Shown here piece after piece: positions 1-45,585 of a stretch of 45,585 nt of DNA. The translations under genes and the position numbers were made by a program. Origin of the DNA: a virus (lineage: Duplodnaviria > Caudoviricetes); IMG/VR virus record IMGVR_UViG_3300019874_000008, positions 1-45,585 of that record; one strand, written 5' to 3'. The stretch's first letter is position 1; each line of letters opens with the position of its first letter. The notes beneath the pieces were generated by a model. The model had not been told where the DNA came from. It did no database searches and saw nothing but the letters and a program-made list of their open reading frames with translations.

Positions 1-138
1 CGGTTGTATCGGTTGTATCGATTGTAGCGGTTGTAGCCGTTGTAGCGGTTGTAGCCGTTGTATCGATTGTAGCCGTTGTAGCCGTTGTAGCAGTTGTAGC
101 GGTTGTAGCGGTTGTATCGATTGTAGCGGTTGTAGCGG
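1..138 (+). repeat. 9-bp coding tandem repeat (TGTAGCGGT and variants)
   Basis: Direct reading; units encode CSG/CSR/CID/CIG. Confidence 0.97.
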
Positions 139-487
139 TTTAAAAAACGCTTCGCCAGTGGAAAGCGGATCATCGGCATTTACTGTGCCGGTAGTTGAGA
201 ATATACATCAAAAAGTATTAGAGGCTATCACAACAGAGGGTAACGATATAAACATGGACGCATGGCACACCTGCGATACAAAGCATTGCAGGGCTGGATG
301 GGTAGTACATATTGCAGGTGCTGCCGGCTACGAACTGGAAAAGAAAACATCGACACAATTTGCCGCAATGCAGATTTACCATAAGTCTTGCCCGCAGGTT
401 CCGGTATCCCCTACTAAGTTCTTTGAATCAAATGCTTTTGCTATGGCTGATATCAAGGCTTGTGCAGAAAAGGAAGCGGCGCTGTAA
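1..487 (+). CDS. 3' part of Cys-x-x repeat protein (5' part at 45389-45585)
   Basis: Frame open from base 2 (GCIGCIDCSGCSRC...) into the 158..487 ORF; C-terminal WHTCDTKHCRAGW motif. Confidence 0.85.
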   Translation, partial: GCIGCIDCSGCSRCSGCSRCIDCSRCSRCSSCSGCSGCIDCSGCSGLKNASPVESGSSAFTVPVVENIHQKVLEAITTEGNDINMDAWHTCDTKHCRAGWVVHIAGAAGYELEKKTSTQFAAMQIYHKSCPQVPVSPTKFFESNAFAMADIKACAEKEAAL

Positions 488-741
488 TGACCGAAGAACA
501 CCGCAAGAGATACGACAGGGATCGAAAAGCATGGGTAGATAAGGTGTGTGATAATAAACCATCACACACCACCTACACCCCACCTGATGAGTTACAGTTG
601 GCCAGAGAGTTCGTACCTTCAAGATGCATCACATTTGGTTGCGGTAAACCGCTGACACCGCAGGAAAGTTTGTTTGGGAATAAATGTATTAATTGTCAAA
701 ACACCCGCCGTACAGATGTGGGGAAATGGGTAAGTATATGA
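487..741 (+). CDS. Hypothetical protein with C-terminal Cys4 zinc finger
   Basis: ATG overlaps upstream stop (TAATG); CITFGC...CINC. Confidence 0.6.
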   Translation: MTEEHRKRYDRDRKAWVDKVCDNKPSHTTYTPPDELQLAREFVPSRCITFGCGKPLTPQESLFGNKCINCQNTRRTDVGKWVSI

Positions 742-1649
742 GTATTGGAATCCCCTACATGGGCAGTAAAAGAAAATTAGCAGGCGATATACTACAATTT
801 ATCACAGCACGCCACAAAGGGCTAACAGATTTTTATGATTTGTTTGGCGGCGGCGGATCTGTTTCTTTTACCGCCATCAGGGATTATAGGTTTAACACTC
901 ACTACAATGAATTGAACAGCCATATTTATAGCCTTGTGCGCTATTTGTGTACCCATAAAACGTTTGAACCTAAATTTTATGAATGGGTAAGCCGGGAGGA
1001 GTTTTTTGAGCAAATAAATCGTACAGATGCAGATTGGTATAGCGGTTTTGTAATGAGTTGCTGGAGTTTTGGGAACGGGCAGGATTCTTACTTATACGGC
1101 AGGGAAAGAGAAGAAATAAAAAGATTGGCGCATGAGTTTATAGTTAACGGCGATCTGGAGGCAATGAAAGGTATCGGAGTAGATATCCCAACACTTAACA
1201 ATATTAAGGATATGCAAAAGCGAAGGGTGGTGTTTTGTAAACATATAGAAAACAAAATACAGGAAGGAAGAATGCAAAGCTTAGAAATGGTCGAACATCT
1301 TGCCCGAATCAAAAACCTCCAAAACCTCCAAAACCTCCAAAACCTCCAATGCACAAACCTGTCTTACCAGCACGTACCAATAACCGGTGAGTCTCCCGTA
1401 CTTTATTGCGATATTCCTTACCAGGGTACAGGCGAATACAAGGAGGGTGGTTTTGATCACGATGCGTTTTACCGATGGGCTGCAGAAACGGAATACCCCG
1501 TGTATATAAGTGAATACGCAGCACCATTTGAAGAGGTACACGCTTTTAGGCATCGGAGTTCTTTATCGGCTACCAACAATAAAAAACAAACAGTAGAAAA
1601 AATATTTTGGAATGGCAAAGGAAAGCCATTCAAGTCAACACTTTTCTAA
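738..1649 (+). CDS. Dam/D12-class N6-adenine DNA methyltransferase
   Basis: PYMGSK N-terminus, motif I DLFGGGGS, motif IV variant DIPY; ATG at 738 overlaps upstream stop. Confidence 0.88.
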   Translation: MSIGIPYMGSKRKLAGDILQFITARHKGLTDFYDLFGGGGSVSFTAIRDYRFNTHYNELNSHIYSLVRYLCTHKTFEPKFYEWVSREEFFEQINRTDADWYSGFVMSCWSFGNGQDSYLYGREREEIKRLAHEFIVNGDLEAMKGIGVDIPTLNNIKDMQKRRVVFCKHIENKIQEGRMQSLEMVEHLARIKNLQNLQNLQNLQCTNLSYQHVPITGESPVLYCDIPYQGTGEYKEGGFDHDAFYRWAAETEYPVYISEYAAPFEEVHAFRHRSSLSATNNKKQTVEKIFWNGKGKPFKSTLF

Positions 1650-1676
1650 CCGCCTCACGGCACAAAAAACAATAAA

Positions 1677-1997
1677 ATGCACCACACCTTAATACTCTCC
1701 GAGACAGAGTTTAACACAACGCACAGCCATATCATCACCAAGCAAATGGACTGGTACATGTCAGGCGACACATTAACGATCACCAAAGGTCGCACAAGGG
1801 AAGTAAAAGAATTTACGATCGTACAGGTCGATAATCATGATAAGATCAACAAAGGCTGGTGTGTGCTGGGGTTGGAGCCTAAAGACGTGCCATGTATCAA
1901 CGCTGTACTTGCACCTAAGCTTACTGCTCCCCTCGACGACACCGCTGAGGTAGCAGATGCGCTGAGCGGTGAGCATGGGGAAGTGAAGGATTATTAA
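1677..1997 (+). CDS. Hypothetical protein, possible ASCH/DUF3850-like domain
   Basis: GDTLTI...TGR-like...GWCVLGL pattern. Confidence 0.4.
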   Translation: MHHTLILSETEFNTTHSHIITKQMDWYMSGDTLTITKGRTREVKEFTIVQVDNHDKINKGWCVLGLEPKDVPCINAVLAPKLTAPLDDTAEVADALSGEHGEVKDY

Positions 1998-2001
1998 CGG
2001 A

Positions 2002-2096
2002 TAAGGGTGTATGCCAATGGATAGAGCAGCCACCAAGAAGGTGGTGGAGAATCGGGGTTATTCCGACTGTAGGTTCGACTCCTGCCACCCTTACTA
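2002..2096 (+). tRNA. tRNA-like element with long variable arm and aberrant anticodon loop (pseudo-tRNA?)
   Basis: Acceptor (T)AAGGGTG/CACCCTT(A), D arm TGC-CAATGGATAGA-GCA, stem CCACC/GGTGG, variable arm TCGGGG/TTCCGA, T arm GTAGG-TTCGACT-CCTGC. Confidence 0.7.
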
Positions 2097-2134
2097 AAGC
2101 ATAAAGGCAACGGCTCCCTATATCCGTATTAAAG

Positions 2135-2443
2135 ATGAGTATTTTATTAAACGGTTCTTTGGATCTTACTTTGATCCTGGAAAAAGCAAAGGCAGGGCAT
2201 AGCGCTTTCAGCCGCAGCGAAAAAAACAAGCACGTGTACTTTAACATTACACAATGGGTGAATGATGAGCCAAACGATTTTGGGCAACATTCATCATTGC
2301 TGCTTAATTCGTCAAAGGAGAAAAAAGACGAGGAAGGAAAAGTTTACATTGGTAATGCTAAGAAAGCAGAAACTGGTGGCGGTACCCCATTAACAGCAGA
2401 AGCCGCAAAAGAGCTGCCAGCGGACGAAGAATTACCATTTTAA
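2135..2443 (+). CDS. Probable single-stranded DNA-binding protein
   Basis: ~100 aa, YIGN motif, acidic tail ending DEELPF, replication context. Confidence 0.65.
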   Translation: MSILLNGSLDLTLILEKAKAGHSAFSRSEKNKHVYFNITQWVNDEPNDFGQHSSLLLNSSKEKKDEEGKVYIGNAKKAETGGGTPLTAEAAKELPADEELPF

Positions 2444-2516
2444 AATGGCAGAATTTTAATTAAAATAGTTTCCTTTTTAAGTGCTTTTTTGTACCTTTAT
2501 TGGAAACTATTTTTTT

Positions 2517-3038
2517 ATGCCAAACAAGATCTGTTTTAAATGCGGCCAATCGAAGCCGTTAGATGATTTTTATAAGCACGCACAAATGGGTGACGGCCAT
2601 TTGAATAAATGCAAAGAGTGCAATAAAAAAGATGTAAAAGATAATTACGAGAAAAATATCTTAGACCCTGCATTTATCAAAAAGGAAAGAAAACGGGGGA
2701 GAAACAAATACCATAGATTATACGAAGGAACAGGAAAGGGTAACGCAAAAGTTAATAGTGATTATTTTAAAAGATACCCTGAAAAAAAAATAGCTCACAT
2801 GAGGGCTCAAAGAATGGAATTGCCGACAGGTTTTGAAAAGCACCATTTTTCTTATCAGCCGGAACATTGGTTTGAAGTTATTTTTTTAACCAAACAGCAC
2901 CACATGAAAGCGCACAGGTTTTTATTTTATGATCAAGAACGAATGATGTACCGGCGCTATGATACGAATGAGCTTTTAGACACAAAAGAAAAACACAAGG
3001 CTTTTATTGATCACTGTATTTTAAATGAAGAAGATTAA
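2517..3038 (+). CDS. Zinc-finger/HNH-type endonuclease-like protein
   Basis: CFKC...CKEC N-terminus; HHFSY...LTKQHHMKAH HNH-like core; AT-rich. Confidence 0.6.
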   Translation: MPNKICFKCGQSKPLDDFYKHAQMGDGHLNKCKECNKKDVKDNYEKNILDPAFIKKERKRGRNKYHRLYEGTGKGNAKVNSDYFKRYPEKKIAHMRAQRMELPTGFEKHHFSYQPEHWFEVIFLTKQHHMKAHRFLFYDQERMMYRRYDTNELLDTKEKHKAFIDHCILNEED

Positions 3039-3041
3039 AAA

Positions 3042-4547
3042 ATGCAACTAAGGCCATACCAGGAGCAATCTGTTACGCAGGTCGCCCAAAAACTAACAAA
3101 ACATCGAAAAATAATTTTCCAGTTAGCCACCGGCGGGGGGAAAACGATAACTTTTTCAGCAATCACAAAGCGGTACATCGAGAAGTCAGGTAAATCAGTA
3201 TTGATACTGGTACATAGAAAAGAATTGATGGTGCAGACAGTTCGCACTTTATTTACCGCCTACAACATCAGCGCCCAAATGATCAAAGCGGGAATGAAAT
3301 TCGTACCGCCATCGAACGTGTATGTGGGTATGGTTGAAAGTACGATAAGGAGAATACCGGCACACATTGGGTTGGTTATTATTGATGAAGCGCATAACCT
3401 TTCATTTGCTAAAATACACGATCATTTTCCCTCACAGTTTATTATTGGTTTTACAGCAACGCCATTAACAGGATCAAAACATAAGCCCTTAAAGAATTAC
3501 TATGATGAAATTGTAACGGGTGTAGATATACCGGAATTGATAGAAGGGGGGAGCCTTGTTCAAAACATTACCTATGCACCAAAACATAGCGTAGATGCTG
3601 CAGCGCTTAAAATAAAGAACGGCGAGTATGACGATAAGTTTATGGGTCAGGAATTTTCAAAGGCGAAGCATATCCAAAATACTGTCGATGCATACCTTAA
3701 ACATACCCCGCATACAAAGTGCCTTATTTTTAATTGTAACATTGCTCACTCAGAACTTGTTACACAGGCTTTTCAAGATGCAGGGCTTAATTGCCGCAAT
3801 GTTGACAGCACAATGGAAAACCGTGACGAGATCGTAAAATGGTACAAGGAAACGCATGATGCTATCCTTTGTAATGTTTCTATACTTACTACAGGGTTTG
3901 ATGCCCCCGATACAGAAACTATAATAATGAATAGGGCAACGCTCTCAATGCCTTTATGGTTGCAGTGTTGCGGGCGGGGCAGTAGGCCGTACACAGGAAA
4001 GAAAAACTTTACCATTATAGATATGGGGCAAAATGCAATAACACACGGCGATTGGTGTGATAGCCGTGATTGGGGCGATATTTTCCGAAATCCACGCGGG
4101 CCAGGTAAGCCGGGGGTGGCTCCAATAAGGTATTGCCCCGAATGCGATGGTATAATAGCCGCCCGTACCCTTATTTGTCCTTTGTGCGGCCACTTTTTCC
4201 CGCCACCCGAAGTAGTGGAAGCTGAACGCATGCACGACTTTGTTGTGATCACAAAAGGTATTGATGTACCAGCATTGATAGCTGAAAATAAAGAACGCAA
4301 AGAGTACTACCCTTTCTTTAGAATAGGGAAAGAATTAGCGGTTGCAGCAAAAAAAACTGTACCTGAAATGAACGAAGAAAACTTTATATTTATCCTCCGC
4401 AATTACGATACGTTGGCTGCCGATTGGTGTAAAGAAGTTGGCAAAAAATATAACCAGTGGCACAAGGAACGTGCAAAACAAACACTAATTGAAGAACTAC
4501 AAAAAGTATTTAAAAAATGGCAGCCATCAGCATTTACAAAAATGTAA
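3042..4547 (+). CDS. Superfamily 2 DEAH helicase with C-terminal Zn finger (RadD/YejH-like)
   Basis: LRPYQ, ATGGGKT, DEAH, TATP, TGFDAP, QCCGRGSR, CPEC...CPLC. Confidence 0.93.
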   Translation: MQLRPYQEQSVTQVAQKLTKHRKIIFQLATGGGKTITFSAITKRYIEKSGKSVLILVHRKELMVQTVRTLFTAYNISAQMIKAGMKFVPPSNVYVGMVESTIRRIPAHIGLVIIDEAHNLSFAKIHDHFPSQFIIGFTATPLTGSKHKPLKNYYDEIVTGVDIPELIEGGSLVQNITYAPKHSVDAAALKIKNGEYDDKFMGQEFSKAKHIQNTVDAYLKHTPHTKCLIFNCNIAHSELVTQAFQDAGLNCRNVDSTMENRDEIVKWYKETHDAILCNVSILTTGFDAPDTETIIMNRATLSMPLWLQCCGRGSRPYTGKKNFTIIDMGQNAITHGDWCDSRDWGDIFRNPRGPGKPGVAPIRYCPECDGIIAARTLICPLCGHFFPPPEVVEAERMHDFVVITKGIDVPALIAENKERKEYYPFFRIGKELAVAAKKTVPEMNEENFIFILRNYDTLAADWCKEVGKKYNQWHKERAKQTLIEELQKVFKKWQPSAFTKM

Positions 4548-6655
4548 AAGAAGTAACGAGTACCGAAACAGTGTTATTGAGTATTTTTTTAGACGCTATC
4601 CAGTCGGGTAAATGGCAGGATCAGGTGTTAAAAATCCGCACCATCACCGATAAGGATCTGCGTTCGTCTGAAAAAATAAAACTGCCTAATGTAACCATAT
4701 CCGGCGTTTTTGGTAAGCGTGTAGACGCAGATTGCAAGCAGCATAGCGGTTTTATCGCTATTGATATAGATAACTTAGGCACCGAGGTAGAAAGTACACG
4801 GGAACTACTAAAAACAGATCCTTACATATACTCAATTTTTACAAGTGTATCGGGTACAGGTCTTTGCGCCATAGTTAAAATTGACCCCGAAAAACACCGT
4901 GAAGCCTTTGAAGGTATAGCAAACTACCTGCTAATAAAATACCAGGTAACCGCTGACCCTACCGGCGTTAATCCTTCCCGAACAAGATTTGTTTCATTTG
5001 ACCCCGACCTGTATATAAATGAGAAATCTGCTAAGTTTAAAAAATACTTACCTAAGCAAAAAAAACGTGACCTTACTACCACCATTTTCGTGCAAACAGA
5101 ATTTGACGAAATAGTTAATAAAATGGTGGAGCAAAAAGTTGATTGCTGTGATGATTACAGGGATTGGCGGGATATTGCTTTTGGTTTGTTTGATCAGTTT
5201 GGTAAAGCTGGCTTTAGATATTTTGATGCCCTTTCCAGATGTTCTGACAAGTATGATGAAACCGTGTGCGGTGAAATGTGGGGGCATGCGGGCAATAGAT
5301 CAGATTGGAACGGGAAGCGTGTTACTATCGCTACTATATATTGGCATGCTAAAAATGCAGGAATAAACATTTATAGCGAACAAACTAAAAAAGTTGTTTC
5401 GGCCACCAGCACCATGAAAAAGGCTGGTCTTGATGCCAACACAATAGCAAGCAACCTTAAAAAGTTTGAAGGCATTGAAGGGGTAGAGGAGATTATTAAA
5501 CAGGCTTTTTCATCCAATGCATCTTTTACCGGCGAGGGAACGATGGTTGAAAATGTCCGTATGTGGTTGCGGCATAATTATAACCTTACCCGAAACATGA
5601 TCACAAGGAAAATAGAGAATGACGGCGAGGTGTTAACGGAAGTGGATTTTAATACCATGTACCTTGATGCGTTGATAATATTTGAAAAGTTAACGTTTGA
5701 TCTTTTCTTTAAAGTTATTATGAGCCACAATACAGGCTCCTACAACCCGATTACCGATTTTATAAAATCTATTGAATGGGATGGCGAAAACAGGATCGAC
5801 CAGCTTGGCGCCTGTATCAATTCGAAAACAGGTACTGTTGAATGGCGTTGCCTGATGACCCGCAGATGGTATATCGGCGTTGTTTCTTCTGTTTTTGGCT
5901 ACATCAATGAACTTAATTTTATTTTGGTGGGAGGTAAAAATACCGGTAAGACCTGGTTTTTTTCGGAACTGCTGCCACCGGAACTGCAGCCGTATTTTGG
6001 ACGCTCGCAATTAATGCGAGGAACGGATGACGAGATTTTGATGTGTGAAAAAATGATCATTTTGAATGACGAATATGGTGGTAAGGGTAACCGTGACGAG
6101 CGTAACGAAAAAAGGATTATGGCGGCGCCAGGGTTTGATGTCCGTGCGCCTTATGGTCGGGGCAACGAATTTATAACCCGTATAGCCTCTTTGTGTGGCA
6201 CTTGTAATGATTTAGGCGTATTGGACGATGCAACAGGTAACCGGCGGATTGTCGTAATGGAATCGGTAGGCAGATTTGATTTTAATTTATATAATTCACT
6301 GGATAAATACCAATTGCTTGCCGAGGCATACGCTATGGTGCAGAAAGGTGAAAGGCCAAAACTAAAAGATGAGGAAATTGACGAACTCGAAGCGATTACC
6401 GATGGGCAGTACTCAAAAGTGGTAATTGAGGGCGAATTGATACAGCAACATTTTTTACCCCCATCAAAGACCAATCCGTGGGATCACATGACCGCTACAC
6501 AGATTAAGGTTTTCCTTGAGAATCATACACGCAATGCATTAAATATCAATAAAATAGGCGCTCAATTAAAAAAACTTGGGTACACAAGATCAAAAAAAGA
6601 AGGCACCTACGGGTACGATATTAGCTCTGTACCCGTGATCGTTTCCGGCGGGTAA
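4517..6655 (+). CDS. Primase-helicase (VirE_N/BT4734-like, PriCT-2 and VapE/VirE P-loop domains)
   Basis: FIAIDID, TSVSGTG, YRDWRDIA, GGKNTGKT, ILNDE, DATGNRR. Confidence 0.88.
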   Translation: MAAISIYKNVKEVTSTETVLLSIFLDAIQSGKWQDQVLKIRTITDKDLRSSEKIKLPNVTISGVFGKRVDADCKQHSGFIAIDIDNLGTEVESTRELLKTDPYIYSIFTSVSGTGLCAIVKIDPEKHREAFEGIANYLLIKYQVTADPTGVNPSRTRFVSFDPDLYINEKSAKFKKYLPKQKKRDLTTTIFVQTEFDEIVNKMVEQKVDCCDDYRDWRDIAFGLFDQFGKAGFRYFDALSRCSDKYDETVCGEMWGHAGNRSDWNGKRVTIATIYWHAKNAGINIYSEQTKKVVSATSTMKKAGLDANTIASNLKKFEGIEGVEEIIKQAFSSNASFTGEGTMVENVRMWLRHNYNLTRNMITRKIENDGEVLTEVDFNTMYLDALIIFEKLTFDLFFKVIMSHNTGSYNPITDFIKSIEWDGENRIDQLGACINSKTGTVEWRCLMTRRWYIGVVSSVFGYINELNFILVGGKNTGKTWFFSELLPPELQPYFGRSQLMRGTDDEILMCEKMIILNDEYGGKGNRDERNEKRIMAAPGFDVRAPYGRGNEFITRIASLCGTCNDLGVLDDATGNRRIVVMESVGRFDFNLYNSLDKYQLLAEAYAMVQKGERPKLKDEEIDELEAITDGQYSKVVIEGELIQQHFLPPSKTNPWDHMTATQIKVFLENHTRNALNINKIGAQLKKLGYTRSKKEGTYGYDISSVPVIVSGG

Positions 6656-6970
6656 CTACTTTTTTTCAGGGTAACTACCGGGTAACTGTAAAGTGTTGAT
6701 AATCAGCTCGGGTAACTACTTTTGCAGAAATGGGTTCAAACTATGGACAGAAAAATAAAATAATAATTAATAAAATATATTTATACCCTTGTATAATATT
6801 AAGGAAAAGTAGTTACCCTTAATTTATAAATAAGTTACTAATCAATACAGATGTGGGTTTAAAGAGGGTAACTACATAAAAAAATCAGTTGCCCTGCATA
6901 AGTTACGCTGTTACCCTAATATAAAAGTAGTTACCCGAGCTATTATTTGTAAGTTACACTTAGTTACACT
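6650..6970. repeat. Iteron-like GGGTAACTAC repeat cluster; putative replication origin
   Basis: About a dozen GTAAC-core copies in both orientations around an AT-rich centre; perfect 19-bp inverted repeat 6705-6723/6923-6941. Confidence 0.75.
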
Positions 6971-6981
6971 ATATTTACTCA

Positions 6982-7590
6982 ATGAAAAAACAATTTATAT
7001 ATTTCTTTAAACATAAAAATGTTTCAGGAATAAAAATAGGAAGAACTTCTGGGGAAACTGTCAACTCAAGGTTTCAGCAATTTAAAACGTATTCGCCATC
7101 AGGTTCAGAAATTATTGGGTTCTTTGAGTGCCTTAACTGTGTTGATTTAGAAAGAAAACTACATATTGAACTGAAAGCCCATAGAATGAGTGGCGAGTTT
7201 TTTGATATAAGCGTAGATCATGCTTTATCTATAATAGATAAATACGACTTATCACTACGAAAAATAAAATACTTATTTAACGAGTGGATTTCAGGCCCTG
7301 GAAATAATACAGATGAACTGACGAAGCTATTCCAAAAAGCAAAGCAAGTAAAAAAAGTAAAAGAGATTGGGGAAACAGATGAATTTATATCAATAGGTAA
7401 AAATATCTTAAAAGGGGAATTGTTTATAACTTCTACAGCAATAATGAAATATTTATCTGAAAAAGAAAATAGGGAATTTAATTTAAATAGAATTGGAGCG
7501 GCATTAAAAAAACACGGTATTACAAGAACAAGCAAGGGTGGCGTATATGGATATCTTATAAATTTTAATGACCCAAAAAATATACTATGA
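6982..7590 (+). CDS. GIY-YIG (T5orf172/MUG113-like) nuclease with C-terminal domain resembling the primase-helicase tail
   Basis: FIYFF...IKIGRT...LERKLH...GEFF. Confidence 0.75.
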   Translation: MKKQFIYFFKHKNVSGIKIGRTSGETVNSRFQQFKTYSPSGSEIIGFFECLNCVDLERKLHIELKAHRMSGEFFDISVDHALSIIDKYDLSLRKIKYLFNEWISGPGNNTDELTKLFQKAKQVKKVKEIGETDEFISIGKNILKGELFITSTAIMKYLSEKENREFNLNRIGAALKKHGITRTSKGGVYGYLINFNDPKNIL

Positions 7591-7955
7591 CAGAAGATCA
7601 ATTACAGGCAGAATTTTGGAAAGAAGTATGGAACAGGTACCCACAATTAAGGCGATTGATGTGGGCTGTCCCAAATGGCGAAAAACGCAATCCTGTGCAG
7701 GCTCGATTGATGCAGGCGACAGGATTATTGCCCGGGGTTTGGGATCTTCATTTATTTTATCATGGACAATTCCATATTATTGAAACCAAAGCAGGTAACA
7801 ATCAATTGACCGTTGACCGCATTGAAAACGGGAAGAAAAAGTACGGTCAACTCGAATGGGGCGAGCTTATGGCAGCGCAGGGCGCACACCGCCACATCTA
7901 CCGAACCCTGGGCGAAGGATTGGAGATAATAAAAATTATTTTGTCCGGTGAATGA
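7587..7955 (+). CDS. VRR-NUC domain nuclease
   Basis: TEDQLQ...AVPNG...GVWDL...IETK...Q pattern. Confidence 0.85.
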   Translation: MTEDQLQAEFWKEVWNRYPQLRRLMWAVPNGEKRNPVQARLMQATGLLPGVWDLHLFYHGQFHIIETKAGNNQLTVDRIENGKKKYGQLEWGELMAAQGAHRHIYRTLGEGLEIIKIILSGE

Positions 7956-7977
7956 AAAAGGGCGTAAATTTGAAATC

Positions 7978-8424
7978 ATGGCAGGAAGACCGGAAATATA
8001 CGACAAGAACATGGCAGGGGCTATCTGTGAACAGATCGCCACAACGAGCAACAGCCTAAGAACTATCTGCGAAATTGACGGTATGCCGTCCGTAGGTACT
8101 GTTTTAAAGTGGTTAAATGAAGACAAGGAAGGATTTTTGGCACAATACACACGTGCGAAGGAAAGCCAGGCAGAATTTATGGCAGAGGAAATGCTCGATA
8201 TAGCTGATGATGGCAGTAACGACTTTATGAAAATCACAGGCAAGGGCGGTCAGGAATATGAGGTTGAAAACAAGGAATGGACGAGCCGGTCAAAACTAAG
8301 GGTTGAAACGCGTAAATGGCTCCTGTCTAAACTAAAGCCAAAGAAGTACGGCGATAAAGTACAGACCGAGATCAGTGGCCCCGACGGCGGTCCTGTTCAG
8401 ATAACCGGTATGGAGATAAAATAA
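7978..8424 (+). CDS. terS: Terminase small subunit (Sf6 gp1-like)
   Basis: GRPEIY...SLRTIC...MPSVGTVLKWL...RKWLLSKLKPKKYGDK...GPDGGP. Confidence 0.9.
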   Translation: MAGRPEIYDKNMAGAICEQIATTSNSLRTICEIDGMPSVGTVLKWLNEDKEGFLAQYTRAKESQAEFMAEEMLDIADDGSNDFMKITGKGGQEYEVENKEWTSRSKLRVETRKWLLSKLKPKKYGDKVQTEISGPDGGPVQITGMEIK

Positions 8425-8425
8425 A

Positions 8426-8556
8426 TTTGCATCTTTCATAACAACGCATTACTTTAGTGCCTCAATCAATTGGTAGTATGGGCCTGAAACCGTAATACCA
8501 AATTTCAAAATAGTTAACCGCTGGCGATTTCAGGATCAAAGGCGGTATTTTTATTT
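8426..8556 (+). promoter_or_regulatory. Promoter plus two-hairpin kissing-loop leader or sRNA ahead of the glycan cluster
   Basis: TTTG(8426)-N20-TACTTTAG(8450); hairpins 8470-8501 and 8517-8546 with complementary loops; T-rich tract follows. Confidence 0.5.
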
Positions 8557-8558
8557 TA

Positions 8559-9107
8559 ATGATCTACTACTTCACCCCATATTCAACCGTCAAAAACCTT
8601 GGAGCCGAGTATAACAGGTACATGGCCCTGTTGACCGACGATAATCATGCAGTGTTCATGGATGGTGATACGATGTTCTTAACACCCGATTACGGGATGA
8701 TCATAGCAAAGTACGTGGAGCAATATCCTGATACGGTGTTAACGTGCTGGACCAACAGGATACATGAATTGGCGATCGGGCAGCTGGACAAGCTGGCGCC
8801 CGCAACGGATAGTATTGCTGACCATATCCGCTATGCTAAAGAGGTTTCTGAGCGCGAAGTGAATGTTACACCTATTACCGGTCCTGTTTCAGGTTTCCTG
8901 ATGGTAGTACCAAAGAGAGTATGGTTGCAGCATAAATTTACAGAAGTACAGGTTTATGCAAAATCAGGGCCGTATAACTTACTCGGTGTGGACAACGAGT
9001 TTACCAATGGTGTTCGTGTATTAGGGATACCTGTATTGCGAATGAATAGTATTTATATTTTTCACACATATCGTCTTTTGGATGGTAGTAAAGCGCACTT
9101 ACTTTGA
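8559..9107 (+). CDS. Putative GT-A glycosyltransferase
   Basis: NLGAEYN, VFMDGD (DxD), SGFLM, GVDNEF, IFH. Confidence 0.65.
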   Translation: MIYYFTPYSTVKNLGAEYNRYMALLTDDNHAVFMDGDTMFLTPDYGMIIAKYVEQYPDTVLTCWTNRIHELAIGQLDKLAPATDSIADHIRYAKEVSEREVNVTPITGPVSGFLMVVPKRVWLQHKFTEVQVYAKSGPYNLLGVDNEFTNGVRVLGIPVLRMNSIYIFHTYRLLDGSKAHLL

Positions 9108-9865
9108 CCCTCACTCCTCAAAACATATTAGCCGCATTGCAGGGTAATACTCCTTTGTCATTGGTCAGAATAGGGGATGGCGAAGGAATAATCCTTAATG
9201 CCTTGACCAGTTACCACGCTTTAGACCTGGCGAATACTGCTGTCCTTAACAGGCAGTTAGGTTTCAGCCCTTCACTGGATGATATAAAGCAGATAAGGCA
9301 GAACCTTATCACAGCGTATGAAGGCGCTGATATTATCGGGGTCCCGATGCACAAGCAAGCAACCAGCACCCATTGGACAGGTGTAGTTGATATTATGAAG
9401 TCTAACTGTAATATTACCACTGATAAGTTTACCTCCACTGATATAGGCTACGATATGCTTAATGCAGGCTTATTCGATACACTGCTGCAGGACAGGGATC
9501 AACTGGCTTATATCAGCTGCCGGCAGTTAGAGGAAAGGGTAGCTAAGAAGTGGAATATAGCAAGGGTTAGCGGGTATCATATTTCTCCAGAGGTTAAATT
9601 CACGAGTGGTTACAAAGGTGAGCCGCACTGGCCGGTACAGTTCAATAAAGCCGCCAGGTGGATGGATGTAGTTTGCAGACCCGGTATGCTGTTGCTCGTT
9701 GGTGCAGGTGTAGTAGGCAAGATATACTGCCAGTGGTGGAAGGAAAGGGGTGGTATTGCTTTTGATGTGGGGAGCGTACTAGATGAGTGGGCAGGGAAAG
9801 TAACAAGAGGCCCGGAACGTGGATTAGATAAAGAAATTGCCGATGGCAAAGGATATAAAATATAA
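9104..9865 (+). CDS. GT-D fold (DUF1792-like) glycosyltransferase
   Basis: SLVRIGDGE and LVGAGVVGK...AFDVGS. Confidence 0.7.
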   Translation: MTLTPQNILAALQGNTPLSLVRIGDGEGIILNALTSYHALDLANTAVLNRQLGFSPSLDDIKQIRQNLITAYEGADIIGVPMHKQATSTHWTGVVDIMKSNCNITTDKFTSTDIGYDMLNAGLFDTLLQDRDQLAYISCRQLEERVAKKWNIARVSGYHISPEVKFTSGYKGEPHWPVQFNKAARWMDVVCRPGMLLLVGAGVVGKIYCQWWKERGGIAFDVGSVLDEWAGKVTRGPERGLDKEIADGKGYKI

Positions 9866-9868
9866 TTT

Positions 9869-10285
9869 ATGAACCTCTACTCCCGCATAAAACCAAACAC
9901 CCTACTACACATCATCCACCGTAAGGAAGATTGGATCGATGGCAGGCAGGATCTGACGCCGGAAACAACGGCATTGCAGGTAGCCACTATCAAACAACCT
10001 GCAGGGCAAACGTTCAGACCGCATAAGCATATACCTAACGAACGTATTATCCCGATAACTAATGAGTGTTGGGTTATACTGACGGGCAGTGTTAAGGCAA
10101 CGTATTACGATATTGATAACAGCGTACTGCACGAGGATGTACTACTGCCCGGCGATGTAACGATAACAGTAGGTGAAGGTGGGCATAATTACCTGTTTAT
10201 GAAAGATGGCGTAGCACTGGAAGTAAAGAATGGGCCATGGGTTGGTACAGAAAAAGATAAAGAATTTATATGCGAACAATTGTAA
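9869..10285 (+). CDS. Cupin-fold protein (WbuC/sugar isomerase-like)
   Basis: PHKH...E...GGH...EVKNGP. Confidence 0.75.
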   Translation: MNLYSRIKPNTLLHIIHRKEDWIDGRQDLTPETTALQVATIKQPAGQTFRPHKHIPNERIIPITNECWVILTGSVKATYYDIDNSVLHEDVLLPGDVTITVGEGGHNYLFMKDGVALEVKNGPWVGTEKDKEFICEQL

Positions 10286-10923
10286 CAACAAGTAATTTAT
10301 ACCTTCACCTGTTACCGGTATTTACCTACCTGTGGAATAAATACTACCCGGGCCAGCAGGTAACAGTATTAGGCTACGATGTTCCACGTGAATCGCTGCC
10401 TGGTAACTTTACGTTCGTATCAATGGGCAGGCAGGGAGATGTGTGTGAATGGTCAACAGATATACGTAAGTGGGTAGAGGGGCAGGATGCGGAATGGCTG
10501 CTATGGGTAATGGAAGACACCTTTCTTAAAACATCTGTTAACAGTGAGCAGATAGATTGCGCATGCGCTTTGATGTACGAGGGTATAGGCCGTATAGGGC
10601 TTACAAAAGATATTCAGAACAGAGAACATAATACCGATCAGTTTGGTGTAGTATGGGCTCATCCTGAAAGCAGGTACAGACTGAGTACGCAACCGTCTAT
10701 ATGGAATAAAAAGTTTCTGTTGCAGCATATGACCGAGGGGTTAACACCATGGGAATTTGAAACACAGGATCCAAAGAATGATAATTGGGCGGTAGTTGGA
10801 TTGAAGGAGTGGCCTATATCTCACAATGAAGGAGTAAATAAACGGGATAGATTCGCACTTGATCTAACAGGTATGGTGAAGGAAGATATTGATCACATAA
10901 ATAAAATTAAAGCAACGTGGTAA
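10270..10923 (+). CDS. Putative glycosyltransferase
   Basis: MEDTFL, STQPSIW, TPWEFE motifs of GT-like proteins in glycan clusters. Confidence 0.55.
   Translation: MRTIVTTSNLYLHLLPVFTYLWNKYYPGQQVTVLGYDVPRESLPGNFTFVSMGRQGDVCEWSTDIRKWVEGQDAEWLLWVMEDTFLKTSVNSEQIDCACALMYEGIGRIGLTKDIQNREHNTDQFGVVWAHPESRYRLSTQPSIWNKKFLLQHMTEGLTPWEFETQDPKNDNWAVVGLKEWPISHNEGVNKRDRFALDLTGMVKEDIDHINKIKATW
10380..10395. other. parS-like site within CDS
   Basis: TGTTCCACGTGAATCG, 14/16 to TGTTCCACGTGAAACA. Confidence 0.45.
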
Positions 10924-11450
10924 AGGTTAACGTAGGCTGCGGTAAAAGGAACTGGTCAAGCGAGGGCTGGATCAGCGTAGATGGCGCTGACTTTCCGCAT
11001 GTAACCAATAATGATGTATCGCTTAAATGGATGGATAACGATAGCGTTGATATCATTGTTGCATCGCATTTGATAGCGTATTTTGATCACAATGATGCGG
11101 TATCAATATTGAAAGAATGGTTACGGGTATTGAAACATGGTGGCGTTTTACATATAAGTACACCGAATATGTATGTTATTAGCAAGCTAATTGCTGATGG
11201 TATGCAGTTAAAATATGCATTAGGCCCTGTTTACGGCAGAGCTTATGGTGATGGGCATAAGGTTGGATATGATTATCTATCAATGATAATACTATTAGGC
11301 ATTGCGGGTTTTACAAATATAGAAATCTACGACCACCGCACCACCTGTCACCCCAACACCGGCAACAGAGAGGATTATTACGACGATCATAGTGCAGCAT
11401 ATATCGAGGGTACTCTTATATCTCTTAACGTTCAAGCTACCAAACCATGA
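10917..11450 (+). CDS. Class I SAM-dependent methyltransferase (type 11-like)
   Basis: VNVGCG, SVDIIVASH, RVLKHGG. Confidence 0.85.
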   Translation: MVKVNVGCGKRNWSSEGWISVDGADFPHVTNNDVSLKWMDNDSVDIIVASHLIAYFDHNDAVSILKEWLRVLKHGGVLHISTPNMYVISKLIADGMQLKYALGPVYGRAYGDGHKVGYDYLSMIILLGIAGFTNIEIYDHRTTCHPNTGNREDYYDDHSAAYIEGTLISLNVQATKP

Positions 11451-12145
11451 GCGATACATCAGATTGGATGGTAACGGGTAGTGACCTCCATAACTATCTG
11501 CAGGCTTGCAGGGAAATAAATATGTCCACGTTCAAACAGGATAACAGGCTAACCAAGATATTTGAACATTCTACCAAAAGACAGGGGAGGGAGTATTTAA
11601 AAATTATCCTTAACCAGCATCCCGAATGGTTGAAGTTCGATTTTACCAATGATGCGATAGGTAACCCCACTACCCACGATTTTGGGCTGGTCCGAGCCTC
11701 GGCATCCACACTGCAGTATATAGGCGTACTATCCAACCTGGTTAAACGTTTTGGTCCTCTGAATGGATTACGTATAGTAGAGATAGGTGGCGGCTACGGC
11801 GGTCAGTGCAGGACTATCCTTGATATGTTCCAGCCTGCATGCTACCACTTGATAGACCTGCCGGAAGTGGTAGGCCTGCAGCGTATGTACTTAGGTGCAC
11901 ATCCATGCAAGGCGGGAGAGGTTGAATTCTTAACTGAGCCGAACGGGAGAGGTTATGATTTAGTGATCAGTAACTATGCACTAAGCGAAGTACGGGATAA
12001 CGATCGGTATATGACCGAGGTTGTGGAGCGTTCTAAACACGGATACCTTACCTGTAACACGAATCTGGTACAACTTAATTTTAAACACGACCGTTTCCCT
12101 GACCTTGTTAGCGAAGCGGTTAATAATTTTATATTGGTATGGTAG
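11447..12145 (+). CDS. Putative sugar O-methyltransferase
   Basis: IGNP, IVEIGGGYGG, IDLPEV, DLVISNYALSE. Confidence 0.8.
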   Translation: MSDTSDWMVTGSDLHNYLQACREINMSTFKQDNRLTKIFEHSTKRQGREYLKIILNQHPEWLKFDFTNDAIGNPTTHDFGLVRASASTLQYIGVLSNLVKRFGPLNGLRIVEIGGGYGGQCRTILDMFQPACYHLIDLPEVVGLQRMYLGAHPCKAGEVEFLTEPNGRGYDLVISNYALSEVRDNDRYMTEVVERSKHGYLTCNTNLVQLNFKHDRFPDLVSEAVNNFILVW

Positions 12146-12480
12146 AAATATTCACGGTTGCTACGGGCAACGTTGATAGCGAGGGAGATATAATTGTATT
12201 AAGCGGTATTAAAGTGCCGCAAAAGAAAATTCTTGTATTTCATAATTTTGACCAATCCAGCCCAATAGGCGAAATAGAAGGGTACGAAATTAAGGGCAAT
12301 GAGTTTATTGTAAAGGCAACACTTGCCGAAGATGTAAAAGGTTTATACCCTGCCATCGGATATACCGTTAATAAAAGCAGGCAAGAAGGTGATGTTAGGG
12401 TTATAGAGGATTTAACATTGCACTCAATAGGATTATGCGGCAACCCTAACGCTGACGAAACCATTAAACCTATATCATGA
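12139..12480 (+). CDS. Small prohead-protease-like protein, probably inactive
   Basis: DSEGDII...VFHNFD...PIG...AIGY...LHSIGLCGNPN follows the HK97 protease motif order. Confidence 0.5.
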   Translation: MVEIFTVATGNVDSEGDIIVLSGIKVPQKKILVFHNFDQSSPIGEIEGYEIKGNEFIVKATLAEDVKGLYPAIGYTVNKSRQEGDVRVIEDLTLHSIGLCGNPNADETIKPIS

Positions 12481-13229
12481 CCATCGCCACCTCCATCACA
12501 GCTGACTACCTGGAAAGGTCGCAACCCTACTTCCAAAGCGTGGCATTACACATGCCCGACGCAAGGCGCATTTGCTTTACGATAGGCTTTACCACTACTA
12601 TTGAAGGATGGGAATGCGTACACGTTCCTTTCAGTGAGATAGTATGGCGCCCAATGAATAGAGAGGGCTATCAATCTTTACAACATGGCGAATTTACCAA
12701 GTATGCCAACTTTGACGCTGACGAAATGATATTGTTTACCGACAGCGATATGGTATTGCAGCGTAAATGGGATATTGAACTACCGCCGACGGATAGTATT
12801 TTAGTCACTTATTCATCATGGCCGCAGACGCCGCTTATGGAAGTGGTAAAGAACTTGGCACCGGTAAGAAGGATCGACAAAGTGTTAAAAAAATGGGGTA
12901 TCTTGGTACAGCGGGAATTTTGCACCTGTTTTATCGGGGCTAAGGCATCGACGTGGGAACGGCTGTATAAAGTTTGCACCGCACTATACGGGGTGCTGGA
13001 TGAGTTCGAGCACCATGCGGCGCAGCAGTTAATGATCAATCTTGCGGTGCATAATTACTTTAAATCGCACCAGGTATTACCGCCGTTCGTGGTTAATGCG
13101 TCATGGTATGAGGGCACAGAGGCTGAAGGCGAGCCACTGAAGGTGATGCAGACTGGCAAGGATGTGAAGGGTGAACCGGTAGAGATCGAGGAAACAGTTT
13201 ATTTTAATCATAGTAAATTTAATGTGTGA
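12477..13229 (+). CDS. Putative GT-A glycosyltransferase
   Basis: ILFTDSDMVLQ DxD motif; C-terminal FNH. Confidence 0.6.
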   Translation: MTIATSITADYLERSQPYFQSVALHMPDARRICFTIGFTTTIEGWECVHVPFSEIVWRPMNREGYQSLQHGEFTKYANFDADEMILFTDSDMVLQRKWDIELPPTDSILVTYSSWPQTPLMEVVKNLAPVRRIDKVLKKWGILVQREFCTCFIGAKASTWERLYKVCTALYGVLDEFEHHAAQQLMINLAVHNYFKSHQVLPPFVVNASWYEGTEAEGEPLKVMQTGKDVKGEPVEIEETVYFNHSKFNV

Positions 13230-13410
13230 TAAGCGACGATATAGCAAACGTGAAGCACAGGAAGCATTGAACGCCTGTAAAAAATTCAGGCGCAAACAAT
13301 TTCGTAAAGAAAAAAGATTTTATCACTGCCACGAATGTAATATGTGGCACTTAACAAGTAAAGCATGGCACCGGATTTTTCAACCGTTACCGAATTTGAG
13401 AACAGGATAG
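13222..13410 (+). CDS. Small basic zinc-finger-like phage protein
   Basis: CDKRRY...RFYHCHECNMWHLTS. Confidence 0.65.
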   Translation: MCDKRRYSKREAQEALNACKKFRRKQFRKEKRFYHCHECNMWHLTSKAWHRIFQPLPNLRTG

Positions 13411-13985
13411 CCGAGTTCTTTGGAGCGCCGTATGCGGTTATGACAGATAGTTGCACCAGTGCAATTGAATTATGCTTGAGATATAAGAAAGAAAAGATCA
13501 TGTATTCCCCACGCAGGACATACCTGTCAATACCTATGCTTGCAGAAAAATTAGGAATAAAATTAGTGTGGCACCACGAAAACTACGTATGGAAAGATTA
13601 TTACCCTGTTGTTATACGTGACGATTATACTACACCAATTTATGACGCAGCGGTATTGTGGCGCAAAAACAGCTACGAGCCCAACTCTTTTATGTGCTTA
13701 TCCTTTCAGCGGCAAAAGCACTTATCATTGGGGAAAGCTGGTATGATCCTTTGCGACAACAAAGAAGCGGCTGATATGTTAAAACTGATGTCATATGATG
13801 GCCGCCAACATGATATACCGTGGCGTAATCAAGATGTATCGGTTATGGGTTATCACTATGCACCCACTTTTGAAACAGCAGCATTGGGTCTTAGTAAACT
13901 GGATGCGGCTATTGCAACAGAGCCCCGCCAATGGGTTGTTACAGACTGGCCGGACCTTACACAAATGAAAATATTTAAACAATAA
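13365..13985 (+). CDS. DegT/DnrJ/EryC1/StrS-family sugar aminotransferase (short form)
   Basis: FENRIAEFFGAPYAVMTDSCTSAIEL, DAA, SFQRQKHL (PLP lysine), GMIL. Confidence 0.85.
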   Translation: MAPDFSTVTEFENRIAEFFGAPYAVMTDSCTSAIELCLRYKKEKIMYSPRRTYLSIPMLAEKLGIKLVWHHENYVWKDYYPVVIRDDYTTPIYDAAVLWRKNSYEPNSFMCLSFQRQKHLSLGKAGMILCDNKEAADMLKLMSYDGRQHDIPWRNQDVSVMGYHYAPTFETAALGLSKLDAAIATEPRQWVVTDWPDLTQMKIFKQ

Positions 13986-13997
13986 AATACACATAAC

Positions 13998-14228
13998 ATG
14001 TCACAAACAATTGGAGAAAAAAGAGTTCGTTCAGCTTTTAACCCGTCAGGTGCGGGCAATGTAAACGCCATCAAAAACAACACCGCAACTTTGATTAACA
14101 TTTGCGAAGAAATGAAACCTAAAGATGGTTCAATATTGAACAATGAGCAGGCTCGGCTTATTGCACTTGCTCAAACTGCTTACGAAGAAGCTGCAATGTG
14201 GGCTGTTAAAGCAGCTACTTATGAGTAA
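13998..14228 (+). CDS. Acb2/Tad1-like helical hairpin protein (candidate immune-signal sponge)
   Basis: 76 aa; RLIALAQTAYEEAAMWAVKA resembles the Tad1 ALTHVEEALMW helix (from recall). Confidence 0.5.
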   Translation: MSQTIGEKRVRSAFNPSGAGNVNAIKNNTATLINICEEMKPKDGSILNNEQARLIALAQTAYEEAAMWAVKAATYE

Positions 14229-15180
14229 AAAAGTTCTTATATTCGGCATAGCAGGTCAGGATGGATCATACCTAACGGAATACCTGTTATCGTTAGGGCA
14301 TGAAGTACATGGCACGATACGTCGTAACAGTACGCCTGAAAATCAGGAGTGCAGGATTGATGGGCTGCCTGTTACTACTTACTATGCCGACTTGTTAGAT
14401 ACCGGAAGTATTGATACGGTACTAAGGACAGTTATGCCTGATGAAATATATAACCTGGCCGCACAATCGCACGTCCGTATCAGTTATGATGTACCACAAT
14501 TTACGGTACAGACAAATGCATTGGGGGTATTGAATTTATTAGAAGCATATCGTAAGATTTGCCCAAAAGCAAGGTTTTACCAAGCTAGTAGCAGCGAAAT
14601 GTTTGGCACAAGTGTAGACAGTGATAATTACCAAAGAATAACTACACCCATGTCGCCGGTATCACCATACGGCTGTGCAAAGGTTTTCGGTTACAATATT
14701 TGCCGTAATTACCGCCATGCGTTCGGGTTGCATGTAACCAACGGCGTTCTTTTTAACCATGAAAGCTCCCGACGTGGATCTAATTTCGTTACCAATAAAG
14801 TGGTGAAAGCAGCAGTACGCATTAAGTTAGGATTGCAGGATGTATTAGAATTAGGAAATATGGATAGTTACCGTGATTGGGGCCATAGCAAAGACTATGT
14901 GAAAGCTATGCACCTCATGATGCAACAGGATAAACCAGGAGACTGGGTGGTAGCTACCGGCGTAACGCATTCAGTGAGGGATATGGTAGAATATGTTTTT
15001 GGAAAGCTGGATGTTAGCATGGACAAAGTGATCACTAACGATAAATTCAAACGTCCGCAGGAACTTGACTATTTACGTGGCGATGCTACGCCAATACGTA
15101 AACTTGGCTGGAAACCGGAGTACACCTTTGAAAGTATGTTATTGGAAATGATAGAACATTGGTTAAATTTCATGGGGTAA
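14221..15180 (+). CDS. gmd: GDP-mannose 4,6-dehydratase
   Basis: GIAGQDGSYL, YNLAAQSHV, YQASSSEMFG, SPYGCAK, FNHES, RDWGH. Confidence 0.96.
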   Translation: MSKKVLIFGIAGQDGSYLTEYLLSLGHEVHGTIRRNSTPENQECRIDGLPVTTYYADLLDTGSIDTVLRTVMPDEIYNLAAQSHVRISYDVPQFTVQTNALGVLNLLEAYRKICPKARFYQASSSEMFGTSVDSDNYQRITTPMSPVSPYGCAKVFGYNICRNYRHAFGLHVTNGVLFNHESSRRGSNFVTNKVVKAAVRIKLGLQDVLELGNMDSYRDWGHSKDYVKAMHLMMQQDKPGDWVVATGVTHSVRDMVEYVFGKLDVSMDKVITNDKFKRPQELDYLRGDATPIRKLGWKPEYTFESMLLEMIEHWLNFMG

Positions 15181-15212
15181 AATGTAAAAAGTATAGTACA
15201 AAACAATAGCAA

Positions 15213-15845
15213 ATGACCCGCACCTGTTTTACCGCCATCATTGGTAACTACGAAGACCTTAAAACGCCAACGGTAATAACGCCGGGATGGGAATATATTT
15301 GTTTTACCGATCAACCGTTGCAACCCGATGTATGGAAAATAGTACAGGTGCCTGCCGGTGATAACCCGCAACGTACGGCTCGGCGCATTAAGATAATGTT
15401 CCATGAATATATCGATGCGGAGCAATCCATGTGGCTCGATGCTGCTTTTCAGATCAATTGTGACCTAAATAAGTTTTGGAACTACTTTAAATCACCGCTG
15501 ACGGTACCGAAGCATCCGCTGCGTACTTGTGTTTATGCAGAGATACGTTCGTGCCTTGCTAATAACCGTGGCGATGCGGCAGAGCTGGTAGCGCAGGAAG
15601 CAGCGTACAAGGCAGAGAATTTCCCCTACTTCACTAATAATATTATCACCAGCGGCGTATTGATGCGTGACCGGCGTTCTATACCTTTGTGTGAGGCGTG
15701 GTGGGCAGAGTTGTCGAAACACAGCGCCAGGGATCAGGTAGCATTTGCGAAGATATGCGGGGCGTTCGACTGGTATAAGTTCAATTGGGATTACAGCCAG
15801 TCAAGAGAATTGCACTATATTAAACACTTTCACCATAGACATTGA
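15213..15845 (+). CDS. DUF616 (TOD1/MUCI70-like) glycosyltransferase
   Basis: TAIIGNYE, ICFTD, WLDA, HPLRTCVYAE, RDQVAF. Confidence 0.8.
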   Translation: MTRTCFTAIIGNYEDLKTPTVITPGWEYICFTDQPLQPDVWKIVQVPAGDNPQRTARRIKIMFHEYIDAEQSMWLDAAFQINCDLNKFWNYFKSPLTVPKHPLRTCVYAEIRSCLANNRGDAAELVAQEAAYKAENFPYFTNNIITSGVLMRDRRSIPLCEAWWAELSKHSARDQVAFAKICGAFDWYKFNWDYSQSRELHYIKHFHHRH

Positions 15846-15849
15846 AAAT

Positions 15850-16449
15850 ATGATAACGAATCACACACAGTTGATAAATTGGCTGATTGCAAAACATAAT
15901 CTTACTTCCTACTGTGAGATCGGAACGCAAAACTGTAACAATAATTTCCATAAGATACACAGCCCGGTAACATCATTGATTAAAGTTGGTGTAGATCCCG
16001 AACCTATCAATGGTGACAATAGGATAACGGTTGGTACAAGTGATGAATACTTTGCGCTAAACCCGCCAAAGATGGATATCTATTTCATTGATGGTTACCA
16101 CGAGTGTGAGCAAGTGAAACGTGATTTCGAGAACACCCTCCGCTGCCTTAACGACAACGGCTTTATAGTTCTCCACGACACACTACCCGATGAGGAACAA
16201 TTTACCACTGTTCCACGTGCAACAAAAAAATGGTTCGGCAACGTATATTTATTTGCCACAACCTTGTACGCTTACGGTTTGGAATACGTTACCCTTGATA
16301 TGGATTGCGGTTGTACTGTGGTAAGAAAGAAACAAGCTGCCACAGCGCCAAAGGTACCAGCAGCAACGCAGAATTGGGAAGGTTATGTAAAGCATGGTAG
16401 GGAATTAATGAATGTTATAAAACCGGGGGAGATTGAAAATTATTTTTGA
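15850..16449 (+). CDS. Class I SAM-dependent methyltransferase (Methyltransf_24-like)
   Basis: YCEIG, GVDP, TSDEYF, DIYFIDGYH, GFIVLHD. Confidence 0.85.
   Translation: MITNHTQLINWLIAKHNLTSYCEIGTQNCNNNFHKIHSPVTSLIKVGVDPEPINGDNRITVGTSDEYFALNPPKMDIYFIDGYHECEQVKRDFENTLRCLNDNGFIVLHDTLPDEEQFTTVPRATKKWFGNVYLFATTLYAYGLEYVTLDMDCGCTVVRKKQAATAPKVPAATQNWEGYVKHGRELMNVIKPGEIENYF
16209..16224. other. parS-like site within CDS
   Basis: TGTTCCACGTGCAACA, 15/16 to the parS palindrome. Confidence 0.6.
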
Positions 16450-17797
16450 TACCAGGGGCAACCCAAAACAAAAGGCCGCAGCACAGGCATGGGTAGATCC
16501 TAAAATATCACAAATACTTTACGGGGGAGCGAAGTATGGCGCAAAGTCAAATACCGGCTGTAACCTTATTTTCGGAAATGCTATGATGTACCCCGATACG
16601 AGATTTTTTATTGCCAGGGAAAGCCTTACCGATCTACGCCGTTATACAATACCATCAATTTATGAAGTGTTTGGATTATGGGGGTTAGATCATGGCAAAT
16701 ACATGAAGTATAACGGGCAGGATAACTTTTTTCAATTATACAATAAATCGGTAGTTGAATTTGTAGATGCATCGTTCAGTCCCAGTGATCCCGATTTTCA
16801 CCGTTTTGGGTCAAGGCAATATACGCAAGGGTGGTGCGAGGAAATTGGCGATATGCACCCAAATGCGATAACTAACTTATTCCTTACCGTTGGCCGTTGG
16901 CGCAACCGGGAAACAGGGTTACCTAAAAAACTACTGCTTACCTGCAACCCGCATAAAGGGTATGGTTATCAAAACTTCTACAAGCCGCATAAAGCCGGCA
17001 CATTGTCAGCGGATAAAGTTTTTATTTCAGCATTACCATCGGATAATAAAGCCGGCGACCCTGAATATATAAAAAGCCTGTTGGAGCTTAGCAATAAAAA
17101 TGAGCGGGAGCGGCTGGCCTTTGGTAATTGGGAGTATGATGATGACCCTGCCGCACTTCACGAGTACGAAAAAATACTCGACATCTTCTCTAACACCCAC
17201 GTTGAAGGCGGCAATAAATTCATCACCTGCGATATTGCCCGGTTAGGAGGTGATAAAATAGTGATCATTGAATGGGATGGATGGCGGGGATATGTGCGAT
17301 ATTATACAAAGCAAACCCTTGACGTTACCACTACCTACATACAGGCTGCAATGTCAAGAAACCAAACGGGGCATAGCAATACTTTGATAGATAGTGATGG
17401 CATGGGCGGCGGCCCTGTTGATATGCTGAAAGTAAAAGGTTTTACCAATAATGCCAGGGCTTTACCATCCCCTACAAGCCTTTATAATGAAAAAGGCGTG
17501 CAGATACCGGAGAACTTTGACAACCTAAAAAGCCAGTGCTATTTTAGATTAGCCGAAAGAATCAATAAAAACGGTTTATATTTGGAATGTGAATCGGATG
17601 AGATAAAGCAATGGATCATAGAAGAATTGGAGCAAGTGAAGCAAAAGTTACTGGATAGTGATATGAAAAAAGGCGTTATCCCAAAGGATAAAGTTAAGGA
17701 AGCATTAGGCCGTTCTCCCGATTTCGCTGACGCCATTATGATGCGTGAATACTTTGAACTAAAACCGGTGATTGAATTACAACATGGTAACTACTAA
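16433..17797 (+). CDS. terL: Terminase large subunit
   Basis: YGGAKYGAKS Walker A variant, WCEE, TCNP, CDIARLGGD, RSPDFADA. Confidence 0.93.
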   Translation: MKIIFDTRGNPKQKAAAQAWVDPKISQILYGGAKYGAKSNTGCNLIFGNAMMYPDTRFFIARESLTDLRRYTIPSIYEVFGLWGLDHGKYMKYNGQDNFFQLYNKSVVEFVDASFSPSDPDFHRFGSRQYTQGWCEEIGDMHPNAITNLFLTVGRWRNRETGLPKKLLLTCNPHKGYGYQNFYKPHKAGTLSADKVFISALPSDNKAGDPEYIKSLLELSNKNERERLAFGNWEYDDDPAALHEYEKILDIFSNTHVEGGNKFITCDIARLGGDKIVIIEWDGWRGYVRYYTKQTLDVTTTYIQAAMSRNQTGHSNTLIDSDGMGGGPVDMLKVKGFTNNARALPSPTSLYNEKGVQIPENFDNLKSQCYFRLAERINKNGLYLECESDEIKQWIIEELEQVKQKLLDSDMKKGVIPKDKVKEALGRSPDFADAIMMREYFELKPVIELQHGNY

Positions 17798-17809
17798 TAC
17801 CCATATAAA

Positions 17810-19195
17810 ATGGCAATAGACTTCTTTGGCAAACAGGCCGCTAAACGTGTAGAAGATATTTCACACCAAATGGTTGTGCAGGCAAAGGAAATTAAGAGGG
17901 CCGCTACCCGTGAAGTTGCTGCAGTTCGGTTAGATCGGATAAAAGCTATGCAGGGCAACAGGGCAATGCAGGCTATGTTCAATAATTTCAACACGCAGAT
18001 ATTCCCGCATTACAATGTTGTTAAAGAGCAATTGATATACCAGACACTAGATGATATTTACAGTGTCGTTTCCCGCCTTGCTGAAGCGTCAGCTATGATA
18101 CCGTTCTACGGTGAATATAAAGACGGGTCGGAGTTGAAAGATAATGACAAGCTGCATCTATTCCTTGATACACTTACTTACGAGCAAAGAATTATCGCTT
18201 ACACGTACCTGTTATTGCAAGGGGAAATATTTGCGTATAAGGAGAAAATAGAATTTGGCATCAATGCCGGTGTGCAGCGATTGAAGTTTCTTAATCCGTA
18301 CAACATGGTGGTGAATGTTACGCAGACATTCCCGTTAGAGATAACAGGGTACGCATACTACGATAGTGTGAATGGGTACAGCGTGAATATCCCTATAGAG
18401 GATATGATGTTTGTAAAACTGTTCAACCCTGATATGGATACGCAAAAATCCATCAGAGGATTAGCGCCTATCGCTGTACTTAAACAAAGGATCACAAGAA
18501 TAAAGGCGGGTCTTGACGTGAGTGTAGCGCAGATGCAGAACGGTGGTGTGCCGGGTGTGTTGTATGAAAAGACATTAGGAATAGAGGGAGGCGCTATCGG
18601 TCGCAGGCAGGAACTGTTTGCCCGTTTCCTAAACAATAGTTCCAACAAAGGTGCTCCGTTTATGACGCAGGGGGATCTTGGATATTTAGCCATCGGTAAT
18701 ACTTTGGCTGATATGAATCTTGCAGAACTGGCGAGTATTGACCTTGATAAGATATGTAATGTTTACCACGTTAGCTCAACTGAATTTAATAATAAATCAG
18801 CATCTACCGAAAGCAACGTATCTAATCACAGTAAATCATTTTATACCGCAGGCGTACTGCCAAAGGTAATGATGTTCCGTGATGGGCTTAATTACCAGGT
18901 GCTGCCTGATATACGCACAATTGGCAGGCTAAAAGAAGATATCAGCGACATACCGGAACTGCAGGAAGATATGGAAGCTAAAGCCAGGGGCTATGCTGCA
19001 GCGCCTGTGATGGTGCCTAATGAAGTGCGTGAAGGTTTAGGACAGAAAAGGATCGAAAACGATCCTAATATGGATAAAATATATATCAAAACAGGATACG
19101 CATTATTAGAGGATGTTGCTTCACCGACCGATGATCTCAGCAATGATTCGGGCGATTATACACCACCAACAAACGATAATGGAAAAACTGATTAA
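17810..19195 (+). CDS. Portal protein (HK97 family)
   Basis: RGLAPI, NGGVPGVL, ICNVYHV, PNEVREGLG; follows terL. Confidence 0.9.
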   Translation: MAIDFFGKQAAKRVEDISHQMVVQAKEIKRAATREVAAVRLDRIKAMQGNRAMQAMFNNFNTQIFPHYNVVKEQLIYQTLDDIYSVVSRLAEASAMIPFYGEYKDGSELKDNDKLHLFLDTLTYEQRIIAYTYLLLQGEIFAYKEKIEFGINAGVQRLKFLNPYNMVVNVTQTFPLEITGYAYYDSVNGYSVNIPIEDMMFVKLFNPDMDTQKSIRGLAPIAVLKQRITRIKAGLDVSVAQMQNGGVPGVLYEKTLGIEGGAIGRRQELFARFLNNSSNKGAPFMTQGDLGYLAIGNTLADMNLAELASIDLDKICNVYHVSSTEFNNKSASTESNVSNHSKSFYTAGVLPKVMMFRDGLNYQVLPDIRTIGRLKEDISDIPELQEDMEAKARGYAAAPVMVPNEVREGLGQKRIENDPNMDKIYIKTGYALLEDVASPTDDLSNDSGDYTPPTNDNGKTD

Positions 19196-19346
19196 GCAAA
19201 TAGTGGAAGATGCAATACCCCTTGATATGACCTGCGAAATAAAACGCAGGGAACAATTAAGATTAAGGGCAAAGCTGCGTTTGGATATCGAAGAATTGTT
19301 ACGTTCTGTAGGATATGGCAGACCAGGTCCACAACAACTTAAATAA
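19179..19346 (+). CDS. Hypothetical protein
   Basis: 55-aa ORF bridging portal and minor head genes. Confidence 0.5.
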   Translation: MEKLIKQIVEDAIPLDMTCEIKRREQLRLRAKLRLDIEELLRSVGYGRPGPQQLK

Positions 19347-19347
19347 A

Positions 19348-20064
19348 ATGACCCCTGATGAGCTTACAGCATTCTGGTATAAATTTCATGCTCACATAAA
19401 GCGGCAGGAGGCGATATATGCGCCTAAATTCAACAAAGCATTACGGGAACAGATAAACGCTTATTGCACAAGCGGCACACTGATGGCTGTTAATTCAGAG
19501 CCGGTGTACAAGGTGCTGGTAGAACTTTACAGGAATGTATCTGTTATCTGGGCACATCAATCACTTATACAAAGAAGAAAATCCCGTCAGCCTATGGGCT
19601 TCAGTGAGCGTATAATAGAGCTTATGAAGCAGTACTACGGCATAGACCTGCTTAACGATGCTGAAGGAATAACTGAGACAACAAAAGAGGTGATACGTCG
19701 CGTGTTGTTGCAGGCAGAAATAGACGGCATAGGTTTCGATGATATAGTCGACAGGCTTGCAGATACTGCACTTACACGTATCCGTGCCCGTCTTATAGCC
19801 CGTACAGAGATCGTTACCGCTTCCAATGGCGCTGCCGTTATACAGGCCAAAGAATCAGGGCTCACTTTAAATAAGGAATGGGTGTCTGCGCGGGATAACA
19901 GGGTACGTCACGATCACAGGGAGGTCAACGGTAAAATAGTTGGCCTCAATGACGATTTTAAGGTAGGTGCTGTTTTCATGTCACAACCAGGTGATAAGCG
20001 TGGTGGTGCCGCTAACTGCTGTAACTGCCGGTGCTGTACTGTATTTAACCAGGTGTTTGTATAA
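19348..20064 (+). CDS. Minor head protein (Mu gpF/SPP1 gp7-like)
   Basis: RARLIARTE, KEWVSARDNRVRHDH, NCRC. Confidence 0.9.
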   Translation: MTPDELTAFWYKFHAHIKRQEAIYAPKFNKALREQINAYCTSGTLMAVNSEPVYKVLVELYRNVSVIWAHQSLIQRRKSRQPMGFSERIIELMKQYYGIDLLNDAEGITETTKEVIRRVLLQAEIDGIGFDDIVDRLADTALTRIRARLIARTEIVTASNGAAVIQAKESGLTLNKEWVSARDNRVRHDHREVNGKIVGLNDDFKVGAVFMSQPGDKRGGAANCCNCRCCTVFNQVFV

Positions 20065-20080
20065 TTTTTGAGAAGGATAG

Positions 20081-20356
20081 TTAATACCATCTTTGAGTGC
20101 AGATAGCGGTTATTACATTTTTACTAAAATCCTTATTATCATAATTAAATTCTATTTTAGGATTTTTTTCTATAGATATAATTCTCTTATTATCTGGTAA
20201 ATGAATAAGATGTTTATACTCATCGTTAATAGGTTCTATAAAAGAAAAAAATTTTTTTATATAAGAGGTATTGTTAGGGTCAAACCCGTTATCTATTAGC
20301 TTTTCCCTTATAGCATTATCTAATGCTTTTTGAATATCGTTTGTTTCAATTGTCAT
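20081..20356 (-). CDS. Hypothetical AT-rich moron protein
   Basis: 91-aa reverse ORF in otherwise non-coding gap. Confidence 0.6.
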   Translation of the reverse strand: MTIETNDIQKALDNAIREKLIDNGFDPNNTSYIKKFFSFIEPINDEYKHLIHLPDNKRIISIEKNPKIEFNYDNKDFSKNVITAICTQRWY

Positions 20357-20604
20357 TTCAACATTTTATATTTTTTCTTGTGAATCAACTTCAGATTAAC
20401 CGCCTCCATTTTATCGTACAACATCAATGACACTCCTAAATCTGTTTGCATAGCATCTATATTTACGTAATTAACATTTTCTCCGTCAACTAAGCATTAT
20501 ATTTTGGCCTAAACTAAATTGCTCGGTTGCAAAAGCTACTTTATTATGGCTGTGATCACCGAAACGAAACGACACAATTAAAGGTGTGTTATGTAAAACT
20601 ATTT

Positions 20605-20799
20605 TCATTTTGTTTCCCCCTTGTCAATAGTTTGCCTTTGAAGTGTGGGTATGCCGTCACGATCAAGTTTTTCACGGGCCGCTTTATCATAAAAACCTCC
20701 GATTGTTTCCTGCCCTACCAATATTTTTTTTACTTCTTCGCAAATCTGTTTATCTACTCTTTGCGAAACTGTGATATATTTCTTTTTTGGAATTTGCAT
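20605..20799 (-). CDS. Small ribbon-helix-helix-like DNA-binding protein
   Basis: ITVSQRVDKQICEEVK; minus-strand promoter TTTG-N19-TATATTTG at 20838-20808. Confidence 0.6.
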   Translation of the reverse strand: MQIPKKKYITVSQRVDKQICEEVKKILVGQETIGGFYDKAAREKLDRDGIPTLQRQTIDKGETK

Positions 20800-20869
20800 A
20801 AGTGTAGCAAATATACTACACACTTTATTGGCTACAAAGCAAATGCAATAATTTATTTTTACTTCCAAG

Positions 20870-21535
20870 ATGCTTAAATCAGTTTCCAGCGATATTACAG
20901 ACATAGACGAGAAAGGTAGAATTGTCGTTGCGGCAAACGCTTTCAATAACATTGACAGCGACCGTGATATTTCCATGCCTGGCTCTTTTGATGTAACGAT
21001 CAAACAAAACTTTGCACGGTTAAAATGGTTTTTGAACCATGACCGCATGCAGCTTTTAGGCGTGCCATTAGAGGCAACTCCTACAAAGGAGTACTTAAAG
21101 GTAGTAGGGCAGATCAACCTGGATAAACAGATTGGCCGTGATACCTACGCTGATTATAAGTTGTTTGCTGACCACGGCAAAACCCTTGAACACTCAATAG
21201 GAGTGGATGCGATAAAGTATATGGATGACAGGGAAAATAACGTGCGTAAGGTAACCGAGTGGAAGTGGTGGGAATATTCTACCCTTACATCTTGGGGCGC
21301 TAACGAAAACACACCTTTGCTATCCATTAAATCAGCAAGCCCCGCACAGGCGCTTGACCTGTTTGAACTAAGAATGGAGAAAGGCCAATACACAGACGAA
21401 ACATTTAACGAGATAGAGCAATCAATTAAACGTTTAAAATCACTGATGACGGCGCAACAGCAAAAGTCACAGCCGGTTTCTGCCGATGTACTGGCGGGGG
21501 TTTCAGCACAATTTTTAAAATCATTAACAAACTAA
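20870..21535 (+). CDS. HK97-family prohead protease
   Basis: DSDRDI..PGSF, FLNHD, HSIG, WEYSTL.WGAN. Confidence 0.92.
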   Translation: MLKSVSSDITDIDEKGRIVVAANAFNNIDSDRDISMPGSFDVTIKQNFARLKWFLNHDRMQLLGVPLEATPTKEYLKVVGQINLDKQIGRDTYADYKLFADHGKTLEHSIGVDAIKYMDDRENNVRKVTEWKWWEYSTLTSWGANENTPLLSIKSASPAQALDLFELRMEKGQYTDETFNEIEQSIKRLKSLMTAQQQKSQPVSADVLAGVSAQFLKSLTN

Positions 21536-21549
21536 CTAAAACTTCAACA

Positions 21550-22842
21550 ATGAAGATAAATAAATTTTACGATGCTGATCCCGCCGATAAAGGCGGTGGC
21601 GCACCCCCTGCACTAACTGCTGACCTTTTGATGAAAGAGCTTACTACCATTAAAAGTGCACTTGAAAAGAACTTTGAAAAGAAAGCAGCTGACCAGGAAA
21701 AGAATTACGAAGAAAAACTGGCAACAGTTGTTCAAACGATCGAAGACCTGAAAGCCCTTGACGCTGCAAAAGCAACGGCCGAGCAGTTAAAAGAGATCAA
21801 GGTCGACTTGGATATCACCATTAAAGCCTTTGATAAATTGCAGTTGCGTATAAAAGCAGATGCAATGACAAACAGTAACGGCAGGGCTGAAGATATGAGT
21901 ATGACCGGCCAGATTAATAAAGCACTTGCCAATAAAATGGAAGAGATTAAGTCTGGTGCTATTACCAGTAAATCTATCCGTGACCAGGGTATGACGCTTA
22001 AAGCTGTTCAGACCATGACGGTTATAGGCAACATGAATACCGGCGTAGTGCCTAATACATACCGCTCGGGTATCGTACCGCAACCTTTTGAAAACGTGCA
22101 TTTACGTGACCTGGTGAATATCACCCCGTCCGAAACAGATTCTTACCATTTTTTCCGCCATGCATCAACAGGTGAGGGCGCTATCACATGGCAGGGTAAT
22201 GAGAATGGAACGAAAGCACAGTTTGATGAGGATTTTGTAGAGATTACTGTAAACCTGGACTACCTGGCAGGTTTCTTAAAGATCAGTAAAAAAATGCTGC
22301 GTAATTTCGCTGGCTTACAGGCGTACTTAGGTCGCTGGTTACCGGAAAAATATTATCAAGCTGAAGATACAAAAGGGTATCAGTACCTTATTGCTAATGC
22401 AACAGGTGTAGCGGATACAAGTGGTACAGATATGATCAGCCAGATCATACGTACTATCGGTAAGCAAAAGAAAGCAAAATACAATGTTAATGGTATAGTG
22501 GTTGACGGCGAAGTATGGGCAAGAATATTAACCTACAAAGCAACAACTTCGGGCGAATTTACACAGCCTATCGGCGTGGTGAACATCCGCCCTGACGGCA
22601 CCTTAATGATCTGCGGTATCCCCGTTTACACAGCCTCTTGGGTTGGGGGGGATGAAGCGATCGTAGGTGACTGGAGATACTTCGAGATCATACAAAGCGA
22701 AGGGTTGCAATTGGGTTTCTTCGAGCAGGATGGTACCAACGTACAACAGAACCTTATCACTGTACGTATCGAGGCCAGCGTAGGATTTGCAATGCTTGAT
22801 CCAAAAGCATTTGCGGTGTTGAGCCTTGAATCAGTTTCTTAA
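21550..22842 (+). CDS. Major capsid protein (HK97 fold with delta domain)
   Basis: Coiled-coil N-terminus, 430 aa, GIPV...VGDW...PKAF. Confidence 0.93.
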   Translation: MKINKFYDADPADKGGGAPPALTADLLMKELTTIKSALEKNFEKKAADQEKNYEEKLATVVQTIEDLKALDAAKATAEQLKEIKVDLDITIKAFDKLQLRIKADAMTNSNGRAEDMSMTGQINKALANKMEEIKSGAITSKSIRDQGMTLKAVQTMTVIGNMNTGVVPNTYRSGIVPQPFENVHLRDLVNITPSETDSYHFFRHASTGEGAITWQGNENGTKAQFDEDFVEITVNLDYLAGFLKISKKMLRNFAGLQAYLGRWLPEKYYQAEDTKGYQYLIANATGVADTSGTDMISQIIRTIGKQKKAKYNVNGIVVDGEVWARILTYKATTSGEFTQPIGVVNIRPDGTLMICGIPVYTASWVGGDEAIVGDWRYFEIIQSEGLQLGFFEQDGTNVQQNLITVRIEASVGFAMLDPKAFAVLSLESVS

Positions 22843-22862
22843 GTTTTGGTTAATTGAATAAT

Positions 22863-22893
22863 AAAAGCCCTGCCATAACAGGCGGGGCTTTTT
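22863..22893 (+). terminator. Intrinsic terminator after capsid gene
   Basis: AAAAGCCCTGCC-ATAACA-GGCGGGGCTTTTT. Confidence 0.85.
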
Positions 22894-22906
22894 AAAATAA
22901 CATAGA

Positions 22907-23470
22907 ATGGACTACTATCGTAACGCTGACAAACGGGATACCTGCAACGCAGGCGTTTCTTACAACCAGGTGATCGATGTAGATAATAATGCTGCAGTAG
23001 GAGTAGAACTTTTTACGGCAACAGAGTTCAAGGATGAGTTTGCTAAAATTGATACAGATGATGAGGGTGGACTGATATCAGCACTTATAACATCAGCCCG
23101 CAGGATGTGTGAACAATGGGTAGGAATGAATTTTATTGCCCGTAAGGTTACCGCAACGATCAATAACAGCAACGGCGGGTCTTATTTACCATACGGGCCG
23201 GTAAGCGGAGCGCCAACAGCTAACGATGCAGATGGCGCCGCAATAACAGACCTTGTTTTAACAAGTTCAGCATTTAAGCAGATAGGGACACCGGTAACGG
23301 ATTTCGTGCAGGTTACTTACACTGGCGGTTACACAACAGGCAACTGCCCGGCAGAACTTATAACAGCAGTAAAAATGCAGGCTTTGTATATGTATGAGAA
23401 CAGGGGCGATGTTACAGGCGGGTTAAGCACACAGGCGCAACAGATATTGTTACCGCTAAAAAGGATCTAA
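22907..23470 (+). CDS. Head-tail connector (HK97 gp6-like)
   Basis: LISALITSARRMCE...MYENRG. Confidence 0.85.
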   Translation: MDYYRNADKRDTCNAGVSYNQVIDVDNNAAVGVELFTATEFKDEFAKIDTDDEGGLISALITSARRMCEQWVGMNFIARKVTATINNSNGGSYLPYGPVSGAPTANDADGAAITDLVLTSSAFKQIGTPVTDFVQVTYTGGYTTGNCPAELITAVKMQALYMYENRGDVTGGLSTQAQQILLPLKRI

Positions 23471-23472
23471 CA

Positions 23473-23826
23473 ATGGCAACATCAAGACAAGGCACGGGCG
23501 CAAAGGACAGGAAAGTTGAGTTTGTGAATTATACAGACGGGCAGGACACCTACGGAGGTCCTACGAGTACAGAAAGAGAGCGTTTTGAAAAGTGGGCAAA
23601 TGTGAAAGATAGATCAGGCGGTCCGCAGAACGGACAGGCGCAGGAGGTTTGGCAGTATGACGCCGAGGTAGTTATAAGGTATGACGCAAGGGTAACAAGT
23701 GGCAGTATCATGGTTTACAGCGGTAACAGGTACAAAATAAATAACCTTCGCATAAGTGGTGAGGGGTACAAAAAAGAAATGATCATGCAGACTTCTAAAA
23801 TAGAAACTGCAACAAACATATCGTAA
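23473..23826 (+). CDS. Head closure/head-tail adaptor
   Basis: DTYGG...WANV...IRY...YKI; position. Confidence 0.8.
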   Translation: MATSRQGTGAKDRKVEFVNYTDGQDTYGGPTSTERERFEKWANVKDRSGGPQNGQAQEVWQYDAEVVIRYDARVTSGSIMVYSGNRYKINNLRISGEGYKKEMIMQTSKIETATNIS

Positions 23827-24428
23827 TGGCGGGTTTCAAAATAGAGATCAAAGGATTAGCCGAACTGCAACAGCGGTTATCTAAACCTGAGGTTGACGCC
23901 AAAATAAACAAAGTTCTTTCAAAGTTTGGTAATGATGTTCGTACGGAGGCAATAAGACGTGCGCCGGTTAATGAAGGACGGTTACGGCAATCGATATTCT
24001 ACCAGGCAGGGCAACTGCAGGTTACTATCGGGGCTAACGTAGATTACGCAGCCTATGTTGAATTTGGTACACGTAAATTCGCAGCCGCCTACGTCGCAAC
24101 ATTACCGGCATCCTGGCAGGTATTCGCAAGGAATTATAAAGGCCCCGCCGGTGGAACGTTCGATCAGCTTGTGATGAGAATTTATGAATGGGTAAGGAAG
24201 AAAGGTATCAGGGCTAATCCGAAACAGGGGGTACAGGAAGATAATTTCAGTGCGGGCAGACTGAAACAGCCCCGTAAAGCCAAAAAGCAGAACAAGGAAA
24301 GCGAACAGCAGCAACTGGCTTACGCTATTGCGCTGAAAATATTAAGAGATGGCATAAAGCCGCAACCATTTTTGTTTCCCGCTTACAATGCGGTGATATC
24401 AAAACTGGAGAATAAGATCGAATTATGA
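23826..24428 (+). CDS. HK97 gp10-like tail completion protein
   Basis: APVNEGRLRQSI, YAAYVEFGT, PQPFLFPA. Confidence 0.9.
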   Translation: MAGFKIEIKGLAELQQRLSKPEVDAKINKVLSKFGNDVRTEAIRRAPVNEGRLRQSIFYQAGQLQVTIGANVDYAAYVEFGTRKFAAAYVATLPASWQVFARNYKGPAGGTFDQLVMRIYEWVRKKGIRANPKQGVQEDNFSAGRLKQPRKAKKQNKESEQQQLAYAIALKILRDGIKPQPFLFPAYNAVISKLENKIEL

Positions 24429-24859
24429 GAGATATAAACAAGGAACTACGCAAAGCCTACTTTACCGCACTCAGCGGTATAACTAACGGCGGCGCACCTG
24501 TTCCGGTTTATTACATGAAGTTGCCAACGAGTGTAGATGCGCTTAATTATATTGTTTACCGTGGTTTGACAAGTAACGACGTATCAACGAAGAACAGTTT
24601 TGACAGCGATACAGGGGTGGTGGTAGAGATACATACCTACACAGACGGAACGAATAACAACGGCAATGCGTCAGATGAAATAGCAGATCAGGTGTTACAA
24701 AGGATCTACCCCAGCCCGCAAAGTACATTGGCAGTAGCGGGTACAGTAGTAAGCAATACAACGGTGCAGGATGATACAACGCAGGATTTTACGGACAGTG
24801 CAAACAGGTCATACATTTCAAGATTTATTACTTTTATTCATAGAATTTATCAAAATTAA
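24425..24859 (+). CDS. Tail terminator protein
   Basis: Size and position between gp10-like and tail tube genes. Confidence 0.65.
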   Translation: MRDINKELRKAYFTALSGITNGGAPVPVYYMKLPTSVDALNYIVYRGLTSNDVSTKNSFDSDTGVVVEIHTYTDGTNNNGNASDEIADQVLQRIYPSPQSTLAVAGTVVSNTTVQDDTTQDFTDSANRSYISRFITFIHRIYQN

Positions 24860-24865
24860 AAAACA

Positions 24866-25297
24866 ATGGCACAACATCCAATTAGCGGAACAGACGTAAT
24901 ACTAATGATCGGTCTTGATGGCATAACCTACAAGAACGTTATCTGTCTCACGTCAAATGGTATTACAAGGGCTACCGCAGAAATTGATGCGGCAAGCAAA
25001 TGTGGTCCTTACACATTACCAGGGGCACAGACCAATGGTGTATCGTTCGAGGGGCAGGTTATTGCCGATCCGTCAGCGGGCAACATTAGCAATGATGACC
25101 TTGATGATTACTGGCGCAATAAAACTACCATATACTGGAAAATGGGTAAAGCCGTTCCTGTATTGGGTGATGTTACCTATTTAGGTACCGGTTTTATTGC
25201 ACAGCTTGACGAGAACTACGGCAACAATGAAGCTGCAACCATGACAGGTACCATCGGTGTATTTGGCTTGATACAGAAAACAACCGCAACCTCTTAA
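24866..25297 (+). CDS. Major tail tube protein
   Basis: ISGTDV...IDAASKC...YLGTGFI; position. Confidence 0.8.
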   Translation: MAQHPISGTDVILMIGLDGITYKNVICLTSNGITRATAEIDAASKCGPYTLPGAQTNGVSFEGQVIADPSAGNISNDDLDDYWRNKTTIYWKMGKAVPVLGDVTYLGTGFIAQLDENYGNNEAATMTGTIGVFGLIQKTTATS

Positions 25298-25300
25298 TTT

Positions 25301-25660
25301 ATGAGTTATATACAAATTGAGATCGGTGGGAAACCGAGGGGTTTGAAGTTTAACCAACTAGCCATTGAGGTATTAACTACCCACAATGACGGTACTAATT
25401 CAGCATTGGTGTATGGTATGGTCTACGGTGGTTTGCGGGGCAATTCTTACGTAAAGCGTGAAGAAGCGGACTACACTTTTGAGCAGGTATGCGATTGGGT
25501 GGATGAAATGAAAGATCGCGCTACCGTAATAGCGTCCGTCAGCGCCACACTTGCTGAAACGCAGTTATGGAAAGATCTTATTGAAACTGCGGTAGGTGAT
25601 GCAGATAAAAAAAAAGTGATACGCCAGCCGAACAAAAAGCGTACTGGTACAAAAACTTAA
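25301..25660 (+). CDS. Tail assembly chaperone (G)
   Basis: Between tail tube and tape measure genes; A9G slippery run near its end. Confidence 0.8.
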   Translation: MSYIQIEIGGKPRGLKFNQLAIEVLTTHNDGTNSALVYGMVYGGLRGNSYVKREEADYTFEQVCDWVDEMKDRATVIASVSATLAETQLWKDLIETAVGDADKKKVIRQPNKKRTGTKT

Positions 25661-25932
25661 AATTCGCATTAGGTAAATTAGGCTGGACAGCTTACGAATA
25701 TTATACAAGTAGCCCCTACGAGTTTTATGCAGCTTGTATGGGCTATTTTGATAAACTGGAGGACGAGAGCCTTGCAACCCGCAACCTTGCATTTGTTATG
25801 GCACGTGCTAACGGTTACAAAGGAACGATAGAAGGGCTTTGGCCACTGAAGAAAAGCAAGGTACAGGCAGAGAAAATGATAATGTCGCAGGAGTTGTGGG
25901 ATACAATTAAAAAGACACATAATATTCAATAA
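25607..25932 (+). CDS. Tail assembly chaperone -1 frameshift extension (GT)
   Basis: -1 frame open from the A-run (SDTPAEQKAYWYKNLKFALGKLGWTAYEYY...) into the 25738..25932 ORF. Confidence 0.8.
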
Positions 25933-27986
25933 TGGCATTAGAGATAAGGGTAGAAGCGCAAACGGGGCCTGCAACTGCTGCAGTCGATAAGCTCGATAAA
26001 TCGCTTGCCAAACTAGGCAATGATGCGAGAACGGCAGGGGCGGAAGTAGCAAGATTGGGAAGGTCGCTTGATCCTGTGTCAGCGGGTATGAATTTATTAA
26101 ACCCGTCTATCAATAATGCAAGTAAATCACTAGAGCGTGTAAAATCAACTGCGGGCACAGCAGGCCAATCATTACAGAACTTAGGTCGTATCGCTCAGGA
26201 TGCCCCCTTTGGTTTTATTGGTATTCAGAATAACATCAACCCTTTACTGGAATCGTTCCAACGATTAAAGGTTGAAACGGGTAGTAGCAGTGCGGCATTT
26301 AAGGCATTAGGGTCATCTTTATTAGGCGCTGGCGGATTAGGGTTGGCTGTTAGTGTGGCAACGGGGCTGCTTACCATATTCGCACAAAACGGATTATTCA
26401 GTACATCCAAAGCGGCTGATGAAGCGACTGAGGCTATAAAAAAATACAAGGATAATATAAAGGGTATTTTTTCGGAAGCTGGTAAAGAAGCAGGCGAAGT
26501 ATTATCACTGATCGCTGTATTAAAAAGTGAAACAGAAACGCGCCAAAGAAAATTACAGGCGCTAAAGGACCTGAAAGAAATTCAGCCTGAAATTTTCGGT
26601 CAATTAAAATTAGAAAAAGATGCAGTTATAGGCTTAGATGTGGCTTACAAGGCATACATAGCTAACTTCAAGAACGTTATTGCTGCAAAAATAATCCAAG
26701 CACAGATAGAAGCTAAAGTAACTAAATTACTAGAGAAACAGGGGGCTACTCAATCAAAATTATCTCAACAATTGTTGGCAGGCTTAAGAACTTCGGCCCA
26801 ACAAATGGCAGCAAATGGGCAAGGAGGATTTTTGCAAAAACTAGATGATAAGGCAAGATCAACCACGAAAGAAATAGCTGTATTGAATAAAGAAATTGAA
26901 GACCTTGTTAGCCAGCTAGTTCCACTTAGTAAGAATGTGGAAATAAAAATTGATAAGGATAAGAAAGCAAAAAAAGACGTCGAAACAATTACTGATGTAC
27001 TAAATAAACTCGGGCATGAATTATACGCCTTATCCAGCCAGGAGATTTTATTTAAAACCGATGAATCAAAGAAAAAGGTAGAGGAAATAGAAAAAACTGT
27101 AGATAAATTAATAACAAAGTTCAGTGTAAGCGCCAACTCTCCATTGATCGAAAAATTATTAGGACTGCGTGATCCATTTATATTAAATCAGTTAAATGCA
27201 ATTTTAAAAAAGGCAGAACAGGTAGAAAATTTAAGGGCATTCAAGGTTGAACTGCCTTTAGATATTGTACCGATTAAACCAAAGTTTCTTATTGACCCCT
27301 CTTTGATAGAGGCTGATATGGTTAAGCAGTTAGGTGATCTCGGCATTACCAAAGGCTTACAGGATGGTATAAACGTAGCCGTAACAGCTTTAAGGTTCCC
27401 GCAATTAACGGCATTATTAGAAAGTGCAAAGCAGGGATTTGCTGAATTGAGTGCCCGGCTAACAGGGGTGCTCGAAAGTACGATCGAGGCATCTTTAGTG
27501 AATGTGGGCAATATTATCGGCGAAAGTATAGGCAAGGCATTACAGGGGCAAGCGTTGAGTGTAAAGGATATTTTCGGATCGGTATTCCAGATAATAGGTG
27601 ATGGGCTAAAAGCGTTTGGCCGGGCGTTAATTGAGTACGGTATTGCTTTGAAGGTGATTAAATTGGCTATTAAAAATCCTATAACTGCAATACTCGGCGG
27701 TATAGCTTTGATTGCGGCAGGCACATTATTGCAATCCGCAGTACCAAAATTCGCTACCGGCGTTGGTAACTTTGCCGGTGGCTCTGCGATAGTAGGTGAA
27801 AGAGGCCCCGAACTGGTAAATCTGCCCACTGGTAGTGACGTTATTCCTAACGGTAGATTAAACGCAATAGGATCAGATACAGCAGGAGGCACACTTAGCT
27901 GCGTTGTAAGAGGGCAGGATCTGATATTCGTATTGAACCAGGCCAATAGGTCTAATGGCCGTAATGGCTTCAGCACTCTCGGCTGA
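25932..27986 (+). CDS. Tape measure protein
   Basis: Long helical Ala/Leu/Lys-rich; QDAPFG...NNI; C-terminal FATG...VGERGPE. Confidence 0.9.
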   Translation: MALEIRVEAQTGPATAAVDKLDKSLAKLGNDARTAGAEVARLGRSLDPVSAGMNLLNPSINNASKSLERVKSTAGTAGQSLQNLGRIAQDAPFGFIGIQNNINPLLESFQRLKVETGSSSAAFKALGSSLLGAGGLGLAVSVATGLLTIFAQNGLFSTSKAADEATEAIKKYKDNIKGIFSEAGKEAGEVLSLIAVLKSETETRQRKLQALKDLKEIQPEIFGQLKLEKDAVIGLDVAYKAYIANFKNVIAAKIIQAQIEAKVTKLLEKQGATQSKLSQQLLAGLRTSAQQMAANGQGGFLQKLDDKARSTTKEIAVLNKEIEDLVSQLVPLSKNVEIKIDKDKKAKKDVETITDVLNKLGHELYALSSQEILFKTDESKKKVEEIEKTVDKLITKFSVSANSPLIEKLLGLRDPFILNQLNAILKKAEQVENLRAFKVELPLDIVPIKPKFLIDPSLIEADMVKQLGDLGITKGLQDGINVAVTALRFPQLTALLESAKQGFAELSARLTGVLESTIEASLVNVGNIIGESIGKALQGQALSVKDIFGSVFQIIGDGLKAFGRALIEYGIALKVIKLAIKNPITAILGGIALIAAGTLLQSAVPKFATGVGNFAGGSAIVGERGPELVNLPTGSDVIPNGRLNAIGSDTAGGTLSCVVRGQDLIFVLNQANRSNGRNGFSTLG

Positions 27987-28030
27987 TGGGACCGGCCCCG
28001 AAAGACAGCTCACGCTCTTTGAAAATACCG

Positions 28031-28062
28031 CTTGACAATCTGGCTAACGCTTCTTATATTTG
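28031..28062 (+). promoter_or_regulatory. Bacteroidota-type promoter firing toward the left dif-like site
   Basis: TTG-N20-TATATTTG. Confidence 0.55.
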
Positions 28063-28109
28063 CTTCGCCGCTGCGCTACAGGTCTAAGCTTCGGCGAAAG
28101 GCATTTAAA

Positions 28110-28139
28110 AACCCATATAACCGAGTTATTATGTTAAAT
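28110..28139 (+). other. dif-like XerC/XerD site (left; 8-bp spacer)
   Basis: AACCCATATAA-CCGAGTTA-TTATGTTAAAT; right arm identical to the E. coli dif XerD arm. Confidence 0.7.
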
Positions 28140-28295
28140 AGGCACACACCTATTCCACGTGCACTTTTAATTGTTTTTTTTGCCCAACGCTACACGTAGA
28201 AGATTGGAATTTGAGGGTGTTCTGTTCCGTTTTTAGCGTTGACGTATAAAATTAAATTACTTTGAAAGTGAGATGGGATATAGTATTTTTTTTTA

Positions 28296-28589
28296 CTAGC
28301 ATGATTTATATGCTAGTATCAGTGTCCATACTCCTGCGACACCTCCGATTATTGTAAAAACAATACCCCAGACAGTTAATTTTGATTCTTTACGAGGCGT
28401 TTCATAAATACCAAATACTCTATACCCTCCATCATATATTTCAACGTTTTTTAGATTAATATAGCGTGTCACTATACTATTGAACTCGTTTATATTATTC
28501 ACCGTGTGAGATATATAAGGGCTTCCTAGCCCATCTTTTGACCTCGAATAGATGTTTAATTTTACTGGAAATTTCGGCTTGTAGCTCAT
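28296..28589 (-). CDS. Hypothetical protein with C-terminal TM helix
   Basis: VWGIVFTIIGGVAGVWTLILAY. Confidence 0.65.
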   Translation of the reverse strand: MSYKPKFPVKLNIYSRSKDGLGSPYISHTVNNINEFNSIVTRYINLKNVEIYDGGYRVFGIYETPRKESKLTVWGIVFTIIGGVAGVWTLILAYKSC

Positions 28590-28611
28590 GTTGGTTTCCC
28601 AATATACAACC

Positions 28612-28788
28612 CTATCTCAACACTTGCAAGCACAGGGCGCAGGTAGAAATGTATACAACGCACTGCGTGCCTTGTATAAGGCATAGTGATACATCCGTAT
28701 CACACAGGGCCTGGCAGATAAAATTAACCCCTCCGTAGATGAATATATCCCCAGTGTGCAACTGGCCTACCGTAGTGTGTTTTTCCAT
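28612..28788 (-). CDS. Small Cys-rich hypothetical protein (58 aa; not in ORF track)
   Basis: MEKHTTVGQLHTGDIFIYGG...CALCLQVLR, translated by hand. Confidence 0.5.
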   Translation of the reverse strand: MEKHTTVGQLHTGDIFIYGGVNFICQALCDTDVSLCLIQGTQCVVYISTCALCLQVLR

Positions 28789-28885
28789 GTTGTGAATATA
28801 GTGGGATTGATCCGCACAGCATTACGGGTTACCGTAGGTATTTCTACGTAGGCGAACGGCTACAAACATATCGTTAAATATCCTA

Positions 28886-28916
28886 TTGTGAGTATCACCC
28901 TTGTTACTTACCTTTG
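28886..28916 (+). promoter_or_regulatory. Bacteroidota-type promoter
   Basis: TTG-N20-TACCTTTG. Confidence 0.6.
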
Positions 28917-28935
28917 GAACGGTAACGTTATTACC

Positions 28936-29120
28936 AAGCACAAAAAACCGTCTACTTGTTTACAGGAGCGCCATAAAATAAAAACGGCGTCCTGCCCTAT
29001 TTCATTTTTTGGTGACTTTAGACGGTTTACCAGTGCGATGAGAAACAGGCGGGCGCCGTTTTGTTTTTCAAAGGTAAGGGCATATTGCCAAAATTATTAA
29101 AGCACAAAAAAACGTCTAAA
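28936..29120 (+). ncRNA. Structured leader or C4/CI-like antisense RNA with flanking target repeats
   Basis: Stem 28981-28996/29048-29062; inner hairpin carrying TAGACGGTTT, complementary to direct repeats at 28936-28954 and 29100-29118. Confidence 0.5.
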
Positions 29121-29300
29121 ATGAAATTGTTATCTATCCTGGGATTCGAGGATCCCGCTGTTGAATTTTTTGCCCTTCTCGCTATCGCCGTACTTCCCTG
29201 GGTGATCCTTTATTATGTCATCAAAGCTGCCGTAAAGAATGGCATCCTTGAATCCAAAGAAGACAAAGTAACCGTTAGCGATACTTCAACTCAAAAATAA
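29121..29300 (+). CDS. Small single-pass membrane protein
   Basis: FFALLAIAVLPWVILYYVI; 59 aa. Confidence 0.65.
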   Translation: MKLLSILGFEDPAVEFFALLAIAVLPWVILYYVIKAAVKNGILESKEDKVTVSDTSTQK

Positions 29301-29307
29301 TTTTTAC

Positions 29308-29505
29308 ATGAAAAAAATCCTTTTTGCAGCTATGCTGCTATCTGTGCTATCATGCACTAAAGACAAAAAGTGTTGGAACTGCACCTACGGTACAGTTAAT
29401 GGTTACCAACCTCCGCCACAAGAAGTTTGTACTGATGGAGATTACCCACCGCCATACACTGATGCCGCAGGGAACGATTATAATTCATTTTGCCATGAAA
29501 GATAA
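29308..29505 (+). CDS. Small lipoprotein
   Basis: MKKILFAAMLLSVLSC lipobox; four further Cys. Confidence 0.8.
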   Translation: MKKILFAAMLLSVLSCTKDKKCWNCTYGTVNGYQPPPQEVCTDGDYPPPYTDAAGNDYNSFCHER

Positions 29506-29541
29506 TTTTGTATTTTGGTTATTCAACCAAAATGAAAGAGC

Positions 29542-29697
29542 ATGTCAAAAGACCCGTGGGAAGAACTATCAAACATCTCTCAAAGCATAAAGGATAAATC
29601 TAGGCGAAAAGCTTTAATTGAGTGGTTAAGATGGGGTATTACAACTGCGATAGCAGTTGCGGCGCTTGTTCTTTCACTTTTTAAGTGCAAGAACTAA
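29542..29697 (+). CDS. Small membrane protein (51 aa; not in ORF track)
   Basis: MSKDPWEEL...WGITTAIAVAALVLSLF. Confidence 0.55.
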   Translation: MSKDPWEELSNISQSIKDKSRRKALIEWLRWGITTAIAVAALVLSLFKCKN

Positions 29698-29957
29698 AAG
29701 TGTTATGGAAACTATAAGTTTCCATATAAACTCACGTGTCTCTTTATCTGACATAATTTAATTTTTTATTCTCCCCTACCGTTCCGGTAGTTACTCATTT
29801 TATGTCGTTTTCCCCGCACCCAGGGTGACGGTAACGCTCCGGGCGGCACAAAAAACATTTAAAACCGCACAGGCCCACACACGCTCTGCAGGCCGCTCTG
29901 CCACGAGCCGGTTTGTGTAATGAAACTTACAAACCGGCGCCACCCACAGGCTAACCT

Positions 29958-29985
29958 AAGTAACATAATGCAGGTTATATGGGTT
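29958..29985 (-). other. dif-like XerC/XerD site (right; 6-bp spacer; inverted)
   Basis: Minus strand AACCCATATAA-CCTGCA-TTATGTTACTT; 29973-29992 is a perfect 20-bp inverted copy of 28103-28122. Confidence 0.65.
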
Positions 29986-30040
29986 TTTAAATTTTCTTTT
30001 GTTGCACCCCTGCGCATCCGCTACGGTGTGATTGTCGCCG

Positions 30041-30085
30041 ACGACACGATTTTTTACAAATTGCCACGGTAAAAAATCGTGTCGT
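30041..30085. repeat. Perfect 17-bp inverted repeat with 11-nt loop
   Basis: ACGACACGATTTTTTAC / GTAAAAAATCGTGTCGT. Confidence 0.9.
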
Positions 30086-30161
30086 ACAGCCCTCTGCTTC
30101 TTATAAAGGTAATAAAAAATATCACTTTTTTATTTTTCTTTTTATTATACCTTTACACAGT

Positions 30162-32138
30162 ATGGCATATGGCTTGCATTCAATAGGCACATTCACTACC
30201 AGGGAATCGGAACCCGGTGCACCGCAGTATACCGGTAAGGTAGAGATACTGAAAAAAGATTATGCTGATGCTACTTATAATCTATGGTTCGGCACCTCGC
30301 CCGTCCTCCACAAATGGCAGGAAGATAATACACATGCGCCGATCAAGGGCAGCAGCCTAACCATTAACCTGCTCAACATCAATGGCAACACGCCGGCTGA
30401 AAGGTATCTATCAATAAATGATGATGATTTTATGGTGCGTCTAACCGTAGACGGTACTATACGTTTTATTGGTTTCCTGGTGCAGGACGATTTTGCGGAA
30501 GATATGGTGGACTATAATCACGGGCTAACGTTGAGTGCGAATGATAACTTAGGCTTATTGAAAGCTGTGCCGTTATACGTAGATCCTGCATTGATGATCG
30601 ATACCCGCTGCACATTACTAAGGGTTGTACAGGCTTGCATAAATGCCGCAACACTGGGGCTGAACGTGAATATTGCGGACAATCTTTATGAGGTCAATCA
30701 CACCGAAATAGATACCCCGCTGACACAAACTATAATTGATATTGATACATGGCTCGGTACAGATAACATCTATACCAACTGCTGGGATGTACTAACGCAG
30801 GTACTTAACCGACGCAAGGCATCACTGATGCAGGTTAACGGTGAATGGTGGATTGTTAGGTGGGATGAGTTACGCTATGGTGATGTAAGGTACTTTGCAT
30901 ATTCAAGCGGTGGTAACCTTTTAGGTGATGGTCTGCTACCCGCTACGATCATTGGCGGCAACAGGGTTGAAGGTATTGCAAAAGATTTCTTTGCATTATC
31001 AGCGCCGGTAAAATCATTCCAGCGGGGGTATAAACTCGATAAAGAAACATTTAATTATAAAGAACCTAAATATTTACTTAAGAATTTTGACCTGCAGGAT
31101 CTTGGCGACCTTATTAGGGAGTACGACCTCGCAGGGCCGGTACGTCATGTGAAGGAATATGTTTTTACATCGTGGCTGGGTAACTACGGCGCAGGCGCAA
31201 TGGAGCGTTTTATAAGGGTTATCTATGACATCAATAATAAAGAAATAGATCGCTACGCCGTTGTTCGTGGCACACCATTCGATACCTATCGTGCGGTGCA
31301 GTCTATGCCTATCGAGGTGGCATCAGGTGATAAGGTAAAAGTGTCAATGTCGTACCGTACCAATGACAGTCAACCGGGTTCTGTAACAACGGTATTCGCT
31401 GTTCGATTAACCAATGGCGTAGTGGCGCAGGACAGGTACGTAGATGAATTACCACTCAATAATGGTAACTGGAAATTGGGTATAGGGTATAATTATCTTA
31501 TTCCGTCGGGCGACAACAGTAACCAGTGGCATAGTGTGGAGATACAGTCAGGTCAAACACCGTTCGCAGGGTTGGTGTATGTGTACCTGCCTTATGCCAA
31601 TGAAGATTATGGCACGGCGCACGAAACCCAAATAAAGGGTATCAGTTTCGAGTATCAACCTTTCATTAACGACAGTCAAAGAGTAATTGGCCATGTTCAC
31701 ACATCGGAGCAGCCGGAAGGGCCAAAGAATACAGGGGACGAAGAAATATTTAACGATGACAGCCCCCGCCCATCATTAGCAGGGGTGCTGTACCTGCCTA
31801 GCTACACCGGCAATATACAAAACCGTACTTCACTATGGTACAGGCGGGGCTTTACGGAGGCGTTACGGTTAGGGCAGATCACTACCTTTGAGCAACTATT
31901 CTGGCGCAGGGTTAGCCGAAAGAGGGTTGAAGGGGTGTTTAAATACCGTGTACCATTATCAATGATCACTGTTTTTAAATACGATGCTTTTTTAGATTTA
32001 AACTTTATCTTTGGATCACTGGAAATAGATTACGCAGATAGCAGTGCCAGGGTAACGGCTTATGAGCAATACAAGGATGGCGATGTTGATAGCGATCTTA
32101 TTTCAGATTATACTTTTAAATACATTTACGAAAAATAA
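30162..32138 (+). CDS. Minor tail/tail-tip structural protein
   Basis: Large ORF downstream of tape measure; FIGFL...ANDNLGLLK. Confidence 0.7.
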   Translation: MAYGLHSIGTFTTRESEPGAPQYTGKVEILKKDYADATYNLWFGTSPVLHKWQEDNTHAPIKGSSLTINLLNINGNTPAERYLSINDDDFMVRLTVDGTIRFIGFLVQDDFAEDMVDYNHGLTLSANDNLGLLKAVPLYVDPALMIDTRCTLLRVVQACINAATLGLNVNIADNLYEVNHTEIDTPLTQTIIDIDTWLGTDNIYTNCWDVLTQVLNRRKASLMQVNGEWWIVRWDELRYGDVRYFAYSSGGNLLGDGLLPATIIGGNRVEGIAKDFFALSAPVKSFQRGYKLDKETFNYKEPKYLLKNFDLQDLGDLIREYDLAGPVRHVKEYVFTSWLGNYGAGAMERFIRVIYDINNKEIDRYAVVRGTPFDTYRAVQSMPIEVASGDKVKVSMSYRTNDSQPGSVTTVFAVRLTNGVVAQDRYVDELPLNNGNWKLGIGYNYLIPSGDNSNQWHSVEIQSGQTPFAGLVYVYLPYANEDYGTAHETQIKGISFEYQPFINDSQRVIGHVHTSEQPEGPKNTGDEEIFNDDSPRPSLAGVLYLPSYTGNIQNRTSLWYRRGFTEALRLGQITTFEQLFWRRVSRKRVEGVFKYRVPLSMITVFKYDAFLDLNFIFGSLEIDYADSSARVTAYEQYKDGDVDSDLISDYTFKYIYEK

Positions 32139-32140
32139 AA

Positions 32141-32836
32141 ATGGCTATTGTAAACGGTAAAGATGCATTGATTGAAGCCTATGACGGCGGAGAATGGAAG
32201 CTGTTTGCCTGTGTGCGTAGCTGGTCAAGCAGCATATCAAGTGAAATGCTTGAAACCACCACCACAGGGGACGGCAGGTTTGCCCGTTTTGTTCCTGGCA
32301 AGATCGGTTTTACCGTAACACTTGAGGGGTTGATAAATCTTGATACTGATGCGGGGTTGTCATTACCATACCTCGATAGCTGCATATTGAATGGGGTGTT
32401 ATTGCGGTTGAGGGATAGAAAAGAAGATCTTGCAGGCAACACCTACGCAAAGGAATTTCAAATGTATTTAACCGATGTTACTGATACTAATTCTTTCGAT
32501 AATGTTAGTACCTTTAATGCGGATGCACAAGGTACAGGCGTAATAACACAAACTATTTTACCACCAACACCAACAGACGGACTCGTGAAAAGATACCCAT
32601 TAGTAGGCGATATAGGCCCGGTTGAATCGGGTTATACAGTAACCGTTCCTGGACTTGGGAATAAGGATATTTTAGAAGTGGTTAAAGACGGGCGTGGTAA
32701 CGCTGATATAATTACATCGGGTTCGCCCGTTGAGAACCAGGTGTTATATGAAACAAGTGGTACAGATGGGGTATTTACATGGGCGATACCTTTTGAGGAT
32801 AACGAAAGATGGTATGTAACTTATCAAGATATATAA
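32141..32836 (+). CDS. Tail-tube-like structural protein (second paralogue)
   Basis: VNGKD...FAC...LETTT...VTLEGL...TFNADAQGTG. Confidence 0.6.
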   Translation: MAIVNGKDALIEAYDGGEWKLFACVRSWSSSISSEMLETTTTGDGRFARFVPGKIGFTVTLEGLINLDTDAGLSLPYLDSCILNGVLLRLRDRKEDLAGNTYAKEFQMYLTDVTDTNSFDNVSTFNADAQGTGVITQTILPPTPTDGLVKRYPLVGDIGPVESGYTVTVPGLGNKDILEVVKDGRGNADIITSGSPVENQVLYETSGTDGVFTWAIPFEDNERWYVTYQDI

Positions 32837-32839
32837 ATT

Positions 32840-34543
32840 ATGAAAAAAATAATAATCACCCTCTCTCTTTTATGGTCTATCGCCTACGCACAGTGCGACA
32901 GCATCAGCGTAAAGTCTACAACGAATATTACCGCTACCAGCGCACAGCTTAACTGGACAGCGCCCGCAGGCGCTACATCGTATCACTATGCGGTGTATAA
33001 TTTCAATACCAATGCGCTGGTAACGTCAGGCGTTACTACCGCCACCTTTAAAGTGATCACTGGGCTAACGCAGGGTCTGAAATACAAAGCGTTCGTTTAT
33101 GTATTTTGTGCCGTTGGCCCACCTAGCGGAACGGTAGATATATTCGTACCTACCCATGTATGGACTACGGTGTCTGACGTTACTGTATACACGCCGCAGA
33201 AGTCCACGCAGTTTACGTATCTTAAAGCGGATAGCGGGGTACTTATTAATACAAACGATACGCTGTTACGCAGGCAGCCCAACGTTGGCGGATTGCTGGC
33301 TTATAAAGCATCCGATAGCTCATTCTATGGATATAACGGGGTTAAATGGAATCTTCTTGCAGCGGGCAGTCCCGACGTGAGCAATAAGGTTGATAGCGTG
33401 ACGATATCAGGTAGCATACTGTACTATTGGGTGAACGGGGTGAGCCACGGTATGACGATACCGAGTGCTATAAACCTTGCTAATAGTGATCTTGTGCAGA
33501 CGGATCCATACAGAAGCTACGATGGTAACGGCGGTGAACTTTCCTTTAATAATCTTCTGGCAGGAGGCTTCAGTACCAACGATGGTACTCATTATGGTAG
33601 CATTAGTTCGGGTGCCGGCAACGCTGTACTTCAGGCTTACAATAATGTTGATAAATCATCTACACTCGGCGTAACGCAAGACTCGATATACCTGCAGCCT
33701 GCTTTTGGGGTGTTGGGTGTAGACTCGTTAGCCCTTGCGCCCAATATGACCAACAGGGATGTGATGGTTTGGAACAAAGCGACGGGTAGGATCACGCATA
33801 TATCAAAAGATAGCATAGGGGGATTACCGGCATCATCTGTTAATATCTACAACAGTAACGGCGCTTTAACAGCCAACAGGGTATTAGATGGCAACGGTCA
33901 TGATATACGTTTTGATATTGGCGGTTCAGCTTTCGGAATGGGGAATAATAACAGCAATGCTTTAATAACAGGAACAAACGATGATATGGGCTGGTCTGTG
34001 GATGGAACAGATCAGGATTTTGTAACAATTTCTCTTTTTGGTAACAGGATAATTATTGACGGTAAAGACTCAACAATTTTAAGCGGTAACGGTTTTGGAA
34101 ACCTTTCAAGCCAAAGCAGGTTAGTAGGCCAATCGCCCTCCGGCAGAATAGGCTATACAACTATTGGTAGCGGCTTATCGCTTTCATCGGGTGTGTTATC
34201 AGCAACACCGACTTATAAAGTATATACAGCAACTATCACACAAACCGGCACTTCTGCACCTGTAGCAACAGTATTGGAAAATACACTTGGTGGTACTGTT
34301 GTGTGGAGTAGGGTAGGTTCTAATAATTACGTAGCTACCCTGTCCGGTGCTTTTACAACAGGAAAGACGTTTACGGCAATTACACCTTTCATGAATTACA
34401 TTGACGGATTTTTTGTAATCCCGACACTCACACTTGTAGGTGCAAATAGTATTCAATTAAAAGGTGTAACTACAGATGGTTCTGATATGGTTGACGGTAC
34501 AATGGATGTACCTGTATCATTAGAAATAAGAGTTTACTACTAA
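32840..34543 (+). CDS. FN3-domain, beta-rich tail fibre or adhesin-like protein with apparent signal peptide
   Basis: MKKIIITLSLLWSIAYAQ; TNITATSAQLNWTAP...ITGLTQGLKY; Gly/Ser/Thr/Asn-rich. Confidence 0.6.
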   Translation: MKKIIITLSLLWSIAYAQCDSISVKSTTNITATSAQLNWTAPAGATSYHYAVYNFNTNALVTSGVTTATFKVITGLTQGLKYKAFVYVFCAVGPPSGTVDIFVPTHVWTTVSDVTVYTPQKSTQFTYLKADSGVLINTNDTLLRRQPNVGGLLAYKASDSSFYGYNGVKWNLLAAGSPDVSNKVDSVTISGSILYYWVNGVSHGMTIPSAINLANSDLVQTDPYRSYDGNGGELSFNNLLAGGFSTNDGTHYGSISSGAGNAVLQAYNNVDKSSTLGVTQDSIYLQPAFGVLGVDSLALAPNMTNRDVMVWNKATGRITHISKDSIGGLPASSVNIYNSNGALTANRVLDGNGHDIRFDIGGSAFGMGNNNSNALITGTNDDMGWSVDGTDQDFVTISLFGNRIIIDGKDSTILSGNGFGNLSSQSRLVGQSPSGRIGYTTIGSGLSLSSGVLSATPTYKVYTATITQTGTSAPVATVLENTLGGTVVWSRVGSNNYVATLSGAFTTGKTFTAITPFMNYIDGFFVIPTLTLVGANSIQLKGVTTDGSDMVDGTMDVPVSLEIRVYY

Positions 34544-34770
34544 AAACAAAAGAAACTTATACAGCAGGCAAATTAAAAAAGCCTCACTTGAATACATCAT
34601 TTACAGGGTATGGGATATTATTATTTATTTTTGGAATTATAAAGCGGTTTACTACGAGGGGACATTATTTATTGTGCTGACTGTTACACTGATCATGTTC
34701 TATTGGGCCAAACCGTTTTGGTATATTATTTGGCGTAGCATAAACTATGCAGCAAACAAAAAAATTAACA

Positions 34771-35001
34771 ATGGGTGAACATAACCACGGTGGGATGCCT
34801 ACTTTTATATCAATAATCTTCGGTTCCCTGTCGATAATAACGTTAAAAGATGTGCAGACATGGTTCAGCATAGGCGCTGGCGGGATAGCAATCGTAGCAG
34901 GTTGTTACGCCATATATTCGCACCGCCTGAATATTAAGGCTAAAAAATCCGAGATAGAAGAGTTTAAAAGAAGATGGAATGAAATAAATAATAAAAACTA
35001 A
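34771..35001 (+). CDS. Holin-like membrane protein
   Basis: Two hydrophobic segments, basic C-terminus, follows tail genes. Confidence 0.5.
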   Translation: MGEHNHGGMPTFISIIFGSLSIITLKDVQTWFSIGAGGIAIVAGCYAIYSHRLNIKAKKSEIEEFKRRWNEINNKN

Positions 35002-35007
35002 CTGATA

Positions 35008-35430
35008 ATGCTTAAAGACGAGAACGGCAAACCGATATTTAGCTTTACAAACCTGTTGGCAATGGTAACAATACTTTGCTGTATGGTATTTTTATTTGTT
35101 GCAGCCTTTGTGCTTTCAAAATCGGAAGTTAAAGATAATACCATGCTAAGTCAAATTACAACCGGTATCTTATCGGTTGTGGTATTGATACTAGCCTACT
35201 ACTTTGGTAATAGCAGCAGCAGTGCCAAACAAGCCCAACAGATCACCGAAATGCAGGCGGCGGCTATTGGTGTAGCTAACGGGAATAACAGCCCTGCAAC
35301 GGCTAATAACAACACAGATAAAGCCATCAAAATAGGGGAGCTAAAGAAAACACTCGAAGGACTTGAGCCTGATAGTGATGATGCGAAAAGATTATTGGCA
35401 GAATTGACGGAACTTGAAAAGCAATCGTAA
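35008..35430 (+). CDS. Holin-like two-TM protein
   Basis: Two TM helices followed by YYFGNSSSS. Confidence 0.6.
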   Translation: MLKDENGKPIFSFTNLLAMVTILCCMVFLFVAAFVLSKSEVKDNTMLSQITTGILSVVVLILAYYFGNSSSSAKQAQQITEMQAAAIGVANGNNSPATANNNTDKAIKIGELKKTLEGLEPDSDDAKRLLAELTELEKQS

Positions 35431-35498
35431 TAACCACACCTACCTCTTTATACCATCCACTTTTCGGGGCTTTTTTTTGCACCGTCTACAAAAAAATA

Positions 35499-35530
35499 TT
35501 TGTATATATTGTATATATTATATAGCTTTG
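35499..35530 (+). promoter_or_regulatory. Consensus Bacteroidota promoter with TGTATATAT repeats in the spacer
   Basis: TTTG-N20-TAGCTTTG; ATG follows 5 nt later. Confidence 0.75.
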
Positions 35531-35535
35531 TATCT

Positions 35536-35721
35536 ATGAAAGATAAAACCCAACAGGATAAAATTATAACATTGCCTCGAACCACCTTAAATGGCCTTGC
35601 AGTACAAGCAGCCAAGAAGGGTGTAAGCACTAAATTATTTATTGAGGTAGAGCTTATAAAACTTGAAGCAGCGCTTAGTAAATTAGCAGATAAAATATTA
35701 AATACAAAACCGGTCAAATGA
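35536..35721 (+). CDS. Ribbon-helix-helix-like regulator
   Basis: KIITLPRTTLNGLAVQAAKKGVSTKLFIE. Confidence 0.6.
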   Translation: MKDKTQQDKIITLPRTTLNGLAVQAAKKGVSTKLFIEVELIKLEAALSKLADKILNTKPVK

Positions 35722-35912
35722 AAACCCAGATCATAATAGCCATCCTCCTTTTCGCAACCCTGCTCTACACCATTAGAGAAAGAGTACCTTATACATTAAG
35801 GCATGTAGATAGCGGGATTGTTGTTGAAATGGATTTGCCAAAGAATACAGGCAATGTTAAAGATACTGTTTCATGGTATCAGGAAAGGTATGTTGTAATT
35901 TTTAAAAATTAA
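35718..35912 (+). CDS. Hypothetical membrane-anchored protein
   Basis: ATGA coupling; N-terminal hydrophobic stretch. Confidence 0.6.
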   Translation: MKTQIIIAILLFATLLYTIRERVPYTLRHVDSGIVVEMDLPKNTGNVKDTVSWYQERYVVIFKN

Positions 35913-35915
35913 ATT

Positions 35916-36329
35916 ATGGGTAATAAAGATATAATAGAGTGTAATAAACTGATAGCAGAGTTTATGGGCAGAGATTTTAATGACCCTATAAATTCAGTTT
36001 GGTATTTCGATGAAGACAAAAACAAACACTTGGAACGGCAGGAGACAGTTGATGATTTACAATACCACAACTCTTGGGATTGGTTAATGCCTGTTTATAA
36101 AAGGTGTATCGATACGATTGGAATATGGTGTGTAACGCACAATGATAATAATAATGCCAGGGTATGGTATCAATCAGGAGAACGAATTGGCCGGGCCTTA
36201 TCAAGTGTAGATATTCAAAAAGCTCACTCGGAAATAAGCAACCTTATTGAATGGTACAATAATATTAAAATAAAGTTTTTACTTTTACAGTCTAAGCCGG
36301 TGAACGGCACACAAAATTATAGTTTATAA
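35916..36329 (+). CDS. Hypothetical phage protein
   Basis: NKLIAEFMG...YHNSWDWLMPV. Confidence 0.75.
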   Translation: MGNKDIIECNKLIAEFMGRDFNDPINSVWYFDEDKNKHLERQETVDDLQYHNSWDWLMPVYKRCIDTIGIWCVTHNDNNNARVWYQSGERIGRALSSVDIQKAHSEISNLIEWYNNIKIKFLLLQSKPVNGTQNYSL

Positions 36330-36339
36330 ACATTTATTG

Positions 36340-36422
36340 AAAGCCGTACAATTAGTACGGCTTTCTTGCTTTAAATACTACTCTACCTCTTTATACCTGC
36401 CTCCTTTAACGGGAGGTTTTTT
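36340..36422 (+). terminator. Two tandem terminator-like hairpins
   Basis: AAAGCCGTAC/GTACGGCTTT and CCTCCT/GGGAGG-T6. Confidence 0.7.
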
Positions 36423-36533
36423 GTGCAGTAAATTCCACACCTTAAAAATCGAGTACTTTTACTCTATGCGGAACCAATAAGGCATATTATCTTTGTGTAA
36501 CAAATCGCAGGTAGCGGTTTAAAACTTAGCAAA

Positions 36534-36701
36534 ATGACAACTACAAAAACATTCACAATCGGAAACGTCGAAACAAATTGTAACTGGGTAATAAAAAATC
36601 TTGATGATAGAGATTACCAAGTAACTGATGCAGGTATTGTAATTACCTACTTTAGCGAAGATCAAAAAAAAGATATATTAGAGGCAATTGAAAACGCATA
36701 A
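36534..36701 (+). CDS. Hypothetical protein (55 aa; not in ORF track)
   Basis: MTTTKTFTIGNVE...; TATCTTTG at 36488 upstream. Confidence 0.65.
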   Translation: MTTTKTFTIGNVETNCNWVIKNLDDRDYQVTDAGIVITYFSEDQKKDILEAIENA

Positions 36702-36809
36702 CCTTCTTGCTTTTCTGCTAAGTTTAGCAGGAACCGCCCCCTTTGGTTCGCATTAGCGGCAGGAGGCTTTTTAATTTAAGGTAAACCGTAATCTTTTAAA
36801 TTAGCAAAA

Positions 36810-36980
36810 ATGACAACACTCAAAAAATTGCAGCAAGTTCTATATAAGATGGATTATTATAATTTATCTCATGGCTTTGTAGACGACAATTTAGTTTTCT
36901 TTGAAAGCCGTCCAGTCCATTGTGAGAAACCATTAGTAGTGAATAGAGCGTACATATTGTACATGATCGAAAAATCGTAA
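36810..36980 (+). CDS. Hypothetical protein (56 aa; not in ORF track)
   Basis: MTTLKKLQQVLY...; start context shared with 36534. Confidence 0.55.
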   Translation: MTTLKKLQQVLYKMDYYNLSHGFVDDNLVFFESRPVHCEKPLVVNRAYILYMIEKS

Positions 36981-36998
36981 CCAAAAATTAAATATAAA

Positions 36999-37346
36999 AT
37001 GAAAGCAATTTTTTTAGCCCTAATGATGGCTTTATCATTATCAAGTTTTGCGGATGGTGGCAAGCCGCAGCCTAAGAAATTTAAGTACGTGGTAACTTTT
37101 ACAGTTAAAACATTTTGGAACCCTGAAGGTCCATTAGGTGGAGATGGTGATAAGTGTTACCGAGTGACATTTAACTCTTCAAATATGAGGATAACATACC
37201 AGAGAATAAGTTGTGGAGGGCAAATAGATTATCTTTATCCCTGGGGCTATGACCTTGTCTCTAATGAATGCCAAATTTTAAAAAGTGCCACACAAGAATA
37301 CCTTGGCGCTAACCCTACTAACTGTCTCATGGGAGAAGATAATTAA
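36999..37346 (+). CDS. Secreted hypothetical protein
   Basis: MKAIFLALMMALSLSSFA signal peptide; four Cys. Confidence 0.75.
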   Translation: MKAIFLALMMALSLSSFADGGKPQPKKFKYVVTFTVKTFWNPEGPLGGDGDKCYRVTFNSSNMRITYQRISCGGQIDYLYPWGYDLVSNECQILKSATQEYLGANPTNCLMGEDN

Positions 37347-37368
37347 ATGTTTTATTTTTTACGGTTTC

Positions 37369-37396
37369 AGCCCTTACACAAAGCAGGGGCTTTTTT
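37369..37396 (+). terminator. Intrinsic terminator
   Basis: AGCCCTT...AGGGGCT-T run. Confidence 0.7.
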
Positions 37397-37473
37397 ATTT
37401 TGGTGCAACGAGGTTGCAAAGATATTTATTGCGAATTGTTTTGTAGTATCATTACTTTACATATCTTTACACC

Positions 37474-37629
37474 ATGTTACAATATTTTACAACAACAGAG
37501 GCGGCTAAAATGCTAAAGATTTCCCGACAAACTTTGTACAATTGGCGCAAAGAAGGAAAGATAAAAGCAAATACAACAGGTACGACTATACGCTATACCG
37601 AAGCCGCAATAAAAAAAGCAATGAAATGA
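37474..37629 (+). CDS. Excisionase/MerR-like HTH protein (51 aa; not in ORF track)
   Basis: FTTTEAAKMLKISRQTLYNWRKEGKI. Confidence 0.85.
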   Translation: MLQYFTTTEAAKMLKISRQTLYNWRKEGKIKANTTGTTIRYTEAAIKKAMK

Positions 37630-37731
37630 CAAAGCCATCAGGTAAAGAAATTGTAGCGCAAGTATTCCCTTACATAGATGACAAAGCAGTTGAGGGGCTT
37701 TAAAAACGTAAACAATCTAAAAAGAAATAGT

Positions 37732-37953
37732 ATGAACTTAGACACACTAATGCAGGTTAGCCTTATGATCTACGATGAATTAAGTACCGACAAGGCAAAA
37801 GAAAGTAAAGCTATCATTAAAAAGATTGATAGAGCTAAATCAGATCAAGACTGGAAGGATGGTATTGTTGCAGCAGTTGCCCGTTTACGTGAATTGGGAA
37901 AAACTGCTATGGCAGATAATATCCAAAGCCAAACAAAAGGTTTTGCATTTTAA
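37732..37953 (+). CDS. Hypothetical protein
   Basis: ORF with A-rich start context. Confidence 0.6.
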   Translation: MNLDTLMQVSLMIYDELSTDKAKESKAIIKKIDRAKSDQDWKDGIVAAVARLRELGKTAMADNIQSQTKGFAF

Positions 37954-37992
37954 CCCCCACCGAAATTATTTAACCAATTAAAAATAGAGAAG

Positions 37993-38190
37993 ATGAAAAT
38001 AGTTGCAACCGTTTTATTGGCATTATTAACCGCACTAACCCCTGTTATATGCGCTATTTTATATGTTGAATTACCGGCAAAATATGGAACGCCTGGGGTT
38101 ATGTTTGGTTTTACATTTTCAACATTATTTATCATGGCTTTATCAATTGTAGCTATGGTTAAATTGAACAAATGGAAGATTGGTTTCTAA
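37993..38190 (+). CDS. Small two-TM membrane protein
   Basis: Two hydrophobic helices. Confidence 0.55.
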   Translation: MKIVATVLLALLTALTPVICAILYVELPAKYGTPGVMFGFTFSTLFIMALSIVAMVKLNKWKIGF

Positions 38191-38294
38191 CTAAACCCGC
38201 CCCAACAGCAGGGCGTAAAATTAAAAGCAACAACAGCCGATATTCAGGAAGTGGCAGGAATCAGCTTTAATGATGCTCTAAAAAAGATTGTGAA

Positions 38295-39176
38295 ATGAGG
38301 CATATAGGTCTATTTGAGGGGATAGGCGGCTTTTCACTTGCTGCCAGGTGGATGGGATGGGAAACTGTAGCATGGTGTGAGTGGAATAAATATTGCCAAA
38401 GTATTTTAACTAAATTATTCCCCAATGCAGATAAGTTAGGAGATATTAATAAAACAGATTTTACAAAGTATGCAAACACAATTGATATTCTCACAGGAGG
38501 AGATCCCTGCCAACCAAGTTCTGTTGCAGGCTTGGGAAAAGGCACGACAGACGACCGTTATCTCTGGCCTCAAATGTTTAGATCGGTACGAGAGATACAG
38601 CCACCTTGGTTGGTTAACGAGAATGTTAGTGGATCAATTGCCAACGGCATCCTTGACATCAAGATTGATGATTTGGAAAGTATCGGCTACACCTGCCAAG
38701 CGTATCGTATTCCAGCTGAATCGGTCGGTGCGTTACATCAACGGGAAAGAGTTTGGCTTGTCGCTTATAACGCCAACTTCCACAGAGATATTAAAATCAC
38801 CGGAAGTTTATGCAAATCAAAAGAGAAAAAACAGCCATTGGAAAGGCAACAACACAAAATTTACGAGCCTTGGGAGCCAGTTGATTTATGGGCTGCTAAT
38901 TCCCACCCCGACACTAAACGATTCCAAGAACTCAACAACGCCACCGAGCCAAGAATTTTGCAGGAAAGGGTATCAAGGTACTTTGGTTTCGGCTCTGATA
39001 CACATGGGAATATCCCCCGGTACATTATTAAATCCGGAATTATGGGAATGCTTGATGGGCTACCCGAAGGGATGGACTACGTTGACAGGGGTAAACGTAT
39101 TGAAGCGTTAGGAAATGCAATAGTGCCGGAGGTTGCTTTTGAAATATATAAAGGAATAGAACAGTATCAAAAATAG
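38295..39176 (+). CDS. C5-cytosine DNA methyltransferase, alpha polypeptide
   Basis: LFEGIGG (I), GDPCQ (IV), ENV (VI), HQRERVW (VIII), LGNAIV (X). Confidence 0.92.
   Translation: MRHIGLFEGIGGFSLAARWMGWETVAWCEWNKYCQSILTKLFPNADKLGDINKTDFTKYANTIDILTGGDPCQPSSVAGLGKGTTDDRYLWPQMFRSVREIQPPWLVNENVSGSIANGILDIKIDDLESIGYTCQAYRIPAESVGALHQRERVWLVAYNANFHRDIKITGSLCKSKEKKQPLERQQHKIYEPWEPVDLWAANSHPDTKRFQELNNATEPRILQERVSRYFGFGSDTHGNIPRYIIKSGIMGMLDGLPEGMDYVDRGKRIEALGNAIVPEVAFEIYKGIEQYQK
38470..39111 (+). CDS. C5 MTase beta polypeptide in overlapping +1 frame
   Basis: 213-aa nested ORF; LIPTPT...LNPELWECLMGYPKGWT (TRD and motif IX-like). Confidence 0.75.
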   Translation: MQTQLIFSQEEIPANQVLLQAWEKARQTTVISGLKCLDRYERYSHLGWLTRMLVDQLPTASLTSRLMIWKVSATPAKRIVFQLNRSVRYINGKEFGLSLITPTSTEILKSPEVYANQKRKNSHWKGNNTKFTSLGSQLIYGLLIPTPTLNDSKNSTTPPSQEFCRKGYQGTLVSALIHMGISPGTLLNPELWECLMGYPKGWTTLTGVNVLKR

Positions 39177-39484
39177 CATTACAGTGAGCAAGAAAAAAAC
39201 ATTTATACGTAAAAGAAAGTATTATAAAAAAGACTTTCCTTGGATAAAAAAGAGAATACGTATAAAAAGATAACTATAATATGGAATGAACAGACACGAC
39301 ATTTTAAAACTACAGGCTTCAGGTAAGATCCGTGGGCACAATCTCGGACGCATAGGAGATTGAACGAAAGAGGCGGCATGGGCATGACCGAAATGATAGG
39401 CAATATTAAAAGGTATGATTATACACATATATGCCGAATTAAACACTGCCAGGAAAACGCAGACCTGCTTTTAAAACTTATATC

Positions 39485-39976
39485 ATGACCGAGCAACAAC
39501 TACAGGAAGCGGCGGAGAAAGAGTACCCGATCCTTGAAAATGAAGATCAATATAGAGACTACTACAACATTGCAGAGCATGTTTATGTAGCCGAAGATGT
39601 AGAGGAATACAATAGCAGGCAGCACCGTTTGCGCTCCGCTTTCCTCACCGGTGCTACCTACGCCCAACAGGGGGAGAAGGGACGGAGTGCACCGGATGCA
39701 GCAGTACCACAGGAAGGGTGGGTAAGTGTGGAGGATGCGCCATTGTTCAATAAGACGGGAGCGGATAGCTGCCAAATAAGTATCAGGTATCTTAACAGAT
39801 ATTTTTGGACGACCGAAGGCTGGTTGATACTGAATGTCGGGCGGCTATTTTTAAATTTACAAATTATGAAAGGAATAGATAAAGACATACATGGTATGAA
39901 AGTTAAAATAGGATTGCAAAAGGTATGGCTTAAAAATCTTACCAAAAACAAAAGAAATACAGAGTACGCAGAAGCC
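39485..39976 (+). CDS. Hypothetical phage protein reading in frame into the spanin gene
   Basis: EAAEKEYP...AFLTGATYA...WVSVED; no stop before 39977. Confidence 0.45.
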
Positions 39977-40552
39977 ATGAAACAGCACCGAAACGATTTA
40001 GCCCTCATCTTGATAGGGATTATTATAATGGCATTTTCCTCCTGCTCCACCACCAAACAAAAGTCCGTCACTAAATCCCGTACATCTACCAGTGTTGATA
40101 GCAGCAGTAATACAAGTACATCATCTACGGTTGATAGTGGGAGGGTGGTTAAGGATCGCTCCATCACCACAGTAACAACAGACGATAGTACGGTAACGGT
40201 TACGGTTATTGAATACAACAATGATAGCCTTGTATTAGATGCCATATTCAACAGGGGCAGCAACGGTACGGCAACCGACTACATACAACCTATCCGTACC
40301 ATCACCACACGAACGGCTACAAGGGCTAAGGCTGTTACAGTAACGGCGGTTGATGTTGTTGATAGCAGCGGGCATAGGAGTACCGCAGCATCCGCCGTAC
40401 GCATCCAGGTGCATAAGGCCAGTGAGATCAGTACGTATAGTAAGAATAAGGAGGTGAGTAGATGGAATTTAATGTGGTTGTTGTTGTTGATCCCCGCCTG
40501 GATATTCCGCAAAGACATAGCGGCGTTATTTAAAACTAAAACAACAATATAA
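39977..40552 (+). CDS. Lipoprotein with C-terminal TM; unimolecular spanin candidate
   Basis: MKQHRNDLALILIGIIIMAFSSC lipobox, Ser/Thr-rich body, WNLMWLLLLIPAWIF; next to endolysin. Confidence 0.65.
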   Translation: MKQHRNDLALILIGIIIMAFSSCSTTKQKSVTKSRTSTSVDSSSNTSTSSTVDSGRVVKDRSITTVTTDDSTVTVTVIEYNNDSLVLDAIFNRGSNGTATDYIQPIRTITTRTATRAKAVTVTAVDVVDSSGHRSTAASAVRIQVHKASEISTYSKNKEVSRWNLMWLLLLIPAWIFRKDIAALFKTKTTI

Positions 40553-40608
40553 TGGCAAAGATTGAATTACTTACACCGCTGATTACTAAATGGGAAGGCG
40601 TTAGTTAA
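40552..40608 (+). pseudogene. Truncated duplicate of the endolysin 5' end
   Basis: MAKIELLTPLITKWEGVS* versus [18 protein letters not shown]. Confidence 0.75.
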
Positions 40609-40636
40609 TGAATTTTATTATCTTTGATAAAAAAAA

Positions 40637-40941
40637 ATGTATAAATTAAAAGGAAGGCCATCGCAATCTGCAAGTAGTAATCATAATTACAAGCATGGAG
40701 GAAAAGGCACTAAGCTGTATAATGTATGGAAAGGAATTAGAAGACGGTGCAATAATTTAAACAATAAATACTATGGCGGTAAAGGAATAGCTGTATGTGA
40801 AGATTGGAATAATTTTGACGTGTTTGGGAGTTGGGCAATAGAACATGGGTACAAAGATATGCAGGTTAAAATCTATTAATTTACAAACATTTCTGTCTAG
40901 GGTAGGAAGACTTGGATGGGATTTAAAAAAAGCAATTGAAC
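40637..40941 (+). pseudogene. Degenerate HNH homing endonuclease
   Basis: KHG...LYNVWKGIRRRC...YGGKGIAVCEDW..F N-terminus; HNH core absent; [10 protein letters not shown] tail in another frame. Confidence 0.7.
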
Positions 40942-41463
40942 ATGGCAAACATTGAACTATTAGCTCCCTCTATCGTAAAATGGGAAAGCGATAAATATGT
41001 AAACGATCCGTTGGATAAGGGCGGCCCAACAAAATATGGAATTACGCTAGCAACATGGAAAAGCGTTGGAGTAGATAAAGATGGCGATGGCGACATAGAC
41101 GCTAACGATGTAAAATTGCTTACCAAAGGCGATTTTAGTCGTGTTTTAAGGCAGTACTGGGATAGGTGGCAGGCTGATAAAATCTTTAACCAATCTATTG
41201 CTGATATCCTGGTTGATTGGGTTTGGGGAAGCGGTAAGTGGGGGATCGTTATTCCGCAAAGGTTATTAGGATTAAACGCTGATGGTGTAGTAGGGCCTAA
41301 AACAATTGCTGCAGTAAATGCACAAGATCCGAAAAAATTCTTTGATCAAATATTTGCAGCCCGGGTAAAGTTTATTAATGACATTGTCGCGAACAACCCA
41401 TCGCAGAAAAAGTTTATTAAAGGCTGGATGAACCGGCTGAATGATTTTAAATATAGTGTATAA
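40942..41463 (+). CDS. Endolysin, glycoside hydrolase family 108 with peptidoglycan-binding domain
   Basis: WE...[33 protein letters not shown]. Confidence 0.93.
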
Positions 41464-41517
41464 AAAATGTAAAAAGCCTGCAATTTGGTTCTCCTTAAAG
41501 TTTTCTTGGTTTCTATC

Positions 41518-41550
41518 AACAGCCCCGGCATTTTTATGTTGGGGCTGTTT
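41518..41550 (+). terminator. Terminator after endolysin
   Basis: AACAGCCCCGGCA...TGTTGGGGCTGTTT. Confidence 0.75.
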
Positions 41551-41621
41551 GCAACATGGTTGCTAAAATAAATATTAGTACATAATAGTTATGTATGGAT
41601 AATAAGTTGTAGTATTGTGGT

Positions 41622-41756
41622 ATGAAAAAGAAAACAGGCCCAAAGCCTAAACCTAAAAAGGAACTGAAAGTACAGTGCGTAACTTATGTTAAGAAAAAGA
41701 ACCATGACGATGTAAAAGCCAGGTTCAATAAAATTATAGCTGATGAAGAACTGTAA
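41622..41756 (+). CDS. Small basic DNA-binding-like protein (44 aa; not in ORF track)
   Basis: MKKKTGPKPKPKKELKVQCVTYV. Confidence 0.55.
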   Translation: MKKKTGPKPKPKKELKVQCVTYVKKKNHDDVKARFNKIIADEEL

Positions 41757-42024
41757 CCTCTCCCAATCCTCACCCCTCCACCCCTTAGCCGGGGCCATCT
41801 TTAACCAGAATGATCCGGTTGCCTACCTGGGGTTTATCGACCGCATAGAGCGGCTGGTACACGGTAAAACTGATATGGTAAGCCGTGCGATACGTGGCGG
41901 CATTAAAAACGGTTTGCCCGCTAAATTAATAGTGTTGGAAATAAAACAAATGATCACCGACAATCGCCCCGCTATGGTAGAGATACTTAACGAAAGGGTG
42001 GTGGGGCAAATAGAAAAGTTATGA
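41743..42024 (+). CDS. Hypothetical protein
   Basis: Overlaps both neighbours. Confidence 0.55.
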   Translation: MKNCNLSQSSPLHPLAGAIFNQNDPVAYLGFIDRIERLVHGKTDMVSRAIRGGIKNGLPAKLIVLEIKQMITDNRPAMVEILNERVVGQIEKL

Positions 42025-42602
42025 GCGAAATTAAAACATTTTCTGTGGATGCTTGCAGCAGATCGGAGATAAAGAGTTTTATAGAAACATGGCACTACTC
42101 AAAAAGTATAAACGGCCTGCATAGCGAATATTGCTTTAAATTAGTTAACAAGGAACACACCTTAATAGGGGCTGCAATTTTTGGTAAAATGGCAATGGCT
42201 GGCGCTTATAAAAAATATGGGTCAGATGAAAGTTCTGTTATAGAGTTAAGAAGATTATGCTGTATAGATGAAACGCCAAAAAATACTGAAAGTTTTTTTA
42301 TAGGTCATTGTTTAAGATGGTTAAGAAAAAATACAGAGATAAAAACAGTTGTTAGTTACGCAGATAATTTTTACAACCATAACGGCACGATATACAAAGC
42401 GTCTAATTTTGTATTTAAAGGACTAACTTCTCCTGGTAGGGTGATAATGTTTAATGGTAAAAAATACCATGATAAGTGTGTAAGGACTACATACAATGGC
42501 GTTTTAAAACCATTCGCTTTAAAAATAAAGGAGGCTTTAAGTAATGGAAACGCATTTTACATAAAAACTCCCGGTAAAAACATATTTACTTACTCACTAT
42601 GA
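42021..42602 (+). CDS. Mom-like (GNAT-fold) DNA modification protein
   Basis: WHYSK, ELRRLC...PKNTESFFIG...VVSYAD...GTIYKASNF. Confidence 0.8.
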   Translation: MSEIKTFSVDACSRSEIKSFIETWHYSKSINGLHSEYCFKLVNKEHTLIGAAIFGKMAMAGAYKKYGSDESSVIELRRLCCIDETPKNTESFFIGHCLRWLRKNTEIKTVVSYADNFYNHNGTIYKASNFVFKGLTSPGRVIMFNGKKYHDKCVRTTYNGVLKPFALKIKEALSNGNAFYIKTPGKNIFTYSL

Positions 42603-42821
42603 GAACAGTCCTCCACATCCTTCACACCATGACCATCGGCCTGGTATCGCTTGCATGGGCATTACCCGCAGCGGCAATAATTATGGTGTGCAGCAGGATG
42701 CCGAACGGGAACGGGAGGAGGGAGGATGTGAAATTGTAACGGTGTTGCAAAGATAAATTTGACGGTATCATAATGATACCATAATTTAGCAGTATTAAAT
42801 AACAATCAAAAACTTTACACA

Positions 42822-43601
42822 ATGACAAAGATTAAACTTTCAATTACTAACCGCTGGACAGGATCGATTATTTTCGAGTATGAAAAAGAAAATAATACAA
42901 TAGCGCAAACTGTTAGGGAAGCTATAAAGGGTGGTGCCAACCTTAGTGGTGCCGACCTTAGTGGTGCCAACCTTAGTGGTGCCAACCTTAGTGGTGCCGA
43001 CCTTAGTGGTGCCAACCTTAGTGGTGCCGACCTTAGAAGTGCCGACCTTAGAAGTGCCGACCTTAGTGGTGCCGACCTTAGAAGTGCCAACCTTAGTGGT
43101 GCCGACCTTAGTGGTGCCGACCTTAGTGGTGCCGACCTTAGAAGTGCCAACCTTAGTGGTGCCAACCTTAGAAGTGCCAACCTTAGTGGTGCCAACCTTA
43201 GTGGTGCCAACCTTAGTGGTGCCAACCTTAGTGGTGCCGACCTTAGAAGTGCCGACCTTAGTGGTGCGTTAAATGCTGATTACGCAATAGCCCTAACCCG
43301 TGTGTGCGCAGATGGAGATATTATAGGATGGAAAAAATGCGAAAACGGCGTGATCGTAAAATTACTTATCCCAAAAGAAGCAAAAAGAAACAATGCTTTT
43401 GGCAGGAAATGCAGGGCCGAATATGCGGATGTTTTAGAAATAATTGGGGCTGATATCGCCCGTAGCTCACATTATCACTCCTTCACTTACAAAGTAGGTG
43501 ATCGGGTAAGGCCGTCCGAACCTTTTAACGAAGATTTTACTAACGAATGCTCAACAGGTATTCACTTTTTTATAACAAGAATTGAAGCAGAAAATTATTG
43601 A
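42822..43601 (+). CDS. Pentapeptide-repeat protein with DUF5758-like C-terminus
   Basis: 22 A(D/N)L(S/R)(G/S) units; IVKLLIP...RKCRAE...[12 protein letters not shown]. Confidence 0.92.
42933..43267 (+). repeat. 15-bp coding tandem repeat, about 22 copies
   Basis: (G/A)GTGCC(A/G)ACCTTAG(T/A). Confidence 0.97.
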
Positions 43602-43666
43602 TGGTTTCCTGTAAGGTTCCATCTACGACCAAAGCCGCACCTGTAAATAGGGCGGCTATTGGCGGC

Positions 43667-43816
43667 ATGAAGAAGAACTTATCCAGAACAGTACGGTTTG
43701 AAACAGTAGCACAGGTGCGGCTGTTAGAGAAGATTGCTGAAAAGAAGAAGCAATCAGGCAATAAAGCGATACTAACGCTTATTGATAACGAAGCTAAAAA
43801 ATTGAAGTTATGCTAA
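43667..43816 (+). CDS. Ribbon-helix-helix-like protein
   Basis: SRTVRF...LLEKIAEKKKQSGNKAILTLI. Confidence 0.6.
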   Translation: MKKNLSRTVRFETVAQVRLLEKIAEKKKQSGNKAILTLIDNEAKKLKLC

Positions 43817-44049
43817 TCGAAAACATAACTACGGAATTAAAAGATACCAATGGATCTATCAGAGCCACTTTTGATGTTAAGATTGTTGACGGGGAAATAA
43901 ATATATCAAAAATACACAGTATATTTTTCGCTATTGGTCTTTCAAGTTATTTTAATTCTATCGACCTTGTACATGATAACTGCTGGCACTTACAATTAAA
44001 GTTACGTGCGTGGGTAGCCGAACAAACCATTAAAGCACTTCAGCCATGA
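43810..44049 (+). CDS. Hypothetical protein
   Basis: Coupled ORF. Confidence 0.55.
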   Translation: MLIENITTELKDTNGSIRATFDVKIVDGEINISKIHSIFFAIGLSSYFNSIDLVHDNCWHLQLKLRAWVAEQTIKALQP

Positions 44050-44246
44050 CCCCCCAACAGATCGAATATGAGAAACACATAGCCCTTAACCCGGAAGATG
44101 TATTAACGCACAGGAACTATAAGAGGTATAAGCCGACGGCCCTGGCTGAGAAGTGGAAGTGGATTGATGGGTTGAGTGATGAGGATAGGGAGAAGTTGAA
44201 GGCGGAGAATGAGCAGGAAAGAGCGAAGGATAAGTATAGGGAATGA
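44046..44246 (+). CDS. Hypothetical protein
   Basis: ATGA-coupled ORF. Confidence 0.55.
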   Translation: MTPQQIEYEKHIALNPEDVLTHRNYKRYKPTALAEKWKWIDGLSDEDREKLKAENEQERAKDKYRE

Positions 44247-44388
44247 CGAGCCACCGTCCCGTAAGGTTATCACCTGTTGTCGGTTACGTAGACACGGGCA
44301 GGGTTTAGCGACAAGAAATGATACTGGAAGTCGCACGGGGCGGTGGTTTTTTCATAGGACAATTGCGTAAGCAGTTTTGGTAAACACG

Positions 44389-44415
44389 GGCCTGTGTTTC
44401 TACACGGGCTTTTTT
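44389..44415 (+). terminator. Intrinsic terminator
   Basis: GGCCTGTGT-TTCT-ACACGGGCT-T run. Confidence 0.75.
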
Positions 44416-44447
44416 AAAATTATTTTTCAACCATAAATAAATATAAA

Positions 44448-45338
44448 ATGCAATTACAAACGGCAACCAGAAAAAAGGTTAAAATAAAGATTGGTATTGA
44501 TGGTGTAGCAGGATCGGGAAAGACAAAGGGAGCGCTCCGATTCGCTTATGGCATGACAGGTGATTGGGGTAAGATTGCTTTAATAGACACCGAAAACAGC
44601 TCGGGTAGCCTTTACAGCCACTTAGGCCCGTTTCAAACCTTAGACTTAGCGCCGCCCTTTAATCCTGAGAAATTTGTGCAAGCCATCAAGGTTTGCGAAG
44701 ATGCAGGAATGGAGGTTATCATTATCGATAGCACTTCGCACGAATGGTCTGGCCCTGGCGGTTGCCTTGAATTGAATGAGGCATTAGCGCAGCAGAAATA
44801 CCGTGGTAATACATGGAGCGCATGGAATGAAACGACACCACGCCATGAAGCGTTTTTGCACGCTATGCTGCAATCTAAATGCCACATCATTGCTTGCGCC
44901 CGTGCTAAGATGGAAACCGTGATGGGCGATGATAAGAAGGTAAAAAAGGTTGGTATGAAAAATATCCAACGTGATACTACCGAATACGAATGGTCGCTGC
45001 AATTATCTTTGGATAGAGATACACATAAAGCTATTGCGGGTAAAGATCGTACTGAATTATTTGAAGGTTTAGATCCATTTTTTATAACTGAGGCAACCGG
45101 CGCTTTAGTTCGCAACTGGTGCGAAACCGGCATCGATCCAAAACAGGCAGAAGCGGAGGCTTTACTGGCAGCAACTAAAGAGGCCGATGCAAAGCTGAGG
45201 ACAGCGGCTACATTACCAGCATTACAGGCGGTGTTTACATCGCTACCTGCGAATATTAAAAAGGCTTTGGTAGCTGTTAAGGATGAAATGAAGGTGAAGT
45301 TAACCCCTAAACCAACTGCAGCGCAACCCGCCGCCTGA
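44448..45338 (+). CDS. AAA_24/Sak4-like ATPase (recombination)
   Basis: GVAGSGKT, LIDTE, IIIDSTSHEW, KDRT. Confidence 0.85.
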   Translation: MQLQTATRKKVKIKIGIDGVAGSGKTKGALRFAYGMTGDWGKIALIDTENSSGSLYSHLGPFQTLDLAPPFNPEKFVQAIKVCEDAGMEVIIIDSTSHEWSGPGGCLELNEALAQQKYRGNTWSAWNETTPRHEAFLHAMLQSKCHIIACARAKMETVMGDDKKVKKVGMKNIQRDTTEYEWSLQLSLDRDTHKAIAGKDRTELFEGLDPFFITEATGALVRNWCETGIDPKQAEAEALLAATKEADAKLRTAATLPALQAVFTSLPANIKKALVAVKDEMKVKLTPKPTAAQPAA

Positions 45339-45388
45339 CTCGCCACCGGAATTGATAACGTGATAATAATTGAAAAAATATAAATAAT

Positions 45389-45585
45389 ATGACAAAGATT
45401 TTTAAAAATTACAAAGCATTTTTATACCGTACTGATAGAAAAGAAAACGGTGTAACGCAGGAATTTGCAGACAACAATCCAGACTACGAAAAGGACAACG
45501 AAAGCAACGAAGGGTGCTTTAATTGTATCGGTTGTAGCGGTTGTAGCGGTTGTAGCGGTTGTAGCGGTTGTAGCGGTTGTAGCGG
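45389..45585 (+). CDS. 5' part of Cys-x-x repeat protein (continues at position 1)
   Basis: MTKIFKNYKAF...NEGCFNCIGCSGCSG..., open to the window end. Confidence 0.85.
   Translation, partial: MTKIFKNYKAFLYRTDRKENGVTQEFADNNPDYEKDNESNEGCFNCIGCSGCSGCSGCSGCSGCS

Follow-up and report, generated by a model that had tools for sequence, protein, structure and literature searches.

A putative recombinase-free fold-back Xer cassette in the tail genes of a soil tailed phage

INTRODUCTION

How does a tailed phage in which no recombinase gene is recognised come to carry, among its tail genes, an inverted pair of sites resembling the dif sites of its likely hosts? The question is raised by an insert of about 2.1 kb in a phage from soil, lying approximately between positions 27987 and 30086 of the window (the whole 45,585-nucleotide stretch of DNA that was analysed). 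The window encodes head, connector, tail-tube and tape-measure proteins, marking it as a tailed phage, and a single open reading frame (ORF) continues from one end of the contig into the other by way of a 9-nt repeat, which makes the genome look circular and complete. Among cultured phages, only distant relatives are found. Relatives of the gene to the right of the insert lie in contigs whose bins include Ferruginibacter and Segetibacter, with one named Hanamia. These genera belong to the Chitinophagaceae, which make up the likely host family, as judged from gene relatives.

The statement in the original prediction that no recombinase gene is recognisable in the genome was borne out. Neither a recombinase nor a repressor was recognised among 65 ORFs compared with PHROGs and Pfam and 25 more compared with Pfam, and a search for PF00589 in all six frames of the window returned zero candidates.

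THE PAIRED DIF-LIKE SITES

The two sites and the genes that neighbour the insert are as follows.

25932 to 27986, plus strand: tape measure protein gene, with PHROG tape-measure matches; left neighbour, outside the cassette
28110 to 28139, plus strand: dif-like site A, with a XerC arm, an 8-bp spacer and a XerD arm equal to the host consensus, next to a conserved short extension
29958 to 29985, minus strand: dif-like site B, with the same XerC arm as site A, a 6-bp spacer and a XerD arm matching at 9/11 positions
30162 to 32138, plus strand: structural gene of the virion, placed where the tail tip gene would be; adjoins the insert on the right, outside the cassette

In site A, the XerC-like arm (28110-28120) and the XerD-like arm (28129-28139) are separated by the 8-bp spacer, while site B has an identical 11-bp XerC-like arm and a XerD-like arm that differs by two changes. 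The two sites thus stand as originally described, as an inverted pair with the XerD arms facing inward and spacers of 8 and 6 bp, both of which begin with CC. Their XerC arms start 1875 bp apart and fall within the predicted 20-bp inverted repeat (28103-28122 and 29973-29992, with 1850 nt between), which is indeed perfect and exceeds every other perfect inverted repeat of the window in length; in 30 shuffled sequences the maximum was 14-17 bp. A pattern derived from both sites, and hence fitted to them, matches only these two places in the window, with 0.04 matches expected by chance. Exact searches with the window's own arms returned 28 loci that lacked such pairs and were taken as chance matches.

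Resemblance to host dif, which had been proposed as a check, was confirmed, most clearly for the XerD arms. Among 121 genomes of the family to which the Ferruginibacter bin belongs, 47 were matched by a dif-type pattern that required the spacer to start with T and end with A, so that hosts with other spacers would escape it. The match was unique in 46 of the 47, and the control gave two matches. Across 36 of these dif regions, GGGNAGGG is oriented toward the site at a ratio of 67:8, a bias as expected for chromosomal dif. Compared with consensus sequences built from 31 and 36 host sites, the XerD arm of site A matches at 11/11 positions and that of site B at 9/11, and the XerC arm at 6/11, rising to 9/11 for the best single host site.

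ELEMENT BOUNDARIES AND CARGO

The element is larger than its two sites would mark out, running about 120 bp past site A on the left and about 100 bp past site B on the right. As proposed, the inverted pair brackets cargo; the ends of the element lie outside it. The features outside the arms are as follows.

27988 to 27994, plus strand: conserved GGGACCG motif at the left insert end, one base past the tape-measure stop
28032 to 28062, plus strand: promoter-like site with an 11/12 match to sigma-70, pointing across site A into the cargo
28091 to 28097, plus strand: motif M, complementary to M' at 30035-30041; lengthens the fold-back stem
29907 to 29938, unstranded: inner hairpin Q, adjoining the XerD arm of site B
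30035 to 30041, plus strand: motif M', the complement of M at 28091-28097
30041 to 30085, unstranded: outer hairpin P, with a 17-bp perfect stem, at the right insert end

Read from the right, the order in the window is P, M', site B, Q, cargo, site A, M, the promoter-like stretch and GGGACCG. The GGGACCG motif occurs as a single copy in the window, and the second box of the promoter-like site also fits the Bacteroidota -7 consensus. The flanking hairpins, as well as the link to cassettes at host dif described below, were absent from the original prediction.

The cargo consists of five short ORFs, mostly membrane-like, and one structured non-coding stretch.

28296 to 28589, minus strand: ORF of 97 aa with a C-terminal hydrophobic stretch, no family
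28612 to 28788, minus strand: ORF of 58 aa, no family
28907 to 29120, minus strand: structured non-coding stretch with a 19-nt direct repeat whose two copies enclose a complement, and a 31-nt inverted repeat
29121 to 29300, plus strand: ORF of 59 aa, a DUF6019-like membrane peptide (PF19483, 24.6 bits, marginal against a cut-off of 23.6)
29308 to 29505, plus strand: ORF of 65 aa, a predicted lipoprotein with a lipobox-like N-terminus by sequence
29542 to 29697, plus strand: ORF of 51 aa with a C-terminal hydrophobic stretch, no family

The non-coding stretch folds with a z-score of -2.6 and its layout is like that of an antisense control element, and Rfam yielded no credible match. No usable match to the 97-aa ORF was found in the Atlas, the 65-aa predicted lipoprotein had zero matches in a large protein search, and none of the cargo ORFs belongs to a Rep family. 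A 37% homologue of the 65-aa ORF is encoded in the phage locus L089, between the tape-measure and tip genes and without dif-like sites. In relatives, the cargo includes a PemK-like gene and an NYN gene.

RELATED FRAMES IN OTHER PHAGES

Relatives of the window phage were found by alignment and comprise 164 loci in 113 clusters at 95%; a single-protein search for related viral loci yielded none. The tape-measure-to-tip junction could be measured in 144 cases, 107 of them distinct, with gaps of at most 315 bp in 104 and of 493-825 bp in three. The site pair is found in 0/107 of these distinct junctions, contrary to the conservation in this interval for which the original prediction had suggested looking. 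A single match in the tape-measure gap of L109, without partner or hairpin, was dropped. At other places, inward pairs whose XerC arms are identical do occur in four clusters of relatives: three have the pair where portal and head-morphogenesis genes adjoin, and the fourth has it behind the tip gene; in three shuffled controls, a looser cut gave 0, 1 and 2 such pairs. In all, the frame is present in about 5 of the 113 clusters, at variable places of the late operon.

Further frames came to light in pattern scans, among them those of a myovirus group and of a phage with another portal type. A scan built on GGGACCG was mostly noise, its 121 loci reducing to three known frames and one weak AT-rich pair. 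Twelve phage frames, the window and 11 further loci, were compared; they occupy eight kinds of gene junction in both orientations, with spacers of 6-9 bp, 0.37-1.9 kb between the sites, and insert ends 40-130 bp outside the sites. Hairpin P lies outside site B in 12/12 frames and outside site A in none, and since six of the twelve were located by a pattern that requires P, it is relevant that it is also present in 6/6 of the frames found through proteins or as the window itself. The GGACCG core, first spotted in these same frames, occurs within 150 nt outside site A in 9/12 and outside site B in 0/12, against a background of 0.7% of 150-nt windows; L311 and L040, looked at later, also carry it. 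Each of the 11 other frames has a private word of 8-14 nt common to both flanks. Hairpin Q has a z-score of -2 or below at 9/13 phage sites and 5/6 foldable host sites, compared with 5/40 random windows.

The frames appear mobile, with cargo that is swapped. Empty insertion sites are found in relatives that are 73-80% identical (L112, L031 and L305), and in a pair of myoviruses nearly the same frame encloses unrelated cargo. To this extent the prediction of an exchangeable module was correct; simple inversion found no support. The swap points lie about 60-110 bp inside the XerD arms, in the XerD-side extensions, and not at the spacers, where cargo exchange had been anticipated. Xer crossover at the spacers cannot explain swaps inside these extensions.

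Among the readings in the original prediction were an invertible module and a dimer-resolution site, with Acinetobacter pdif modules and cer as known parallels; all of these would act as double-stranded Xer sites. An inverted dif-like pair does flank the cargo, in both orientations in different phages, and the 8-bp spacer of site A is as in cer, whose spacer has 8 bp. A double-stranded module of any of these types is nonetheless very improbable. In 12/12 frames, the spacers of a pair differ in length, and in sequence past the first one or two bases, so that two-strand exchange should be blocked; unequal and unrelated spacers thus speak against both pdif-type exchange and inversion. In addition, P, M and the end motif turn together with the cassette, which places the determinant of orientation outside the sites. 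Pieces of the cassette are present in contigs from two studies, four runs in all, and these show no inversion joint, a weak test at low depth; one of the samples is possibly the source of the window. For dimer resolution, one site suffices, and many tailed phages carry a single perfect host-type dif instead; the two inverted cores seen here also differ from cer and psi, which have a single core with accessory sequence and act in direct repeat.

The patchy occurrence of the frame and its empty sites would also suit a passive moron. In that case, part of a host dif cassette would have been acquired by illegitimate recombination and kept for its cargo, with Xer sites that are inert in the phage. 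This account would also accommodate the partial frame of L040, which has kept P, site B and the end motif and lost site A, and the cargo homologue at the same junction in L089. However, separate captures would not all open at P and share one end motif. Furthermore, the sites of L034 and L273 are 100% identical while their flanks are 92-96% identical (over short stretches), and one of two frames in the phage G406, which encodes two tyrosine recombinases, contains two internal closed junctions. A passive moron is accordingly held to be quite unlikely. The record L046 was rejected as a prophage junction, as the whole record is a cassette array inside a phage.

CLOSED CASSETTES BESIDE HOST DIF

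Comparison with host chromosomes shows that what appears to be the same cassette family is found next to chromosomal dif sites in the likely host family as well. In 36 dif regions of 20 kb each, drawn from the 47 matching genomes with preference for signs of cassettes so that shares are biased upward, an inverted B-like site lies 0.7-1.5 kb past the XerD arm of dif in seven, cassettes lie on the XerC side in four, and an extension like that of site A stands directly next to dif in nine. Five of the seven contain a complete back-to-back junction, in which P is followed by a direct A-like site. Junctions with dif are of two types, XerC-side in L210 and L242, the latter with two tandem 876-bp units, and XerD-side in the seven regions. 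No close copy of the window cassette itself was present in the fetched host regions; one 43-nt match was to another phage.

In the back-to-back host junctions, 108-138 bp separate the XerC arms, with P between them, and P forms the loop of these closed sites as well. The eight complete junctions have predicted folds of -43 to -61 kcal/mol, with the arms paired and P as the loop, and four incomplete junctions have predicted folds of -18 to -27 kcal/mol. When the right flank of the window is joined to its left flank, a fold of the host type is predicted at -56.0 kcal/mol (z -12.8, equalled in 0/100 shuffles). The palindrome of P extends for 15-19 bp through M and M' in five closed host copies, whereas in 13 opened phage copies it ends after 1-7 bp and M is found at the other end. 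This comparison shows the phage copies to correspond, at the level of sequence, to a putative host-type closed circle opened at the foot of P.

Partner arms also co-vary, as expected if they pair with each other. Outer XerC arms within a pair are identical at 6.0 of 7 positions in the 12 phage frames compared with 3.7 when permuted (p 5e-5), and at 4.25 compared with 2.28 in the eight host junctions (p 4e-4), p values that are inflated by kinship among frames. The first spacer base is equal within the pair in 12/12 phage frames and 8/8 host junctions. Together with the predicted folds, this co-variation agrees with the analogy to the CTX attP that was drawn originally. Perfect XerC arms are found in 7/12 phage frames compared with 0/11 host junctions (p 0.005; p 0.004 for repeat length), and this enrichment suggests selection for folding within the phage.

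The phage frame does not seem to be simply a host cassette cut open, as the GGGACCG end combined with a site was found in 1/401 host genomes, below the control count. A role for GGGACCG as a KOPS-like signal was rejected, its orientation relative to dif being 8:10, without skew.

A PROPOSED MECHANISM

On this evidence, the insert is probably a recombinase-free mobile fold-back Xer cassette, carried opened in phages, whose folded sites would present a XerC/XerD target to host XerCD; this reading is held with somewhat better than even confidence. In the attP(+) of CTX, two inverted site pairs that do not work as double-stranded sites fold into one Xer site (PMC3442271; PMC4246890). By analogy, sites A and B of one strand would pair with each other to form a single XerC/XerD target, probably within a single-stranded circular intermediate, and host XerCD would join the circle to dif or to another cassette by one strand exchange that is resolved by replication. 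Cassettes upstream of dif would fit a XerC-side crossover, and those downstream would be explained if the crossover took place at site A, on its XerD edge; in this way dif would keep its own XerC arm and spacer and gain the extension of A. The window resembles the downstream class in its spacers starting with C and its B-type XerD arm. At the XerD side, the B spacer equals the host spacer for 2-4 bases in 6/6 scored cases, and the XerD-side product is expected to contain a terminal mismatch on one exchanged strand. XerD strand exchange on folded single-stranded DNA is reported not to occur for CTX, and the cassettes may offer natural substrates for asking whether it does.

Entry into phages would require a Xer-independent event that opens the circle at the foot of hairpin P. 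The opened frame could then act as a landing pad for further cassettes and for cargo encoding small membrane proteins; the closed junctions in the G406 frame and a repeated site A in the phage G417 make it appear that opened frames do collect cassettes. Under this model, it is likely that host Xer enzymes shuttle genes between chromosome and phage. A bolder version, possible though on balance doubtful, envisages an integron-like phage platform run by host XerC and XerD, which would take in, release and trade cassettes with dif arrays through XerD-side single-strand exchange, a mirror image of CTX, and could even pull a whole integrase-less phage into dif.

Integration of the whole phage is also the core of a separate explanation, in which the frame serves as a lysogeny module that can pass between phages: its two sites would fold across the cargo and host XerCD would integrate the integrase-less phage at dif, as an IMEX (an integrative mobile element that exploits Xer) of a tailed phage. 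In topological terms, the phage genome occupies the loop of a host-type site, and selection for folding within the phage, as suggested by the enrichment of perfect XerC arms, fits this explanation too. No PF00589 recombinase was found in the window or in 9/10 other frame-bearing records searched (those nine being partial), and the 36-kb phage G413, which also lacks PF00589, has a compact closed fold-back site at an operon convergence. Moreover, double-jelly-roll dsDNA phages of Vibrio are reported to use dif (PMC12715192).

Lysogeny of this kind is still considered unlikely. Neither the window's family nor the myovirus group has a structural gene in any of the 36 host dif regions, and the frame junction occurs in 0/85 viral loci holding host-type dif; prophages at host dif with junctions at the sites, another check that had been proposed, were thus not found in either set. 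Matches to the tip gene occur in 9/401 host genomes, and in the five that were checked dif was located in two, on another contig. The variable place of the frame in the late operon, the presence of two frames beside G406's own recombinases and the lack of a recognised repressor among the window ORFs point the same way, as do the window spacers, which start with CC where host spacers start with T (as demanded by the search pattern). Five proviruses that start at dif and lack PF00589 were inspected and rejected; none has the frame, and one was annotated as a Mu-like phage with a transposase.

If the mobile fold-back cassette is the correct reading, Xer hijacking would no longer be confined to viruses that are filamentous or tailless, and would take in tailed phages as well as gene cassettes that are not viral. 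Gene capture without any gene of its own would be invisible to annotation tools, and accessory genes such as those for membrane peptides, PemK-like and NYN proteins would have a route between phages and the chromosome terminus.

RELATION TO KNOWN XER SYSTEMS

No description of dif cassettes in Bacteroidota or of fold-back Xer sites in tailed phages was found in the full-text literature, which included few subscription papers. Integron cassettes offer one parallel, in that their attC, which has R and L boxes, recombines as a folded single strand and cassettes are stacked at a double-stranded platform site. The present cassettes are likewise gene cassettes with a folded single-strand site, here predicted, at a platform. 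Unlike integrons, the window encodes no integron integrase, the folded site mimics dif by its dif arms, and the presumed enzymes are the housekeeping XerC and XerD.

The closest likeness is to IMEX of the CTXphi type from Vibrio cholerae (PMC3442271; PMC4246890). Both have two inverted XerC/XerD pairs with unequal centres, which on a single strand fold so that bases beside the XerC arm pair and those beside the XerD arm are mismatched (for the cassettes, in predicted folds), and both lack a recombinase of their own and form tandem arrays at dif. CTX-type elements integrate at dif with homology on the XerC side, through XerC catalysis and replicative resolution, and have an ssDNA stage; related cassettes at host dif show XerC-side junctions in L210 and L242 and XerD-side junctions in seven regions. 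The cassettes differ in having no gene for replication (rolling-circle Rep) or virions, in the short loop around P on the XerC side of host copies, in the XerD-edge junctions of one cassette class, and in being carried opened in tailed dsDNA phages of Bacteroidota. CTX-type sites lie about 90 bp apart in an attP of about 150 nt, a compact size shared only by the closed host copies (108-138 bp) and far exceeded by the 1875 bp of the window. The window is probably a variant of CTX-type Xer hijacking; what it contributes is the opened form, its conserved ends, empty sites and cargo swaps.

Acinetobacter pdif/dif modules (PMC12907356) share the placing of cargo within inverted dif-like sites, the multi-module arrays and a presumed dependence on host XerCD. 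However, those modules have 28-bp sites with 6-bp centres and act as double-stranded sites, whereas here spacer length ranges over 6-9 bp, the two spacers of a pair do not match, the arms co-vary as fold-back partners, the arrays abut the main dif, and the boundaries are not at site centres, insert ends lying outside the sites and swaps inside them.

Alpavirinae proviruses and PhiCjT23-like prophages are similar in belonging to Bacteroidota, in their dif-like att and in lacking a recombinase, and some microvirus proviruses have an extra dif-like site near one end (PMC3091885; PMC9719478). These are autonomous small ssDNA viruses, while the present element is a cassette of less than 2.2 kb without a Rep or capsid gene. 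Dif-type double-jelly-roll prophages of Vibrio (PMC12715192) are tailless, and their one dif-like attP is accompanied by XafT-like and repressor genes, of which none is recognised here. Like the window, they are dsDNA phages with a horizontally gained Xer module and variable adjoining cargo.

Tailed Phages and Proviruses with dif or dif-Like Sites

In several groups of tailed phages, the genome contains one perfect dif of the type found in the likely host family, Chitinophagaceae (L519, L526, L529, L540, L556, L584; L530, L536, L560; L567, L574; L244). This single site often lies 1.5-2.9 kb from the portal gene, and members of the recombinase family PF00589 were absent from all five of the records checked among these groups. 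In addition, five related proviruses of 33-47 kb (G439-G443; L596-L609), which are 83-94% identical over their aligned parts, each start at a dif site. In one of them, G439, there is a gene for a Mu-type transposase, and close to the far end lies an XerD arm in inverted orientation. We read these proviruses as Mu-like phages favouring dif.

A compact closed fold-back pair of dif-like sites, with XerC arms 56 bp apart, is found in the 36-kb phage G413 (L245:9410-9525), where it is placed at the convergence point of two operons. A search of this phage record for PF00589 found none, and the pair is a candidate attP for the whole phage.

Cargo and Edges of the Cassettes

Two features of the window lie inside the cassette and just beyond its right end:

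28907-29120, structured stretch with a 19-nt direct repeat, a complementary copy between the repeats and a 31-nt inverted repeat
30096-30106, single XerC-arm-like 11-mer, near the host consensus

The structured stretch lies upstream of two small minus-strand ORFs and gave no credible match in Rfam; its arrangement is reminiscent of the antisense control of P1 c4 or P4 CI. The 11-mer is located 110 bp past site B and directly beyond hairpin P. It is not followed by an XerD arm and could be the remnant of a third site that has decayed, or a chance occurrence.

Among related elements, the cassette of G417 (L379:3893-6799) carries a PemK/MazF-like gene and an NYN-domain gene in its cargo, together with a direct repeat of site A plus about 250 bp. 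An island in the host dif region L219 (5.1 kb before dif) is limited on one side by a dif-like site whose spacer measures 8 bp and on the other by host dif, and contains arsenate-reductase-like and regulator ORFs, names taken from reading the sequences rather than from a family scan.

Other Features of the Phage Genome

Elsewhere in the window, the following features were found:

6705-6723 / 6923-6941, 19-bp perfect inverted repeat directly after the primase gene
8559-16449, block of glycosyltransferase-like, methyltransferase, aminotransferase and GDP-mannose dehydratase genes
13998-14228, 76-aa ORF with a match to the Acb2/Tad1 hairpin domain (PF24729, E 1e-11)
42822-43601, pentapeptide-repeat gene
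45389-45585 + 1-487, Cys-rich ORF with a 9-nt repeat, running across the contig ends

A further, incomplete arm of the inverted repeat occurs at 6649-6663, and the repeat region (6649-6941) is a candidate replication origin. The 76-aa ORF is a candidate anti-defence sponge. On either side of the gene block lie the genes for the small and the large terminase; other parts of the genome encode a Mom-like protein and two DNA methyltransferases. PHROG 31265 is common to the pentapeptide-repeat gene and the Cys-rich ORF.
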